From the IMG/VR virus record IMGVR_UViG_3300021400_000552, positions 1 to 64,000 of that record: 64,000 bases of DNA; one strand, 5' to 3'. The position numbers were made by a program, and so were the translations under genes. Source of the DNA: a virus (Duplodnaviria; Caudoviricetes). This document shows, one piece after another, positions 1-64,000 of this stretch. The notes beneath the pieces were generated by a model. That model was not told the origin of the DNA, searched no databases, and saw nothing but the letters and a program-made list of their open reading frames with translations. Position 1 is the stretch's first letter. Each line of letters opens with the position of its first letter.

Positions 1-10
1 CCCCACAAAT

Positions 11-158
11 AATAGTTAGTTTTTCTAACTATTAGTTTAACTAACTGTCTTCCTATGCCTGGGGGAGTTAGTCATTTCTAACTCGTTTTATTAACCTACG
101 GCGGGGGTGGGTTGTTTTATATACCTATGATTTTGGTAGGGGGTTAGGCACGTCTAAC
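11..158. promoter_or_regulatory. Three GTTAG-N5/6-CTAAC palindromic sites (putative protein-binding array)
   Basis: AATAGTTAG-ttttt-CTAACTATT (11-33), GAGTTAG-tcattt-CTAACTC (65-84), GTTAG-gcacgt-CTAAC (143-158). Confidence 0.55.
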
Positions 159-448
159 TAATGTCTACAAATCGCAATGGTAGGTATTTTCTGGCAGACA
201 CAAAAAACCTACCAAAAAGGTGGGGGGTATTTATTGACCCACCCTTCTGGTGGGTAGATATACGGCGCATATGTCGGTCTCCAAATTTATTCATCTAAAA
301 ATTGACCTCCGATCCCATTAAATTCGAAACCAAAATTCGGTTTGATCCACAATTTTTATTGTTGCACGACCACAAATTTCTTGAACAAATTTTGTGCAAA
401 TTCACAAAATGTTTCATATTTATCCAATGGCAGCAAACTCATTAAATA

Positions 449-477
449 TTGACATTTTTCATCCTTTAATATACAAT
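449..477 (+). promoter_or_regulatory. sigmaA-type promoter
   Basis: TTGACA (449-454), 17-nt spacer, TACAAT (472-477), upstream of the HTH gene. Confidence 0.75.
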
Positions 478-545
478 ATATACATCGCCGCTAACTTACA
501 TAATACCTAACAAAATCAATACGCCAATTTATAAGGAGCCACCAC

Positions 546-965
546 ATGGATATCAAACAACTAATCAAGATCCAATGCATCAAATCAGGAAACATCCCCC
601 TCAACGAAGTAGCGCGTCGCTGCGGCTGGTGGAGCGGCAACATTACAAAGCGCCTGAACAACAACAACTGGGCCATCGAAGACCTCCAGAAAATTGCAAC
701 AAACGCCCTAGATTGCGCACTATTCGTGGCCTTTAAGTACAAAGACCAGATCACAACAGCAGATTCCATATCCGACATGATCAAGATCCAGTGCATATTA
801 TCCGGCGATATACCGCAAAAAGAACTGGCCTCCCGTCTAGATATTGCCCCCGCAATGCTCTCACACCGCATGCGCAGAGATCGTTGGCGCGTACCACAGC
901 TTGAAGAAATAGCATCCGCCCTGGACTGTGAGTTAATCCTGGAATTTCGTCCCATATCTAAATAG
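546..965 (+). CDS. Tandem XRE/Cro-like HTH transcription regulator
   Basis: Two internal repeats (IKIQCI.SG.IP..E.A.R ... W....L..IA..LDC.L); AAGGAG SD. Confidence 0.75.
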   Translation: MDIKQLIKIQCIKSGNIPLNEVARRCGWWSGNITKRLNNNNWAIEDLQKIATNALDCALFVAFKYKDQITTADSISDMIKIQCILSGDIPQKELASRLDIAPAMLSHRMRRDRWRVPQLEEIASALDCELILEFRPISK

Positions 966-980
966 CCCTCCTCATTTTAG

Positions 981-992
981 GAACATTTGTTC
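981..992. promoter_or_regulatory. Gram-positive LexA (SOS/Cheo) box
   Basis: GAAC-ATTT-GTTC followed by G, matching GAAC-N4-GTTC, intergenic and upstream of the recombinase. Confidence 0.6.
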
Positions 993-1118
993 GCGTTCCT
1001 ATTTAAAATACCATCTTTGAATATATAATGCAACCATTTTTTTGTTCTATTTAGTAGACATTTTCCGCTAAAAGTTGACATTTTTCCGCTAAACGGGGGC
1101 ATTTCAACCACCTCCCCA

Positions 1119-1127
1119 TGCTATAAT
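1119..1127 (+). promoter_or_regulatory. Extended -10 promoter element
   Basis: TG-c-TATAAT about 45 nt upstream of the recombinase ATG. Confidence 0.55.
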
Positions 1128-1170
1128 ATTATAGAAAATAAAATATAACTTACATTATAAGGGGGTCATC

Positions 1171-1953
1171 ATGGAATACGTACACACAAGTTTAGCTGAA
1201 ACGCTGCCGACAAATGTTATTTATGCCGATTTTACAGTACACACACAGGACGAATCCAAAGAGCGCCGCTCAACATCACTATACAAGTCAAACGGCGTTC
1301 TCAAGGCGACAGCCGCGGAACCGATCAGATCGCTCGCTGATATTCACGCGATCCAACAGTATTTCTTATCACACAATCAGATGCGCAATTACACCATGTT
1401 TACACTCGGCATCCTCTTTGGTCTGCGCGCCGGGGATCTTCTTTCGCTCCGCTTCAGCCACGTTATGCTGCCGGATGGCCGCTTCAAATCCCACTGCGAT
1501 CTGATTGAGGCCAAGACCCGCAAATTCAACAACCCGGCCATTACACCGCAGATCCGCAAAATACTCACCACCTATATCGACGAGTGTTGCCCGTATTACA
1601 AGCTCAGCGATCCGATCTTCCGCTCCAACAAAGTAAACGCCGACAAGACATTCCGGCCGATCACTATTACACAGCTTAATCGTATCCTGAAAAAAGCGGC
1701 CGCCGCCTGCAATGTGCCGGGGCACATCAGCTCGCACAGCCTCCGCAAAACATTCGTATACCACATGATTAAATCTAATCCAAACAGTGACGAGGCTAAA
1801 TTTGCCGTCCAGACCATGCTTAACCACGCGGATTTCAAGACGACGCTGATCTATTGCGGCATAACCCAAGAGGCGGTCGATGGTTTCCGGGCCGGACTGG
1901 GCGCATATTTTGCCACCGGAACTGAGGAGACGACCATGGAGAAGACATTATGA
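1171..1953 (+). CDS. Tyrosine recombinase (compact, essentially catalytic domain only)
   Basis: GLRAGD (R), EAKTRK (K), SHSLRK (HxxR), LNH, TLIY catalytic residues. Confidence 0.9.
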   Translation: MEYVHTSLAETLPTNVIYADFTVHTQDESKERRSTSLYKSNGVLKATAAEPIRSLADIHAIQQYFLSHNQMRNYTMFTLGILFGLRAGDLLSLRFSHVMLPDGRFKSHCDLIEAKTRKFNNPAITPQIRKILTTYIDECCPYYKLSDPIFRSNKVNADKTFRPITITQLNRILKKAAAACNVPGHISSHSLRKTFVYHMIKSNPNSDEAKFAVQTMLNHADFKTTLIYCGITQEAVDGFRAGLGAYFATGTEETTMEKTL

Positions 1954-2219
1954 GCTACCAACGTAAACAAGAAGATAAACGACGCCTGAACAAACTTTAC
2001 GCTAGCACGCGGCAATCATGCGGGGCGGGAGCCTATTATGACCAGCGCAAAGACCGCATTATCCGCTATTCATACGCGGACAAAGGGCGCGGCCGCTACC
2101 TTAAGCGCCTGTCATCACGCGCCGTACGACGCCAGGACACAAACGAGGACAGTCCGCCCGCGCCGGGAGCCCGCGCTGCCTACCGCCGGACTTTTGATTA
2201 TTGGTGGAATCTATTTTGA
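1950..2219 (+). CDS. Small basic hypothetical phage protein
   Basis: ATGA overlap with recombinase stop, GGAG SD, Arg/Lys-rich. Confidence 0.65.
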   Translation: MSYQRKQEDKRRLNKLYASTRQSCGAGAYYDQRKDRIIRYSYADKGRGRYLKRLSSRAVRRQDTNEDSPPAPGARAAYRRTFDYWWNLF

Positions 2220-2511
2220 GTCGCCCGCCGCCCGCCGCCCTGCTCTGCCCGCCCGCTGCCCGCTATATTGTTCCTTGTCATAATCACAACCGCCGTAAGG
2301 CGGGCCCTGCAGTGAGGCGCAGCCTCACAAAGTAATAATAATATATTGCTGGCCAAGTTGTGGTGACAAAACAATTCTGCGACACAGTACGGGGCCGTGG
2401 TGTTGTTTCTCCCAGACTTTTATTGCGTAGTTGAATAATTTATCAGAATTGAAATAAAATCGCTTAAATCGAACGTCACGTTTATTTTGAAATAAATATA
2501 AGAGGATCTTT

Positions 2512-2808
2512 ATGAAGTTAAATATAGACATAGAACCATATTTTTGTCCTAAATGCGGCAAATTTCGCAGCGCGAACCAAACCGAGCGCATGTTTAATAA
2601 ATGCGTTCATTACGAGCGCGATCAGAATACGGGCAAATGGACGTCACATATCGTAGAAGGTATCCAGCGCAGCTGTATCGAGTGTAATACACACGTCATA
2701 AATAGCGGCGACCTTTGTGTATGTGCAATAAAAAAATTGATCAAAGACGAATATATGTATCGGCCGGATAACGGCGCGAGTAATACTATGCGTTATATGC
2801 CGCCGTGA
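2512..2808 (+). CDS. Hypothetical Zn-ribbon protein
   Basis: CPKC and CIEC motifs; AAGAGG SD. Confidence 0.6.
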   Translation: MKLNIDIEPYFCPKCGKFRSANQTERMFNKCVHYERDQNTGKWTSHIVEGIQRSCIECNTHVINSGDLCVCAIKKLIKDEYMYRPDNGASNTMRYMPP

Positions 2809-2941
2809 GAGGCCGTGACGTAACTTCTCAGCGACTTAAATTGCTATATTGATTAATTTACTTATAAAATATAATTTTTAGCTTAAATCTAATGCCACGC
2901 GTATTTACATATAACATTTTTAAGAAAGGTAACAATACAAT

Positions 2942-3208
2942 ATGTTTTCATATACCACTACTAATGCCAGCATAAACATATACGGGGAAACGACCAGATC
3001 ATGGAATGTGCCAGGTTCATCAACAGCGAGCATAACATATCCTGATGAGTTTAATGCATATTTTACAGGTAATGATATAAATTGGGAATTATTACATACC
3101 TTGTGGCGACCATATGACAAAACAAAACAGGCGGCAAGAAATTGTAGCAAGAAAAATAATAGTCGGCAATTAAATTCAGAAGACCTATTAAATTTTTTGG
3201 AAAGTTAA
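2942..3208 (+). CDS. Hypothetical protein
   Basis: ORF with AGAAAGG SD, co-oriented. Confidence 0.5.
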   Translation: MFSYTTTNASINIYGETTRSWNVPGSSTASITYPDEFNAYFTGNDINWELLHTLWRPYDKTKQAARNCSKKNNSRQLNSEDLLNFLES

Positions 3209-3360
3209 AGTTATGCGCGCAGCGCACGCAAGCGTCAGCTGGCTGGGCGGACGCCCATGGCCAGCCAGGTGGCGCGCTCTTTAACTATAAATAGATCTTA
3301 AAAATAATATTGTTATCAATATTATTTAAGATCTTTAAGATAGTTATGTCAACATTAGCA

Positions 3361-3456
3361 GAAAGAAATCTTCTACTTATGCTGACATAAGGTATGAAAG
3401 AAATCTTCTACTTATGTTGACATAAGGTGTGAAAGAAATCTTCTACTTATGCTGAC
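3361..3456 (+). repeat. Three 35-bp tandem direct repeats (candidate iterons)
   Basis: GAAAGAAATCTTCTACTTATG(C/T)TGAC at 3361, 3396, 3431; internal CTTATG..CATAAG palindrome; inverted partial copy at 3344-3355. Confidence 0.85.
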
Positions 3457-3528
3457 GGGATTTGTAAAAAGTAGAAAGTTTTATACTGTATCTTTTATGG
3501 AAATTTTAGGCAGAAAAGAGGTGGTGGA

Positions 3529-4428
3529 TTGTACAAATTTGAAATAAGAAACAGTTTTATAAAATCTTTCGACAGCGATATGCCGGATTCAATTTATCAT
3601 TACGAGCCGGAACTTGACCCGGAGATTATAGAGGGGCGGCTGCTTGTCAACGCATATTTATATGCGCATGTAAATCACAGGTGGTACGTCCCCACTACCC
3701 CACAACATATGTTGCAGTATCTCGGAGTTCGTACAGGACAGCAGAATTGGCGTACGAATGTAGGAACTCGTGTTGTAGATAAGGGGTTGCGATGGATGGC
3801 GCAGAACGGATTTATTAACTTTGATGATGGTGTGGCGCCTTCTATTCTTGAACATAAATACCGGGACGCAATAGTTATATATGTTAATGAGTCTTTATTT
3901 GATATGTACTGTGTGCAGATCAAAAGAGCGCAGCCGTATATCAGATTATACCAAAGCGACATTGAGAAGATCTTTTCCTTGAAAAAGGTAAAGACATATA
4001 AATTGTTTCGCATATATTGCTATCTTAGATCATGTATGCGCAACGCGCCTCCGTTTGGCTGGGTCGTGACTCATAAAGAAATTGAAAATGCGACCGGGTA
4101 TGATAGGACGTATATTTCGCGGGCAACTCAGATCTTGTGCGATGAGCTCGGCGTATTACACAGACAACAATTGCGCCGCATAGGGGCCAACGTCCCACCA
4201 TACTGCTACATATTTAATATTGACGGATGGGAAAAGTATTTACAGCAATCGATCAACCAGTTATATGGTGGCAAAAATTCAAGCGCTAAAGTTTCAGACA
4301 AAAAGAAAGCCGAGAATGGTGAAAAACCGGCAGAAGAAAAAAAGCGCAAAGTGTTTGATGATGGATCACAAGAAGTGATGCCGGATGATTTGCCGCCAGA
4401 CATACGAAAGGCATTTTATGGATATTAA
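3529..4428 (+). CDS. Winged-HTH protein, putative replication initiator
   Basis: HTH-like THKEIENATGYDRTYISRATQILCDELGVL; lies directly after the repeats; TTG start with GAGGTG SD. Confidence 0.5.
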   Translation: MYKFEIRNSFIKSFDSDMPDSIYHYEPELDPEIIEGRLLVNAYLYAHVNHRWYVPTTPQHMLQYLGVRTGQQNWRTNVGTRVVDKGLRWMAQNGFINFDDGVAPSILEHKYRDAIVIYVNESLFDMYCVQIKRAQPYIRLYQSDIEKIFSLKKVKTYKLFRIYCYLRSCMRNAPPFGWVVTHKEIENATGYDRTYISRATQILCDELGVLHRQQLRRIGANVPPYCYIFNIDGWEKYLQQSINQLYGGKNSSAKVSDKKKAENGEKPAEEKKRKVFDDGSQEVMPDDLPPDIRKAFYGY

Positions 4429-4444
4429 GAAGGGAGTTTTATGA

Positions 4445-4660
4445 TTGGTGATGTGTAATGGGAATAGGATATGCGCCAATTGTTTATGGATGGACATGTG
4501 CAGCACGTCCGACATGGAAAGTGTTGCGTGTTGCGGCTGCGATTATTATGATTGCGATTCCGTGAATTGTGGACATGAAATTATGTGGCGCGATGAAATC
4601 GATAAATTTATACAGGAATGGTATAGGTACACTACGCAATACGATGGGTTTTGCGGTTGA
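4445..4660 (+). CDS. Small Cys-rich hypothetical protein
   Basis: CANC..C..CCGC..C; exact start uncertain. Confidence 0.55.
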   Translation: MVMCNGNRICANCLWMDMCSTSDMESVACCGCDYYDCDSVNCGHEIMWRDEIDKFIQEWYRYTTQYDGFCG

Positions 4661-4689
4661 ATTATTAACAGTATAAGAAACGAGGTTAT

Positions 4690-4947
4690 ATGGATAGAAA
4701 AACTTTCATCATTACTATGCGCGTTGTACACAACGCATTGTTCAAGCTGCACGCTCCGGCCAATGTCGAGGAAGGACAGGTCCTCAACGATCTAATCGAT
4801 ACATACATATCTATGATCGCCGGGTTCCACAAATGGCTTTATACAGAGCTTCGGACTTTTCTGTTATCACATAAAGATATTACAGACGAAGATCTTGGGG
4901 ACCTTTACGACACGCTTTCAACGGAACCCGCCGGAGTTGATCAGTAA
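4690..4947 (+). CDS. Hypothetical protein
   Basis: ORF with GAGG SD, co-oriented. Confidence 0.55.
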   Translation: MDRKTFIITMRVVHNALFKLHAPANVEEGQVLNDLIDTYISMIAGFHKWLYTELRTFLLSHKDITDEDLGDLYDTLSTEPAGVDQ

Positions 4948-4959
4948 GGAGGTGTTGAT

Positions 4960-7683
4960 ATAGCATTAGATAAACAAATCCATATGTACAGTGTTGATAC
5001 GACGGCATTTTTGACGCGGCGCGAATATAAGCTGAATGGCAAGAAACAGCAACTGGAACGCGAAAAGGCCCGCATCGACGATATGATCGATCATTTAAGG
5101 ATCGAGATAGATGATATTATACATAATAAAGAGGCTGCCGATCAGATCCGCCAACATATCGGCCAGGTGGAACTATATTTTTATCAAAATGACGGCCTGT
5201 TCACTGTTGAACAGATAGATAAGCTGCTTCGTATTAATGAGCGCTATAACATGCTGTATCATTATCGTCAAATGAAGATTGATAAGATCAAGGCGGTCAA
5301 GGAACAAATACACGACACTCTTAACGAGGCAATCGAAAAAAACAAATGGCGTCAGCATAAAGTGTTGCGCAGATTGCGCCCGGATGCGCTTGTGGAGCGA
5401 AATGTTATCTCTAATTTTGAATCTTCCCTCTCTCGTATTCTTGGGATAGAAACTAATACGCTGACGCTTGATTTAATAACGATCGAGGTGTTTTACGAGG
5501 AATGTGCGCAACAGCTTATTAATGATGGTTTTACATATAATGGTGAAAAATATGTGTTCTTCGCCGCTTCAGCCGGGCAGATACGGACCAAGCGAACTGT
5601 ATTTATAAAAGAATCCGTATTACAGGAACACGAAGACACATTGACTTGTGGTTTATCGATTGACGACATCAATGCTCGCGGTGGTGTAAATGTGAATAAG
5701 TTTTTGGCGTATTATGCGCTTTCTGGCAGTGCTACTGATTGGTGGGAAGATTTTGATATAGATCGTTGTATAGTCGTGCCGGATTTTGCTTCAACAGTAC
5801 ACGGGGTCGTAGACCACGTAGATGATGTGACATACACTGTGGAGCGCAAAGAAATGGATATTGAGATCGAACACACGGATGGCTGTGGGATGATGCTTCC
5901 GAGTGTTAGTCGCCATAATTTCATGATTCGTATGCCGTGGGTTAAGGGGCTTTTAGCTGTGTTTGATTTCCGGCGATTTATAGAAGAACATGATTGCAAC
6001 CCGGTTATTACAGATGTATGGGGCGCGGAGCATAACGTGATCGATGAGGATATACGAGTTATATTGACAAAGAGTCAGATGAAGATGCACAAATATTATC
6101 CGAGTTGGGATGCATATAAAGATAGTTTTAAAAAGTATCATTGCCAGGCTGGACGGTGCAAGGAAGAGGAAGACTATATATCAGATGCCCAAATCAATTA
6201 TCAAATGCTTCAGACACTTACTGATATTACACAGGAAGAACTTGCGAAGATTGCAGAGCCTGCTATACAGCGTATCGATAATGCGACAAAGAGCATTGCA
6301 GGAATGCTAGATATTATGCGGGCAACAAAAGACAACCAACATAAGTCGCCACTTGAAAAAGCGCTTTACTTATGTCCTGAATTGCTCACAGATAATCATT
6401 GTAAAGAAACCATTACTGAGATCAAGCGCAAGATGGTCAACGAGTATCGTGCTGGCAAACTGCCAGTGAATGGCAAATACACTTTCGTTGTGCCGGATTT
6501 ATATGCTGCGTGCGAGTATTGGTTCTTGCATGAAGAGCATCCGCGCGGACTGCTTGATGATGGTGAGGTGTTCTGCGCGCTATACCCCACCGCTCACAAG
6601 CTTGATTGTCTTCGTGCTCCGCATTTATATAGGGAGCATGCAGTAAGACGCAACTTAATTGATAACATGACGGCAGATTGGTTTAGCACAAACGCCATCT
6701 ATACAAGCTGTCATGATTTAATCAGCAGAATACTCCAGTTCGATAACGACGGTGACACCCTTCTAATCGTTGCAAATCCAACGATTATTAAGGTTGCCGA
6801 GCGCAATATGCGTGGAGTTGTTCCGCTGTATTACGAGATGAAGAAAGCTGAACCAAATATTATTGATCGTAGCAAGTTTTATGAAGGGATGAAGCTTGCG
6901 TGGGCTGGTGGCAAGATTGGCGAACCAAGCAACAACATAACTAAAATCTGGAATGAGGATGAAATTGGAGAGGATGAAGAGTTGGCTGTAAAGCTTTTAT
7001 GCATGGAGGTCAATTATACGATTGATTTCGCAAAAACTCTATACAAAACTAAGCGCCCAGATTGGGTTGACGATTTTCTTGGCCGTTATACACGTAAAAA
7101 AGTCCCCTATTTCTTTCAGGAGGCGAAGGGTAAAGAAAAACACCAAGTATCCGCTATTACAGAATCTCTCGTTAATCAATTGCGTGGTTTGATCAAAAAT
7201 AAGCGTATAAGTTATCACAATCTCGCCCCGTTTGATTATACCTTATTAATGTATGATCGCTCAGTTGATTATTGCGATATGAGGCTTGCTAAAACTTATG
7301 ATGATCTTGCACAGAAATATCATTTTAAATTAGCCCATACGTACGATGAAGATGAAACAAATATCAGTTATATTATCGCGCTTTGTATGGAACAGCTTGA
7401 AGATCTTCAAATTACGATGGAGCAGATGATAGATCAGCTAACATATTACCTATTTAATAAGCGTAGCAAGAAGTCCCTATACTGGTGTTGTTTTGGGGAC
7501 AGGCTAATTGAAAATTTAGAGAAGAACTTAGACAGATCAACACGATGCTGTCTAAAATGTGGTGTTCGTTTTAAGCCGCGTAATAATAGGCAGCGTTATT
7601 GTAGTGATTGTGCGGGTGAAATAAAGCGTGAAAAGGCAAGACTGAGGCAACAAAGGCATCGTGAACGAAACAGAATTACATAA
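4960..7683 (+). CDS. yonO: YonO-like single-subunit (double-psi barrel) DNA-dependent RNA polymerase
   Basis: LRAPH and catalytic FDNDGD (DxDGD) motifs, HTDGCG, C-terminal CxxC..CxxC; SPbeta-like synteny. AAGGAGGTG SD points to ATA at 4960; first ATG is at 4984. Confidence 0.85.
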   Translation: MALDKQIHMYSVDTTAFLTRREYKLNGKKQQLEREKARIDDMIDHLRIEIDDIIHNKEAADQIRQHIGQVELYFYQNDGLFTVEQIDKLLRINERYNMLYHYRQMKIDKIKAVKEQIHDTLNEAIEKNKWRQHKVLRRLRPDALVERNVISNFESSLSRILGIETNTLTLDLITIEVFYEECAQQLINDGFTYNGEKYVFFAASAGQIRTKRTVFIKESVLQEHEDTLTCGLSIDDINARGGVNVNKFLAYYALSGSATDWWEDFDIDRCIVVPDFASTVHGVVDHVDDVTYTVERKEMDIEIEHTDGCGMMLPSVSRHNFMIRMPWVKGLLAVFDFRRFIEEHDCNPVITDVWGAEHNVIDEDIRVILTKSQMKMHKYYPSWDAYKDSFKKYHCQAGRCKEEEDYISDAQINYQMLQTLTDITQEELAKIAEPAIQRIDNATKSIAGMLDIMRATKDNQHKSPLEKALYLCPELLTDNHCKETITEIKRKMVNEYRAGKLPVNGKYTFVVPDLYAACEYWFLHEEHPRGLLDDGEVFCALYPTAHKLDCLRAPHLYREHAVRRNLIDNMTADWFSTNAIYTSCHDLISRILQFDNDGDTLLIVANPTIIKVAERNMRGVVPLYYEMKKAEPNIIDRSKFYEGMKLAWAGGKIGEPSNNITKIWNEDEIGEDEELAVKLLCMEVNYTIDFAKTLYKTKRPDWVDDFLGRYTRKKVPYFFQEAKGKEKHQVSAITESLVNQLRGLIKNKRISYHNLAPFDYTLLMYDRSVDYCDMRLAKTYDDLAQKYHFKLAHTYDEDETNISYIIALCMEQLEDLQITMEQMIDQLTYYLFNKRSKKSLYWCCFGDRLIENLEKNLDRSTRCCLKCGVRFKPRNNRQRYCSDCAGEIKREKARLRQQRHRERNRIT

Positions 7684-7736
7684 AATGTGTCACGCTTTAA
7701 GGAACGTTGAAATTTCAATATTTATAGCAGATTAGG

Positions 7737-7772
7737 AAAATAGAAACGTTGGAATTTCAACGTTTCTATTTT
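7737..7772. promoter_or_regulatory. 15-bp perfect inverted repeat (terminator or operator)
   Basis: AAAATAGAAACGTTG-gaattt-CAACGTTTCTATTTT; related partial copy at 7703-7718. Confidence 0.55.
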
Positions 7773-7882
7773 TTCTTACCACGCTTATGGGAAGAAGGTA
7801 TAAAAATTTATTATACCCCCATTTTTATTCCCCTTTCTTTTTGATCTTTTCTGATCATCACCTTCTTCCCTTTTTCTATCGC

Positions 7883-7957
7883 TGCGGGGTAATTCAGTAG
7901 CAGAAGGCCAGCCTCATAAGCTGGAGGTCGAGTGTGCAAATCGCTCCCCCGCATCCA
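7883..7957 (+). tRNA. tRNA with CAT anticodon (Met/fMet/Ile2; atypical)
   Basis: Acceptor TGCGGGG/CCCCGCA, anticodon arm CCAGC-CTCATAA-GCTGG, T arm GAGTG-TGCAAAT-CGCTC, encoded CCA. Confidence 0.8.
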
Positions 7958-7995
7958 TTGTTATTGGCGATAAACGTTTGTCGTCGTGCATAATT

Positions 7996-8072
7996 GGCAC
8001 GTTAGCTCAGCCAGGTAGAGCGGCGGACTGTTAATTCGCGTGTCCTAGGTTCGAATCCTAGACGTGCCGCCA
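7996..8072 (+). tRNA. tRNA-Asn(GTT)
   Basis: Acceptor GGCACGT/ACGTGCC, anticodon arm GCGGA-CTGTTAA-TTCGC, TTCGAAT T loop, G discriminator, CCA. Confidence 0.92.
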
Positions 8073-8120
8073 ATATTCCTATTTATTAGGAAAATTTTTA
8101 CATAAAAAGGAGAAAATGTT

Positions 8121-8297
8121 ATTTTTAAGATTACTAAAGAACAGGCGGAGTTCCTAAGAGAACACGCAAAAGAATCACGCATTACAACTGTCGGGCGAAA
8201 TAAAAAATCAAATCGTAAGGTAAGATATGTTGATGAATCTGATGAAACGAAATGGTTGCTCGATGAATATAGGCGCATTCATATGTGTCTGAATTGA
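8121..8297 (+). CDS. Small hypothetical protein (58 aa, not in ORF track; probable ATT start)
   Basis: Open frame IFKITKEQAEFLREH...KWLLDEYRRIHMCLN*; AAGGAG SD 8 nt before ATT; in-frame stop at 8103. Confidence 0.55.
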   Translation: MFKITKEQAEFLREHAKESRITTVGRNKKSNRKVRYVDESDETKWLLDEYRRIHMCLN

Positions 8298-8339
8298 TCT
8301 GGCGAGATCAAATTTTAAGAGAAAAGGAGATAATGAAAA

Positions 8340-9575
8340 ATTAGTTTTGACTTAACGAGGCAGCCGAACGAAAATGAACGTCAATATATTTGGCGTATTG
8401 CAAATGCTAAGGATGCAGGAGTTATAGATTTAGACTGGGATAGCATTGCAGCTATTATAAATAAAGAATTTCGTAGCGGCGAAGATCAATATTATGGCGA
8501 ATCCGCCTACAGGAAACCGTATTTATGTGCAAAGAAATATTATGAAGATGTATTTGCACATATGAACTCAGATGATTTTATTAGTGACTTGCAGTTTGAA
8601 AAGCGAGAGTTGGAAAAAGAACGGAAAAAGTTACAAACAGAAAAGCTAGAGTATAACAAATGGTTGCGCGAAGAGGCGCGTGATGAGATGTTGCGCGAAA
8701 GCATTGAGACATCGATATGCTCCCTACCCTCGCTTGATGTACTTCCAGAATACAAGATCACAACAAGGCGTAATGATGGAGCGTGGATCCTTGCATTTGG
8801 CGATGCGCATTATGGCGCCGAGTTTGAAATTCGTGGATTATATAATGAACTAATTAATGCATATAGCCCGGAAATATTTGAAGCCCGTATGCTGGAATTA
8901 TTGCGACGAGTAATTGAAGTTGTTGATAAAGAGGATATTGACGAATTATATGTTTTTGATCTGGGTGATCAGATAGATGGTATGTTGCGTATCAGCCAGT
9001 TGATGAAATTGCGTTTTGGTGTGGTTGAATCAACAATTCGTTATGCCGAATATATGTCTAATTGGTTAAATGAATTGTCGCAGCATGTAAATGTGCATTA
9101 TAGGCAATGCTCTGGGAATCATTCTGAATTACGGTTAATTAACAATAAGAAGAATACATTTGAAAAAGAAAATATGGCCGCTGTGATTTATCATTACATT
9201 AAAATGCGACTTGCAAACAACCCTCGTTTTGATATTGATGACAATCCAACCGGCATGATTTTCGAAACTCTGGCCGGTAATAATGTGTTAGCTTTCCACG
9301 GTGAGTCTAAGGATTTAGAGGCAACCCTGAAAGATTTCGTGCAAATTTATGGTATTGATATTGATATTTTAATTGCCGGTCATCTACATCATTCTTATAG
9401 CGAAACAGTTGGTATTAACGTGGACGTTATGAGAACGCCAAGTCTGATTGGTATAGATGATTATTCATTAAAGTTACATAAGACATCGAATGCTGGAGCC
9501 ACTCTATTTAAGATCGAAGATGGTGACGGTAAGACGATGGAGTATCACATTAAGCTGAATAATGTAGAGGGGTGA
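8340..9575 (+). CDS. Calcineurin-like metallophosphoesterase (SPbeta YonJ-like position)
   Basis: GDAHYG, GDQIDG, GNH, FHG, GHLH motifs; frame stays open 74 codons upstream of ATG 8562 to ATT 8340 behind an AAGGAG SD. Confidence 0.85.
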   Translation: MSFDLTRQPNENERQYIWRIANAKDAGVIDLDWDSIAAIINKEFRSGEDQYYGESAYRKPYLCAKKYYEDVFAHMNSDDFISDLQFEKRELEKERKKLQTEKLEYNKWLREEARDEMLRESIETSICSLPSLDVLPEYKITTRRNDGAWILAFGDAHYGAEFEIRGLYNELINAYSPEIFEARMLELLRRVIEVVDKEDIDELYVFDLGDQIDGMLRISQLMKLRFGVVESTIRYAEYMSNWLNELSQHVNVHYRQCSGNHSELRLINNKKNTFEKENMAAVIYHYIKMRLANNPRFDIDDNPTGMIFETLAGNNVLAFHGESKDLEATLKDFVQIYGIDIDILIAGHLHHSYSETVGINVDVMRTPSLIGIDDYSLKLHKTSNAGATLFKIEDGDGKTMEYHIKLNNVEG

Positions 9576-9581
9576 TATCGT

Positions 9582-9854
9582 ATGACTGGTAAAGAATTGG
9601 CGCGTGAAGTATCGCTACGTACGGGGTATTACGCAAATGCATGCCATGCCATCATTCAAGAAGCATTCAAGGTTATGGGTGATACATTGGCGGCTCATGA
9701 GAATATAACGATATCTCACTTTGGTACGTTTAGTGTATATGATAGACAGCCACGCAATCTATATAACCATGTAACACATGAAGTGGATCATATTGATGGA
9801 TATAAATATCCAAAATTTTCACCTTCCGCAACACTCAAAAGGGTTGTGAAGTAG
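9582..9854 (+). CDS. hup: HU/IHF-family DNA-binding protein
   Basis: 90 aa; MTGKELAREV..FGTFSV..R..R..N..T..PKFSPS..LK. Confidence 0.85.
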   Translation: MTGKELAREVSLRTGYYANACHAIIQEAFKVMGDTLAAHENITISHFGTFSVYDRQPRNLYNHVTHEVDHIDGYKYPKFSPSATLKRVVK

Positions 9855-9920
9855 TGAAAGATCAACTGATAATTACTACATTATTGGTTTTGAAATATAT
9901 TGAGAAAAGGAGGTGTAGGC

Positions 9921-11078
9921 GTGCCACCTAAGAAAAAAGCCGTCAAGAGAAGATATCTCGCTAAAAATGACGATGGTGAGGAAATAGTATTTCGCTGTAC
10001 GTGTTGTGGAAAAAAAACAATGACACCACTGCATAATTTTTACAAAGTATCATATTCTAAATCACATAAGGGAAATGATGCATATTCTCATATATGTATT
10101 GAATGTGTAAAAGAATTATTTAATTATTACAGGAATAAATATAGTCAACAAGAGGCTGTAAAAATTATGTGCGCCATGCTTGATGTTCCATATTATAGAA
10201 GCTTATATGAGTCTGTAAATAGACAAAATGATAACTTTAGTTTTGGTTTATATATCAGACAAATTAACGGCAAGCAGTATTCTGGGAAAACTTTCGCACT
10301 TACGCTGCACGATGGTGAGCTTGAGGTAACAAAAAAGGAAGTCGAAGAAGAAGCTGAGGAATTGGCGGAAAGTAATTGGACAGTTGAAGAAAGGCGCGCG
10401 AAAAACGAGGTTAAAAACTTATTGGGGTACGATCCATTTGAGGGTTATGCGCCAAAGGTACGTCGAAAACTATTTACAGAATTACTTGGATATTTGGATG
10501 ATGATGATGTTATTAGCGATAATTATAAAATAGCTCAAATCATTCAGATCATAAATAATAATGAGCAAATCAATAGTTATGACATTGCAATTTCTCGTAT
10601 TGATAAAAGACGTGACATTGATGATGTTAAAACATTGAATACGCTCAAGAAGGAATTGGTCCTGGCAAATGAAAAGATAGCTAAGGAGAACGGTATTTCT
10701 GTCAAATCGCGCGGAGATACACGGGCTGGTAAAGGTTCGCTTACTGGTTTGATGCGCGATATGAGAGATAAGGATATTAATGAGGCTGAGGTAAATTTCT
10801 ATAACCAGTTACAATCAGAGTCGTCAAGATGGGCTGTAGATATTAGTATGCGCAGTATGCTGGATAATGTACAGCTTGGCGAAAATGATGTTAATGATAT
10901 TATTGAAGACCAACGGGCACGCATTGTAAATTTGCAAGACGAAAATGATGTTTTAACTGAAGAGAAACGACTTGCTAAAGTGCGTGAAAATGAGCTGCTA
11001 ATCAAAATTGATAAACTTAAAGAATTGTTAGGTGATGATTTGCCGGACGATTTTTTAGACGGTGATCAAGATGGCTAA
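9921..11078 (+). CDS. Zn-finger/coiled-coil protein preceding the terminase (possible small subunit)
   Basis: CTCC..CIEC; GTG start after AGGAGGT; position upstream of TerL. Confidence 0.55.
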   Translation: MPPKKKAVKRRYLAKNDDGEEIVFRCTCCGKKTMTPLHNFYKVSYSKSHKGNDAYSHICIECVKELFNYYRNKYSQQEAVKIMCAMLDVPYYRSLYESVNRQNDNFSFGLYIRQINGKQYSGKTFALTLHDGELEVTKKEVEEEAEELAESNWTVEERRAKNEVKNLLGYDPFEGYAPKVRRKLFTELLGYLDDDDVISDNYKIAQIIQIINNNEQINSYDIAISRIDKRRDIDDVKTLNTLKKELVLANEKIAKENGISVKSRGDTRAGKGSLTGLMRDMRDKDINEAEVNFYNQLQSESSRWAVDISMRSMLDNVQLGENDVNDIIEDQRARIVNLQDENDVLTEEKRLAKVRENELLIKIDKLKELLGDDLPDDFLDGDQDG

Positions 11079-12912
11079 GCGCAACGTTTTAACGCATGCA
11101 CGTCTGCAATTATATTTAGCAGATGCCAAAACCATAAATTACTGGAGGAGAAACCCAATCATTGCTGCGGAAGACCTATTGGGAATTTATTTGTCTGATG
11201 CTCAGGCGTGGGTTTTAGCGGCCACCTGGAATACTGAGAAAGCTATATGGTCTTGTTGTCGTAACTGGGGAAAGTCATTTATTATTGCGGTTTATAGCAT
11301 TTTAAGAGCGTTATTATATCCAAATCAAAATATTTATATTATTTCTTCGGTTGGTAATCAAGCGAAAGAAACATTTACAAAAATCGAAGAGATTGTCCTT
11401 CGACAAGGACGAACAAGTGAATCAATTCCTGATTTGAAAGACATTGCTATGGGAGAAACTGCTGGTACTGCTACGAATTCATCTGGATTCAAGCATGACC
11501 CAGCAAGCTATAGCGTATCTTTTCATAATGGTTCTAAAATTATGACGCTTAATAGTAAACCAGATAATGCAAGAGGTAAGCGTGCCAATTTACTGGTTTA
11601 CGATGAATGCGCGTTTGTTGACGATGAATTAATAGTCGCAACTACCCCATTCGTTACGCAGGATGCTACTGCTAAATATGGTAAAGATGCGGCTAAAGAT
11701 AAAGATGTTATGACACGTCAACCGTATAACCAAATTATCATGGCGTCCTCACAAAACACCGTTGATGTAACTTTTTATACCGAGTATAAAGCATGTGCAA
11801 AACGTATGCTTGCTGGTGATAAGCGGGTGTTTGTGGCGGATATGCCTTGTGATACTGCCATGCAGATGTATCATCATGGCGAAGAAATACCAGCCTTACT
11901 TTCACAATCCGTCGTAGATGCAGAAATGTCAAAAAATCCAGATAAGGCGCGACGCGAGTATTATAATAAGCCCGATCTAACAGGTGGCGATAATCAAATC
12001 GTTTCATGGATTACTATGCGTAGAGCGGAGCGTCAATTGATACCTTATCAAGAATGTAGAGGGAATAATATAGTGTTGGCATTTGACCCGGCGCGAACTA
12101 ACGATAACTCTATTCTTGGTGCTATGGAATTAGTTGAGGATCAAGATTATGGATTATGCGGAAATGTTATTGGATGTACAAACTTTGTAGATATTGCTAC
12201 AAAGAAAAAGTTTAAGCTTGATTCAAAATTGCAGCTTGAGGGCATTCGAGATATTATTGCTGATTATAACGGAGATAACCCAGATTATGAATTTATCGAT
12301 CAAATATTAATAGATTCTGGTTCTGGTGGTGGTGGCAATTTGTACGCTGATAGTCTGCTAGAGGATTGGGTCGATAAAAATGGACATAGGCATCATGGAT
12401 TTATTGATATGACCAATGAGTTGTATGTGCCATATCGTAGTCGCTATCCTAACGCAGTTGATAAGTTACGGATGATTAGCCCTCGTAAATGGCGTACACA
12501 AATGGTCGAGGAATTTATAGAACTTATGAATCTCGGCGTCATACATTTCCCATATGAATATCAGGGCCAAGAGTTTCTGCAAATGATTGACGGTATTGAC
12601 CCAAAAACTAAAGAAGAACAAACATCTACATATAAATTATCTCAGTTTGAAATGGTTCATCTAGATCAGATAGACCGCATGAAGACTGAGATTTGTTATA
12701 TACATAAAAGTACAAATGCTGAAGGAACGAGCGCTAGTTATGCTCTCGCACGCGAAAAACAAGCTACGATGCATGACGATAGGTTTTATGTCATGATTTT
12801 GATGGCCCACCGTCTTTATGAATTGCGTCGTGGTAAAGCGATGCGTACAACGCGTGAGCAAACACCTAACGCATCGGCATTTATTCAATTTAGAAAACCA
12901 AAACTATTTTAA
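11071..12912 (+). CDS. terL: Terminase large subunit
   Basis: Walker A RNWGKS, Walker B LLVYDE, nuclease LAFDPA and HDDR. Confidence 0.9.
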   Translation: MAKRNVLTHARLQLYLADAKTINYWRRNPIIAAEDLLGIYLSDAQAWVLAATWNTEKAIWSCCRNWGKSFIIAVYSILRALLYPNQNIYIISSVGNQAKETFTKIEEIVLRQGRTSESIPDLKDIAMGETAGTATNSSGFKHDPASYSVSFHNGSKIMTLNSKPDNARGKRANLLVYDECAFVDDELIVATTPFVTQDATAKYGKDAAKDKDVMTRQPYNQIIMASSQNTVDVTFYTEYKACAKRMLAGDKRVFVADMPCDTAMQMYHHGEEIPALLSQSVVDAEMSKNPDKARREYYNKPDLTGGDNQIVSWITMRRAERQLIPYQECRGNNIVLAFDPARTNDNSILGAMELVEDQDYGLCGNVIGCTNFVDIATKKKFKLDSKLQLEGIRDIIADYNGDNPDYEFIDQILIDSGSGGGGNLYADSLLEDWVDKNGHRHHGFIDMTNELYVPYRSRYPNAVDKLRMISPRKWRTQMVEEFIELMNLGVIHFPYEYQGQEFLQMIDGIDPKTKEEQTSTYKLSQFEMVHLDQIDRMKTEICYIHKSTNAEGTSASYALAREKQATMHDDRFYVMILMAHRLYELRRGKAMRTTREQTPNASAFIQFRKPKLF

Positions 12913-12929
12913 GGAAGGAGGAAATACGC

Positions 12930-14483
12930 TTGGCGAAACGTACTACCGCTGTGGTTAATCGACGTATGCGTACAACACCAAAACCTGTAGAGTCAAGTAC
13001 AAAAGATTTCGAGATCGCACGACAGAAATTTTTCGAAGCTTTAAATGGGTTGCAATTCGCTAATCTACTTAAGCAAACCAGTGTCACGTATACGCAATAT
13101 ACGAAAGAAAATTACAGGACGTATGTTCAGAATCCACAGCGAAATGAAAAACAGCTACGTGATATGTCCCAATTTCTGGCGCGCGTATCAACTCCTTACG
13201 TGCGAATATTGAGATATTTCTCAGATATATATGCATTCTATTGGAATTTAACACCCAAAATAAATCCTTTGGAAAAGCCGGAAAGCACTGATTTAATAAC
13301 AAAGTATACTGAAATGTGTGGTGTCATCGAGAATCTTGACCTACCTGTCGAAATGCGAAACGTCATTTATTTTACATTGCGAGATGGTGCTTTTTATGGA
13401 TATCTCTATGAGGATGATGACTCCATATTCATTCACCGATTAAACCCAGATTATTGTAAGCCGGTGGCTATTGAAGATGGAGTCTTTAATTACGCTTTTG
13501 ATTTGGCATATTTTGACAAATATAAAGAGGCGCTTGAAACGTGGGATCCTGAATTCACATCAATGTACAACGCATATACAAGTGATAAAACTAATATGCG
13601 TTGGCAGATTGTGAATCCAGAAAAATCTTTGTGTATGAAAGCGTTTCCAGATTTAGATGAAAATATTCCACTATTTGTTGGTATGTTTGAGGCATTACTT
13701 GATTTAATTGATGCTCGTACACTTCAGCGTAATAAAGATGTTATTCAAAATTATAAGTTGATTTTACAGAAAATCCCATTTTTTGACGCTGGAAGTGCTA
13801 AAGATTTGGACGATTTCAGGTTGCGACTTGAAACAGTGCAGAAATTTGCTGCTCAAATGATGGATAGCGTGCCAGAAGCAGTTGGTGTTGCGACTACACC
13901 AATGGATGTAGAAACCGTTGACTTTAAGCCCGACGATAACTCAAATGATTTGGTGGCTAATTCTATGAAAAATGTATTCAATGATTCCGGCGTATCTATG
14001 ATGTTATTTAATTCTGGGACTTCTGGATCGACCGGCGTTGAGATGTCTGTTAAGGTTGATACATCTTTGGCTTGGACGTATGTGCAATATTTGGAAAGAT
14101 GGTGTCGTCGTTTTATTGCATACAGGACATCGTCTGTAGATTTCAATTTTGAAATTTTGGATGTACATATTTTTAATAAGGATGCGGCTGTGGATCGCGA
14201 ATTAAAACTCGCCCAATCTGGGGTGCCGAATAAAATGAAGTTAGCCGCTTCATCTGGCATGTCCCCTGTCGAGGTTGTTTCAAACCAGATATGGGAAAAT
14301 GAATATTTGCAAATCCATATGAATTGGATCCCGCTGATGACATCATATACCATGTCAAGTGATCAACAAGGGCGTCCGGCAAATGGTGAAACAGACGATG
14401 TAACATCAACTGATACAAATGCAACCACACAGGATTCTGGTGAACAGGAATTAGATGAACCAGTTGAAGGTGCTACCGAATAA
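12930..14483 (+). CDS. Portal protein
   Basis: 517 aa directly after TerL; RDGAFYGY motif; acidic C-terminal tail. Confidence 0.75.
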   Translation: MAKRTTAVVNRRMRTTPKPVESSTKDFEIARQKFFEALNGLQFANLLKQTSVTYTQYTKENYRTYVQNPQRNEKQLRDMSQFLARVSTPYVRILRYFSDIYAFYWNLTPKINPLEKPESTDLITKYTEMCGVIENLDLPVEMRNVIYFTLRDGAFYGYLYEDDDSIFIHRLNPDYCKPVAIEDGVFNYAFDLAYFDKYKEALETWDPEFTSMYNAYTSDKTNMRWQIVNPEKSLCMKAFPDLDENIPLFVGMFEALLDLIDARTLQRNKDVIQNYKLILQKIPFFDAGSAKDLDDFRLRLETVQKFAAQMMDSVPEAVGVATTPMDVETVDFKPDDNSNDLVANSMKNVFNDSGVSMMLFNSGTSGSTGVEMSVKVDTSLAWTYVQYLERWCRRFIAYRTSSVDFNFEILDVHIFNKDAAVDRELKLAQSGVPNKMKLAASSGMSPVEVVSNQIWENEYLQIHMNWIPLMTSYTMSSDQQGRPANGETDDVTSTDTNATTQDSGEQELDEPVEGATE

Positions 14484-14495
14484 GGGGTGATTTAG

Positions 14496-14672
14496 TTGTT
14501 TGTATATACGCGTAATGAGCAGGTGATCGCTCAGCTTGAAAAAGATGGCGCTCCCCTACTCCAAACATTAAGTGATGGAACTAAAGTATTTGTTCTCTCC
14601 CCTACTTCAAATTATTTTTCATATATTCAAAAACCAGAAACAGAAATATCCGACATGCTAACGTTCGGATAA
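14496..14672 (+). CDS. Small hypothetical protein (58 aa, not in ORF track)
   Basis: TTG start after AAGGGGTG; MFVYTRNEQVIAQLEKDGAPLLQ...MLTFG*. Confidence 0.55.
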   Translation: MFVYTRNEQVIAQLEKDGAPLLQTLSDGTKVFVLSPTSNYFSYIQKPETEISDMLTFG

Positions 14673-14720
14673 TTCTTTTTTATATATAAGTATTTTATTT
14701 TTTTTGAAGAAGGGAGGGAA

Positions 14721-16265
14721 ATGACTACCTTGAAAAAGAAAATGCAAATCGAGTTTAGTTCTGCCCTCTCGGACATCGCGGAGGTAAATAAGTCTTTTGA
14801 CTGTGCAAAACTTCGCGTTGCTTATACGGGCAAGAATAGAAATAACTCTTATATTAGTACAGAGGCATTTGAGCATGCTGTACCCACCATGTTTAATGTG
14901 CCGGTTGTAGCCAATTACAATCGTGAGGATGATGAGATTGGTTCGCATGATGGGACATGGATTAAAGATAAAAATGGTGAAGTACAGTATGTGAATATTA
15001 CACAACCAGTCGGCGTTGTTCCTGAATCTGCACAATGGTATTGGGAGGACGTTGATGATGGTGGTGAAATGCACAAGTATTTCTGCACTGAAGTTTTGTT
15101 ATGGAAGCGCCAGGAGGCTTATCAGAAAATCAAAGAAAATGGCGTTACAAAGCATTCAATGGAAATCAGTGTTACAGATGGTGAAATGCTTGATGACTAT
15201 TATAAAATTAATGAATTTCAATACACGGCATTTTGCCTTTTAGGAACGGCTACGCCGTGTTTTGAAAGCAGCTCATTATTTACTTTCTCCGCTGAGGAGC
15301 AAGAAGAATTTAAGCTGCAATATACGCAGATGCTGGAAGAATTAAAGGAGCTTGGCAGTTCCTATTCGGAGAAAGAGAAGGAGGCTAACTTGAAGCTAAA
15401 AGAACTTCTTGAACAGTATTCTGTATCAATGGAGGATGTCGGGTTTGAAGTTGAAGGCTTATCTGACGAGGAACTTGAGGCCAAGTTCGCAGAGGTTTTC
15501 GCGGATGGAGACGACGCATCTGATGGCAACGCCGATCAAGAATCAACAGATGACGGTGATGCAGATGATATCGACTATGACAACGAAGAAGATGGCGGCG
15601 AAGGCGAAGGTACAATTAAGCAACCAAAAGAATTCGTTTTAGACTCTCAAATGCGAGATAGCCTTCATGCTGCTGTTGAAGGACTAGGCGAGATTGAACG
15701 TGAATGGGGATCTTATCCTCGCTATTGTCTGGCTGATTATGACGCAGATGTACAGGAAGTCTACTTCATTGATCTTGAGGACTATAAACTATATGGATGT
15801 GGTTTTGAGTTTGATGGAGACGACATTGTTTTTGATACGGAAAATATTAAACGTAAAAAATATCAAATCGTTGACTACATTGAAGGTGGTAGCGAGCAAG
15901 AATTCGCTCTCGGTGATATTTTTGATATGTTTGATCAAGTATATGTTAAAGATCCAATCGATGCTAATGAATTTAAGCGTTTACAGGATTTTGAGGCAAA
16001 TGTATTAAAAGAAAAGCGCGAGGATGAAGAAAATAAGCTATTTGCTGAATTTGAAGATCAATTAAAAGAAAACGAAAGCTTTGTAGCTTTGAAGAAAAAT
16101 GCTGCAGATTATACAATCGATGCACTTCGAAAAGAGCTCTTTGCTTTAATCGGACAGATGCAGTTTACGGTTAAGGATACCAAACCGGCACCGGGCATTG
16201 TGTTCGAAGATAAACCTAAAAACTCTTCCATGAGAAAATTGTTTGCATGGAAGGATGCTGAATAA
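14721..16265 (+). CDS. Prohead protease/scaffold protein
   Basis: GKNRN.SYIS, IGSH, KHSMEI, P.FE motifs followed by an acidic coiled region; lies between portal and capsid. Confidence 0.7.
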   Translation: MTTLKKKMQIEFSSALSDIAEVNKSFDCAKLRVAYTGKNRNNSYISTEAFEHAVPTMFNVPVVANYNREDDEIGSHDGTWIKDKNGEVQYVNITQPVGVVPESAQWYWEDVDDGGEMHKYFCTEVLLWKRQEAYQKIKENGVTKHSMEISVTDGEMLDDYYKINEFQYTAFCLLGTATPCFESSSLFTFSAEEQEEFKLQYTQMLEELKELGSSYSEKEKEANLKLKELLEQYSVSMEDVGFEVEGLSDEELEAKFAEVFADGDDASDGNADQESTDDGDADDIDYDNEEDGGEGEGTIKQPKEFVLDSQMRDSLHAAVEGLGEIEREWGSYPRYCLADYDADVQEVYFIDLEDYKLYGCGFEFDGDDIVFDTENIKRKKYQIVDYIEGGSEQEFALGDIFDMFDQVYVKDPIDANEFKRLQDFEANVLKEKREDEENKLFAEFEDQLKENESFVALKKNAADYTIDALRKELFALIGQMQFTVKDTKPAPGIVFEDKPKNSSMRKLFAWKDAE

Positions 16266-16286
16266 ACCATTGGGAGGAATTACATA

Positions 16287-16817
16287 ATGGCAAGAACTAA
16301 GTATGGTTATGCCGAGTCTTCCAACATTAAGGCTACGATTGCTGGTCACACAAGAAGTGCTGTTAATGATGACCTGGCAATTGAAAACGGTACTCTTTGG
16401 AAGCTCGGTGCTAAAACAACTGGCAGCGATGAAATTTATAATGTAACGAAGCCGTCCGCTGGTGATAAGGTGTGGCTGGCTTTGTCCGCTCTGTATTCGT
16501 ATGATACATCCAGCACTCTGGGACAGCATGAAATGTTCTTAAGAAAAGAGGCTGGTGAAGCTGCTAGAATTTATGAATTAGTAGAAAATGATAGATTCGC
16601 CGTTGCTGATTATATGATCACGCCGGTTACATCTGGTGGTGCGCCGAAGGTTGGAAACTACGTTAAGGCTGATCCGGCCACCGGTAAGTATACGGAGATT
16701 GCTGCTTCTACTTCCACGGATTCTCTTGGCTTTGTGGCAGAGATTCAGTCGCTGGAGTATAAGTCCAATCTGACAATCGTTAGACTGCGCGTTATTAAGA
16801 ACGAGCAGGTTGCTTAA
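16287..16817 (+). CDS. Head decoration/structural protein
   Basis: Immediately before the major capsid gene; strong SD; IENG motif. Confidence 0.55.
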   Translation: MARTKYGYAESSNIKATIAGHTRSAVNDDLAIENGTLWKLGAKTTGSDEIYNVTKPSAGDKVWLALSALYSYDTSSTLGQHEMFLRKEAGEAARIYELVENDRFAVADYMITPVTSGGAPKVGNYVKADPATGKYTEIAASTSTDSLGFVAEIQSLEYKSNLTIVRLRVIKNEQVA

Positions 16818-16847
16818 TTGGAGCGGTAAGGAAAGGAGATAAACATA

Positions 16848-17870
16848 ATGAAAGACATTACGATTCTTATGACCAACACTGCTCTGGGTAAGCAGGTTGA
16901 AAATTATAGCCTTGAAGATTCCAACACAGCTATCAGAAAGTATTTTGAGACTGAGCTTGGAATCCCAGAGGGCTGCAAGGATATGAGAGTTATTAAAAAG
17001 GCTCTCAGAAGAAACAAGGTTAGATTCTTTGAGATTATCGAAGAGACTGTTGAAAACTTACTGACATCTGGATGGAGAGAGAATGAATTCTTTGATCAGT
17101 TCGTAGAGTTTAGAAATCTTGCTTTAGGCGAGCAGAATCTGTTTTATGTACCAGATGATTCTATCCTGACTGTTTCTGAGTTTTCTGGCGATAGAAACGA
17201 CTTAATCAGACAGAAGCTTGGTGCTGGCTCTGAGTATGTTGTTAAGACCCGTGCTTATGGTATCAAGATTTATGATGAGTATGTTAGATTCCAGATGGGC
17301 ATCATTGATTGGGCTGGATTCACAAACAAGATGTACGAAGCAATTGATAAGAAGATCAATGATGAAATCTACGGAGCATTCCTGAAGCTGGATACCATTG
17401 TACCGGCCGGATTTGGTAAGACTGGTGCTTTAACCAAGGATAACGTTCTGGATTTAGCTGAGGCTGTTAGTATCGCTAATGGTGGTGAAGATATTACGAT
17501 CTGCGGAACTAGAACAGCTATCAGCAAGCTTATGGGTCTGACTGAGTCTGGATGGATTTCCAACCAGATGAAGGAGCAGAGAAATACGACTGGCGCCGTT
17601 GCATATTTTGAAGGTATTGAGATTATGGTTGTTTCCAATGTCTTTGAACATGGAACAACGACCAAGAAGTATGCAGATGACACTCTGTATTTCTTACCGA
17701 AGAGCGATACAAAGCCGATTAAGTTTGTTTATGAAGGCGATATGGAATATACTGAGGATACCGATAGAACTACAAGAGTTGACCAGACAATTGAGGCTAT
17801 GATTCAGTTTAGAGCTGGTATGGCAACTGTCTTTGGTAGATATTTTGGTACCTATAAGTTTACTTCCTAA
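16848..17870 (+). CDS. Major capsid protein
   Basis: 340 aa, position, biased codon usage, terminator downstream. Confidence 0.75.
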   Translation: MKDITILMTNTALGKQVENYSLEDSNTAIRKYFETELGIPEGCKDMRVIKKALRRNKVRFFEIIEETVENLLTSGWRENEFFDQFVEFRNLALGEQNLFYVPDDSILTVSEFSGDRNDLIRQKLGAGSEYVVKTRAYGIKIYDEYVRFQMGIIDWAGFTNKMYEAIDKKINDEIYGAFLKLDTIVPAGFGKTGALTKDNVLDLAEAVSIANGGEDITICGTRTAISKLMGLTESGWISNQMKEQRNTTGAVAYFEGIEIMVVSNVFEHGTTTKKYADDTLYFLPKSDTKPIKFVYEGDMEYTEDTDRTTRVDQTIEAMIQFRAGMATVFGRYFGTYKFTS

Positions 17871-17882
17871 TTAAAAATACGC

Positions 17883-17909
17883 GGGCGAGCTTAATGCTCG
17901 CCCATTTTT
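17883..17909 (+). terminator. Rho-independent terminator
   Basis: GGGCGAGC-ttaat-GCTCGCCC-ATTTTT. Confidence 0.8.
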
Positions 17910-17937
17910 ATAATAGCGAAAAGGAGTTTTGAAATAA

Positions 17938-18504
17938 ATGGCTGAAGAGAAAAAGACAAAGGCAAAGTCAACTGCGAAAAAACCGGCGGCGAGGAAGGCC
18001 GCAGCAAAGAAGCCTGCAGAGCCCGCTCCAGCGCCACAGCTAGCCGAAAAGAAATTTGATATGACAACGCCAATTAGATGTCGCAGCGTTAGACAAAATG
18101 ATTTAATCTATAAAGCTACGAATGGCATTATTTATACATGGAATGGATTTGGAGACATTAGAGAGCTCCCCTATCAAGAGGTTCTTTCTATGAAAAGTCG
18201 TAGATCTTCATTCTTATATGAACCATGGTTGATTATTGAAGATGAGGATTTGTTAAAGACCAAAGAGTTTGCTGGTGAATTTGATAAAATGTATCAGGTT
18301 TATAGCGACTTTGAAGATCCAAGAACATTTTTTAATAGAAAGCCTAGTGAAATTCGTAAGGTATTAGAAGATGCTCCGAATGGCCTAAAAGATTTAATTA
18401 TGTATAATGCTGGTGACTATATTACTAATGGTACGCTTGATAGTATCGGAGTGATTAACGCTATTGATGATGTCCTTGGCACTCAGTTAAAAATGTTGTT
18501 GTAA
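17938..18504 (+). CDS. Hypothetical head-associated protein with Lys/Ala/Pro-rich N-terminus
   Basis: KKPAARKAAAKKPAEPAPAP; AAGGAG SD. Confidence 0.6.
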   Translation: MAEEKKTKAKSTAKKPAARKAAAKKPAEPAPAPQLAEKKFDMTTPIRCRSVRQNDLIYKATNGIIYTWNGFGDIRELPYQEVLSMKSRRSSFLYEPWLIIEDEDLLKTKEFAGEFDKMYQVYSDFEDPRTFFNRKPSEIRKVLEDAPNGLKDLIMYNAGDYITNGTLDSIGVINAIDDVLGTQLKMLL

Positions 18505-18517
18505 GGAGGTGTAGCTA

Positions 18518-19432
18518 TTGAGCACTTCCTATACAACAATATATACATCTTTTCTTTCAAAAATTACAGATTTTGATTTACCACCATTAACTGATGATGA
18601 ATTAAAAGCTTATTGCAAGTCTTATATGGAAAGTGCGATTGTAAAGTTGCCGGAAATAGTTAGTGATTTGTCTAAGCGCGAGATACTGGATGACGAGATC
18701 GTTACTGAAGTCGAACCAACTGAGGAACCCCCGGTACAAGAGAGTGAGAATCCGGGAGAAGAACCAGTTGTGGAGCCACAGGAGCCAGTAGAACCAGTAA
18801 CTTATATATTGCATCTTAACGAATCTGTATATGGTAACTACACTTATAAAGCACCTGACATTACACATCTTATTGCAAATAATTCAAGCTTTAAGATGTT
18901 TATACGTGTAAGGAATTTTATAAAAGTAATGTCTTTTACACGTGGTGTGAGTGAAAATAAAGAGTGTAAAATTTACGATTTGTTTTCTTGTAATATATCT
19001 TATGACGGCGAAAATCAATTTGTCTTTTCAAAAACAAATTCAACTGCAATAAATTATTTGTTGTTATACGTAACGTATGATACGCCAAACACAGATCCTG
19101 ATCCCGAAGAGACGCCACAACCAATTGAGGTGCCGGATGATATGCAACAGATCATTGATGAGGATGGTGTTATTGAGGCGGAAGAAGTTTTTAGCGATGA
19201 TTTGACAGACTTGGAGATTGAAATTATAGCGTCTCAAATGGTTGTTGAATGGCTAAATAACGAAATCAACAACACGCAACTTACTAGAATGTTTGTTGGT
19301 ACCAAAGACGAATCTATGGCGTCGCAGGCAAATCATATTGAAAAGTTAACAACTCTGAAAGAAAAGCGGCGTGCTGACGTATCAATGTTGATACGTGATT
19401 ACGCTTATCGTGAATGGGTTAAGGAGGTTTAG
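18518..19432 (+). CDS. Head-tail adaptor-like protein with an inserted domain
   Basis: N-terminal IY..FLSKITD and C-terminal DLTDLEIEIIA..SQANH segments flanking Pro/Glu linkers. Confidence 0.55.
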   Translation: MSTSYTTIYTSFLSKITDFDLPPLTDDELKAYCKSYMESAIVKLPEIVSDLSKREILDDEIVTEVEPTEEPPVQESENPGEEPVVEPQEPVEPVTYILHLNESVYGNYTYKAPDITHLIANNSSFKMFIRVRNFIKVMSFTRGVSENKECKIYDLFSCNISYDGENQFVFSKTNSTAINYLLLYVTYDTPNTDPDPEETPQPIEVPDDMQQIIDEDGVIEAEEVFSDDLTDLEIEIIASQMVVEWLNNEINNTQLTRMFVGTKDESMASQANHIEKLTTLKEKRRADVSMLIRDYAYREWVKEV

Positions 19433-19433
19433 C

Positions 19434-19742
19434 ATGCATACTAAATATGGTGACTACTCCCCTGCCTCATTCTCTAATTATAAGAGATCCTTGATTGACC
19501 GTATATGGTGCCTTATTCCATTGCGGGAAGAAAAATGTCAGACAATCAACAGCAACATTGAACGATTAAACCGTGAATTAAATGGACTTTTAGAGGTTGG
19601 CGGTATTGAAGACAAGTATGTATTGACCGTCATTCATCTATTAGAAAATTTAGCGCATGAGCCAGACTTTAAAGTATATCGTGCAGATGTTCTGAGGTGC
19701 TGTGAGCTGATTGGTAAAATTGGCGGTGTTGCTGATGTTTGA
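19434..19742 (+). CDS. Hypothetical virion morphogenesis protein
   Basis: ATG after AAGGAGG; within neck cluster. Confidence 0.55.
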   Translation: MHTKYGDYSPASFSNYKRSLIDRIWCLIPLREEKCQTINSNIERLNRELNGLLEVGGIEDKYVLTVIHLLENLAHEPDFKVYRADVLRCCELIGKIGGVADV

Positions 19743-20781
19743 TCAATATCGTACGCGTATGGCGCATCGCGGCTCAACTGTTCGTGAAGCTAATCGTATG
19801 CAATCTATTAAAATCATGGAAAATGGTTTTGATTATTCGCAAACATATAAACAGGTTATGATCAATGATGAGCTTGTGGATGCGCGCTTCACTAGCGGAT
19901 CGTCTACTACGGTTCGCGGCGGTATGGGTAACTATGAAATAATGTTTCGCAATGGTGTTTACTATCCTGCTGGTACTTACGTGTTCGTTAAGAACGCCAA
20001 AGATGAGTATGAACCGTGGATCATTATGTACATATCTGATGATCATATGTTCCCAAGACATATTTTACGTAAGTGTAATTATCTATTAAGGTGGAAGAAT
20101 TCTCTTGGCAACATCGTTGAACGTTGGGTTGTATTTAGTGATAATCAACGGTTAATTAACGGAGAGCGAAACGTAGATTGGAATAAACTTACCCTTTCTT
20201 CGTATGCGACGGTGCTTTTTCTTCCGTGCGATGAAGAAACTATAAATATTAAAATGGATCAACGTTTTCTGATAGATCATCCAGATGTAGAAGGAAATCC
20301 AGAGGCGTGGATCGTACGAAATCGCAATGTAAATTCCAAAATTTTTGGAGGATACGATGGCATCGTTGAACTTTCCATTGCCAGACATCAATTCAATCAT
20401 AATACAGATGATAAAGAAACAATGATAGCAGATTACAACATCGATTACACACACCCGGATGATTTCACGCCAGATGTTAATTACGATGTAAGAATTACAT
20501 ATAATGGTAAACCCGAATTAAAAATGGATACTCCGTTCAAAACATACACGGCGGAATTCCAGGTTGATGGTGAGGTTGATGATACTATAGAAGCATCTTG
20601 GGCTGTTTTAATGGATGAAAAATTGGAAGATATTGTAACATATGAGATATCTGGAAATGTATTAAAAATCAAATGCCCATTTGATGCCCTCTTAATAGGC
20701 AGATATATAAGGATAATTGCGGCAAATAATGATCTCGGCATTTCTGCAGAATTGCCCATAAAGGTGGTGAGTGCGATATGA
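19735..20781 (+). CDS. Putative head-closure/neck protein
   Basis: Position; KCNYLLRW motif; beta-rich C-terminal domain. Confidence 0.5.
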   Translation: MFDQYRTRMAHRGSTVREANRMQSIKIMENGFDYSQTYKQVMINDELVDARFTSGSSTTVRGGMGNYEIMFRNGVYYPAGTYVFVKNAKDEYEPWIIMYISDDHMFPRHILRKCNYLLRWKNSLGNIVERWVVFSDNQRLINGERNVDWNKLTLSSYATVLFLPCDEETINIKMDQRFLIDHPDVEGNPEAWIVRNRNVNSKIFGGYDGIVELSIARHQFNHNTDDKETMIADYNIDYTHPDDFTPDVNYDVRITYNGKPELKMDTPFKTYTAEFQVDGEVDDTIEASWAVLMDEKLEDIVTYEISGNVLKIKCPFDALLIGRYIRIIAANNDLGISAELPIKVVSAI

Positions 20782-21272
20782 ATTCTGAAATGGACCGTAA
20801 GGTTGCAATGAACACCGAACTTTATAATTATAAGCGTAAGGTTATTGCGGCAATTTTGAGTAATGATGAGATTGTAACTGCTCTAAATTCGGAAGTGGAT
20901 CCTAGTGAGCTTGTGTATGAATGCGTTTTCCCATTTGGTGTAATTCCAGATACACAGATGGATGCCAAATGTTATATTACTGTGGAGATTACCATGCCAC
21001 AAGTATCAACGGTAAATTACTTTTTTAAGGACGTATTGTTGGTGATTAATGTAGTGTGTCATAATGATTTGATGCGAACAGATTATGGAATTCCGCGTCA
21101 TGATTATATTTCTGCTAAGATTTGTGAGTTACTTAATTTTTCTACGGATCTTGGTTATGGCGAATTACAATTGGTATCTAATACTGAGGGTGCGTTTTCT
21201 GAACGTCATTCTGGTAGAACAATGCGTTTTAAGACTTCCGAGCGTGCTGCAATTAATGGGTACTGCGCTTAA
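20778..21272 (+). CDS. Putative tail completion protein
   Basis: Position and size in neck/tail cluster; ATGA overlap. Confidence 0.45.
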   Translation: MNSEMDRKVAMNTELYNYKRKVIAAILSNDEIVTALNSEVDPSELVYECVFPFGVIPDTQMDAKCYITVEITMPQVSTVNYFFKDVLLVINVVCHNDLMRTDYGIPRHDYISAKICELLNFSTDLGYGELQLVSNTEGAFSERHSGRTMRFKTSERAAINGYCA

Positions 21273-22006
21273 TGAACACATTAGCGTTACGACGTAATAA
21301 GCCGTATCAGATATCTAAATATGTTAAAGTAAATAATCCAACGCTTGGTCAAATAGAAGAGTTTGGCGAGGAGAGATATTGGGGCATTGTATCTGCATTT
21401 TGTTCTACATCATATGATTATCGCTTAACACTAGAGGAAGCCGGTATAGATTATTTGGATATTGATGATTGGCATATGTTTTTGAATACCAGACTAAGCC
21501 TACCGTATGATGAAACAAAGATATTGATTCCAGATATAGATTTTACCACTTTAATAGCTGCCGAAGAAAAAGATTCAAATCAAATTGTATTGTTAAATGA
21601 TGAATATGATTTGGTTATGAATGAAGTGATTTATATGATGGCTGTAGATTATATACGAGAATGTCATGGTATTGCTAGAAATTATGAGATTCCTGGCAAT
21701 AACGCTGCGCGTATGGTTTTTATGCAAGAGGCTCGCGAAGCGCGACAAATGGCTGGACGAAAAAAATTTAAGTCTACACTTGATCCATTGATTTCTGGGC
21801 TATGTAATCATCAAGGATTTAAATACGATTTTGATTCTGTATGGAATTTAAATATATATAATTTCATGGATTCTGTGAAAAGGATTCAAAAAATTAATTC
21901 GGCCGACCATTTCTTATCTGGCATGTATTCCGGCATGATGGATGTAAGTAAAATGGGTAAAGGTCAAATAAGAAAAGAAACTGATTGGTTAGGTGAACTA
22001 AAATAG
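21272..22006 (+). CDS. Hypothetical tail-region protein
   Basis: TAATG-coupled ORF. Confidence 0.55.
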   Translation: MNTLALRRNKPYQISKYVKVNNPTLGQIEEFGEERYWGIVSAFCSTSYDYRLTLEEAGIDYLDIDDWHMFLNTRLSLPYDETKILIPDIDFTTLIAAEEKDSNQIVLLNDEYDLVMNEVIYMMAVDYIRECHGIARNYEIPGNNAARMVFMQEAREARQMAGRKKFKSTLDPLISGLCNHQGFKYDFDSVWNLNIYNFMDSVKRIQKINSADHFLSGMYSGMMDVSKMGKGQIRKETDWLGELK

Positions 22007-22042
22007 TTCATCTTTATTATTATTTAGAAAGGAAGAGATCAT

Positions 22043-22825
22043 ATGGCTCTTAATATTGATAACCTTATTATCGATAGAGCACTGTCCGGCTCTATGATCG
22101 ATAGATCGACAGGCGAAGCACTGTATTCTCTGAACCAGATTGCAGATCCATCCCTGGAGTGTACTGGTGAGCAGGTGTATGTTACTGATGCTGTTGGCGT
22201 CAGAGTAGCCGCTTTTGATAGATCCAAAGAAGCTACACTGAGTGGCACAAACGCATTTTTCAACCTGGGTCTTGCTGCTACGCAGTTTGGTACAAAGAAG
22301 CATGTTGCTGATTCTGGGAATACTATTATCGTACCTGTCAGAGAAGCACATACTGTAAGTGCGGAACATACTGTAACACTTGAAAATACTCCTATTCTGA
22401 CTGAAGTATTATCCGTCAACCTTGCTACTAAGGATGGTGGTATTACACAGACTTTAGAGAAGGCGGACTCTGCTGCTGCAGGTAAGTTCTCGATAAATGG
22501 TAAGGTGTTAACTTTCCATAGCGATGTTGATGAGGGTCAGAATGTAATCATTCTGTATAAGAAGAATTCTGATTCTGCAATTCAGATCGATAACCAGGCT
22601 GATGCGTTTACAAAGGGCGGAGAGTTCTGGCTGGAAGTTCTGTTCTGCGATATCTGTGATACAAATACAAAGTATCACGGATTCCTTGTTTTCCCGAACG
22701 GAAAGATGACGAACGAGACGACAATCGATTTTAATAACGAGGCTACTCACGGCTTTACTATCGAGGCTATGCAGGATTACTGTGACGTCGATAAGAAGCT
22801 GTTCTATATCGTAGTGTCTGAATAA
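22043..22825 (+). CDS. Major tail tube protein (putative)
   Basis: 260 aa, beta-rich, codon bias like the capsid gene, position. Confidence 0.65.
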   Translation: MALNIDNLIIDRALSGSMIDRSTGEALYSLNQIADPSLECTGEQVYVTDAVGVRVAAFDRSKEATLSGTNAFFNLGLAATQFGTKKHVADSGNTIIVPVREAHTVSAEHTVTLENTPILTEVLSVNLATKDGGITQTLEKADSAAAGKFSINGKVLTFHSDVDEGQNVIILYKKNSDSAIQIDNQADAFTKGGEFWLEVLFCDICDTNTKYHGFLVFPNGKMTNETTIDFNNEATHGFTIEAMQDYCDVDKKLFYIVVSE

Positions 22826-22847
22826 TTATCACTGGTGGTGATTATTC

Positions 22848-23222
22848 GTGGCTAAGAAGAACGGAACTTGTTTATTATGCGGCACAAAATACGAAGTTTG
22901 TAAATTCTGTCAACGCACCAAGGTGTATTATCCGTGGAAAATTGACTTTGATACTCCGAAGCACTTCCAAATTTACGCCATTGTCACTGACTTAAGAAAT
23001 GATGTGCTTAAGCCGGACGAGGCTAAGGAAAGATTAGATCATATTGGGGTTACAGCTGAAGAAATAGCAAATTTCGTTCCGTCAGTGCAGGCCACTTTGA
23101 AACCATTATATGATATTGATGATAAGCCAGAAATAAAGAGCGGCTTAGGTGAACAGGTGGCGGCACGCAAAGAAGAGCCGCAAAGAAAAACGGCAAAACC
23201 CTTTAAGGGTCGTAAAAAATAA
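22848..23222 (+). CDS. Hypothetical CxxC-CxxC protein
   Basis: CLLCG..YEVCKFC; GTG start with GGTG SD. Confidence 0.6.
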   Translation: MAKKNGTCLLCGTKYEVCKFCQRTKVYYPWKIDFDTPKHFQIYAIVTDLRNDVLKPDEAKERLDHIGVTAEEIANFVPSVQATLKPLYDIDDKPEIKSGLGEQVAARKEEPQRKTAKPFKGRKK

Positions 23223-23227
23223 ACACC

Positions 23228-23290
23228 AAAGAGGATTGGTAAGGAGGTTTCAGATATACCGTTTATTATCTCCCACCAATCCTCTTTTTT
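23228..23290 (+). terminator. Long hairpin with U tract (terminator or processing stem)
   Basis: AAAGAGGATTGGT / ACCAATCCTCTTT followed by Ts. Confidence 0.55.
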
Positions 23291-23306
23291 CAATTATTAA
23301 ACTTTT

Positions 23307-23744
23307 ATGGAAAAATTCTTGAAAATAATCATTGATCAGGAATGTGTAGACCGCTACAATGCGCTATATTTTGAAAAACATCCAAAAGCAAAAAATAAGC
23401 GTATTACTTCCCCACAACATCCAAGCATGAATACATATTATAAGGCTAATTATCGAGAAGCAAATCATATTAAACAGATGTGGAAGGATTTTGTTGTGTG
23501 GCGCATTAAAGAACTTGGTTTAAGTAATGCCAATATTGGAAAGTGTCGCATCACATATGTAACGTATTTTAAGACAAATCGGCGTCACGATCCCGATAAT
23601 ATTTCTCCCAAATTTATTTTTGATGGATTTGTCGAGTCTGGTCTTTTAACTGATGATGATTTAAAACATGTCACCTCTCTTACAATTGAGGGTGGAATAG
23701 ATAAAGAAAACCCACGTATGGAATTTCTAATTGAAATTTTATAA
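23307..23744 (+). CDS. rusA: RusA-family Holliday junction resolvase
   Basis: RRHDPDN..K...DG.V..G...DD catalytic signature. Confidence 0.8.
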   Translation: MEKFLKIIIDQECVDRYNALYFEKHPKAKNKRITSPQHPSMNTYYKANYREANHIKQMWKDFVVWRIKELGLSNANIGKCRITYVTYFKTNRRHDPDNISPKFIFDGFVESGLLTDDDLKHVTSLTIEGGIDKENPRMEFLIEIL

Positions 23745-23753
23745 AAGGAGAAT

Positions 23754-24401
23754 ATGAGTATGAGTAAGTATAATAGTGCTCTTGAATATGTTGACGCATT
23801 TATGGATCAAAAAAAGACAATTGAATATGGCGAAAATGATTTAGTAATTAATGTTAGAGACAATATCGATGTTGATGATGTTCTTAACGCCATTGCTACA
23901 ATTGTCGATAATGTTGTTGAACGTGAATTTGAATACGAATTGATTGATTTAATGATTCCGTATTATCTAATGAAATTATTCACAGATATTACACCGCCGA
24001 CGATAGAAAAAGATGGTGAGGTATTTCCAGATTTTCAAAAGTGTTATGAAATTGCAACTTGCTTAAATTTGGAATATGAATTAACCCAGGTCTCCCCTAT
24101 CGTCGCTGGCTATGTTTATTTTATGACACAGAATATTTGGAGAAAATTAGATTATCATAAATCGCAAGGTGCGTATATAAAGCGTGAATTAATGGAATCG
24201 TTATCTGCATTTTACGAAGTTATGGATGAGTTAGATCAGGCAGCCGAACAACAAAAGGACATTGATCTTGACGGTTTTGTGAAACAATTGTCTGAGATTT
24301 CCACAGCATTAAATGATCTCAAAGATGAACAAGAAACGAGAGATTTATCGACGCTTGATGGTAATGCGTCTATAAGTTTAGCTATTCCAAAGAGCAATTA
24401 A
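23754..24401 (+). CDS. Hypothetical acidic protein (possible tail assembly chaperone)
   Basis: AAGGAG SD; helical and acidic; position. Confidence 0.45.
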   Translation: MSMSKYNSALEYVDAFMDQKKTIEYGENDLVINVRDNIDVDDVLNAIATIVDNVVEREFEYELIDLMIPYYLMKLFTDITPPTIEKDGEVFPDFQKCYEIATCLNLEYELTQVSPIVAGYVYFMTQNIWRKLDYHKSQGAYIKRELMESLSAFYEVMDELDQAAEQQKDIDLDGFVKQLSEISTALNDLKDEQETRDLSTLDGNASISLAIPKSN

Positions 24402-24465
24402 CATAGAAACAGCTCGCATCATTCATATGCGCAGTGATTGTTTCGGAAAGAAGTAGGTGTTCATA

Positions 24466-24780
24466 ATGTCGCCAGGTACTACAATAATCGTGGCAATTTT
24501 AACCTCGAATGCGTTTTTTGGCGTTATCCAATTCTTGATAACACGCGCTTTTAACAGTCGAGATTTGATCTGCGCAGATATGTCTGTTGTGATATATAAC
24601 CAGCTTGCAGACAAGATTGAAAAATCTCTTGATCGAGGATATGCTACACCAGAGCAACGACGTGATGTCGAAAAACTCTATGAGAGATATGATGCACATG
24701 GTTGGAATGGTGATATGCGTTCGCGCATGGATAAATTTTATGACCTTCCAACAAAAAATTTAAATGATGTCTATCAGTAA
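24466..24780 (+). CDS. Small membrane-anchored (holin-like?) protein
   Basis: N-terminal hydrophobic TIIVAILTSNAFFGVIQFLI; Y..Y..HGWNG motif. Confidence 0.5.
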   Translation: MSPGTTIIVAILTSNAFFGVIQFLITRAFNSRDLICADMSVVIYNQLADKIEKSLDRGYATPEQRRDVEKLYERYDAHGWNGDMRSRMDKFYDLPTKNLNDVYQ

Positions 24781-24817
24781 GATATTATTCTTATTATATG
24801 CGAAAAGGAATAAATAA

Positions 24818-25828
24818 ATGCAAAAAATAACACCCATTACTACAGAGGAGTGGGAGCAGTGTAATAAATGGAATCGTGAAATAGTGGATGAATTTTTGGC
24901 GAATTCTTTTCATCTTTCGCCAAAAAGTAAAAAGGCTTATAGATCAAATTTAATGATCTGGTTTAATTGGGTTCGTAAGAACTTAAAGAATAAGCCGCAA
25001 TATGAAATTAAACCTCTTGATTATTTAAAATACCAAAGTTGGCTGTTATCAATGGGACATAGTTCTTCGGATGTTGACAGCAAAAGAGCTGCAATATCAT
25101 CTCTTTGTAATTACATCGAACTTTATTATTTAGATGAGTTTCCAAATTTCCGCACATGTATTGCCAAGGGAATGAGCAGACCAGTAAAAAAACTTGTGCA
25201 CGATAAGATCCCTCCAACTAAAGAAGAGATGGAAATGTTATTCCGTGAACTTGAAAAACGTCAAGATTGGCAAAAGTTGGCTTATCTTAGATATACATAT
25301 GATACTGGTTGTAGACGGGCCGAAAGTGTGCAGCTGCTTAAAGAGGTTGTGAATTATCAGCCTATCGAGAAAACTATTAAGGTGGCAGATCAGAATGGTA
25401 ATGAGCATGAAATTATTGTGAAATATTATCGAAGTAATTCAACGCGTTGTAAAGGACGTGGTGAAGCTGGAAAAGTACGCAAATTGATTTTTTCACAAGA
25501 TACCATGGATGCTATTAAAAAATGGTTAGAGGTTCGTGGAGACGACGACTGCCCGTATGTATTCGTGTCACGTCATAATGGAAAGGTGCAACAACTAAGT
25601 GAAAGCGCACTTAATAAATGGGCGTCTGGTCTCTTCACGAAATTGCTCGGACGTCGTTTTCATCCACATATATTGCGTGAAGCGCGCGCTACGATTGGCG
25701 TTGTTGAAGATGGTAAATCTGCTGAGGCAATGCAGAAGCTGCTTGGTCATGAATCTGTAGAAACAACAGTGAATCACTACATTATCAAAGATGATGATGA
25801 TGATGAAATTGATGAATTATTTATATAA
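24818..25828 (+). CDS. Tyrosine recombinase in tail region (SPbeta YomM-like position)
   Basis: N-terminal core-binding-like region, TGCRRAE, CKGRG, HPHILR, LGH, NHY. Confidence 0.9.
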   Translation: MQKITPITTEEWEQCNKWNREIVDEFLANSFHLSPKSKKAYRSNLMIWFNWVRKNLKNKPQYEIKPLDYLKYQSWLLSMGHSSSDVDSKRAAISSLCNYIELYYLDEFPNFRTCIAKGMSRPVKKLVHDKIPPTKEEMEMLFRELEKRQDWQKLAYLRYTYDTGCRRAESVQLLKEVVNYQPIEKTIKVADQNGNEHEIIVKYYRSNSTRCKGRGEAGKVRKLIFSQDTMDAIKKWLEVRGDDDCPYVFVSRHNGKVQQLSESALNKWASGLFTKLLGRRFHPHILREARATIGVVEDGKSAEAMQKLLGHESVETTVNHYIIKDDDDDEIDELFI

Positions 25829-25834
25829 TTAGTT

Positions 25835-26221
25835 ATGTCATATATTTTTTATAATCCAAACCCATCTCAAAAAATGGTTGGTGATTGTGTTATTCGAGGT
25901 GTATCACGGGTAACACATCAAAATTGGGATGACACATATATGGATATCTGTATGTGTGGATATGCAATGAAGGACATGCCGTCTTCGAATAATGTTTGGG
26001 AAAATTATCTTATAAAAAATGGATTTATTCGAACATTATTGCCGGACACATGTCCCAATTGTTATACAGTTAGAGATTTTTGTTTAGACTTTCCACATGG
26101 CACTTATCTGCTGGCGACTGGCGGCCATGTTATTGCTGTCGAAAACGGCGATTACTATGATGCATGGGATTCTGGCAATGAAGTGCCAATATATTATTGG
26201 AAAGAAAAGGAAGATATATAA
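25835..26221 (+). CDS. Cassette gene 1: papain-like Cys-His-Asp fold protein (putative peptidase)
   Basis: NPNP..GDCVIR, GGHVIAV, YYDAWDSG. Confidence 0.55.
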   Translation: MSYIFYNPNPSQKMVGDCVIRGVSRVTHQNWDDTYMDICMCGYAMKDMPSSNNVWENYLIKNGFIRTLLPDTCPNCYTVRDFCLDFPHGTYLLATGGHVIAVENGDYYDAWDSGNEVPIYYWKEKEDI

Positions 26222-26670
26222 TGCAATATTCAAATGGATTCTTAAATACATCTCCATACAATAATGGCTATATGCAGAACGCTGGTGTTGCACCATTAAC
26301 ACAGAACGGTCAAACACTTGTACAGCCAGCACAAATGCCACCAGTATCCCCTATCGCAAATTCATTTACATGGGCGTGGGTACAGGGAGAGGCTGGGGCT
26401 CAAGCTTATCCAGTGGCACCAAACACAACAGTTCTGCTACTTGATTCCGACGAGCCTCGACTGTTCATGAAATCTGCAGACGCAAGTGGAAAGCCACAGG
26501 CTATGGAAACGAAGTATTTAGTTGACGAAGAAAAATATAAGCAAATTCAACTAACTGCGGAAAACACTCCTAGTGTTGAGTATGTTACAAAGGAAGACTT
26601 TGAACGTTTTGTCGAAGACGCTAATAATAAATTTGTGATTCGAAAGGAAAAGAACAATAATGGCAAATGA
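26221..26670 (+). CDS. Cassette gene 2: Q/P/N-rich N-terminus plus globular domain
   Basis: TAATG coupling; WVQGEAGAQAYPVAPNTTVLLLDSD; YVTKEDF tail. Confidence 0.7.
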   Translation: MQYSNGFLNTSPYNNGYMQNAGVAPLTQNGQTLVQPAQMPPVSPIANSFTWAWVQGEAGAQAYPVAPNTTVLLLDSDEPRLFMKSADASGKPQAMETKYLVDEEKYKQIQLTAENTPSVEYVTKEDFERFVEDANNKFVIRKEKNNNGK

Positions 26671-26890
26671 TTTGTTTACTAAGTTTGGCCACACCCCGCC
26701 AGAACAAATGTCTGGACCGTTTGGAAATGTGGCCGATATTTTGAATAAATATAATGAATTTGCAAATAATTTACAGGGAGATCCTAAACAGCAGGTGCAA
26801 AACCTTCTGAATAGCGGTCGTATGTCACAGCCACAGTTTAATTGGTTGAGTCAGATGGCTCAAGCTTTTCAACAATTAATACATAGATGA
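26660..26890 (+). CDS. Cassette gene 3: small Q/N-rich helical protein
   Basis: DPKQQVQNLLNSGRMSQPQF; AAAGGA SD. Confidence 0.7.
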   Translation: MANDLFTKFGHTPPEQMSGPFGNVADILNKYNEFANNLQGDPKQQVQNLLNSGRMSQPQFNWLSQMAQAFQQLIHR

Positions 26891-27068
26891 TGGCTTACGC
26901 TCTTTGGGCGTGTTTAGTGAACAGGTGAATTGAGAACATGAGTGTGCAATTTGGTTAAAAGCGCGATTAGGCTGGCTGAAAATGTATACATAAATATTGC
27001 GCTTTAACATAACAAAATTTTTCTCATTTATCTAGTCACTATTATGTGACAGAAAGGAGTTAAAGCTT

Positions 27069-27812
27069 ATGGCTTTAGCAACAGAAAATAGCAATGGTAT
27101 GGTTATGCCTGTAGCACCAATGTATGGAAATGGTGGTAGCAATGGATTTGGTTGGAACGATGGTTCGTTCTGGATTATTATTCTGTTCCTATTTGCCTTC
27201 ATGGGCAATGGTTGGGGCGGATTTGGTAATGGTTTTGGCGGAGGAGGTGCCGTGCAGACCGTAAATAATGACGTCCAGCGTGGTTTCGATCAACAGGCTG
27301 TTATGGGTGGTATTAATAGTATTAATACTGCGGTGTCTAACGGTTTTGCGAATGCTGAAATTTCCAGATGCAATGCACAGGCAAACGTGCTGCAGACCTT
27401 AAATGATATGGCGATGAATTATCAGGGCTGTTGTTGTGAGCAGAAAGCTGCAATTGCTGACTTAAAATATACAATCGCAACAGAGGCATGCGCTGATAGA
27501 CAGTCTGTTAATGATGCATTACGCGATATCATAGAGGCGCAAAATGCTGGAATACAGTCCATTAAAGATCAGATGTGTCAGGACAAGATTGATGCGAAGA
27601 ACGAGCGAATTCAAGAATTGCAGGCACAGGTTAACATGATGAATCTTGCAGCCTCTCAGAATGCTCAGACTTCACAGATTTTGGCGGACAATGCTGCGCA
27701 GACACAGGCGCTTGAACAGTATCTGAACCCGGCTCCGATTCCGGCATATGTAGTTCAGAACCCTGCATGTTGCAATACGCCATACTATAACGGTTGCGGA
27801 TGTAATGCGTAA
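27069..27812 (+). CDS. Cassette gene 4: Gly-rich, single hydrophobic segment, coiled-coil, Cys-cluster protein
   Basis: FWIIILFLFAFM flanked by G/N/F repeats; GCCCE; C-terminal ACC..GCGC; AAAGGAG SD. Confidence 0.75.
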   Translation: MALATENSNGMVMPVAPMYGNGGSNGFGWNDGSFWIIILFLFAFMGNGWGGFGNGFGGGGAVQTVNNDVQRGFDQQAVMGGINSINTAVSNGFANAEISRCNAQANVLQTLNDMAMNYQGCCCEQKAAIADLKYTIATEACADRQSVNDALRDIIEAQNAGIQSIKDQMCQDKIDAKNERIQELQAQVNMMNLAASQNAQTSQILADNAAQTQALEQYLNPAPIPAYVVQNPACCNTPYYNGCGCNA

Positions 27813-27826
27813 AGGGGGTGGCATTT

Positions 27827-28300
27827 ATGGCTGAATATGCAGCAAATGCCGTCCAGATTGTAAATCCGGGCGAAACTGTAGTGTTTACGGATTCACCTGA
27901 ACCTTGTGCGCGTGGTTTTATTCGTCATCGTGATGGTACTGGAAATTTTCTGTTAAGTGGATGGACGCCGCGTCGTTTTAATTGTGGTTGTGGATGCACT
28001 CGCAATAAGTCGGCAAACTATCTTATAGATTTCGGTGCGAATATTTCTATTCCAGAAGGTGGTACCGTGGAGGCTATTTCACTAGCTATCACAATTGATG
28101 GTGCTACTATTCCGGCTAGCAATATGATCGTAACTCCGGCTGCAGTTAACGAATATTTTAATGTGAGTCGTGCGATTAATGCAGATATTTGGAATGGATG
28201 TTGCGAATCTGTTGCAATAAGAAATACGAGCGCCCAACCAATCCAGGTTCAAAATGCTAACGTTATTTTTTCACGGCCAGATTTATCGGTCACTTATTAA
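27827..28300 (+). CDS. Cassette gene 5: beta-sandwich (BclA-CTD/C1q-like?) Cys-containing protein
   Basis: Alternating beta-strand pattern; CGCGC and CC motifs. Confidence 0.65.
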   Translation: MAEYAANAVQIVNPGETVVFTDSPEPCARGFIRHRDGTGNFLLSGWTPRRFNCGCGCTRNKSANYLIDFGANISIPEGGTVEAISLAITIDGATIPASNMIVTPAAVNEYFNVSRAINADIWNGCCESVAIRNTSAQPIQVQNANVIFSRPDLSVTY

Positions 28301-28318
28301 GAAAGGAGGAATGTATAG

Positions 28319-28816
28319 ATGCATAAAAAGATTGCAAAGGTGCAGGAAATTCTTGAAAGAGAAATATGTGGTATGTTTGATCAGATTATTACTGCAGGCT
28401 CCATTTCTCCGGCAGAAGTGGAAACGATGGATGAGGCCGTTGAATTAATGCTGAAAATGCAAAAACTTGAAGGCCGTCAGGAATACGGCGAAGAATCTTT
28501 CGATTCTAGTTATGATGGTTATAATGGCGGTTCATATAGGCGTGGTAGAGACATTAATACTGGTCGATATATAAGTAGGGACTCTTATCGTGGCGGTATG
28601 CCCTATTATGACCAAGGCTATATGAGAGATTCATATAGAGGTGGTAACGGTGGTAATTACTATGATAGGGGCTCTTTTGAGCGCGGTTATAGCGGTCATT
28701 CTATTAAGGATCGCATGGTAAGTCAACTTGAGGCCATGTATGACGAAGCTCAAACAGAGCATGAACGTCAAATGGTTGACGAGTGGATTAAACGTATTGA
28801 GACTGAACAGCAATAA
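28319..28816 (+). CDS. Cassette gene 6: helical protein with Tyr/Gly/Arg low-complexity middle
   Basis: RDSYRGG repeated twice, GYSGHS; AAAGGAGG SD. Confidence 0.7.
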   Translation: MHKKIAKVQEILEREICGMFDQIITAGSISPAEVETMDEAVELMLKMQKLEGRQEYGEESFDSSYDGYNGGSYRRGRDINTGRYISRDSYRGGMPYYDQGYMRDSYRGGNGGNYYDRGSFERGYSGHSIKDRMVSQLEAMYDEAQTEHERQMVDEWIKRIETEQQ

Positions 28817-28836
28817 TCGGTTTCGTTAAAATTACA

Positions 28837-28887
28837 GGGGTGCATTGTATGCTTAGCGGGTGTATCATGCACCCCCCTTCTTTTTTA
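28837..28887 (+). terminator. Rho-independent terminator closing the cassette
   Basis: GGGGTGCAT...ATGCACCCC followed by a T tract. Confidence 0.65.
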
Positions 28888-29006
28888 TGGTTACGCTATT
28901 TTTTTAATTTTAAAATTTGATGTACGAAGATTAGATCGCATTTGCGATTTGATATATAAAATTTGTTATTTTATTAATTATTAAATAGAAAGGATTGGTG
29001 GTGCTT

Positions 29007-29456
29007 ATGGCGTTACCAAGCAGTGTTATGGCGGCGGTAAATCGCGCAACTAGTTCAGCTGCATCTGATGCAATGTCTATAGATATTGGTGCTGCCGCAA
29101 ATCAAATATATCAATTACTACTTGATAATATCAACGGTTCAGATATCCCTGGTGGAATTAAGGGCGCGATTATAGGCGCTATGTCTGGCCCAGTAATTGT
29201 AAGCCCAGAACACGCCATTATATTTGTTGGTGACGTAATGAGGCCATCTGTATATTCTGGATCTGCTGATATGGTCATGGTGTACAACAAACGTAAAGCA
29301 ATCAGTCCACATTTGTATTACAACACAAAATATAATTGTTGGACAAAAATGAGGGGCGGCTTTCTTAAAGCATATAATAATATGTATTTGGAGAAGACTG
29401 TCTCCACAGGCAACGCTATGTTGGCCCCGTACGGCGGCTCTGTAACGTTGGGTTAA
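29007..29456 (+). CDS. Hypothetical protein preceding tape measure
   Basis: ATG after GGTGGTG; co-oriented. Confidence 0.55.
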   Translation: MALPSSVMAAVNRATSSAASDAMSIDIGAAANQIYQLLLDNINGSDIPGGIKGAIIGAMSGPVIVSPEHAIIFVGDVMRPSVYSGSADMVMVYNKRKAISPHLYYNTKYNCWTKMRGGFLKAYNNMYLEKTVSTGNAMLAPYGGSVTLG

Positions 29457-29473
29457 TAAAGTGAGGTGAGAAC

Positions 29474-31242
29474 TTGGCTGAAAATATTCATGTGCATGTA
29501 GTTAACGATGCACACTTGACAATACGGGAACTCGAAAAAATATTTGCTTACGATGGTAAAACTATCAATATCCCGATCGTAAGTAATGCCGCTGAAATTA
29601 AGGCCGATTTACGACATATCTTTAATCATAATAGAAAATCCGTTAAAATTAAATTTGATGCAGAAGGATTGAAAGATATTGAGAAAAAGATGGATAAAAT
29701 TAAAAATTTTGATCCATCTAAGACTATATCAAAAGCGGCTAAGGCTGGCGGCAGTAAAGGCGGCAATAAAGCTAAAGATGTGTTTGCTGGCCAAATAAAG
29801 ACATATCAACAAGGTGCGCTTAAGTTGCAAAAAGCAATGACGCAAGTTAATCGGGAAATCGCGGCTGCTGAGAAGTTTTTATATAAGAACACTGGCGCAC
29901 TTGGTACTAAGCAGGTTCAACAGTTAACAAAGCGTAATACTGAAATGCGCAAATTATACGCCAATATGGAAAAGGCGTATAAAGACACATTTAGTAAGGG
30001 TGGAACTGACAAGCTCGGTGATAAAAATCGTGGCGTACTACAAGGGTTGCTTGGAGATGCTGATAAAGCAATTACTGGATCGCGAAATCAGCGTTCTGCG
30101 CAAAGTTTAGGGTTAAGTCAATATGCCGCCACTATGAATAAGGATGTTAACTCTATTGTTAATACTCTTACAAATGCACAGGGGCAAATTCGCGGCAAGA
30201 TCTCTGGTTTGCAAAAGATTTTAGATTCAAGCGGTAAACACAACCTCAGCAACGGAGATATTTCACGTATGCGCACTGAGGTTGAAACCCTAAAAACGAG
30301 TCTGAAAGATATTCAAAATCTACAAACTCAAATACCAACTAAAGGCGCACAAGGCAAAGGCGTTCTGGGTGATGCTAATGTAGCAAAACAAGTCGAAGAA
30401 GTGACTAAGGGGTATGAGCGTGCAATAGCATCTGCAAAAGGTCTAACATCTGAAATGAATGGCAAGCTTGGAATAGCCAATGCCATGGATAATCAGATGG
30501 TCTATTTTGATAAAATGGGCGCCAAGATGTCAGACTATTTTACAAAATTTGGACATAATTTGCAAAAAAATGCTCAGCTTTATGATAGATTCTTAACGTT
30601 ACAGAATAAAGCAAATAATGGTCAGTTTGCTTCAATTGGAGACGCAAATACGCAGTGGGCGCAGTTTCGTACGGAGGCGAGATCCGCTGGAGTTGAAATT
30701 GATAGTTTTGGAGCCAAACTAGAAAGAACCTTTGGTAGTAGAATCAGATCCGCAACAGCTGGTATGGGTGTATTTGCATTACAAGGTGTAGTTCGTGACA
30801 TTGTGACGAATGCTCGTGATGTTGATACAGCGATGACCGAGCTGAAAAAGGTCACAAATGAAACTGACGCGACATACACGCAGTTCTTGGACAATGCTGG
30901 AACACGTGCTCAGAATTTGGGCGCAACACTCCAGGAAACAGTAAGTGCAACGGCAGATTTTGGGCGTCTTGGATATGACATTGAAGACGCGACTAAACTT
31001 GCGGATAACGCACTTATCTATCAGAATGTCGGTGACGACATTGACAACATCGATGAGGCGTCAAAGGCGCTTATTTCAACGATGCAAGGGTTTAATATAC
31101 AAGCTGATGATAGTGCTCAGATTGTAGATAAATTTAATGAAGTTGCGAATAACTACGCTTCTTCAGCTGGTGATATCGGTCAGATTACTCAGCGAAGTGC
31201 TGCGGCTATGTCGGCGGCAGGCAACTCCTTAGATCAGACCAT
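29474..31242 (+). CDS. Tape measure protein, exon 1
   Basis: TP901-type TMP core DTAMTELKKV..FGRLGY..VDKFNEVAN..AAGNSLDQT; ends on U of the 5' splice site. Confidence 0.85.
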
Positions 31243-31493
31243 AAAATGTTGTGGCTATGGTTGGTGACAATCATAGAAAACCCGTCTAAACATGGAAACC
31301 CCTATTGGTATAGGGCAACCAAGTGCTAATATAAAAGCTAAACGACTATCTCGAAAGAGAGTACACTGCAAACTACTGGTAGTGGAAACGGCGGGGCTCT
31401 AATACAGTTAGAGCATGATATAGTCTTTTCTGCATGGAAACATGTAGCTGTTAATAACGGGCGTGATGTGGTGAATCACGTTGAAAATGAAAG
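31243..31493 (+). ncRNA. Group I intron 1 (IA2-like, no ORF, 251 nt)
   Basis: P1 CCAU/GUGG with U-G at junction, P2 with GUGA loop, R AAACGACUA, S GAUAUAGUC, P7.1/P7.2 hairpins, terminal G; splicing restores the frame. Confidence 0.85.
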
Positions 31494-31533
31494 TGCATTG
31501 GGAGTTGCAGCTAACGAAGTTCAACAGGATGCT
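31494..31533 (+). CDS. Tape measure protein, 40-nt exon 2
   Basis: Encodes (I)ALGVAANEVQQDA, bridging ...DQT and DTVGTALKT in frame. Confidence 0.85.
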
Positions 31534-32516
31534 TAATTTTAGGCGTCCAAGACAGAGATGTCTTGGATTATTACACCTTTGAATTGCGGGAAACTCCATA
31601 CGTAACATGTATGGACAATCCGCAGCCAAGCCTCTATATAGAGGAAGGTTCAACGACCATCCCAATTGGGAGTAGGATGCAAGCGATTGGTATCCGAAGC
31701 GGAGGTGGCGCTAACATGTAGTGATGAGCGTTAAGATATGGTCTGTACTTGTAGGTAACTATAAGATTATTTGCATCATTCGGAAATGGAGATAATTTAT
31801 TTATACTGTTTATGAACATGTTTTCCCAAACGGGAAAAGATATGTGGGTATTACGAAACAGCAACCTGAGCGTAGATGGCAAAATGGATATGGTTATCCA
31901 CTCAATAAACAGCCATTAATAGCAAAAGCTATTAAAAAATACGGTTGGGAAAATATTACTCATAATATACTACATCAAAATCTTACTTATGACGATGCTC
32001 AAAATTTAGAAAAGTATTATATTGAGAAAAATCATTTGACAAATCCAAACTATGGTTATAATTGTACGTCTGGCGGTGATGCGCCAGCATATAAAGTTGG
32101 ACGACCAGTGATTTATAATAATCATATATATAAATCACTTAAAGACTTTTGTAATACATTCTCACTAAGCACTAGAACAGTTGGGTCGTGGCTTACAGAG
32201 GGTGTACCAATGGACCCGAATTATTATGATCGAGGATTGCGATATGTTGATCAGGATCGCGAAATTATTCGAGGAAAACGCTCGTTTAAGCGTAAAGTAA
32301 TATGCGATGGTGTGATATATGATTCATTACGTGATTTTTGTAGGCAACATAATATTAACAGTGGAATATCACATTGGTTAAGTGGAAATAAGGGTATGCC
32401 AATATATTGGTATAATAAAGGATTGAGGTATCTAGATCAGGACTTCAATGAAATTAAACAAGCTAAGAAAGATGCAAATAATAAGTGGATGTAGCGAGTT
32501 CACTTTAACGTTCTAG
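31534..32516 (+). ncRNA. Group I intron 2 (IA2-like, 983 nt, carries a homing endonuclease)
   Basis: P1 GGAUGCU/GGCGUCC, P AAUUGCGGGAA, Q AAUCCGCAGC, R UUCAACGACCA, S AAGAUAUGGUC, terminal G at 32516. Confidence 0.9.
31799..32494 (+). CDS. Intron-encoded GIY-YIG homing endonuclease
   Basis: YTVYEH.FPNGKRYVGIT..RRW..E..YI..GYN; two C-terminal NUMOD-like repeats; probable ATT start after GGAG (track start 31844 cuts the motif). Confidence 0.85.
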   Translation: MYTVYEHVFPNGKRYVGITKQQPERRWQNGYGYPLNKQPLIAKAIKKYGWENITHNILHQNLTYDDAQNLEKYYIEKNHLTNPNYGYNCTSGGDAPAYKVGRPVIYNNHIYKSLKDFCNTFSLSTRTVGSWLTEGVPMDPNYYDRGLRYVDQDREIIRGKRSFKRKVICDGVIYDSLRDFCRQHNINSGISHWLSGNKGMPIYWYNKGLRYLDQDFNEIKQAKKDANNKWM

Positions 32517-35500
32517 GATACAGTAGGTACGGCTTTAAAAACCATGAGTATGCGGCTTAGAGGTTCTAAGACGGATGTAGAGTCGGCGGGTCTTGATGCC
32601 GAAGGTATGGCAACGTCTGTATCTAAACTTCGTGATGAGATAATGAGTTTGTCTGGCGTTGATATAATGCTGGATGATAATACTTTTAAGTCCTCTTACG
32701 ATATTCTTATGGGTATTGGAGAGGTTTGGGATGGCCTAACAGATGTTAATAGGGCAAATATTACTGAATTATTATTTGGAAAAAGGCAAGCTAACATTGG
32801 TACGGCTATTCTGCAAAATTATGAGCGTGCTCAAGAAATACTTGAAACATCACAAAATTCCGAAGGTAGTGCACTTCGCGAAAATGAAGTATACCTAAAT
32901 TCTTTACAAGGTCATATTGATAAATTGCAAGCAAAATGGGAAACATTTTCTGTTGCGCTTGCTGATTCATCTGGCTTAAAGGCATTAATTAACCTCGGTG
33001 GTAGAGTTATTGATACCTTTACCGGAATGACAAATGTTTTTGGCAGCGCGACAATGGTGTTAACCCCCCTCATTGCGGCAATGTCAAAAACTTCAAATTC
33101 TGGATTATTTAAAACTTATAATAAGTTAGTCAATGCAGAAACCGGCGCGGTTGAGGAACGTGTTGGAACAGCTTGGACGGCAAATCGAGAAGAAAAAATA
33201 ACTCGTACAGCGCAAGCACGAACAGCACATGCAGAAGACATGCGCCATATTAACAACGTTGCGTCCTATATGGATTCATACTCCAAGGGAGACAAGTCGC
33301 AAGAAAGTTGGTTAAAAACCCAAGAAAAAATTAATGCCGAAATGGAAGGCATGGGTAAAGAGGCCAGAGTTGCCGCCAATTCTATGATGCAGTATGGCGA
33401 TGACATGGACAAAGTGAACAATATTGGCAAAACATTCGACAAAGATGGTCAGAAACGAGTTGCCAATCTTGAAAAACAAAATAAAGGGTTTACGGGATTT
33501 GCAAAATCAACAACCGCCATGTTTGGTAACATCGGTGCATCTCTTGCTATAGGGGCTGGCATAACAGGTGCCATGGAAATTATTAGTGCTTTAGATCAAA
33601 GTATGAAAATTTCAGATGGTGCTAGAAAAGATGCCATGGAGCAAACGATTGACACATATAATAAATCTACAGAAAGCGCAGCTGAAAACAAAAAGACGAT
33701 TCAATCATTAGCGTCTGAATATAGAACACTTGCACAAGGTGTTGATTCTCAGGGACGCAATGTAAGCTTAACTGCGGATGAATTTGCGCGATACAATGAG
33801 ATAGTCGATCAATTAGTATCCATCTCCCCTTCCCTAATTCGCGGGTATAATAAAGAGGGTCACGCGATTATTGATCGCAATAATGCGATTAAGGATGCTA
33901 TAGATTTACAAGATGAATATGCAAAGGCGGCAACTAGCCGATATACATCTAATGAATCTATGCGTGACATTATAAATGGTGCACGTATAAACGTTGACGA
34001 TGCTTTAAAGGATTCGCGCTCATCTAGTGTTGAACTTGGTAAAGCTATTGGCTTGGATGCGCGTGAGCGTGGAACAATTACGTCTGAACGCGACTTGCGT
34101 AACGACGAAATAACAATTAAGCATGCTAAAGAGATTGATGATGCGCTCGGCCATGAGGTAGACCTACAGCACGCCTCTTCAGCGGAACTTGATGAGATAT
34201 TAGCAAAGCGCGGTGAAATATTAAAAAATACAGAGAAGCAAGCAAAAGCGGATGGTTTGTCCGCAGAGCAAACTCAAAATCGTGTAGATAAAGCCACCGA
34301 GGCTTTAAACACTTTAAGTGCAAATCAAATGGAGGTTGATTCTGCAACTCAACCTATATTGGATGCGCTTCAGGTTTATGCGTCTCAAATTAATGATGAT
34401 ACTGGTAAGTCTATCGTTGATGGATTACCAGAAGCCATGCAAGATGGTTATAATGCCGGACTAAAGGCAATTGCACAAAAAGCTGCAACAGACGATACTT
34501 TTGGTGAAGGACAAGCTAAAACCGCCGCAATGAATCTTGTGGATGAAATGAGCGCAGTATATAATTCTCCAGAATATCGTGAGATTATGTCAAAGGTTGA
34601 AGCGGCGCAAGATGAATTTATGAATAGCGATCGTAATAGGGCCGCTATGGAAAAATATAAAACACAGGTAGCTGGTTTGCAGGATCAGTTACAGGCCCTA
34701 GCCTCTCAATACGAGGGAACGAACGCTGCAATGTTTGAAGGTCTTAGCCAAATGGCTATCGACGTTGGAAATTTTGGACAAGATAATATTCTTTCGCTTG
34801 CGAACGCCTTTAATCCTCTTAAAGATAAAATTGATGAGGCGCGTGATGCTAAATCCAGATTTGACGATGCTATGTCTGGTGGCGATTACAACACCGCTAT
34901 TAACGCGCAAAAAGAAATATATGACGCGATGACAGAGGGCACCAATGACGAAGGCAATGGCACAATGGCCTTTTGGACTGGTGCTGAGGAAATTCTTGGC
35001 AAGGGAACCCTTCGAGACCTTGGATATGATATCGACTCCGTAAAAACAAAATTGCAAGAATGGGCGCCAGCAATGAAAGATACGGAAGCTGGAACGGACG
35101 CTTTATTTGATCAATTTGCAAAATATCGTGATACATTAAACGAAATTGATGGTGTTAATATTGCCGAGGATGGTTCATGGGATATTCCGGCTGAAAAATA
35201 TGCTGAGGTAGCACGCCAACTTGGTATTAGCGAAGATCTGCTGGTGTCTATGGTTGACAATGCTCGTCATTGGGCAGATGTTAAATTGTGGGATAGTCCA
35301 GAAAAAGCCGTTTCAGCAATTAAAGATATGGAGTCTACATATACAGATGCGGAAGGTAAAGCCTATGCATTTTATGACACTGTAGAATCTGAAGCACACC
35401 AAGCTGGACTATCTGGACAAGAGCTTACTGATTATATGTCTGAAATTGGTAAGCAAGTAGAATTAATAGACTTACAAAAGCTTGACTTTGATGCCGGGAC

Positions 35501-38500
35501 AGAAAAGGGTAAGAAAAATATTAAAGAAGTTGCCGATCAACTTATTGGTATGAATTCGGCCCTTGATAAGAACGGCAAGTTAGACCTTACTGGAACAACT
35601 GCAATGTTCAAGCAGATGGGCAAATCTGCTGATGAAACAACTCACGCACTTGAACAATTTGACGCTGCTGGTCTCTTAGATACGAGCGGCTATGATATGA
35701 GCGAATTTGGCGGTGATTTGAGTCAATTTGTTGCACAAGCCTTTGGCGAACTTGATACGAATAATCCGTTTGCGAATATGGAATCGTCTGTTGATAGTAT
35801 GGCGACCTCCATTAATAATCTTGTAGCAACGTTAGGTGGTGTTCCTGAAGATTGGTTGCACATAGATGGTCAATTAGCCAAAATTGATGAAGCCACATCT
35901 AAGGGTCGAAAAATGACCGATGAAGAGTATGAAGGTGCGCGTAAGACTTGGCAAGAAGAGCGACAGCATCAGGGACAGATTCTTCAGAATTCTAATGATC
36001 CCAATCAACGCAGACAGGCGTCTGCTAATATTGAAAGACTTAATAAAAGTGGACAAGCGCTTGAGAAACAGGCATATCAAAATGGTTTAACTACTGAAGC
36101 AGAATTTGAAAAACGTATGCATGGCGCTGGTGCAGATGGTCGTGCCGTACAATATGAAGAAGATGCTACTGCGATTCGTGACTTATCAAGCGCACTGAAA
36201 GAGGCCAGTCAAGATGGAGCAGAACTGGGTACTTCTGCTGAACAAGCGGGCAATAAATTACATGATATTGGCACCGATACTTCTGTTGCAACAGCATTTC
36301 AGAATGTCGAACGAGCTGCTCAGCAAGCAGATATGTCCGTTGCTGATTATATTCAATCTCTATCAAGTGGTAAAGATGAAGCAAATCAGCTAAATGATGC
36401 CTATATGGACTATTTGTCAGCTCGCCAAGATGAATATAGTTCTATGTTGCCAGAAGGGACTGGGCAAGTTTCGATCGAGGTTACGGCCGATGTGTCACAA
36501 TTTGAATCCTCGCTAGATGAAATTGAGGGGTTAAGTGGCGAGCAACACGAGGCTGTTATAAAAGGGGTTGTGGAATTTGAGCAATCTGGTGGTAGTAATT
36601 TAGAAGAATTAACATCTGCACTACAACAATTGCCTCCAGAAGTGCGAACAAATGTTATTGCCCAATTAAAGGAGTCTGGAAATCAAAGCCTTGTTGACTA
36701 TGCTGAAACATTAGATGAATTACCACCAGATGTTGTTACAAATGCGACTGTAGAAACATTGGTGAATTATCTGACAGGTAGTCAGGAGCCGCCAGAGGAT
36801 GGTAGTGCATCTGTCGGTTATGATAATGTAAGTGGTCAAGAACCACCGGAAGATGAATCAGCGTCTATCGCCTATGATACGATTAGCGATCAGGTCCCTC
36901 CAGAAGAAAAGACGGCGCCAGTAAAATATACGTGGGGCGGACAGGACGAGGCACAGCAAAGTACCACCACAGTTCAATATGATAATAGCGGCGCACCAAC
37001 ACTAAACGGAACGGCAAATTATACAACAACTTTTGATACAACAGAAGCGCCACCGCTTCCTGGTTTAGTTACTTATACTGGTGATTATAGCTCCCTAGTG
37101 GCTCCCACGTTACCCGGTACAGCCGTATATTCGACATCCGGGTTGCCGACAATAGCTCCTACAATCCACGGTACGGCAATTTATACAAAAAAGTTTGAAT
37201 ATAAAGGATCCGACAATCGTAGACGTGCATTGTCATCTGGAACCAGTGATAGAAGGCGTTTTCATTCTGCGGCTAGTGGTAAACTTGGTCCAACGGGACA
37301 TGGCGGCCTTACACTTACAGGCGAACTTGGTCCAGAATTAGTTTGGTTGCCAGATGATAACGCTTCGTTTTTAACTGGTTTGAGTGGCCCACAGATACAA
37401 GATCTTCCGGCTAACGCGGTAGTCTGGCCATATGAAGAAACCAAACGAATTTTTGGTGGAACGTTGCCACCTGGAGTGCTTACTAATCGTCACAGTATGG
37501 GGCGTTACGCAGCCTCTCATCTGGGTTCTTCCGCAAAAGGCTCTAATTACAAATTCGGTTCTGTAAAATCTGGAAAGAAAAAGAAGGGTTGGAGCGATTA
37601 TACGGATAAATGGGATTATAAATACGACCTCGAAAGTATTAGCGAGCAGGCATACTATAATGGTCTTCTTCGTATTTATAATAAACGTAAAAGCAAACTA
37701 AGCGGTAAGGAGAAACGTACTGCAAGGAAAGCAATCCATGATGCTTATACTGAACTATTAGAGGCCCAATCTAGTAGTTGGGAAGATGCTGTTGATATCG
37801 GCACTATGTCAGAGGCGACATACTATGGTAAATTAACAGCACAAACTAAACGGTATAGTAAAGGTAAATATGGCAAGCAAACAAAGGCGTATAGAGACCA
37901 TCTAAAGGAGCTTCATGATGCATATAATGATATGGTTGAGGCTCAGGCGGATAGTCTTGATCATAGTTTAGCCATGGGCGGCTTAGATGAAGCTGGTTAT
38001 TATCGTAGGCTTGTTGGTGTAGCAAATAAATATGCGCGTCCTCCTAAGAATGCCGGAAAGTTCACAAAAGAGTATAGAGAATATCAAGAAAAATTAAAAG
38101 AAGCAGCAGACGCAGTATATGATCGTGAGAAACGCGAGATTGATTTTATGCTCGGATTAGGTGTGGGCAAAAATGGTGGAAGATATACTGCGGTAAATGC
38201 TTATAGAGATTTGCAAGCGTATATTCGTAAGGCTATCAATGGTGTTGTAACAAGTAATACAAATACGCGCAAGTTAACGAGTGCCAACTATGTTAGAAAC
38301 TTTCTTTATACTGGAACAAGTAATAGGCGACAACCCATTCCTTCAATGGCTAGAGGTGGTCGGCTTGGACCAAATGGTCGTGGCGGACTTACGTTAACAG
38401 GTGAGTTGGGGCCAGAATTAGTTTGGTTACCAGACGAAAGTGTATCATTCGTTGTTGGTGTAGGCGGCCCTGAGATGGTCAATCTCCCATCTAATGCTGT

Positions 38501-41408
38501 TGTTTGGCCAAATGATGAAACACAACAAATTTTTGGCGATACTATAGATTCGAGTTATTTAGAACCAAACGATGTATTATCAATAGAAGATTTGGAATGG
38601 CTTGAAGAAGTGTTCGGTTCTGGAGCAAATGGTATTAACTATTTCGGTTCCGCATCTTTTGGTAAAAGAAGAAAGTCGTCATCATCTGGCAGATCAAGGA
38701 GTTCGGGATCATCATCAAGTCGTAAGAGAAGAACAAGGAAACGTAGAAGCAGTAAATCTGGTGGAAACTCATCAAATAAGAAAAAGAAAAAGGCTAAAAA
38801 TACTATAGGTCTTGCAACTAGTAAAAAGACTGCTAAAACTCCTAGGGTATATAACCCATTTCGTAAAAAATCCACTAGCAAAAAGAAGAGTTCTGGTAAA
38901 AAGAGCTCATCTCCTACTACGTGGGATATGATGACGGAAGAACAACGTCAACAGGTATTGCAGGATTTGAAGGATGCAAGGCAAGAGGCTTACGATTACT
39001 TAGCTGATACATCTGAAAGAACGCTCAATAATTCTTTAGTTGATAACTGGGGTGCTCTAAATAACTACATTAAAGAAGCCCTATCTAATTTGAACCAGCT
39101 TAACAGTATTGAGGATTATGATAAAATTATTGATGCTCGTCAAGATGTGGTAAATAATTTCTTTAGTAATTTGAACGAAAAATTTGATGATGTTAAGGAA
39201 AAAATTTCTGATAATGATTTGTTTGGTACTTGGGGAGTTGATGAATCGCCAATTACTTTATTGACAGATTATAGGCAACAATTGGTGTCTATATATGCTG
39301 CCAATAAAAATGCTTTAGAAAAAGATACAGACGCAGCTAAGCAATATTTGGCATTGTTAAAAGAGGTGGATCGTGAATTAAAAAATGCTCAAAAGGAAAC
39401 GAAAAATCAGTTTGATGATATTTTCAAACTTGTTGAGCAATTAATTCGGAGAGAAAAACAGGATCTGATAGATGCCCTTGACAAGCAAAAGGATAAATAT
39501 GATGACATCATATCAAAGAAAAAAGAAAGTTTAAGGCTTACAGAAGATGAGCTTAGCTATCAAGATGATCTTACTGATTATGCTAAAGAAGAGACAAAAT
39601 TGCGTCAAAAGATCTCTGCCCTTTCACGTGATGATTCGCGTGAAGCAAAGGCTCAAATGGCAGATTATCAAGAGCAATTAAGCGATCTCTTAGATGAGCG
39701 TAATCGCGCTGTGCGACAAGAAACAATATCGCGTACAAATGATAATCTTGATAAACAACAAGAAAAATATGATGAATTTGTGGACAAATTAAAAGAGACG
39801 ATTCAGGACTTTCTTGATAATCAAGAGCTTGTTAATTCTGCAGTATATGATGCTATTGATAATCGTGAGACTAACAATTTATTACAACGTCTTTATGATT
39901 ACAATGCAGAATACGGAGACGGTCTACTCCAAACTGTTGAAGAATGGCAAATGGATTTGGCCGACGTATTGGCTGCAATGCCAAAAGATATTGTAAGTAG
40001 TATTGAAGCAGTACACGCTGAACTTATTAACGTCGTTGGTTATGGTGATGATAGTCATCTCGGTCGCTATACTGATACAATCACATCTTTTAATCATACA
40101 TTTATTGATGCGTTTGTGAGCGCATCTGATGCTTTGTCTCAAAAGTATTATAAGGAAGGCGAGATGATTGACACTCTTATTGAAAAGTACAGTAAGCTAA
40201 TCAATAAGATGGATGATTTAATTAACGGTAAAATAAGCGACGGTAAGCCAACTGGAAATGAAGCTGAAATGCGTCAACGTATGGCAAATGTTATAACGGC
40301 GCATGAAGATATGAGGACTAGTAAAGATGCTGTCGCAGAAGCTAAAGCTGCAGCAAAGTCAGCACAAGAAAAGGCGGCAAGCGCTGATGATAATGTCACG
40401 GCAAAGCAGAACGCAGTCAACAAAGCGCAGGCATCTGCTGCCGCTGCGAAAAAGGCTGTGAATGATGCTACAACGACAATTACAAAGCTTAAGGCGCAAG
40501 TAGAGACTAACAAAAAGACTCAAGCGAGCAAGCAAGCGGTAGTAAACAAGGCGCAGGCAAATTATAATAGCGCAAAGAGTGCGAAGACTGCGGCAGCAAA
40601 AACAGTTACGTCTTTAAAAAAGCAGGTTAAAGAAGCTGAGGACACATTAGCCGCCGCAAAGAAAAAAGGCGGCAATGCAGCCATCCAGAAAGCAGAAAGT
40701 GCGCTTAAAAAGGTGAAGTCTAAGCTAACTACTGCTCAAGCCACCCTTAAGAATGCAAATGCAAGACTTACAAATGCAAGCTCGAACTTAAAGACAGCTC
40801 AACAAGCATTAGCAACAGCCAAAACAAACACTGCCAAATCTCAAAAGCTTGTGGTCGATAATGTTACTGCATTAAAAGCGAAAAATACCACATTGGCTAA
40901 TGCCAATAAAGCACTTACTAATGCGAAGGCTGCATTGGTCCAGGCGCAAAATAATGCTAAAACATATCATGATGCAGCAAGCACAGCGAACGCAGAACTT
41001 GAAACAGCTGAAGCGAATTTCCAAGAGGCAAATGAATATTTCCAGGCATTAATGAACCAACCATTTGACAACGCGTCTCAATATAGTGTTTTGCAAAATC
41101 AAGGCGCGGTTTTATCACCTACAATACAAGCACAACTTGTGGCGGATGGTACTGCGTCATCTGCGTTGCAAGATACTCTGAACAACCTTGCATCTAGTAT
41201 TGATAATAGCATACAAAACAATACAAATAGTGCGCAAACATTTAACTTCGCGTTTGATATGCCATTTAATGTTGGCGGTGATATGGATGCGTCAACACGC
41301 GCTCAATTAGAGTCTGAAATTACAAATGCGGTATATGCTGGAATTAATAATGCTCTTAGAGCATATGGATTATCTACTAGTGCATCATCAAATGCATTGA
41401 AAAATTAA
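32517..41408 (+). CDS. Tape measure protein, exon 3 (spliced product 3566 aa)
   Basis: VGTALKTMSMRLRG..FGKRQAN; long coiled coils; GELGPE motifs; exon total 10701 nt is divisible by 3. Confidence 0.85.
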   Translation, partial: DTVGTALKTMSMRLRGSKTDVESAGLDAEGMATSVSKLRDEIMSLSGVDIMLDDNTFKSSYDILMGIGEVWDGLTDVNRANITELLFGKRQANIGTAILQNYERAQEILETSQNSEGSALRENEVYLNSLQGHIDKLQAKWETFSVALADSSGLKALINLGGRVIDTFTGMTNVFGSATMVLTPLIAAMSKTSNSGLFKTYNKLVNAETGAVEERVGTAWTANREEKITRTAQARTAHAEDMRHINNVASYMDSYSKGDKSQESWLKTQEKINAEMEGMGKEARVAANSMMQYGDDMDKVNNIGKTFDKDGQKRVANLEKQNKGFTGFAKSTTAMFGNIGASLAIGAGITGAMEIISALDQSMKISDGARKDAMEQTIDTYNKSTESAAENKKTIQSLASEYRTLAQGVDSQGRNVSLTADEFARYNEIVDQLVSISPSLIRGYNKEGHAIIDRNNAIKDAIDLQDEYAKAATSRYTSNESMRDIINGARINVDDALKDSRSSSVELGKAIGLDARERGTITSERDLRNDEITIKHAKEIDDALGHEVDLQHASSAELDEILAKRGEILKNTEKQAKADGLSAEQTQNRVDKATEALNTLSANQMEVDSATQPILDALQVYASQINDDTGKSIVDGLPEAMQDGYNAGLKAIAQKAATDDTFGEGQAKTAAMNLVDEMSAVYNSPEYREIMSKVEAAQDEFMNSDRNRAAMEKYKTQVAGLQDQLQALASQYEGTNAAMFEGLSQMAIDVGNFGQDNILSLANAFNPLKDKIDEARDAKSRFDDAMSGGDYNTAINAQKEIYDAMTEGTNDEGNGTMAFWTGAEEILGKGTLRDLGYDIDSVKTKLQEWAPAMKDTEAGTDALFDQFAKYRDTLNEIDGVNIAEDGSWDIPAEKYAEVARQLGISEDLLVSMVDNARHWADVKLWDSPEKAVSAIKDMESTYTDAEGKAYAFYDTVESEAHQAGLSGQELTDYMSEIGKQVELIDLQKLDFDAGTEKGKKNIKEVADQLIGMNSALDKNGKLDLTGTTAMFKQMGKSADETTHALEQFDAAGLLDTSGYDMSEFGGDLSQFVAQAFGELDTNNPFANMESSVDSMATSINNLVATLGGVPEDWLHIDGQLAKIDEATSKGRKMTDEEYEGARKTWQEERQHQGQILQNSNDPNQRRQASANIERLNKSGQALEKQAYQNGLTTEAEFEKRMHGAGADGRAVQYEEDATAIRDLSSALKEASQDGAELGTSAEQAGNKLHDIGTDTSVATAFQNVERAAQQADMSVADYIQSLSSGKDEANQLNDAYMDYLSARQDEYSSMLPEGTGQVSIEVTADVSQFESSLDEIEGLSGEQHEAVIKGVVEFEQSGGSNLEELTSALQQLPPEVRTNVIAQLKESGNQSLVDYAETLDELPPDVVTNATVETLVNYLTGSQEPPEDGSASVGYDNVSGQEPPEDESASIAYDTISDQVPPEEKTAPVKYTWGGQDEAQQSTTTVQYDNSGAPTLNGTANYTTTFDTTEAPPLPGLVTYTGDYSSLVAPTLPGTAVYSTSGLPTIAPTIHGTAIYTKKFEYKGSDNRRRALSSGTSDRRRFHSAASGKLGPTGHGGLTLTGELGPELVWLPDDNASFLTGLSGPQIQDLPANAVVWPYEETKRIFGGTLPPGVLTNRHSMGRYAASHLGSSAKGSNYKFGSVKSGKKKKGWSDYTDKWDYKYDLESISEQAYYNGLLRIYNKRKSKLSGKEKRTARKAIHDAYTELLEAQSSSWEDAVDIGTMSEATYYGKLTAQTKRYSKGKYGKQTKAYRDHLKELHDAYNDMVEAQADSLDHSLAMGGLDEAGYYRRLVGVANKYARPPKNAGKFTKEYREYQEKLKEAADAVYDREKREIDFMLGLGVGKNGGRYTAVNAYRDLQAYIRKAINGVVTSNTNTRKLTSANYVRNFLYTGTSNRRQPIPSMARGGRLGPNGRGGLTLTGELGPELVWLPDESVSFVVGVGGPEMVNLPSNAVVWPNDETQQIFGDTIDSSYLEPNDVLSIEDLEWLEEVFGSGANGINYFGSASFGKRRKSSSSGRSRSSGSSSSRKRRTRKRRSSKSGGNSSNKKKKKAKNTIGLATSKKTAKTPRVYNPFRKKSTSKKKSSGKKSSSPTTWDMMTEEQRQQVLQDLKDARQEAYDYLADTSERTLNNSLVDNWGALNNYIKEALSNLNQLNSIEDYDKIIDARQDVVNNFFSNLNEKFDDVKEKISDNDLFGTWGVDESPITLLTDYRQQLVSIYAANKNALEKDTDAAKQYLALLKEVDRELKNAQKETKNQFDDIFKLVEQLIRREKQDLIDALDKQKDKYDDIISKKKESLRLTEDELSYQDDLTDYAKEETKLRQKISALSRDDSREAKAQMADYQEQLSDLLDERNRAVRQETISRTNDNLDKQQEKYDEFVDKLKETIQDFLDNQELVNSAVYDAIDNRETNNLLQRLYDYNAEYGDGLLQTVEEWQMDLADVLAAMPKDIVSSIEAVHAELINVVGYGDDSHLGRYTDTITSFNHTFIDAFVSASDALSQKYYKEGEMIDTLIEKYSKLINKMDDLINGKISDGKPTGNEAEMRQRMANVITAHEDMRTSKDAVAEAKAAAKSAQEKAASADDNVTAKQNAVNKAQASAAAAKKAVNDATTTITKLKAQVETNKKTQASKQAVVNKAQANYNSAKSAKTAAAKTVTSLKKQVKEAEDTLAAAKKKGGNAAIQKAESALKKVKSKLTTAQATLKNANARLTNASSNLKTAQQALATAKTNTAKSQKLVVDNVTALKAKNTTLANANKALTNAKAALVQAQNNAKTYHDAASTANAELETAEANFQEANEYFQALMNQPFDNASQYSVLQNQGAVLSPTIQAQLVADGTASSALQDTLNNLASSIDNSIQNNTNSAQTFNFAFDMPFNVGGDMDASTRAQLESEITNAVYAGINNALRAYGLSTSASSNALKN

Positions 41409-41422
41409 TAGTTATTTTTTTT

Positions 41423-41454
41423 GTAGGGCGAGGCATCTACCCCGCCCTACTTTT
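41423..41454 (+). terminator. Rho-independent terminator
   Basis: GTAGGGCG...CGCCCTAC-TTTT. Confidence 0.7.
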
Positions 41455-41477
41455 GATATTTAAAGAGAGGAAAATTT

Positions 41478-42350
41478 ATGTTTAAGGAATTAGCCTTTTC
41501 TTTTGATGGCGTTCCATGTGACAAATATGGCCTGATGATTTATTTTATTGATGATTCATCAAATCGTGAGCTTAGTTTGGGCACGGACGTAACGATGATA
41601 GAGGATCGACTCTCCAAGCGTATTGATCCGATCTCATATGGTGTTAATATGAATCAGAGCTTGAGTTTTCCTCTAACATTTGGTAGTACAAGCACATTAA
41701 CTGAGGATGAAGTGGATGCCATTTTAGAATGGCTCACTGGACATCAACAATATAAATGGCTTGAACTATATGATTATGAAAATTACTGTGACCCAGAGAC
41801 GAAACAGCCAGCGATAGATAAGACGCCACAGTATAAACAAATACGAACACGATATCGTTGTCATATTAATCAAGTACAAACGGAATATATTAATGGTCTT
41901 CCATTCGCCTTTTCTGCTACTGTAGAATGTGACGGGCCATTTGGATATGTTTATCCCCCTTCTGAATTTATTTATAGCGCAGGTAATTCTAGTTCGACTG
42001 TAACGCTTGATAATTTGAGTTCGTACAATGGATATCTCTATCCGCAAATGAGACTGGAATTTAGCGGTGAAGTAAAAAAACTTTCAATTGTTAATATAAC
42101 TGATAATAATCGCGAATTCTCTATCGATGCTTCTGAAATGGAAAATGGTTTACAAAATATGATTGTAAGCATTGATAATCAGAACGGCATTATTGTCGTG
42201 GAGAATCGCACTAATATAAACTTATATCCATATTTTAACAAAAAATTCTTTCGCCTTGTGAAAGGTGAAAATGAATTAAAATTTAATACTGATAATGGTA
42301 ACTGCACTATCGTACTATCGTGCGAATGGCGGCGGAAAGTGAGTGATTAA
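41478..42350 (+). CDS. Distal tail (Dit)-like protein
   Basis: Follows TMP; FSFDG..YGL, CDGPFGY, FFRLVKGENE motifs. Confidence 0.75.
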   Translation: MFKELAFSFDGVPCDKYGLMIYFIDDSSNRELSLGTDVTMIEDRLSKRIDPISYGVNMNQSLSFPLTFGSTSTLTEDEVDAILEWLTGHQQYKWLELYDYENYCDPETKQPAIDKTPQYKQIRTRYRCHINQVQTEYINGLPFAFSATVECDGPFGYVYPPSEFIYSAGNSSSTVTLDNLSSYNGYLYPQMRLEFSGEVKKLSIVNITDNNREFSIDASEMENGLQNMIVSIDNQNGIIVVENRTNINLYPYFNKKFFRLVKGENELKFNTDNGNCTIVLSCEWRRKVSD

Positions 42351-42352
42351 AT

Positions 42353-45300
42353 ATGATTATTAATTTCTCGTCTATTCAGCGAGATTATTATGGCAATATA
42401 GAAGAGCCAGTGGTCACATTAAAAACGCCGCATGGTGCGGTGATATCAACGATACCGGCAAATTGCATCAATATGACATGTCGTTATAATGATGTGTCTG
42501 AGGTTACTTTCGACGTCCCAGGATACATTGAAGGTGTGAAAACACATGCATATGATGACATACAGGGGTTGCGACTGGTTGAAATTGGTGATTTTGGCGA
42601 TTTTGTATTAGTCAATCCAGTAAAAGAGGACGAAGATGGCATTAAAGAGGTTAAGCATTGTACGGCTTATTCATTAGAATATGTGTTCAATTACAAACAA
42701 GTGGACCTTGGAAGTGGTACGTATAATTTTTGTAATCCTCTAGATAATACGGATACAATTATGGGAATGCTCGTAGAGGCAGTACCAGATTGGAGCATTG
42801 GTGATGTCGATGAAGCATTGATAGGACGTTGGCGTACATTTGAACAGACAGACGATAATTGGTATTCATTTATGATGAATGACCTACAAAAGGCTTATAA
42901 CTGTTTGTTTATTTTTGATACTAAAAATAAGCGGATTAACGCTATCAATGTTTCTCGTGAGAATGAAAATTTACCTATATATTTATCATATCATAATTTG
43001 TTAAAGAGCGTGACAGTTACGGAACTATCGGAAGATGTGGTTACCGCATTGTCTGGTTACGGATCTGGCGATGATATGAATATCCGTGATGTTAATCCAA
43101 ATGGTACGACTAAGATTTATAATTTGGATTTCTTTATTGCACGCGGTGATTTACCAAGTGATTTAGCTGATAGGTGGCGTGAATATAAGGCGAAACTTGA
43201 GACTCAGCAAGTGGTATATTCTGGATTACAAATAGCATACAATGATCGATTAGCGCAATTATTAGCAGCGCAGGCTAATGTGTATGCGTTACAAACAGAT
43301 TACGATGCACTTGACACAACTTTGAAAACGAATCAGGAAGTGGCGTTACAGGCACAAACAGATTCGGAACGAGAGATTATAGACACTATAATAGCGGAAC
43401 TTAAAAATGAGGTGGCGCAGAAAGAACGCGCACTGATTGCAGCAAAGAAAGAAATCGCAGATGAAGATGGTAGCGGTCTAGAAAGAGACGTGGAAGAATT
43501 ACAACAACAACTTATGGATGTTGTTGAGGAGTGTAAACTTGATAACTTTTTCACTGTAGATGAGCTTGAAATTCTTTCGCAATATTTTATTGAGGATTCT
43601 ATCACAGAAGATTCTTTTGTTTTATCTGAATATGGCGCTGCCTTCGCTGACAATTTATATGCAAATCTTGATGAAAGTGCTTCAGCTCAAATTCAAGTTA
43701 CAAATTCTAAGGTGTATGCAACCGACGCCTTTGCTCTTATTGAAGATATAGAAGGTATGGATTTAGACGCCAGCCTACAACAACAGCTTATTGATCAACT
43801 TAATGATGATAAAGATAAAAGTTCGTTGGAAATGCGTGGTGGCACACTTACATTCTCATATTATGAAACCACGGATTACGGGCTGGAACAGCATACCCTG
43901 AGTGGTGATATTGTTAGTGTAGATTTTCAATATAACCTAAAAAATCTTTCTTCATATGTGGATGAAAATTCGCCGGATATGACGAAGAAGGATTATTTTA
44001 TACTAACTGCTGATTTAGCCAATGGTTCAGCGGATGACGCCCCCTACCCTTCTATGCGTTTGGCAATGGATGGATTTATTGGGAATCCAACACCGTCATC
44101 TACCGATACTACATTAGATATACATTTTAAAAATTTAACATACACTTGTACGGCATCTGTGACAGAGTTGCAAAAACAAGGCGTGCTAAAAGAGCTATAT
44201 GATTATACTAAAGACGAATTAAAGAAGCTTTCAGAACCGTCATATGAATTTAGCGTGGATTCTGCTAATTTTTTATTTGCAGAAAAATTCGAGCCATTTA
44301 AGGATGCGCTTAAACTTGGCAGTACAATTAATCTGGTTATAGATCAAGAAGAAGAAGAGGTTCTTGAGCCAATTCTTATAGAGGTTAATTTTGATTTTGA
44401 AGATCAAACTCGTTTACAACTAACTTTTAGTGATAAGTATAAGTCTTCTTCACATCAATTTAAGTTGGCTGATTTAATACAGGAAGCTACGCATTCCGCG
44501 CGTAGTGTTAGTTTAAACAAGGCATCATATTCATCATATAAGGATAGTGATGCGAGTTCTCAAGTGCGGCAGATGAAAGAGTCTGCCTTAGATGTCTCAA
44601 AAAATAAGATTATCAATGCAACAAATCAAAACCTTGAGTGGAATGAATCTGGTATTTTTCTACGTAAAAATGACGCTACTGGTTCTCCGCAACCACAGCA
44701 AATTGGTTTGATTAATGATGCGATCGTTTTCACAAAAGACGATTGGGACACTATTGAAATGGCTATTGGTGCGATTTACGATCAAAATACTGGACTTGGT
44801 TATGGAATCGCGGCACCATCTATTTATGGTACCTTAATTGCTGGTGAAAATCTTGTTATTGAAAATACTGTGCTTAGTGAAGACGGCACAGAGATTTTAA
44901 AACAATTTAAGGTAGATGCAACGGGTGCATGGTTGAATAACTCATCGCTTGTGCTCGCTAGTGATAATGGCGGGAAAATGTTTATTGATCCAGATTATGG
45001 ATTTGCAGCAGGAAATGCTGATCTTTATGAACTGGATGGTAATACAGTAATTCCAAGTTTTATAGATCCAGAAGATGGCAGCATTATCATGGATGAAGCG
45101 GAGTTGATTCATACTGCATCTGGTTCATATTACTATGTGCCTAAAAATGCGAATTTTTACTTCGATATCAAAACTGGTAATGCATATTTTGCTGGGGATA
45201 TTAATGGTAAAAATATATTAGCAGAAACCATTAATGGCATGGCTATTACACAGAACACACTTGATGGTTCAGCTATTATCAATGGCACAGTTGACGCTGG

Positions 45301-48300
45301 CGCCAAATTAACAGGTGATGTTGATGCGGATCAGCTATATAAAAATGTAGTCGCAGCTGTTAATCAATATGTTGATACACAATTGGCTAATCAAGATCCG
45401 ATAACAGCAATTAATAATAAAGTTATTCAGAACTTAAGTGCGGTTAATTTTACTGCAAATAAAATAGTTGCAGATGAATTATCTGCGGCGGCTATGGATG
45501 CTGTAAAAGCTGAAATTGGCACTCTTGATGCCGATACAATCATTTTGGATACCCCTACGGCCAAAATGATTATTGACCCTAAATATGGTATGGCGGCAGG
45601 CAATGCAAATTTATTTACGGTTGATAGTGAGGGAAATGTAACCCCATCTTTTACTGATTTAAGTGGTAATATTATTATCGATCCAAATACTGGTGCCCCG
45701 CGTAACTCTACCCTATTCTTTGATATTAAAACTGGTAAAACTTATTTTACTGGTGAAATTAGTGCATCTCAGATTACATCTGGTGATATATCATCTGATC
45801 GAATTAAGACTAATGTTATTAATGCTGTAAATGCATCAATTGGTACAGCTACTATTGACGCAGCGAAAATTGGTGATTTATCAGCGGATAAGATTACGTC
45901 TGGCGATATTGATGCGGATAGAATCAAGACAAATGTAATATCCGCTATTAACGCAGATTTAACTAGTGCTACTATCAATACAGCGCATATACCAAATCTT
46001 GATGCAAGTAAAATTACCACTGGCACTTTAAGTGCTGATGTTATTGACACAGAATCTCTACTTGCTGATTCTGCGACTATTGATGCATTAAAAGCTAAAG
46101 ATGCAACTATTGAGGGCAATATTACAGCCGCAACTGGTAGAATTGATACGCTTGAATCTACTGCTCTTACAGCTGATTCTGCGGTAATTACTAATTTACA
46201 GGCTGCCGATGCAACAATAACAGGCAGATTAGATGCGGCTGAGGGAAATATTACAACATTAACAGCAGATAATGCTACGATTAATGGCAAAATTACTGCG
46301 GCTGAAGGTCGCATTGACACTCTTGAAACTACGGCTTTAACTGCAGATTCCGCTGTTATTACAAATTTACAGGCAGCTGATGCAACTATAACTGGTAGGC
46401 TTGATGCGGCTGAAGGCAATATTACAAATTTAACTGCCAATAAAGCAGATATTACGGATTTAAATGCTGCAACTGCAGATATTAATTTATTGAAAGCAAA
46501 TAAGGCAGATATTGACCTTGCAAACGTTAATAACGCATGGATCACTAATGGAGTTATTAAAGACGCTGCTATTTCTGATGCTCAAATTATTGGTGTGTCA
46601 GCTAATAAACTTACAGCAGGAACAATCGACGCTAATAAGATCACAGTCGCCAACTTGAACGCAAAGAACCTTGTAGTTGAAACTATTAACGGACAGGCTA
46701 TTCTTGGCGGGTCTTATAATGCTGTTGACAAAACGTCCGCTGGCTATGCATCAAAGGTTCCTGCTACTGAAGGCTGGTATGAGATCGTTGACGGCGCATT
46801 TGTTAAGTCATCTGACACTTCAGTACACAACAATAAAACCTATTACACGCTTGGTCAGACAAGCGTTACAACCACAGATTATGTTGATGATATTGTTGAC
46901 GGGCTCAACGATCGTATTGACGGGGCTATTCAAACATACACAACTGATGTGGTACCAACACTCAATAATTATCCGGCAGAAGATTGGACTACAACTAAAT
47001 TGCTTGACGAGCATGTTGGTGATGTTTGTTATGTTGTTAACGCAGCATCGCAAGCTGACGGATATTGTTATAGATTTACTAAGGCTCAAGATAACAATTA
47101 CTCTTGGACTTTAATTAAAGACTCCGATGTAACAAAAGCATTGCAGGATTTAATTACAGCACAAGGCGATATATCTGGGTTAAAGTCATTTGAGACACAA
47201 ACAACGTCTTGGATGAATAACACTGATGACGAATTAACAAGTATTAAATCTCGTACATCCACACTAGAAACTAACATGGATACAAAGGTGGATACGACTA
47301 CGTTTAATACATTAAGTCAGACTGTTGATGAAAACTCGTCGTCGATTACGACACTTACGACAACGGTTAATGGGAAAGCAGACAGCTCTATTGTCACTAC
47401 CCTATCTAATACTGTCAACACTGTAAGTCAAAAGGCTAATCAAAATGAATCTGATATTCGCACTTTAACTCAAACCGTAACTGATAATGAAACAGATATT
47501 GAGCAGAAGTATAGTAATGTCACGCAAGATTTAAATGGATTTAAAACTACGGTTGGTAATACATATACTAAAGTAGCTGATTTAGTAAACAATCAGACCG
47601 ATTATTATATGTTAACAACCTCTAATGAATCTGTTGAAAATGCAAAAGAGCGATATGTAAAAACTACATTTGGCGTAGTAGCAAGCTTCGATGATGGTGT
47701 TGATAGGCCCATGAAATCGTTACAGATGGATCTCACACCCAAGCAAGACCTACACGGATACGACAGCCCGTGGATTGGTGGTTCGGGGAAGAATAAGTTA
47801 GACCAATCCGCATATACATGGCTCGATGCTACATCATATAGCAACGGAGTGTTTACCGCAGAAACACGAACCCCATTCAATTCTGCTATGGTGCGGTTAT
47901 ATAAGAATGGCGAAGTAGTAAGCACAATCAACAAAGCACCAACAGAGGGCAGTAGGGTATCCATGAATGTTACAGTGGATGACACTTGGGATGCTTGCTT
48001 TATCGGTTATCGAATGGGAGGAGCGAGCAACATTGGTGGATTGTTTAACAAGCCGATTGTAGCAGACGGAACTTATACAGTTTCTTTTATGGTAGATAAA
48101 CTTCCGTCAACAAGCGTCTATGGTAAATTCTCAAACATTCAATTTGAGAGTGGCTCAACTGCAACGTCCTACGAACCCTACTCCAACGTTTGCCCCATCA
48201 GCGGATGGGATGAAGTGGAGACGCAGAGGACGGGCGTAAATGTGTGGGGCGGTGTCACAATGGCGAACGGCATCAAAAACGCCATACCACAAGCCGTGTT

Positions 48301-51300
48301 GGATACCGATGCAAAGACCATATCGTATGCGAGTGGGTATGCTTTACCAAACTCCGTCTTCACAAGTGGCGTACCATTCAAGGCGAATACGCAATACACG
48401 CTCATATTAAAATTCTCCAACACCAAAGCGAGAACAAATGTGAGAGTGGTGTACACCGATGGAACAAATCAATTCATTCCGACTTCGGCAACGGGCTTAC
48501 AGACAATCACATTCACTTCCACGGCAAACAAGACCATTGACTACATCGGCGGACTTAATAGTGATGGCGCGTCGGTGTTCTACTACGAAGAGTGCGGAGT
48601 GTTCGAGGGCGTTCTGACCGCAGACCAATTTGAACCATATCAGAGCGAATCCTACACCACCCCACTCCCCACCACAGTATACGGTGGGACGGTTGATGTG
48701 GTCAACGGGACGCTGACGGTGGATAGGGCGATGGTGGACTTGGGGACGCTGTCGGCTGGCTATAACTCGACATGGCAATGTTGGTATCTTGCAAGCGGAA
48801 TCAGCGGTGCAAAGGTTGTTGGCTCAAACAATAATGCGCCGAGTGCGATTTCTGACAGAATGACAGCAGTTAAGGCAAGTGGTTATACATCATCACATAG
48901 TACAGGCACATTCTCGCAGAACACAAGTGGAGCATGGTTTTTCGACAACGGAAGTGAAACACAACTTAATGGCACTCTCGTCTACGAACTCGCCACACCA
49001 CAAACCATCCAACTCACCCCACAGCAGATACAGACTCTCCTCGGACGCAACAACGTGTGGAGCGATGGCGGGGTTGAGGTTAGAGTAAAATACGTCGCTG
49101 AAAAAGACGCAGAATGGACTATCACCCTACTCTACCCTACTGAAGAAAGCCCATATGTTTGGTGGAAACATCGTACAAATTTCTCAAATAGTGATGATTA
49201 TTATGAGAGTGATCCTACGATATTTAATTCCTATCCAGAGGATTTAAGCAACAGAATATCCAACGTAGAAACATCTTACGTCAAAACGTCTACTTTTAAT
49301 GTCACAACAGATGAAATACGTGGCGAGGTATCTTCTTTAGAAACTACCACTAAGTCATATACAGATGGCAAGATTTCACAAGAAGTCACAGATCGTAACT
49401 CTGCAATACAACAAAGTGCAAATAATATTACAAGCACTGTATCGCAAACATATGCGACTAAAGATACTGTTAATGGAATTAGTAATAGAGTCACAAGTGC
49501 CGAATCATCCATCACTCAAAATGCAAATAACATTGCCTTAAAGGTAAGTCAAGATGGTGTGATTGCATCTATTAATGCATCACCAGAATCAGTTACAATT
49601 AATGCAAATCGTGTCAATATTGCTGGTGCGGCTATCTTTAGTCAGTACACTAAAACGGCTGATCTCGATGATACTATTTCCGATCTTGGATATGCACAAA
49701 CATCAGATACTGTTGCTGATGCACAACGGATATATATATCGAAGAGCGCCACTGGTTCGTACACTGGTCCAACAACATGGGTAACTTCTACTACTTATAC
49801 GGCAGATGTTTGGACTACCAAACGTCCCGCATACGATTCCAAACATCCCTATTTATACACATGCATACAGAAAAAGACTGTGGATGGCACGATAACGTGC
49901 ACGCCTGTGTTGCTTGATGACACCACCACTATTATTGACGGTGGAAAAATTATTACCGGTTCTGTATCAACAAGCCAGCTCGCTACAGATGCTGTTAAGT
50001 CGTCAAATTATGTTGCTGCAGATAGTGATCTCCCCTACTCTTCCGACGGAACATTTCTTGATCTGAGTAGTGGTAATATCTATTCTCCGAATTTTGGCGT
50101 TATTAATAGTGCTGTATTGGATGAACATGGAGATGTTGTATTGCAGCCAGGTGCTTATTTGAATGGTGAAATCGTTGCTACATCTGGTATGATTGGCGAT
50201 GACGAAAATACGTCATGGGAAATTGGTGCATTTACAGATTACAATGCAGACACTTATGGTTCACTTATATCTCATGGTAAAGCGTTCATACAATCTGGCA
50301 AATGGATGTTGAGCGAAGACTTATTTGATACGCGCTGGTACGCTCTTGATGGATCTACTGGCGGGCAAAAGATCACATACCCATATGACGCATCTGTATA
50401 CTGGGATTTTGGTTTACACGCCCCAGACGTGGTTAAAACAAGCAATAGAACAACGTTAGATGACTCATTTTTATATATACGTAAGCATGCTTCAACTATC
50501 CCATCGATTGAATCTGAATGGGATTATGTATTTCGAATTGATAAATCTGGCATGGTTTATATAAATGGCCAATCTTTAGATGATAAATATGCATCCAAAA
50601 CTGACGTTGGTAGTGATTATTTGCCAAAAACTGGCGGTACGATTACGGGCAATTTAACTGTTACCGGAACAATTACCGGAACGGCTAGCAATGCCGCGAA
50701 GACAACCGGCACTTTATCAATTAACGGCAAGACATTTAATGGCTCCGCTGATGTGAATGTCGGAACACTTGGTGTTGCGTACGGTGGTACGGGAGAAACG
50801 ACGCTAAATGCTGCAGCGAATAGTTTGATCAACTCTCTAGGCGCAGGTACTGCAACAACTATTACTGATAATGTTGACATTATTACTCGCGACACTGGTA
50901 CATCTAATAATTACTATCGTAGAAAAGCTACTGTTCTTTGGAATTATATTAATGGTAAACTAACATCCGCAGATACCTATATGCCTAAATCTGGCGGCAC
51001 GTTCACTGGCGACGTAACATTTAACGGCGAAACCACATTCAACTCCCCTGTTTCCATAAATGACGAATTATATGCAGATAGTGTTAATGCCGGGAATTTG
51101 ATTGTCAGTGGCGCCGGACGGTTTACGAATGGTTTATATGGTGATTTGATTGGTAATGTATCTGGTAATGTTACTGGTGATCTTACAGGTAATGTAACTG
51201 GTAATGTTTCTGGTTATGCTAGAAAAGTTTTAGATGCCGGAAATAATACATCTGAAATCACATTTGCATATTCTAAGCAAGGTCTAACAACAGCGTCATG

Positions 51301-54300
51301 GCTTGCAGCATGGAATGGTTATGAATTACGGGCTATTTCTCCTACGGTTGTCAAGGGTTTGATGTCGTTATCTAAGTCAGATGTGGGCCTTGATAATGTA
51401 GAGAATACCATAGATGCAAATAAGCGTGTTAAGGGTGCGAATATCACTACAGAGCTTAATTCTGTCGCTAAATACTCAGACACATCTGGTACGTTTGCAG
51501 ATTCTGGGATTTATATTGACGATAATAATAATCTAGTGATTGGCGCTACTGACGCATCAAATAACGTTACTCATACCGGAAACCTTAAAATAGGTGTGAG
51601 AAATGACAGTTATGGATTGATGCCATATGCAAACAACTGGAATACTATTGGCGCATCCAATATGCGGTGGTATCACATTTGGGGGAGCACTATTCACGCT
51701 ACTCATGGTGATATTACAAATTGGTGGTCTAATAATAATATTGGCTCACCTGTAACATCAGGTGCAGCGGCTACTAAGGGTAAGTTTAATTTATATAATA
51801 TTTGTGCTGTTGGTGGAACACAGACTAAAACATCAATTGAGGCAAATGACGCAACGAATAGTAATATCTCACTCATTTTGCCGTCTGAATCAGGTACGTT
51901 AGCTCTGACAAAGAACTATCAACCGTATGTTCATTATTCTACGACGGCTGCTAATGACACGATGGCGTCGAAGTATTATAAAATAAAAATTAACTCTACA
52001 CAGGCTTGGATGTTAAGCTTCGTTGTAAGGTTATATCATTATTATTCTGCCTATGATTTACAAATTAGTGGTTATAACTATGGTTCAAGTCATTGGTATT
52101 CGCCAGATGTCGTAATGCTGGGTTCTAATACAACTGGGGCAATCGACGTAACGTTTGGGTATGATGGTGACTATCAACTATGGGTGTCTATTCCGGCTAG
52201 TGCATATACTGGATTGGACATTACTAATGTTACAAATGGATATTTCCAAGTGGATAATCTGGAAGGTTTGTTTACGATAACATTAGAAGATAGCCAACCA
52301 ACTACTGTTCAAACAACCAAAACGGCTTATCGCCCGTGGTATCGTAATGAAACAGTAACTAATGCTACTAATGCCACTAATGCGACAAATGCATCTAAGG
52401 TTAATAACCATACTGTAAATGCTGATGTACCGTCTGGCGCGAAGTTTACAGATACAACGTATGTAGTGGCGACAAATACAGCTGATGGCCTAATGTCCGC
52501 CGACGATAAGAAGAAGCTTGATCAGATTAACGTTTCTGATATTGGTCGTGTTGATGCCAATACGATTGTTGGCGAGAAAGATATTAAAGTTACTATTTCA
52601 TCTGGTATTGCTACAGTCGGTCACGCTAATACAGCTATTACGGCTGGTACGGCAAGTGGCACTTCAAGCGCTACCAATTTGGCATTTGGCGCAACAGTTA
52701 CTTTACCATCTGTAACATATGACGCTTATGGTCATATTACAGCAGCAAGTACAACATCGTTTAAACTCCCAGCTGCACCTACAAGTGTAAGTGGTAATGC
52801 TGGTACTGCAACGCAATTTAGTTCTGCGGCAAGCGTAACGTTAACTGGTGATACAACTGGTTCCGCAAGTAGCGTTAAAGGGTGGTCGTTAACTACGAAG
52901 ACTGATCGCCTATCCACTGTCAGTGATAATCGTAGCGTTGCAACAACGCCAAATGAATATAAAAATAAATTTATATTCCAAGGGCTAAAAAATAATAGTA
53001 CTATTGGCAGTCCGTCTACCTCTACATACTCCTATTTGTTTGGACTACGTGGTTGGAGTGATAATTCTGGTGGCAATGCGCATGAACTAGCATTTAATGA
53101 TGCTGGCATTTATCGTCGTCAAGGTGCAACAGATTCATGGAATAATTGGGAACAATTGCTTGATTCTGGTAATTATACTGACTACACTGTGAAAAAAGAC
53201 GGCACTGGTGCTACTGGTGATTGGGATATCAATATCAGTGGTAATGCCGCTACAGCCAGTAAAATGGCTATTTTGGAGACTAAATCGTATAGCAATATTA
53301 TCGGTGCAACGACAGCAGATGCAGACACTCATTTCTACTTTGCAAAAATACAACCTGAAAGCTATAGTGCTAGATGGCGCATTAAATATAAAATTAGTGC
53401 AACTATGAATGGTCAACCAGAAGGTGCGGCATATTCTATAGTCGAGATTGAGGGTATGCGCAATACTTATGGTGTTTATCGCACATATAATATGCATACG
53501 AATAGCGGTTATCGACCGTATTATTACCATACACTTTATTTCGCAAGAGATACTGGTATTAATAATGGATATGGTCATGCGTTAGGTGTAAGTCTATTGT
53601 ATTCGTATGGCTCAGCCACAACTGCTAACGCTCGACATTTCGACATTGAGGTTTATGAATGTGAGGGATGTACTCTTACATTTTTAGATAATATGGTAAC
53701 ATATGCGGATTGGCCAGGTAATGGATCGACTAATTATTATAGCAGAAGTAATTTCGATGGTTCAACATATGGTTGGACGCAGGCTGGTGACAGGAATGAT
53801 GTTAATTATCAACAAAGAATTTATTATACTAGCAGTATAGCTGCCGAAGCTATTTATAGATATCAGTTATTATTGCGTGATAGAGATCAGCATTTAATAC
53901 CTGTTAGCTCTGCTAATAATACTTTCGCCATTGGAAAAACATATTCATCTAAACCATTTGATCCATTTGGGGAGATTTATTATTATTACAGTTCTGGTTC
54001 TGTATCAGCTAATGGCAATGTTGGTAATTCTACACTTTATAGACAATTTTTAGTAGATTTGCGTTATGCATTTGATTTAGACGCATCTTCATCTCATGAA
54101 TTGGTTGCCAGAAAACCTGTTTATCTTACAGCAACGCCACAGGCTGATGGCACTGCAATTTTGACAAAGCTTAATAATAGCACTATTGGGCCTTTGACAC
54201 AGAACCTGCCAACATCAGATGATGGATTAATTTACATTTATCTTGGACAGGCATATGAAGACTCACACCCATATAGATTAGAGCTGTCACTACATCATCC

Positions 54301-54892
54301 TGTGTTTTGGTATAAAGATGGTAGTGTAAAACAATATGCCCCATTTGCATCTAAAGCGTTAACCGCTGTAACGGCTACATCTGCTGCGAGTGCAGCCAGT
54401 GCTACAAATGCCACAAATGCTACAAATGCAACAAATCTATTAGCGCATAGTAATAACGAGGTCTTTATTGGTGCAAATAGCGCAACGGCCGGATCATCCA
54501 CTAATGATAGCGTGTGGATTAACTATCGAGATGTTTATAATGGTTCTACCTCTAACAATGCCACGAAAGTAACAGATTACTATTTTGGCAATAGAAAAGG
54601 TAATACTACGGATGTTGAGGTTCATGCGGCTACATTTGCCGGAGCTTTGTCTGGCAATGCAACAAGTGCTACCGCTATTAGTAGCAGCACGTTTACAGCG
54701 GCATCTGCATCTGATGTAGATAGATACATGTGGATGTCATGGAACGATAATGGCGGTAGACCATGTTATTCTGCTGATGTGACATATAATACAAGCACGA
54801 AGATCTTAAAAACTCCAAAATTACAAATGGAAAATTGGAATGTGTCAGAAGATACTGTAACTAAAGCACTAGTCTTTAAGTTTGTAGGCTAA
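42353..54892 (+). CDS. Giant tail-associated (Tal/central fibre, host specificity) protein, 4179 aa
   Basis: Follows Dit; N-terminal tail-hub-like region, ITAG/IDA beta-helix-like repeats, coiled coils, Thr/Asn/Gly-rich fibre modules. Confidence 0.8.
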   Translation: MIINFSSIQRDYYGNIEEPVVTLKTPHGAVISTIPANCINMTCRYNDVSEVTFDVPGYIEGVKTHAYDDIQGLRLVEIGDFGDFVLVNPVKEDEDGIKEVKHCTAYSLEYVFNYKQVDLGSGTYNFCNPLDNTDTIMGMLVEAVPDWSIGDVDEALIGRWRTFEQTDDNWYSFMMNDLQKAYNCLFIFDTKNKRINAINVSRENENLPIYLSYHNLLKSVTVTELSEDVVTALSGYGSGDDMNIRDVNPNGTTKIYNLDFFIARGDLPSDLADRWREYKAKLETQQVVYSGLQIAYNDRLAQLLAAQANVYALQTDYDALDTTLKTNQEVALQAQTDSEREIIDTIIAELKNEVAQKERALIAAKKEIADEDGSGLERDVEELQQQLMDVVEECKLDNFFTVDELEILSQYFIEDSITEDSFVLSEYGAAFADNLYANLDESASAQIQVTNSKVYATDAFALIEDIEGMDLDASLQQQLIDQLNDDKDKSSLEMRGGTLTFSYYETTDYGLEQHTLSGDIVSVDFQYNLKNLSSYVDENSPDMTKKDYFILTADLANGSADDAPYPSMRLAMDGFIGNPTPSSTDTTLDIHFKNLTYTCTASVTELQKQGVLKELYDYTKDELKKLSEPSYEFSVDSANFLFAEKFEPFKDALKLGSTINLVIDQEEEEVLEPILIEVNFDFEDQTRLQLTFSDKYKSSSHQFKLADLIQEATHSARSVSLNKASYSSYKDSDASSQVRQMKESALDVSKNKIINATNQNLEWNESGIFLRKNDATGSPQPQQIGLINDAIVFTKDDWDTIEMAIGAIYDQNTGLGYGIAAPSIYGTLIAGENLVIENTVLSEDGTEILKQFKVDATGAWLNNSSLVLASDNGGKMFIDPDYGFAAGNADLYELDGNTVIPSFIDPEDGSIIMDEAELIHTASGSYYYVPKNANFYFDIKTGNAYFAGDINGKNILAETINGMAITQNTLDGSAIINGTVDAGAKLTGDVDADQLYKNVVAAVNQYVDTQLANQDPITAINNKVIQNLSAVNFTANKIVADELSAAAMDAVKAEIGTLDADTIILDTPTAKMIIDPKYGMAAGNANLFTVDSEGNVTPSFTDLSGNIIIDPNTGAPRNSTLFFDIKTGKTYFTGEISASQITSGDISSDRIKTNVINAVNASIGTATIDAAKIGDLSADKITSGDIDADRIKTNVISAINADLTSATINTAHIPNLDASKITTGTLSADVIDTESLLADSATIDALKAKDATIEGNITAATGRIDTLESTALTADSAVITNLQAADATITGRLDAAEGNITTLTADNATINGKITAAEGRIDTLETTALTADSAVITNLQAADATITGRLDAAEGNITNLTANKADITDLNAATADINLLKANKADIDLANVNNAWITNGVIKDAAISDAQIIGVSANKLTAGTIDANKITVANLNAKNLVVETINGQAILGGSYNAVDKTSAGYASKVPATEGWYEIVDGAFVKSSDTSVHNNKTYYTLGQTSVTTTDYVDDIVDGLNDRIDGAIQTYTTDVVPTLNNYPAEDWTTTKLLDEHVGDVCYVVNAASQADGYCYRFTKAQDNNYSWTLIKDSDVTKALQDLITAQGDISGLKSFETQTTSWMNNTDDELTSIKSRTSTLETNMDTKVDTTTFNTLSQTVDENSSSITTLTTTVNGKADSSIVTTLSNTVNTVSQKANQNESDIRTLTQTVTDNETDIEQKYSNVTQDLNGFKTTVGNTYTKVADLVNNQTDYYMLTTSNESVENAKERYVKTTFGVVASFDDGVDRPMKSLQMDLTPKQDLHGYDSPWIGGSGKNKLDQSAYTWLDATSYSNGVFTAETRTPFNSAMVRLYKNGEVVSTINKAPTEGSRVSMNVTVDDTWDACFIGYRMGGASNIGGLFNKPIVADGTYTVSFMVDKLPSTSVYGKFSNIQFESGSTATSYEPYSNVCPISGWDEVETQRTGVNVWGGVTMANGIKNAIPQAVLDTDAKTISYASGYALPNSVFTSGVPFKANTQYTLILKFSNTKARTNVRVVYTDGTNQFIPTSATGLQTITFTSTANKTIDYIGGLNSDGASVFYYEECGVFEGVLTADQFEPYQSESYTTPLPTTVYGGTVDVVNGTLTVDRAMVDLGTLSAGYNSTWQCWYLASGISGAKVVGSNNNAPSAISDRMTAVKASGYTSSHSTGTFSQNTSGAWFFDNGSETQLNGTLVYELATPQTIQLTPQQIQTLLGRNNVWSDGGVEVRVKYVAEKDAEWTITLLYPTEESPYVWWKHRTNFSNSDDYYESDPTIFNSYPEDLSNRISNVETSYVKTSTFNVTTDEIRGEVSSLETTTKSYTDGKISQEVTDRNSAIQQSANNITSTVSQTYATKDTVNGISNRVTSAESSITQNANNIALKVSQDGVIASINASPESVTINANRVNIAGAAIFSQYTKTADLDDTISDLGYAQTSDTVADAQRIYISKSATGSYTGPTTWVTSTTYTADVWTTKRPAYDSKHPYLYTCIQKKTVDGTITCTPVLLDDTTTIIDGGKIITGSVSTSQLATDAVKSSNYVAADSDLPYSSDGTFLDLSSGNIYSPNFGVINSAVLDEHGDVVLQPGAYLNGEIVATSGMIGDDENTSWEIGAFTDYNADTYGSLISHGKAFIQSGKWMLSEDLFDTRWYALDGSTGGQKITYPYDASVYWDFGLHAPDVVKTSNRTTLDDSFLYIRKHASTIPSIESEWDYVFRIDKSGMVYINGQSLDDKYASKTDVGSDYLPKTGGTITGNLTVTGTITGTASNAAKTTGTLSINGKTFNGSADVNVGTLGVAYGGTGETTLNAAANSLINSLGAGTATTITDNVDIITRDTGTSNNYYRRKATVLWNYINGKLTSADTYMPKSGGTFTGDVTFNGETTFNSPVSINDELYADSVNAGNLIVSGAGRFTNGLYGDLIGNVSGNVTGDLTGNVTGNVSGYARKVLDAGNNTSEITFAYSKQGLTTASWLAAWNGYELRAISPTVVKGLMSLSKSDVGLDNVENTIDANKRVKGANITTELNSVAKYSDTSGTFADSGIYIDDNNNLVIGATDASNNVTHTGNLKIGVRNDSYGLMPYANNWNTIGASNMRWYHIWGSTIHATHGDITNWWSNNNIGSPVTSGAAATKGKFNLYNICAVGGTQTKTSIEANDATNSNISLILPSESGTLALTKNYQPYVHYSTTAANDTMASKYYKIKINSTQAWMLSFVVRLYHYYSAYDLQISGYNYGSSHWYSPDVVMLGSNTTGAIDVTFGYDGDYQLWVSIPASAYTGLDITNVTNGYFQVDNLEGLFTITLEDSQPTTVQTTKTAYRPWYRNETVTNATNATNATNASKVNNHTVNADVPSGAKFTDTTYVVATNTADGLMSADDKKKLDQINVSDIGRVDANTIVGEKDIKVTISSGIATVGHANTAITAGTASGTSSATNLAFGATVTLPSVTYDAYGHITAASTTSFKLPAAPTSVSGNAGTATQFSSAASVTLTGDTTGSASSVKGWSLTTKTDRLSTVSDNRSVATTPNEYKNKFIFQGLKNNSTIGSPSTSTYSYLFGLRGWSDNSGGNAHELAFNDAGIYRRQGATDSWNNWEQLLDSGNYTDYTVKKDGTGATGDWDINISGNAATASKMAILETKSYSNIIGATTADADTHFYFAKIQPESYSARWRIKYKISATMNGQPEGAAYSIVEIEGMRNTYGVYRTYNMHTNSGYRPYYYHTLYFARDTGINNGYGHALGVSLLYSYGSATTANARHFDIEVYECEGCTLTFLDNMVTYADWPGNGSTNYYSRSNFDGSTYGWTQAGDRNDVNYQQRIYYTSSIAAEAIYRYQLLLRDRDQHLIPVSSANNTFAIGKTYSSKPFDPFGEIYYYYSSGSVSANGNVGNSTLYRQFLVDLRYAFDLDASSSHELVARKPVYLTATPQADGTAILTKLNNSTIGPLTQNLPTSDDGLIYIYLGQAYEDSHPYRLELSLHHPVFWYKDGSVKQYAPFASKALTAVTATSAASAASATNATNATNATNLLAHSNNEVFIGANSATAGSSTNDSVWINYRDVYNGSTSNNATKVTDYYFGNRKGNTTDVEVHAATFAGALSGNATSATAISSSTFTAASASDVDRYMWMSWNDNGGRPCYSADVTYNTSTKILKTPKLQMENWNVSEDTVTKALVFKFVG
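46095..46435 (+). repeat. 171-bp (57-aa) intragenic tandem duplication
   Basis: ATI.G.ITAA.GRIDTLE.TALTADSAVITNLQAADATITGRLDAAEGNIT.LTA twice, 171 nt apart, with synonymous divergence. Confidence 0.8.
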
Positions 54893-54906
54893 TAAATTAA
54901 TGTTAT

Positions 54907-54937
54907 GGGTGTCAAAGTCAGATTTGGCACCCTTTTA
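54907..54937 (+). terminator. Rho-independent terminator
   Basis: GGGTGTCAAA-gtcaga-TTTGGCACCC-TTTT. Confidence 0.65.
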
Positions 54938-54961
54938 TTTATATATGGAGGTAACAATAGG

Positions 54962-56641
54962 ATGAGTTTACAGGTTTGGTTGCCTCTATGTGGTAACTTA
55001 ACACAACAAGGAATAAGTAATATTGAAGCCACGAATCACAATACTGTTGTTAATGATTATGGTAAAATCGGAAAATGTATGGAATTCACAGCTGATAATA
55101 GCTATATTGAATTGCCAGTAACAGATTTAACTCAAATGTCTGGTGCATTTTCAATTGTTTTGTGGGTAAAAATATTATCATGGAATACCAATTACGCAAC
55201 ATTAATAAATGCTTGGGATGTAAGTTATTCATGGAAGAATTTGATATTTTCATTATTAAGATATAGTGGTCAAAATCGACTTTGTTTTAATATCGCAGAT
55301 GGCCATGCATATACAGCGGGTGGCTGTATTACAGATGAATTGGAATTAGACACTTGGTACAATTTTGCATGTATTTATGAACCTGGCGTTACTAAGCTAT
55401 ATCAAGATGGAACTTTAGTGAGTTCTTATAGCACCTCCGTTGTTCCAGATTTTTCAAAGATTACTAGTTGTAAACTTGGTCAAACAATGAACGGATTTTA
55501 CCAAGCTAATTGCTTGATGAATGATGTTCGTTTATATGATCACGCTTTAACAGAAAAAGAAGTCAAAGAAATTAGTCGTGGATTGGTTTTACATTATCCG
55601 TTGAATGATAGATATGTTGAGCCAACAAAAAATATGCTTCCAATAGAAAAACAAAATTTTGTAGTTAATGGTAAAGCAGATGCTGGATATTATAATGTCA
55701 CCACATCTGAGAGTGGGGCTTATACATTGAGCGCCTATATTAAGCGTGAGACAAAAGATGATGAGTGGAGCGCCCCTCGTTTCTCTATGCAGATAAAATA
55801 TACTGATGGCAATACGACATACAATTATACGGCGTTCAATAATATTCCAAAGGATGGAAAGTTCCATTACTATGAGTTGACAACCATATCTAATCCGAAT
55901 AAAACCGTACAATCAGTGTATGGATGGATGCTAGATCATAGTAGTCCTACAACGACAAAATATGTAGAGGTATGTAATGCGCAATTAGAAAATAAAGATC
56001 ATGCTACTGCATATACGTCATCAGAACGTAAATCTTCTGATATATTAGTGCATGATATAAGCGGCTTTTCAAACAACGGCACCGTTACTGGCGCGCTGAG
56101 TACGTCCAGTGATACGGTTAGATATAAGGCGAGTACGTATTTTAATGGCTCAAGCTATGCGCTTACTGATAGTGGTTCTTTTTCATGGTTTGATTTTGAT
56201 AAGTGTACTCTGTCTGTATGGATGAAACCTACTACCACGCCCTCCTCATGGGCGGGAACTTTTGGCATAGCGCATAATAATTCAAGTGGAAATAAATCCT
56301 TTGTTATCGGTAATTATGGCGGAAAGTTTACAATGCAAAGTGCTAATGGTGGCTGGGTAAATATTCAGTCTGTAAATTTACCAATCAATGAATGGCATCA
56401 TTGTGCGGCTACTCTTGATGGGACAACAATTAAAATGTATTTCGATGGTGAACTAGTGAATACTTATACAATAAACTGGGGAACCACCACAGTAGCTTCA
56501 GATACAAGGGTGCAAGTTGGCGTTGATTTACCGGGCTCAGATGAAATTTATCAAGGTTATTATTCTGATGCGAGAATTTATACAATTGCCCTCTCTGCCA
56601 ACGATATTCAAGAACTATACGCAATGGGGGTGAGTGAATGA
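54962..56641 (+). CDS. LamG/concanavalin A-like domain tail protein
   Basis: WYNFA..LYQDG..NDVRLYDHALT and WHHCA..YFDG..SDARIY..ALS; ATG after GGAGG. Confidence 0.8.
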   Translation: MSLQVWLPLCGNLTQQGISNIEATNHNTVVNDYGKIGKCMEFTADNSYIELPVTDLTQMSGAFSIVLWVKILSWNTNYATLINAWDVSYSWKNLIFSLLRYSGQNRLCFNIADGHAYTAGGCITDELELDTWYNFACIYEPGVTKLYQDGTLVSSYSTSVVPDFSKITSCKLGQTMNGFYQANCLMNDVRLYDHALTEKEVKEISRGLVLHYPLNDRYVEPTKNMLPIEKQNFVVNGKADAGYYNVTTSESGAYTLSAYIKRETKDDEWSAPRFSMQIKYTDGNTTYNYTAFNNIPKDGKFHYYELTTISNPNKTVQSVYGWMLDHSSPTTTKYVEVCNAQLENKDHATAYTSSERKSSDILVHDISGFSNNGTVTGALSTSSDTVRYKASTYFNGSSYALTDSGSFSWFDFDKCTLSVWMKPTTTPSSWAGTFGIAHNNSSGNKSFVIGNYGGKFTMQSANGGWVNIQSVNLPINEWHHCAATLDGTTIKMYFDGELVNTYTINWGTTTVASDTRVQVGVDLPGSDEIYQGYYSDARIYTIALSANDIQELYAMGVSE

Positions 56642-58746
56642 GTTTACAAGTTTGGCTACCGTTAACTGGGAATCTACATAATCAAGGATTAAGCGAAATT
56701 ACATATACTGGCACTCCCACTTTTAAATCGGTTGGTAAAATTGGTGCAAAATCTTATGATCTTAATTACAGAACAACTATTACATGTCCAGATTTGACGA
56801 ATAAATCTCGCTTTACTATTGCGTTTTGGGCAAAGGTAAATACAGATACGTCACTTACTACTAATTGGGTTGATGTAATAGGTTTTACTGATAAACATTC
56901 TAATGGAACTACTGGACAGCTACGTTGGGAAACTTGTTATGCCAATTCATCAACACGTGGTATTAGTGGCCACGATAATGCCATATACGCAACAACCAAT
57001 GGTCCAAATGGAAGTCCAACCACCAAAGACACATGGCATCATATTGTGTGTGTTGTTGGTGATGATGTACGTGAGTACAGAAATGGTAAATTAACGGGAA
57101 CATATACGGCGAATGGCGGAACATTAACAGGGGTATTTTGGCTTGGTGAAGCTGGCAAGGTTAATGGTGAGATCAATGATGTACGGATTTATGATGAATG
57201 CCTTGATCCGCTGGAAGTTAAACGGTTATCCCAGGGTCTAGTCCTCCACTACCCTCTTAATAATAACGGTCTGGGAGGTACAAACCTATTAAATAATCCG
57301 ACCAAATTTACAGCTGGTGGGGCCGCATCTGGAAATACAAAAACCGTTCTTGATGATGGAATAGTACAAGTAGTTGCAGCATCTGGTAATTCAAACTGGG
57401 TGCGTTTTGCTGATTCTGATACCACATTGCCGCTCACTAAGGGTGACACATTTACATTTTCGATACGAATACGTAGTGATGATTCAACGAAAAATCCAAC
57501 CGTATATTTTAATGATGGCCTTGGTTATTTTACTATGCAAGGACAAATGTCCAAAGAATGGACAACCATTTACTATACTGGTACATGGAGCATTGACAAG
57601 TTAAATACGATGATCCACTTAGGCTTCAGCTCAGCTCCTGGCACATATTATATACAAAGCTTTAAGTTGGAACGAGGAAATAAGCCGACACCTTTCATTG
57701 ATAATGTTGTATTTGAAAAGAGTGGTTTAATAGTAAGTAATTGGGGATCCGCAGAGGGTTCTAGGCTGGAGTTTAGGTATTTAGATACTGGCACTTCTTT
57801 TCACATTCAAAGTGGCGAAAAATTAATGGTATCTTTTGATTTTAAGATGATAATTAATACCGCCCCATCTAGTGGTAGTGCTCCATACTTTATTATGTAT
57901 AATTCGAATTATCGTGGACCGCATGGCAATTGGACGTATGTGAATTTTAATACAGAACTTGCTGGTACTTATGCTGTTGGTGATGTTATTGAAAAACGTA
58001 TTAATAAAATAGTTACAGTTGGTGCACTAAATCCTGGCACTAGAGCTACTGATGGTATTGAGTTTTATTCAAATTATGGTTCTAATAACTGGTATGAGAT
58101 AAAAAATTTAAAAATAGAACGATATAACGATATTGAATATGATGTAAGCGGATATGGAAGGAATAGTACACTTTCTCAAAACATACAAACAGTTTCTAAT
58201 TCTCCACGCTATTTAACAAGCACATATTTTAATGGTTCAGCATATATTCAAGCTGATCCCCTGCCCTCAGAAGTTAAAACCATAAGTTGTTGGGTGAAAA
58301 CAGATAAACCATCAACAAATCAGTTTTATTGGTGCGATACTGGAACGGCAATGTGCCTTGCTACGTATAACGGCCATGGCACTGTGATAACTTATTACAA
58401 GCAAGGTGGTCAAGGTGCGGGTAGTAAATGTACACTGAGTGGATCTAAGTGGAATAGTAATGGGTGGAATCATTTCGTCGTTATTGATACTGGTAATGGA
58501 ACTAGAGATGTTTATTGCAATGGTGAAAAGCTAACGCCCACATCAAACGATTGGTATGGAACTGTCGGATCTAAATTAGTTATAGGAAATCGAGGATCTG
58601 GCGCCGTTCCGTTATATGGATATGTTTCAGATTTTCGTGCTTACGCTACACAATTATCCCCCGACGACATCAAAGCACTATATGAGAACTCCGCATACAT
58701 TGCGACAGACGGAACAGCTTATGCGTATGAGTTTGTGGAGGAATAA
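56638..58746 (+). CDS. LamG/concanavalin A-like domain tail protein (paralogue)
   Basis: Same MSLQVWLPL.GNL..QG start and GLVLHYPLN junction; WHHIV, NDVRIYD, SDFRAYAT.LS. Confidence 0.8.
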   Translation: MSLQVWLPLTGNLHNQGLSEITYTGTPTFKSVGKIGAKSYDLNYRTTITCPDLTNKSRFTIAFWAKVNTDTSLTTNWVDVIGFTDKHSNGTTGQLRWETCYANSSTRGISGHDNAIYATTNGPNGSPTTKDTWHHIVCVVGDDVREYRNGKLTGTYTANGGTLTGVFWLGEAGKVNGEINDVRIYDECLDPLEVKRLSQGLVLHYPLNNNGLGGTNLLNNPTKFTAGGAASGNTKTVLDDGIVQVVAASGNSNWVRFADSDTTLPLTKGDTFTFSIRIRSDDSTKNPTVYFNDGLGYFTMQGQMSKEWTTIYYTGTWSIDKLNTMIHLGFSSAPGTYYIQSFKLERGNKPTPFIDNVVFEKSGLIVSNWGSAEGSRLEFRYLDTGTSFHIQSGEKLMVSFDFKMIINTAPSSGSAPYFIMYNSNYRGPHGNWTYVNFNTELAGTYAVGDVIEKRINKIVTVGALNPGTRATDGIEFYSNYGSNNWYEIKNLKIERYNDIEYDVSGYGRNSTLSQNIQTVSNSPRYLTSTYFNGSAYIQADPLPSEVKTISCWVKTDKPSTNQFYWCDTGTAMCLATYNGHGTVITYYKQGGQGAGSKCTLSGSKWNSNGWNHFVVIDTGNGTRDVYCNGEKLTPTSNDWYGTVGSKLVIGNRGSGAVPLYGYVSDFRAYATQLSPDDIKALYENSAYIATDGTAYAYEFVEE

Positions 58747-58749
58747 GAT

Positions 58750-59322
58750 ATGAGCAATATATTTTTAAGCGAAACGATACAATCATACGCAAAAACTCCT
58801 AACGCGCGTGGGCATGGCGAATATGTTTTTCACAATGGATACTGGGCTATGGATATAGAACCGGCAACTTTTTATAAGGGTAGTGATGAAGTAAAAGATG
58901 CTCATGTATTAAGCGAAGAATTTATTCCAAATATGCGATATGTATTTGACATATGGGTTGATGTGGACGCAATTATATATAACGATATTAATCGACCCGC
59001 TGGTTTAAGGATTTTTTATACAGATGGCTCATCTGATAGCTCATCATTAATAACTACTGGTAGTCATGATCCGGCTACTGGATATCAGCATTTGTTTTAT
59101 GTGTCACCATCAAATAAATCAGTAGATTATCTTACTGTATATTATTGGTCGTCATCATATGTATATTATCGAGCAGATTCATATATTTGCCCACTTGACG
59201 AAATCCAACTACATCAAACTGGAGTTTTAAATACTCAAAATATAACAGAATCATTAACCAGAGCTAAAGACTGCAAAATTATACATGGCAATATATCGCC
59301 CACAGAAATTATTGAATTATAA
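58750..59322 (+). CDS. Hypothetical tail-associated beta-domain protein
   Basis: Co-oriented; IFYTDG motif also seen in neighbouring fibre domains. Confidence 0.55.
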   Translation: MSNIFLSETIQSYAKTPNARGHGEYVFHNGYWAMDIEPATFYKGSDEVKDAHVLSEEFIPNMRYVFDIWVDVDAIIYNDINRPAGLRIFYTDGSSDSSSLITTGSHDPATGYQHLFYVSPSNKSVDYLTVYYWSSSYVYYRADSYICPLDEIQLHQTGVLNTQNITESLTRAKDCKIIHGNISPTEIIEL

Positions 59323-59332
59323 AGGAGATAAT

Positions 59333-60208
59333 ATGTCACGAATTATTGTTAAAATTAATAACACAACCGAGTTTACGCTGGTTGAATGGGATGCGACCGG
59401 GTTTGTATCAAATCCGCAATTTAAAATTGCGTCTGACGACCTCGCCAGTGTAAAGAACGCGTTTTCTGAAATCGAGAAAATTCAGGTGTTCCAGGATGAA
59501 CATCTTGCTGCCGAGACGACACAATATGATACATATGATGCGATACAATATCTCGGCACGGTATTTAGCCCATCAATGGATCGGTTTGTTGAGTGCCTAC
59601 AGGTTAGTCTTAAAAAGACAAGCCTTGTGGAACAGGTAGAGAGATTAACAGCTGAAATCTTTCCAGTAACCGATTTTGATGCTATGACAACAGAGCAATA
59701 CAGGACATGGCTTCTGAATAAGATTGCTGAAGATTGTCAAAACGATGTATATGCTGGCACAAGCGTACAGATTTCGACTGGTGTAAAGCATTTTAGATAT
59801 ACCATGGAAGATCAGCAGAATCTCGGCAGTATTGTTGCTCTGCTGATGAGCGTGCCGGAACTCCCGGCTATGCCCTATCATGCGGATGGCGAATTTTGTT
59901 ACTTAATGTCAAAAGCTGATATTTTGTTAGTATATTTGACACTACACATGAGACTGCTGGCAATTACTACGCGGTGCAATCATATGAATATGTGGATCAA
60001 GAGTATTCAGACTAAAGAAGAATTAATGAATATTGATTACTCTACTCCACTTCCGCAAGAATATCAGGATCAGGTAGATGCTATCATGGCGCGCGCAATC
60101 GAGATGGAAGAACTGTTGATTGCACATTATCTGCCAGTACAGGACGATGATGGATCGGGTACGGACCCTGTTGAGGAGCCGACAGAAAATGAAAACGGTA
60201 CTGAGTAG
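59333..60208 (+). CDS. Tail fibre accessory protein (DUF4376-like C-terminal half)
   Basis: HF.YT.EDQQNL..PYHADGE.C motif; AAAGGAG SD. Confidence 0.55.
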   Translation: MSRIIVKINNTTEFTLVEWDATGFVSNPQFKIASDDLASVKNAFSEIEKIQVFQDEHLAAETTQYDTYDAIQYLGTVFSPSMDRFVECLQVSLKKTSLVEQVERLTAEIFPVTDFDAMTTEQYRTWLLNKIAEDCQNDVYAGTSVQISTGVKHFRYTMEDQQNLGSIVALLMSVPELPAMPYHADGEFCYLMSKADILLVYLTLHMRLLAITTRCNHMNMWIKSIQTKEELMNIDYSTPLPQEYQDQVDAIMARAIEMEELLIAHYLPVQDDDGSGTDPVEEPTENENGTE

Positions 60209-60650
60209 GCTACTACAAGTAGCTTTTATTTTTATATTTAGTGGAACTGCTTATGTTTTGCTTGAAATGTTATGTCGTGGTTATAGCCACATAACAATGT
60301 GGGTGCTGGGCGGCATATGCGGCGTAATCATTGCGCTAGTTAATAATGACATATTTTTAAGTAGTAAAACGCCATTTGAGATTCAAGTGGCGTTTTGTGC
60401 TACTTGTTGCGTTCTTGGCGAATACATATTTGGCATTATTTTTAACCGCGATTTTACCATATGGGATTACCGCGAGATACCCGGCACTTTTGCTGATGGA
60501 CAATTAAATATATTTTTTATACTGCTTTGGATTGTAATATGTATATTTGCGATCCCACTACTTGACTGGATCGAATATAAGCTGCTTGATGGCAGGCGAC
60601 CAGTTTATAGATTTTTATGCTTAAAGCGAAAAGGAGAACAACAATTATGA
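60189..60650 (+). CDS. Membrane protein, CmpB/putative ABC-permease-like family
   Basis: Four hydrophobic segments; Y..LE..RGYSH..M..LGG, EY..G, IWDY, GQ. Confidence 0.65.
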   Translation: MKTVLSRLLQVAFIFIFSGTAYVLLEMLCRGYSHITMWVLGGICGVIIALVNNDIFLSSKTPFEIQVAFCATCCVLGEYIFGIIFNRDFTIWDYREIPGTFADGQLNIFFILLWIVICIFAIPLLDWIEYKLLDGRRPVYRFLCLKRKGEQQL

Positions 60651-61147
60651 AGAAAACTATTATCAATATCGCAGCTGTAAACGTTATCTCTTGGTACAAC
60701 AACGATGCTACACAGACAAAGCTTAAGAAACTGCCGCTTAAAATGCAGTGGACAATGCGCAAAAACATGAAGGCGCTGGAACCGCTGGCAAAAGAGTTTG
60801 GCGATTTTAGAGATGAGCTTATTCAGAAGAGAAACGAGGAATGGTTTGTTGAAGGTAATGGTAAGTGCGAAAAGGTGACTCGCAAAGATGAAAATGGCGT
60901 CGATCAAGAACTGTTACAGATTCTGCCGGAATGTCAAGATGAGTTTGCCGAATATGAACAGGAATTAAACGTGCAACTGAGTGAAATTGCAGCGGAGGAA
61001 AATACGGTGGAGATTACACCGATTGATCTTGAGCAATTTGTTGATGTTGCTGATGAATATAACACGGGTATCGATATGGACGACCTTGATATTATTAGTG
61101 TTTTTGAGGCCGTTGAGGAAGTCGAAGCTGAGATCGTAGAGGGCTAA
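60647..61147 (+). CDS. Acidic hypothetical protein
   Basis: ATG after AAGGAG; coiled and acidic. Confidence 0.6.
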   Translation: MKKTIINIAAVNVISWYNNDATQTKLKKLPLKMQWTMRKNMKALEPLAKEFGDFRDELIQKRNEEWFVEGNGKCEKVTRKDENGVDQELLQILPECQDEFAEYEQELNVQLSEIAAEENTVEITPIDLEQFVDVADEYNTGIDMDDLDIISVFEAVEEVEAEIVEG

Positions 61148-61167
61148 ATATCGCCCTCTTTCTTTTT
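61138..61167 (+). terminator. Rho-independent terminator (weak)
   Basis: AGAGGGC..GCCCTCT followed by TTCTTTTT. Confidence 0.5.
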
Positions 61168-61185
61168 GAAGGAAGGTGAATTTAT

Positions 61186-64000
61186 TTGGCAATTCTTAAT
61201 AGTTTAAGCGTAAATGGCTCAAGCAGGTTTTTAAATAAGGCTTGGTTCAACGACGTAAGTATTGGCGGCACACTATCAACTGCCGCCATTACAGCCGCGT
61301 CATTAACAAGTACCGGGACATTAAATGTAACTGGTACATCTACATTGGGGACTGTAACTTCTGGCCAAATTACCTCATCTGGCAGAATTTATGGCACTGG
61401 TTTTGGTACTGATGGTACGATGATAATTAAGCCACAAAGTAATAATGAATTTAACTTTGGTGGTACGAATACATCGTCAACAATTTATTTTGGATATAGG
61501 GCGCTTGATAGCAAGCCAATACCTACTAAATTTGTCTTTGGTGGATCTGGTGGCAGTGCCAATCTAACCGCTGGCAGTGCAACACTATCTGGCACATTAT
61601 CAGCGGCCACTGGCAATATCACCACTATTAACTCGTCTAATATTTACTCACAAAATGCATCTATTTCCGGCAGATTGCGGGCTACGGAATATGATCTGCA
61701 AGTAGCGCAAAATACTGGCGGCGCATTAACAGTCGCCCCTACCCTACGTATTGACGATTCTATGACAGCTACAACGCTCACGCGGGATAGCAGCAACAAT
61801 ATTACATTGCGGGTAACACATTCCAGTATTACTAAAGCAGATATTGGCGGCATTACATGGGCCACTGGCTGTAAGGTAAAAGTCAGCTTAGATGTAAATG
61901 GTAAACCGACTGGCACTATGGACGGCACAATTACAGCATTAAATACTAGCTCCCACTTTATTGAGGTGAAAGTTTCTGGTGGAGATGCTGCGAACTTAGA
62001 TGTCGCGAATAAGAGTATTTCGCATTTAGCCATTATGGTGTACGAACTTGCCAATGGCAATCCAGTTGGAATACAAATTAATTGTTACGATGTTCGTAAC
62101 TCATCTCCGGCCATTCGTATTTATGGTGGTACATCTACAACGCCGACAGCTATGCTTGGCAAACTTGATAGTAGCGCTAATAGCGGTGGCGCGGGATTGC
62201 CTCAGGTTAACGGATCTTATCCATCTGGTTGGGGCATGTATACATCAAATGGATATTTTACGGGTGTTATTGTCAGCGAATCTGGGAAAATTGGTGGTTG
62301 GACCATTGGAACTAATTCAATATACTCCGGCAATGCCACCCCAGGCGCGTCTGCATCAACTATGGTTGTCTCTACAGGAACAGCGTCGACTAACAATATT
62401 GGCGGCGGCGGCACAACAAGTAAGACGTGGATGCTGTCGGCTGGAACTGGATTCGGCGTAACTACAGCCGGGGCGCTTTATTCTAACTCTGGTTATATTG
62501 CCGGATGGAAAATTGAATCGAATGATTTAGTAAATGGGACGTGGGGCTCAGATAATTCGGTTATGTTATGCACAGGGTCGGCCACAGCGAAATCCATTGG
62601 TGGATCAGAGTCAACAGTTAATGGATGGGTTATTACAGCAGGATCTAAGTTTGGTGTTACTAAAACTGGGGCGTTATATGCTAATAGTGCTACAATTACT
62701 GGCGTTATTAAAGCAGACACTGGCCGTATTGGTGGTACTTCTGGTTGGACCATTGCGTCACAACAAATTAGTAATGGGACGATCGGTGCTGATGACAGCA
62801 TGTTCTTATCCACTAAGAATCTTGCTGGGACTGTTGCTGGGAAAGCACTCACTACAACCGCCCCATCTTGGCGCTTAACAGTCGGTAGTAATTTTGGTGT
62901 TACAAATACTGGTGTTGTTTATGCGAATAGCGCCCAAATTTCTGGTAATCTTTCCGCGACTAATGGCTTCACCGTTGCTCAGGATAATAAGACGTTGACC
63001 TCGATTACAACGAACGGGATGATTGTGTATGATGGAGTTGGTACAGCAGATAGTAATGTTGTAGCGAAATTTACCGGCAATGATACACAAATTGGGAAAG
63101 CTACCAGTCAACACACTATAATTAATACAGATGGACAATTTTTTTATGGACCAGATAAAGTTTTACTTGGACAGATTGCAGCGGGCAATATCACTAAAGA
63201 ACTAGTAACGTATACAAATGAGAAGATGTCTAATTTTGACATTTTACAATTTGATATAAGCGCTTCAAATACTGAGGTAACAAAAGTAAAATATCCGTTC
63301 ATTGTGCCGTGTAATAAAAGAAATAAAATTTATTTACCATATAAATGTGATTATATTACAATTTCTTTATATAACTATAGTGGGCAGACTGAATTAACTG
63401 ATCAACGTATTAATGCTGGGGGTAGTGCAGATATTTCTTATCAAAGTTACATTTATCTTAACGAAGACGGTGACTACATCAGTTTTAACAATTTAGAGGA
63501 TGCAGGAAATTATGGTGGAGATGGTTATAGTTATTTGTTAACAGGTGATATAGGGATTATATATGATGGTATGCAGAATCCAGCAATTATGAATGTTCCA
63601 TTTTTACATTCTGAGGCTAGAGCAGATGGTGATGAGTCAGATTATGTACTAAATAACATTCCACATCCATCGGTTTGTTTAAATGACAGTAATGGTGACG
63701 TATTAGCTTGGGAATATGGAATATCTGATGTAACTTATACAGCATCACGATATATTCAATTTACAACTCATGGAGTAACTTTTAAAATTGACGAACGTTT
63801 ATATTCGGTTGAAACGACACTAAATAAAACAGAATGGGTGGCATATTGGATATCACAAGGGGGCGATGAGAATGATATACCTTATCCCGCCAGTTTTAAA
63901 CTATATTATGTTCCAGTTAGTTGTTTGTATTTTACAGGAACAATTCAAGCATATGAACATCAACCGTCTCCATTTATAAGTTTTTCTTCTTATAGTAATA
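61186..64000 (+). CDS. Tail fibre/spike protein, partial (runs off window; absent from ORF track)
   Basis: TTG after GAAGGTG; MAILNSLSVNGSSRF...; repeated G.I.GW.I and FGVT..G..Y units; frame open at the start and end of the stretch. Confidence 0.75.
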   Translation, partial: MAILNSLSVNGSSRFLNKAWFNDVSIGGTLSTAAITAASLTSTGTLNVTGTSTLGTVTSGQITSSGRIYGTGFGTDGTMIIKPQSNNEFNFGGTNTSSTIYFGYRALDSKPIPTKFVFGGSGGSANLTAGSATLSGTLSAATGNITTINSSNIYSQNASISGRLRATEYDLQVAQNTGGALTVAPTLRIDDSMTATTLTRDSSNNITLRVTHSSITKADIGGITWATGCKVKVSLDVNGKPTGTMDGTITALNTSSHFIEVKVSGGDAANLDVANKSISHLAIMVYELANGNPVGIQINCYDVRNSSPAIRIYGGTSTTPTAMLGKLDSSANSGGAGLPQVNGSYPSGWGMYTSNGYFTGVIVSESGKIGGWTIGTNSIYSGNATPGASASTMVVSTGTASTNNIGGGGTTSKTWMLSAGTGFGVTTAGALYSNSGYIAGWKIESNDLVNGTWGSDNSVMLCTGSATAKSIGGSESTVNGWVITAGSKFGVTKTGALYANSATITGVIKADTGRIGGTSGWTIASQQISNGTIGADDSMFLSTKNLAGTVAGKALTTTAPSWRLTVGSNFGVTNTGVVYANSAQISGNLSATNGFTVAQDNKTLTSITTNGMIVYDGVGTADSNVVAKFTGNDTQIGKATSQHTIINTDGQFFYGPDKVLLGQIAAGNITKELVTYTNEKMSNFDILQFDISASNTEVTKVKYPFIVPCNKRNKIYLPYKCDYITISLYNYSGQTELTDQRINAGGSADISYQSYIYLNEDGDYISFNNLEDAGNYGGDGYSYLLTGDIGIIYDGMQNPAIMNVPFLHSEARADGDESDYVLNNIPHPSVCLNDSNGDVLAWEYGISDVTYTASRYIQFTTHGVTFKIDERLYSVETTLNKTEWVAYWISQGGDENDIPYPASFKLYYVPVSCLYFTGTIQAYEHQPSPFISFSSYSN

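Follow-up and report, generated by a model that had tools for sequence, protein, structure and literature searches.

A set of six co-oriented genes (g1 to g6) occupies positions 25835-28816 on the + strand of the window, by which we mean the 64,000-nt stretch of IMGVR_UViG_3300021400_000552 that was analysed and whose positions serve as coordinates throughout. The set is a copy of an accessory operon that is very common among phages of the gut and rumen and has gone unstudied; the operon recurs in the same gene order in IMG/VR contigs, isolate phages and ~80 Bacillota genomes, far above chance. Its invariable core consists of g2, g4 and g5, and g1, g3 and g6 are optional. The explanation that we tentatively prefer, while giving it less than an even chance, is that this portable accessory operon would make, late in infection, a membrane-anchored rod capped by a trimer of g5.

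Layout, expression context and recurrence of the cassette

The first-pass annotation of this DNA had described a six-gene unit between a recombinase and the tape-measure region. All six open reading frames were confirmed on the + strand, flanked by a tyrosine recombinase gene and the tape-measure region, and the features discussed below are as follows.

25816-28970, +: swappable cargo segment, which contains the entire cassette
25835-26221, +: g1, 128 aa; minimal papain-like cysteine peptidase candidate; optional
26221-26670, +: g2, 149 aa; core member
26660-26890, +: g3, 76 aa; Q-rich; optional
26891-27068, +: gap between g3 and g4, 178 nt
27069-27812, +: g4, 247 aa; putative rod protein; core member
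27069-27161, +: acidic leader of g4, residues 1-31; without Lys or Arg; ends G-N-G-G / N-G
27168-27203, +: ultra-hydrophobic core of g4, residues 34-45, FWIIILFLFAFM
27429-27728, +: long helix-compatible segment of g4, residues 121-220; one Gly, no Pro
27729-27749, +: Pro-rich motif PAPIPAY of g4, residues 221-227; candidate g5-docking peptide
27768-27803, +: CC...CGC tail of g4, residues 234-245; C245 invariant
27827-28300, +: g5, 157 aa; predicted C1q/TNF jelly-roll knob; core member
28319-28816, +: g6, 165 aa; optional
28858-28885, +: intrinsic-terminator-like hairpin and T-run, which closes the cassette

The unit had been called tightly coupled and terminator-bounded, and each description holds in part. 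The likely start of g2 (ATG 26221) overlaps the stop of g1 as TAATG and the start region of g3 overlaps the end of g2, giving overlapping g1-g2 and g2-g3 reading frames in the window copy; g3 and g4, however, are separated by 178 nt, in which no Rfam match, promoter or terminator was called and which holds inserted genes in other copies (e.g. an endonuclease in Dulem virus 33). Similarly, the hairpin and T-run bound the cassette downstream, but neither a terminator nor a consensus promoter was found upstream of g1, which starts only 6 nt past the recombinase stop. Shine-Dalgarno sequences are present for g2 to g6 and absent for g1, and g5 begins at ATG 27827, the start also used by its homologues. 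Five of the six genes (all but g6) match PHROG families of no assigned function, and none of the six matched Pfam or NCBIfam. In the window the cassette is part of the late operon, flanked by the tube and tape-measure genes, and is not adjacent to the lysis genes. Late expression is indicated by its co-orientation with the tail genes, by the lack of a promoter call and by the TAG-recoded relative L009, in which in-frame TAG codons occur in g1 (three), g4 (eight) and g5 (three); in recoded phages such codons are a mark of late genes. Inspection of the six translations by eye revealed no signal-peptide-like N-terminal hydrophobic stretch.

Comparison with the closest relatives shows that the cassette is a mobile, swappable accessory that this phage lineage can dispense with, and not a virion essential. 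In L113, the closest of them (93% amino acid identity in the tail tube and 87% in the recombinase), DNA homology with the window ends at 25815 and restarts at 28971, and at these same breakpoints ClpP-like and MBL-fold (metallo-beta-lactamase) genes replace the cassette. L114 carries no cargo at this site.

To score gene presence we used iterated HMMs on 106 loci. In all 59 loci with enough upstream DNA g4 lies upstream of g5; g2 is present in 53 of these, and g1 and g3 in 42 each, while 57 of 97 loci have g6 downstream of g5. In thirty-six of the 56 loci with both flanks the full set of six is present in the conserved order, even where g5 identity is as low as 36%. The optional genes g1, g3 and g6 come and go as a group across loci, which is how one functional sub-module, rather than unrelated genes, would behave. 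Minimal g2-g4-g5 forms that lack all three exist, three complete phages (CheckV 99-100%) keep g2, g4 and g5 without g1 and with the g4 leader unchanged, and in two loci g1 is located downstream of g6. The families are large: g5 homologues form 3602 clusters at 90% identity, g1 homologues 3332 clusters at 50% identity, and g4 has at least 7988 homologues at E <= 0.001, among 8000 scored candidates. Among the carriers are Butyrivibrio virus Ceridwen as well as prophages in Lachnospira intestinalis and Selenomonas sp., and the g4 family is also found in a lytic Bacteroides uniformis phage. The phage backbones concerned are unrelated, of ~40, 57, 60, 91 and 116 kb. In other phages the cassette usually adjoins lysis genes or sits at the late/early boundary; in relatives it is often beside holin and endolysin genes and elsewhere among recombination genes. 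The first-pass statement that similar gene sets recur in gut Clostridia and their phages was therefore correct, and the conserved gene order for which it had proposed a search is observed.

Predicted properties of the six proteins

The compositional features that had been listed for all six genes are visible in the translations and alignments, including the GDC...H...D residues of g1, the hydrophobic segment, long helix, CCC and CC/CGC of g4, the CGCGC/CC of g5 and the Y/R/G/S-rich centre of g6. The earlier observation is therefore real; its interpretation, as set out below, is partly supported.

g1 (phrog_3754, E 2e-26) had been read as papain-like and, at fold level (Z 6-7), is a candidate minimal papain-like Cys-His-Asp peptidase. 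In its AF2 model (pLDDT 96.5) Cys18 starts the helix 18-27, and the top 50 structures in the VIA comparison were all papain-like peptidases, the matches being middling (best Z 6.9; Z 6.1-6.4 to C39 domains). Residues D17, C18, H98, D109 and D112 are >=90% conserved in 61 diverse sequences, in which Cys, His and Asp follow each other in clan CA order by sequence position, and a CPxC motif is nearly invariant. g1 gave no match in Pfam, hence none to Peptidase_C39, and none among PDB sequences; there is also no transporter gene in the cassette. Its homologues matched no family at E <= 0.01 except for gyrase-B read-through in ten longer ones. Stand-alone homologues occur in early regions of Bacillus phage Tsamsa, Geobacillus phage GBK2 and Lak megaphages.

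The architecture of g4 (phrog_16490, E 2e-32), namely a leader, a greasy core, a predicted helix of ~100 residues, the motif PxP(I/V)PAY and a 4-Cys tail, is conserved from Bacillota phages to a Bacteroides phage, and is shared with Bacteroides phage C3_41T2LP and C. perfringens phage CPD1. The leader is conserved in the N-termini of 120 homologues (mean K/R on the N-side 0.11, mean D/E 2.1), and the window copy has the variant MPVAPMYGNGG. Many leaders read LSxxDVxxVxGN, which has double-glycine spacing but Asn at -1 and so is a loose fit; a bacteriocin-leader HMM did not match the g4 leader. The core lies inside a Gly/Asn/Trp-rich stretch, G32-N66, that is free of charged residues. It is 12 residues long in the window and 11-13 overall, with a mean Kyte-Doolittle value of 2.19 over 15 residues (140 homologues) and no positively charged flank. 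The helix-compatible segment opens with CCC (121-123; found in 84 of 100 homologues) and contains Cys141 and Cys170; weak matches of g4 to solved structures include coiled-coil proteins, and the match to influenza HA2 was non-significant (E 0.16). Within the Pro-rich motif P223 is invariant and P225 >=90% conserved. The general form PxP(I/V)PAY is present in 175 of 216 homologues, at a median of 27 residues before the C-terminus, and would by analogy resemble an ExsF-binding leader. Where the tail can be delimited (33 homologues) it has 4-5 Cys, and this number does not co-vary with the Cys count of the g5 loop. g4 has no GXY repeats, and no lipobox is visible in the translations of the cassette.

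g5 (phrog_20016, E 2e-38) is predicted to adopt a free-standing C1q/TNF (BclA-CTD/ExsFA-like) jelly-roll fold, its AF2 model (pLDDT 81) being a compact 10-strand jelly roll. The comparison with BclA-CTD and C1q that the first-pass annotation had proposed was borne out by Foldseek (E 2e-8) and by VIA, in which Z was 17.0 to the F-BclA CTD 9h38 (rmsd 1.7 over 123), 16.0 to BclA 1wck, 14.0 to ExsFA 7r1m and 13-14 to C1q, collagen VIII NC1 and EDA. No Pfam or NCBIfam family matched at E <= 1, and hence neither BclA_C (PF18573) nor C1q (PF00386) did; a profile search against PDB sequences found nothing, and in an Atlas feature search clusters of BclA_C and C1q came up as sub-threshold leads only (0.86-0.88). 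Across the best 120 of the 3602 clusters identity is 73-100%, and within the conserved knob only one loop, which bears Cys (residues 47-62), is variable. The CC at 125-126 is invariant in the alignment, and 96 of 100 homologues have a CC. The protein begins directly with the jelly roll, without collagen-like GXY repeats ahead of it, and the only longer fusion form found was one protein that is an apparent assembly artefact.

The remaining proteins are of lower complexity. g2 (phrog_21718, E 1e-18) has a Q/P/N/Y-rich N-terminus, a conserved domain of ~60 aa (WVQGE..YPV.P..KS.D..G.P) and a C-terminal helix, and its Atlas model, with a pLDDT of only 0.57, does not allow a fold to be assigned. g3 belongs to phrog_22984 (E 1e-13; consensus from 68 sequences). 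In g6, for which no PHROG or Pfam family was found, N- and C-terminal helices enclose a disordered Y/S/R/G-rich centre, and the alignment reveals a conserved motif, SYRRGR..TGRY.SRD.

A proposed membrane-anchored rod and its alternatives

In the explanation that we prefer, assembly would take place late in infection and within the host cytoplasm, a location that we infer because no signal-peptide-like N-terminus is visible. The helical rod would be an oligomer, probably a trimer, of g4, whose greasy N-terminal segment would insert into the cytoplasmic membrane; an N-out, rod-in orientation is favoured because the N-terminal tail is acidic and has no Lys or Arg. The Pro-rich C-terminal tails of g4 would dock on a g5 trimer, as exosporium leaders do on ExsF, where a Pro-rich N-terminal leader docks on the trimer and residues 1-19 of BclA are removed by cleavage (PMC12357932). 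Cys clusters near the g4-g5 joint may lock the contact through metal thiolates or disulfides. Where present, g1 would trim a cassette protein, the best candidate being the leader that directly precedes the greasy segment of g4, and g2, g3 and g6 could act as low-complexity scaffolds. The complex would not build the virion. Its job, at a guess, may be a late change of the infected cell's membrane that leads to lysis control or to exclusion of further phages, and the conservation of the g4 architecture from Bacillota phages to a Bacteroides phage speaks less for a host-specific receptor than for a target that all cells share, the cytoplasmic membrane being one example. Against a membrane anchor, the g4 core has just 11-13 residues and is without the positive flank normal in bacterial anchors, and it could instead be buried in the oligomer or in a particle. 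Processing of g4 by g1 is weakened by the g1-less phages that keep the leader and by the g1 homologues that stand alone in early regions; since three complete phages retain the core without g1, the cassette does not require a dedicated protease.

The fold relatives of g5, which are mostly fibre tips on spores and virions, favour a different reading that we consider possible, if on balance unlikely, namely an accessory virion fibre. Here g4 would be a trimeric coiled-coil shaft and g5 the distal knob of an optional capsid or tail decoration or adhesin, the greasy N-terminus would sit in a virion socket like the anchor of reovirus sigma-1, and g2 might be an adaptor. The relatives include PRD1 P5, the Sf6 needle knob, cyanophage fibres and phage and giant-virus collagen-like C1q proteins, with a 'fibritin neck whiskers' entry among them, and the missing signal peptides, the place in the late operon beside the tail genes, the late-type TAG recoding in L009 and a dispensability common to accessory fibres all agree with it. 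However, unrelated backbones of ~40-116 kb would demand a universal attachment site, the cassette is often found after lysis genes or near recombination genes and so outside the tail module, a host-range determinant would be expected to vary more than g5 does, and a stretch as hydrophobic as that of g4 is unusual for a virion fibre. We think it rather unlikely that the genes are not one system but independent morons that travel together, with g1 a stand-alone early host-targeting protease and only g4 and g5, perhaps with g2, cooperating. The solitary g1 homologues of Tsamsa, GBK2 and Lak megaphages, the minimal core forms and the two loci with displaced g1 would suit such a view, but the single gene order in 36 of 56 loci, the joint gain and loss of g1, g3 and g6 and the frame overlaps in the window argue against it.

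Frequent adjacency to holin and endolysin genes, together with the Gly/Trp-flanked hydrophobic segment of g4, its lack of a charged flank and the long helix that follows, also brings to mind a membrane-active agent released at lysis, which we regard as quite improbable. Removal of the leader would bare a Gly-rich, fusion-peptide-like segment, the knob would target a conserved surface molecule, and the rod would insert into or fuse membranes of neighbours or debris, in the manner of a class-I fusogen, a spanin or a bacteriocin. The loosely double-glycine leader, the C39 leader peptidases among the structural neighbours of g1 and the Cys pairs that could join rod and knob subunits are consistent with this; the bacteriocin-leader HMM gave it no support, the HA2 matches are non-significant, there is neither a lipobox nor an outer-membrane partner, and g1 is optional. 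A more specific form, by analogy with class I fusogens, appears very unlikely: a machine of tailed phages that a protease would activate for membrane insertion or fusion. Once the leader had been removed, a Gly/Trp-rich hydrophobic peptide would become exposed at the end of a trimeric coiled coil, held or triggered by a separate, Cys-linked C1q-like head. Were it true, the machine would act on a membrane common to single- and double-membrane hosts. One proposal of the first-pass annotation, that the phage encodes a modification of its host's spore coat or exosporium, is disfavoured as extremely improbable. The nearest solved g5 folds are indeed BclA, F-BclA and ExsFA of the Bacillus exosporium, and the Cys-, Tyr- and Arg/Gly-rich composition is reminiscent of coat proteins. 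However, Butyrivibrio fibrisolvens, Lachnospira, Selenomonas and Bacteroides hosts are not known to sporulate, and the carriers include Ceridwen, Lachnospira intestinalis, Selenomonas sp. and, for g4, the Bacteroides uniformis phage, on which ground a spore role was rejected; collagen repeats are also absent, and the BclA_C, CotZ and exosporium-leader HMMs gave no match.

Comparison with known systems

Like spanins and class I fusion proteins, g4 places a hydrophobic Gly-rich segment before a predicted coiled coil, cysteines may link subunits, and holin and endolysin genes are often near in relatives; unlike them, the cassette has no lipoprotein partner, positively flanked transmembrane helix or significant sequence match, and it is found in phages whose hosts have a single membrane and no need of spanins. 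g1 shares the alpha+beta papain fold with clan CA enzymes such as the C39 peptidases (PCAT1, ComA, LahT150) and Josephin/UfSP-type Gly-Gly-specific hydrolases, its conserved Cys lying at the start of a helix and its His and Asp coming later in the chain, and many g4 leaders, with Asn at -1, may loosely follow the double-glycine spacing. It differs from C39 in lacking an ABC transporter, in its length of only 128 aa, in its CPxC motif and in being optional. Trimeric viral fibres (PRD1 P5, the Sf6 tail-needle knob, reovirus sigma-1, collagen-like C1q) similarly lead from a helical or collagen shaft to a jelly-roll knob and, like the cassette, are accessory and horizontally mobile. In the cassette, however, rod and knob are separate polypeptides, the g5 knob is strongly conserved rather than hypervariable, g4 has a membrane-type hydrophobic segment, and there is no consistent tie to the tail module.

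The closest likeness in fold is to the exosporium proteins of Bacillus cereus-group nap and F-ENA appendages (9h38, 1wck, 7r1m, 8d02, 9h3d). g5 differs from BclA and ExsFA in sequence (12-15% identity), the g4 rod would be alpha-helical rather than collagen and is not one polypeptide with its knob as in BclA, its candidate docking peptide is C-terminal rather than N-terminal, it has a greasy segment and Cys clusters, and the cassette is borne by phages, also in non-sporulating hosts. Nevertheless, g5 has the same predicted jelly roll as BclA/F-BclA CTD and ExsFA (BxpB, ExsF; Z 14-17), and ExsFA is likewise free-standing and ~160 aa long. The partner logic proposed for g4 and g5 is also alike, in that a long rod carries a Pro-rich terminal peptide that docks on a trimer after N-terminal cleavage (PMC12357932), and the exosporium system assembles inside the cell without secretion, as we propose for the cassette.

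Layout and transcription of the cassette

The window comes from a 116-kb record of an uncultured virus, and its large genes are all on the + strand. Terminase, portal, virion proteins and a tube-like protein are encoded upstream of the cassette, and the space between a tyrosine recombinase and a 153-aa ORF is occupied by six co-oriented ORFs (g1 to g6):

Features of the cassette locus
24818-25828, + strand: tyrosine recombinase, preceded by a RusA resolvase
25835-26221, + strand: g1, candidate peptidase
26221-26670, + strand: g2, low-complexity partner
26660-26890, + strand: g3, low-complexity partner
27069-27812, + strand: g4, putative rod protein
27827-28300, + strand: g5, knob protein
28319-28816, + strand: g6, low-complexity partner
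downstream: 153-aa ORF, then the intron-split tape-measure gene

The stop codon of g1 overlaps the start of g2 (TAATG) and g2 also overlaps g3, whereas 178 nt separate g3 from g4; the tight coupling described in the first-pass annotation thus holds for g1 to g3 and is interrupted before g4. Strong Shine-Dalgarno sites precede g4, g5 and g6. The unit had also been described as terminator-bounded, which applies at its downstream end, where a hairpin with a T-run lies 3' of g6, but not upstream of g1, where we found neither a promoter nor a terminator. Because g1 has no promoter of its own and no preceding terminator, the cassette, which lies within the late operon of the window, is probably transcribed from that operon. 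An Rfam scan of 24400-29600 gave no match, and a search for flanking repeats, as a possible trace of how the cassette was inserted, found none.

The surroundings have several features of their own. The RusA-like resolvase and the tyrosine recombinase (23307-25828) are oddly placed: they interrupt the block of tail genes, with the tube-like gene on one side and the tape measure on the other. L113, the closest IMG/VR relative, shares this arrangement, as do the large phages L009 and L019, which are more distantly related. Directly 3' of the tube-like gene, a 124-aa protein with a zinc-ribbon-like CxxC...CxxC N-terminus (22848-23222) is kept in these three phages and in L114, a second relative. 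The tape-measure gene (29474-41408) is split into parts of 597 aa and 2954 aa by a GIY-YIG-type ORF (31844-32494), and downstream of it a single 4179-aa ORF (42353-54892) presumably encodes a giant tail or fibre protein.

Recurrence, mobility and hosts

To place the cassette among known families we searched it at several levels. Five of the six proteins matched PHROG families, every one labelled as of unknown function; nothing significant was obtained when the six proteins were scanned with Pfam and NCBIfam, when 18 g4 homologues were scanned with NCBIfam, or when the whole cassette was compared with phage records by blastn. Profiles of g1, g2, g4 and g5 run against PDB sequences retrieved no more than noise, including non-significant HA2 matches for g4. 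The families are nevertheless large: g5 comprises 3602 clusters at 90% identity, g1 comprises 3332 clusters at 50% identity, and g4 yielded at least 8000 search candidates. For g1, g4 and g5, every source searched offered only the name 'hypothetical protein'; no publication on the cassette turned up in literature searches, and among plasmid records there were just two matches, both weak or secondary.

Adjacent g4 and g5 genes occur in Butyrivibrio virus Ceridwen, in Dulem viruses and in many human-faecal phage contigs, and Ceridwen and Dulem virus 33 carry a same-sized five- or six-gene set after their lysin and holin genes. In loci fetched by g5 (26 from IMG/VR and 80 from species-representative genomes), gene presence was scored with iterated HMMs. 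In all 59 loci with sufficient upstream DNA g4 precedes g5, and among these g2 is present in 53 and g1 and g3 in 42 each; g6 follows g5 in 57 of 97 loci. Where both flanks were available, 36 of 56 loci have the full g1-g2-g3-g4-g5-g6 order, which bears out the conserved order for which a neighbourhood check had been proposed, and nine have a minimal g2-g4-g5 form. These counts therefore define a core of g2, g4 and g5, with g1, g3 and g6 gained or lost together.

L113 (IMGVR_UViG_3300021400_001623) shares the flanking genes with the window (tube 93%, recombinase 87%), and DNA homology between the two ends at 25815 and restarts at 28971. At the exact site of the cassette, L113:13839-15886 holds two ORFs that, read by eye, resemble ClpP (205 aa) and, from an HxHxDH motif, MBL-fold proteins (472 aa). 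L114 lacks both recombinase and cassette, and L009 and L019 carry the cassette at the same place. The site is a cargo-swap hot spot just 3' of the tyrosine recombinase, and comparison of these four phages indicates that the cassette is cargo at this site and is not required to build the virion of the window phage. In other carriers it lies after the endolysin, before an anti-repressor or beside an exonuclease, that is, at the late/early boundary, a frequent site of accessory genes. A search for a tail sheath in five carrier phages found none.

One carrier, L009 (IMGVR_UViG_3300021387_000308, 102 kb; L009:8001-8471), uses TAG as a sense codon. Its g1, g4 and g5 contain three, eight and three in-frame TAGs, respectively, where relatives have conserved Gln, and end in TGA or TAA. 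In recoded phages, in-frame TAG codons are concentrated in late genes.

Isolate-backed carriers include those from Butyrivibrio fibrisolvens (Ceridwen), Lachnospira intestinalis, Selenomonas sp. and a complete Lachnospiraceae chromosome; many host labels from MAGs (Bacteroidales, Methanobrevibacter, Saccharibacteria) are probably binning errors. Several carrier hosts are non-sporulating, and the spore coat or exosporium reading of the first-pass annotation is therefore withdrawn.

Folds and architecture of the encoded proteins

From 22 sequences, AF2 predicted an all-beta jelly roll for g5 (pLDDT 81). The top match, both in Foldseek and in an independent all-against-all aligner, was F-BclA 9h38 (Z 17.0, rmsd 1.7 over 123 residues), followed by BclA 1wck (Z 16.0) and ExsFA/BxpB (Z 14.0), with C1q, collagen NC1, TNF ligands and phage fibre knobs ranking lower; the suggested comparison with BclA-CTD and C1q thus placed the BclA-type jelly roll on top. 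Since identity to these structures is 12-15% and no sequence model matches, the assignment is one of fold and not of family membership by sequence. Spore surfaces and the tips of virus fibres are where this knob fold is otherwise known. In a comparison with predicted viral structures, free-standing 130-142-aa proteins of gut phage contigs ranked first, and collagen-like C1q proteins second. The g5 sequence is strongly conserved except for a single Cys-bearing loop (residues 47-62), and its CC pair (125-126) is invariant in one alignment and present in 96 of 100 homologues. A search for rod-knob fusions or collagen-knob forms gave just one 292-aa protein, which was rejected as it lies on a 1.2-kb contig and looks like a read-through artefact.

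To derive the plan of g4, we aligned 18 diverse copies and computed statistics over 140 homologues. An acidic leader of ~30 residues, nearly devoid of Lys and Arg, is followed by a 12-residue core (FWIIILFLFAFM in the window copy) embedded in a Gly/Asn/Trp-rich, charge-free stretch from G32 to N66. Residues 121-220 of the window copy, with CCC at the start, are helix-compatible (one Gly, no Pro); a PxP(I/V)PAY motif lies ~27 residues before the C-terminus in 175 of 216 homologues, and the protein ends in a CC...CGC tail. The hydrophobic core is shorter than a usual membrane span and runs against the positive-inside rule, so that we regard it as a likely but still putative membrane anchor. No positive correlation was seen between the Cys count of the g4 tail and that of the g5 loop. 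Two further phages, a lytic one of Bacteroides uniformis and CPD1 of C. perfringens, share the g4 plan, in both cases in a recombination-gene neighbourhood; profile comparison found no similarity between g5 and the genes that follow there, and we therefore claim no g5 partner in these phages.

The g1 model (61 diverse homologues, pLDDT 96.5) gave no Foldseek match below E 0.001, and an exhaustive aligner returned papain-like enzymes as all 50 best matches, including Josephin-2 (Z 6.9), staphopain, AvrPphB and UfSP, with the C39 domains of PCAT1, ComA and LahT150 at Z 6.1-6.4. Cys18 stands at the start of helix 18-27, and conservation reaches 90% or more at C18, H98, D109 and D112, in agreement with the papain-like triad noted earlier. 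Given the middling Z-scores, g1 is graded as a papain-like peptidase candidate and not as a C39 member. A CPxC motif (residues 73-76; window 26051-26062), followed by YTV.DF, is nearly invariant in close relatives and lost in the L017 copy; its match to the glutaredoxin active site was weak and non-significant (E 0.78), and ten longer homologues contained no informative extra domain.

Outside the cassette, g1 homologues stand alone in phage early regions, namely in Bacillus phage Tsamsa, Geobacillus phage GBK2 and Lak megaphages. Tsamsa gp15 (L111:4971-5366), near a kinase and an ocr-like gene, and GBK2 gp35 (L112:4983-5372), just before RecE/RecT, share 35-37% identity with g1, and their setting hints that this small peptidase family may act on the host. 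Conversely, g1 was not found anywhere in three complete (CheckV 99-100%) 57-58-kb phages or in two bacterial genomes with g4 and g5, in a search that recovered it in five of five positive controls. The g4 proteins of these g1-less carriers still have the leader, so trimming of the g4 leader by g1 is at best optional.

Of the low-complexity proteins, g2 combines a head rich in Q, P, N and Y with a conserved ~60-aa domain, g3 (76 aa) is rich in Q, and in g6 two helices flank a Y/S/R/G-rich centre.

A possible rod-and-knob device and its alternatives

Taken together, the parts resemble a self-assembling, membrane-touching rod-and-knob device. We tentatively favour a model, to which we would give somewhat less than an even chance, in which a g4 oligomer would be anchored in the cytoplasmic membrane by its greasy end and capped by a g5 trimer docking on the Pro-rich g4 tails, the Cys clusters would lock the joint, g1 might optionally trim a cassette component, and the low-complexity proteins could scaffold assembly. 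The docking step is inferred by analogy, because the g4 motif resembles the Pro-rich leader of F-Anchor bound by ExsF in a crystal complex (PMC12357932); in BclA, residues 1-19 are cleaved off (PMC12357932). An isopeptide BclA-BxpB attachment (mBio 2011, PMC3104494) was dropped as a covalent rod-knob precedent since that paper has been retracted.

An optional virion fibre, for which phage fibre knobs among the g5 matches would speak, is unlikely, although accessory fibres are often dispensable, like this cassette. That the genes do not form one system at all is rather improbable: g1 occurs alone in some phages and is missing from others, set against the joint gain or loss of g1, g3 and g6 and the 36 complete loci. 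Somewhat more doubtful still is a membrane-active agent released at lysis, which the lysin and holin neighbours in Ceridwen and Dulem virus 33 would suit, as would the charge-free hydrophobic segment ahead of the long helix. Spore modification, despite the BclA-type knob, is very improbable given the non-sporulating hosts.

Being portable among unrelated phage backbones and dispensable for particles, the cassette probably benefits its carriers under certain conditions, whether by controlling lysis, by exclusion, by adhesion or by killing, in a way that probably lies beyond current phage biology. Its carriers number thousands of gut and rumen phages, including the cultivable Ceridwen, and range over phages of Bacillota, with the rod protein g4 also in Bacteroides. 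Solving how these six widespread proteins work, none of which has a family name or a paper, would annotate a big block of viral dark matter and could reveal a new phage action on cell envelopes. The nearest analogue is the BclA-ExsFA nap, with which the cassette has only one fold and the design logic in common; its combination of parts matches no described system.

Follow-up and report, generated by a model that had tools for sequence, protein, structure and literature searches.

Tape measure genes are often interrupted, and the tape measure transcript of Vibrio phage ICP1 was confirmed by RT-PCR to comprise four exons and three introns (Barth et al. 2023, PMC10448857). In prophages of the Bacillus cereus group, Tourasse and Kolsto placed group I introns (i.e., TMP-IVS1, IVS2, and IVS3) at three tape measure sites, and they list the tape measure gene of Lactobacillus phage JCL1032 as intron-bearing as well (Tourasse and Kolsto 2008, PMC2504315). 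For Staphylococcus phage Twort, three group I introns and exon skipping have been described in orf142 (Landthaler and Shub 1999, as cited in PMC3073962). Multiple tape measure introns, including empty introns beside endonuclease-bearing ones, are already published and experimentally validated.

We analyzed a 64,000-nt stretch of viral DNA (here called the window; positions 1 to 64,000 of IMG/VR record IMGVR_UViG_3300021400_000552). The tape measure gene of this uncultured siphovirus-type phage, which encodes a protein of 3566 aa, is very probably split, within the domain that is its most conserved, by two different mobile group I introns that lie 40 nt apart and must both be removed. The features of the locus, together with the insertion sites found in its relatives, are listed in Table 1.

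Table 1. Features of the split tape measure gene in the window and intron insertion sites in its relatives (site positions are tape measure residues)
Feature	Position	Strand	Remarks
Tape measure exon 1	29474..31242	+	589 codons plus 2 nt; from the ORF list
Intron 1, ORF-less group I, 251 nt	31243..31493	+	RF00028 match at 31233-31447 (+ strand), 62.5 bits, E 1.8e-13; homolog in L112
Micro-exon, 40 nt	31494..31533	+	Last base of Ile codon, then ALGVAANEVQQDA
Intron 2, group I, 983 nt	31534..32516	+	RF00028 match (core) at 31524-31765 (+ strand), 102 bits, E 2.6e-25; homolog L113-Y
12-bp helix, 5' strand, AUUAUUUGCAUC	31766..31777	+	Pairs perfectly with 32471-32482
Predicted homing endonuclease gene	31799..32494	+	231 codons if ATT at 31799 is the start; GIY-YIG-type N terminus YTVYEHVFPNGKRYVGIT
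12-bp helix, 3' strand, GAUGCAAAUAAU	32471..32482	+	Within the last endonuclease codons; 34 nt before the 3' splice site
Tape measure exon 3	32517..41408	+	2963 codons plus stop
Rfam-supported site	After 540		L008
Rfam-supported site	589/590		This window; L113-X 3 nt upstream
Rfam-supported site	603/604		This window and L113-Y
Rfam-supported site	693/694		L008 and L111
Rfam-supported site	799/800		L008 and L007
Inferred site (exon alignment only)	After about 500		L113
Inferred sites (exon alignment only)	After 540, 607, and 615		L112

Structure of the split tape measure gene

The mechanical ORF list contains two long ORFs in this region (29474-31267 and 32544-41408). When intron 1 is left unspliced, the frame of exon 1 runs to a TGA at 31265-31267, 8 codons into the intron, and the first three bases of intron 2 form an in-frame TAA; in-frame stops of this kind are a frequent feature of such elements in phages (review, PMC3984707). 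The ATG at 32544 does not serve as a start; it encodes an internal Met, here and in the relatives. Joining 29474-31242, 31494-31533, and 32517-41408 gives 10701 nt encoding 3566 aa with a single terminal stop, and the frame thus stays open once 31243-31493 and 31534-32516 are removed, as the earlier note on this DNA had claimed.

Exon 1 matches PF10145 (E 6.9e-15) and phrog_4211 (E 3.5e-39; profile positions 558-752), and exon 3 matches phrog_4211 (E 5.7e-54; profile positions 769-1137). The phrog_4211 positions run on across the gap, from 752 at the end of exon 1 to 769 at the beginning of exon 3, which matches the size expected for the micro-exon. In tblastn searches, the exon pieces matched SPbeta yomI and other tape measure genes, and the gene that comes next, beginning at 41478, encodes a Dit-like distal tail protein. 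The gene was assigned as a tape measure gene on the basis of PF10145, phrog_4211 on both exons, its great length, and the downstream Dit gene. An annotation of two ORFs plus a stray endonuclease misses the predicted true product, which is one protein of 3566 aa. The locus is of value for annotation in this respect: gene finders split the gene, and a product of this length would predict a very long tail.

Group I cores and predicted splice sites

Both introns exceed the gathering cutoff of RF00028 (50 bits), and both matches span the full model (positions 1-253; Table 1). The check with Infernal and group I models that had been proposed for this locus therefore found two complete cores. The remaining Rfam matches in the window were two tRNA genes on the + strand (7883-7954, 55.9 bits; 7996-8069, 66 bits), and nothing more.

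In the Rfam alignments, P1 of intron 1 pairs CCAU|AA with UUGUGG (31249-31254), and P1 of intron 2 pairs GAUGCU|UAA with UUAGGCGUC. These alignments confirmed the U opposite G at both 5' splice sites, and the junction sequences confirmed the terminal G of both introns. The compensatory change reported for P7 is also present, with GACUA/UAGUC in intron 1 versus GACCA/UGGUC in intron 2, as is the A-A mismatch in P4 of intron 1, which is flagged as noncanonical and is replaced by a G-C pair in the L112 homolog. The U...G rule and the peptide of the intron-free alleles described below fit no other junctions, and both the interpretation and the junctions given in the earlier note were supported. 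By eye, shifted junctions (intron 1 by +1 and intron 2 by -1) yield the same protein but break the U...G rule.

The Rfam alignment places a 38- to 39-nt insert between P7 and P3' in both introns. In the consensus fold, the insert of intron 2 forms two hairpins and that of intron 1 a single hairpin at the P7.2 position, the P7.1 hairpin of intron 1 being a by-eye reading only. The extra hairpins P7.1 and P7.2 that characterize subgroup IA2 were thus found between P7 and P3', finer IA1/IA2 criteria aside. Judged from these alignments and folds, both elements are bona fide group I introns, and they show the IA pattern because extra hairpins lie between P7 and P3'.

Read from the sequence, P10 of intron 1 pairs CAUU with AAUG (micro-exon bases 3-6), and P1 of intron 2 occupies micro-exon bases 32-40. 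These two helices share no bases, so neither order of splicing would be forced; P10 of intron 2 is weak. A megablast search of 31000-32800 against phage records returned no match, and sequence comparisons showed nothing in common between the two introns and those known from phages beyond the conserved core.

Intron-free alleles of the same gene

The exon pieces match tape measure genes of SPbeta-like Bacillus phages, Brevibacillus phage Sundance, Enterocloster phages, and uncultured gut phages. A distance of 42 nt separates the two exon matches in MT837120.1, equal to the predicted 2 + 40 nt, and the spliced junction peptide aligns to this sequence ungapped with 54% identity. The alignment to phage Sundance is also ungapped across both junctions. 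Three contigs that are far more closely related are uninterrupted through both sites, namely, the IMG/VR contigs L007 (68% identity over residues 340-802) and L008 (61-76% identity for the exon pieces) and the metagenome contig L114 (94% identity over residues 542-622, with a near-identical junction peptide). The junction peptide NSLDQTIALGVAANEVQQDADTVGTALKTMSMRLRG is identical in L007 and L008, the two closest IMG/VR relatives. The suggested comparison with intron-less alleles thus recovered the predicted junction peptide, ungapped, in intron-free genes.

A search with the back-translated micro-exon pattern found only the two known relatives in IMG/VR, plus four metagenome contigs. In L007, about 3 kb (about 4600-7640) separates tape measure exons; this stretch contains an ORF resembling a CHAP-type cell-wall hydrolase, with Ser-rich linkers, and may be either a part of the tape measure protein or an insertion.

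Homologs of the introns and clustering of insertion sites

Both introns have diverged homologs in related contigs. The homolog of intron 2 (L113-Y, on the minus strand of L113) occupies the identical site (GATGCT|TAA), is 71% identical by blastn over 494 nt (84% in the aligned cores), and includes the N-terminal part of the endonuclease. The homolog of intron 1 (562-855 on the minus strand of L112) occupies another site, after TCCAT in ..KTMSM|RLRG.., and the 5' exon ends, ACCAU in the window and UCCAU in L112, are both compatible with a single guide sequence. Between intron 2 and L113-Y, 12 pairs are changed on both sides and still paired (in P2, P4, P5, P6, P7.2, P8, and P9), and 13 pairs are changed on both sides between intron 1 and its L112 homolog, each comparison consisting of two sequences only. 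A motif scan of IMG/VR found no further members of the intron 1 family. In L113, a frameshift in a run of A residues disrupts the endonuclease frame; given the 2.6x coverage of this contig, it could be an assembly error.

The 3' tail of intron 1 (31466-31493), in which the fold gives a hairpin (CGUGAU...AUCACG) followed by UUGAAAAUGAAAG, resembles the 3' tail of L008-B (about 4590-4622). This likeness between otherwise different introns hints that peripheral modules are exchanged between families.

At least five Rfam-supported insertion sites, with three more inferred from exon alignments, are found in the conserved stretch of the protein (residues about 500 to 800), which on these alignments is an intron hot spot. 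The three interruptions in L112 and the first in L113 are classified as inferred because they are without support from an Rfam model; a search of L112 with Rfam gave no match, also when relaxed to E 0.01. One of the L112 intervening sequences aligns well to intron 1, and another contains GACCA...UGGUC. The tandem layout is repeated in L113 around a 43-nt micro-exon, where the upstream intron belongs to another family, common to L008-B and L111. In L112, a 23-nt micro-exon is flanked by an intervening sequence that bears an ORF on one side and by the intron 1 homolog on the other. The layouts of these relatives indicate that dense packing recurs, in that related introns occupy different sites and adjacent sites hold different introns.

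Two further observations were made on these contigs. In L113 (about 690-1075, minus strand) and L008 (4240-4625), the predicted 5' splice site follows a C, not a U, and the exon sequence GAGAC is paired with GUCUC as C-G, a pattern found at two different tape measure sites. In L112 (minus strand; 2902-4179 in reverse-complement coordinates), the interruption after ..DAATVG contains a long ORF that shows repeated Cys-x2-Cys pairs and the motif ..IEFDGQQH.., possibly a PD-(D/E)xK-like endonuclease; Rfam reported no intron there.

A broader reading, which we consider doubtful, is that the tape measure core serves as a shared landing pad for cooperating selfish elements in a clade of uncultured SPbeta-like phages. 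The conserved core of 300 codons would offer eight or more insertion sites, among which a few intron families would hop between like 5' exon ends (CCAU for the intron 1 family; GAGAC with C-G for another), and ORF-less introns would survive within co-conversion range (23-43 nt) of an adjoining endonuclease-bearing intron. If true, the locus would be a small ecosystem of cooperating elements and not two independent introns.

The predicted endonuclease gene of intron 2

The catalytic core of intron 2 ends with the P9 hairpin at 31765, and the long-range 12-bp helix follows directly (RNAduplex, -16.9 kcal/mol; reached by 1.3% of 300 shuffles). The endonuclease ORF lies within the loop of this helix, downstream of P9. 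Its translation matches phrog_314 (E 1.8e-19) and phrog_5123 ("with GIY-YIG motif"; E 7e-7) and, in tblastn searches, annotated GIY-YIG endonucleases. The score for the Pfam GIY-YIG family (PF01541) was 22.3 bits, just under the cutoff of 22.6, and there was a weak match to the I-TevI DNA-binding domain. The motifs TVY, YVG, ERRW, LEKYY, and GYN were seen by reading the translation. A sequence search of the PDB with the endonuclease returned a spurious epimerase match only.

Several of the closest endonuclease homologs start with M-Y-(T/S/W)-(V/I)-Y, and the window has ATT at the position of the Met codon (31799), with GGAG 7 nt upstream and a TAA stop two codons upstream. No ATG, GTG, or TTG codon is present in frame before the first endonuclease motif. 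The GTG at 31844 was rejected as a start, as it would remove this conserved motif, which is 75% conserved with L113. As read from these features, the endonuclease may start at ATT with weak translation, or its start may have been lost, and ATT in place of ATG may leave the enzyme poorly expressed or dead. A 9-codon ORF in another frame (MEIIYLYCL; 31786-31815, with ATG at 31786) runs across both GGAG and ATT of the endonuclease gene; this ORF and the missing ATG might limit or regulate translation of the endonuclease.

Proposed splicing and mobility, and alternative explanations

Each intron would fold into a ribozyme that finds its 5' splice site through P1 with its U-G pair, use guanosine for the 5' cut, and then join the exons after the terminal G. 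Both introns would have to leave the late mRNA for the full-length tape measure protein to be made, and a fragment of about 590 to 600 aa would result if either intron stayed in or if the micro-exon was skipped. The computed products are 597 aa with intron 1 retained, 603 aa with intron 2 retained, and 592 aa with the micro-exon skipped; in the last case a stop follows after three codons, in line with the frameshift predicted earlier for skipping of the 40-nt exon. Since both ribozymes must excise, tail assembly would need two splicing events.

The GIY-YIG-type endonuclease of intron 2 probably drives the spread of this intron into intron-free alleles. Intron 1, which is without a gene of its own, would persist by inheritance and would possibly be co-converted upon cleavage of an empty allele by the endonuclease of intron 2. 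Homing of intron 2 and co-conversion of intron 1 are suggested by analogy with T4-type introns and collaborative homing (e.g., PMC2790892), and on this analogy hitchhiking of intron 1 is plausible. It fits the context in L112, where 23 nt separate the intron 1 homolog from a different ORF-bearing intron. Both known members of the intron 1 family thus have an ORF-bearing intron within 23 to 40 nt, a distance that typical co-conversion tracts easily cover, and this proximity speaks against the alternative that intron 1 spreads alone, by inheritance and occasional reverse splicing or recombination into guide-matching sites, with no hitchhiking on the intron 2 endonuclease. Only two members of the family are known, however, and we give independent spread a probability not far below even. 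The like 5' exon ends at the two sites of the family fit targeting through P1, and in L113 an unrelated intron occupies the site adjoining the intron 2 homolog, so that the two introns of the window are not always found as a pair. A comparison was also made of the six bases around site 1: three of the six differ between the window (ACCATTGCA) and the intron-free alleles (ACAATAGCT), which would fit either import with flanking donor sequence or a need for P1 pairing.

The A-A mismatch in P4 of intron 1 and the two ORFs seen by gene callers could be taken to mean that one or both introns are dead and that the locus is a pseudogene or encodes separate N- and C-terminal proteins. This is very unlikely, given that both cores are complete and score above the Rfam cutoff, that their helices are kept by compensatory changes relative to diverged homologs, and that frame and peptide are exactly restored. 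No Shine-Dalgarno-like sequence was seen before the ATG at 32544, where the relatives have an internal Met, and tails cannot be assembled without the tape measure protein. Still less credible is a metagenome assembly artifact joining different phages. The source record is an uncultured IMG/VR contig with an estimated completeness of 65%, but the flanking exons are parts of a single gene and have their matches in the same relatives, and the layout recurs around the same micro-exon in L113, an independent contig that comes from another study. Two introns that both have to be spliced out of one tape measure gene remain the preferred explanation.

Comparison with known systems

The T4 nrdD (sunY) intron with I-TevII and the td intron with I-TevI are IA-type introns with a GIY-YIG endonuclease, and in sunY the ORF is placed after P9 and thus outside the catalytic core, as in intron 2. 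The T4 introns differ in that they occupy nucleotide-metabolism genes, with a single intron per gene; they have no close sequence similarity to the introns of the window beyond the conserved core. A third group I-like match (44.3 bits, below the cutoff) was seen outside the window in the same genome (L006; G000:C1:73467-73649, minus strand), after an endonuclease-like ORF and before a sequence read as an exon of an anaerobic ribonucleotide reductase (nrdD-like) gene. An nrdD gene would be the classic host gene of phage introns.

With its close intron-free alleles, a second contig that shares the layout, and a third whose micro-exon measures 23 nt, the locus adds to the mounting evidence that group I introns find favored homes in tape measure genes. 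It opens no new question, the phenomenon having been validated experimentally in ICP1; its main value lies in correct annotation and in a small set of well-resolved related loci for dense intron packing, which could serve studies of splicing by close-packed ribozymes and of co-conversion of ORF-less introns.

The Twort gene resembles the tape measure gene of the window in having several group I introns in one late/structural gene, and exon skipping is documented for introns that are close neighbors (PMC3073962). The Twort introns are similar to one another, whereas the two introns of the window differ in P1 and P7, which makes cross-reaction less likely; skipping would truncate the protein. 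The B. cereus-group introns, as presented in the tape measure part of PMC2504315, are of the IA1/IA2 type and occupy several tape measure sites. Three features of that account recur here, namely, related introns at different sites with an adapted P1, different introns at one site, and several introns without a complete endonuclease gene (PMC2504315). The B. cereus-group genes differ in that they belong to prophages of cultured Bacillus strains and encode a tape measure protein of about 1200 aa, and that part of the account mentions no micro-exon of tens of bases (PMC2504315).

ICP1 differs from the window in its three introns, HNH-3 endonucleases, and Gram-negative host, and its splicing was observed by RNA-seq and RT-PCR (PMC10448857). 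The window has two predicted introns and a predicted GIY-YIG-type endonuclease, and its relatives are phages of Bacillota. The two systems are alike in their close-packed tape measure introns, with an endonuclease gene in one and empty neighbors; in both, intron content varies between isolates or relatives with splice junctions fixed, and gene callers see separate ORFs where there is one tape measure gene (PMC10448857).
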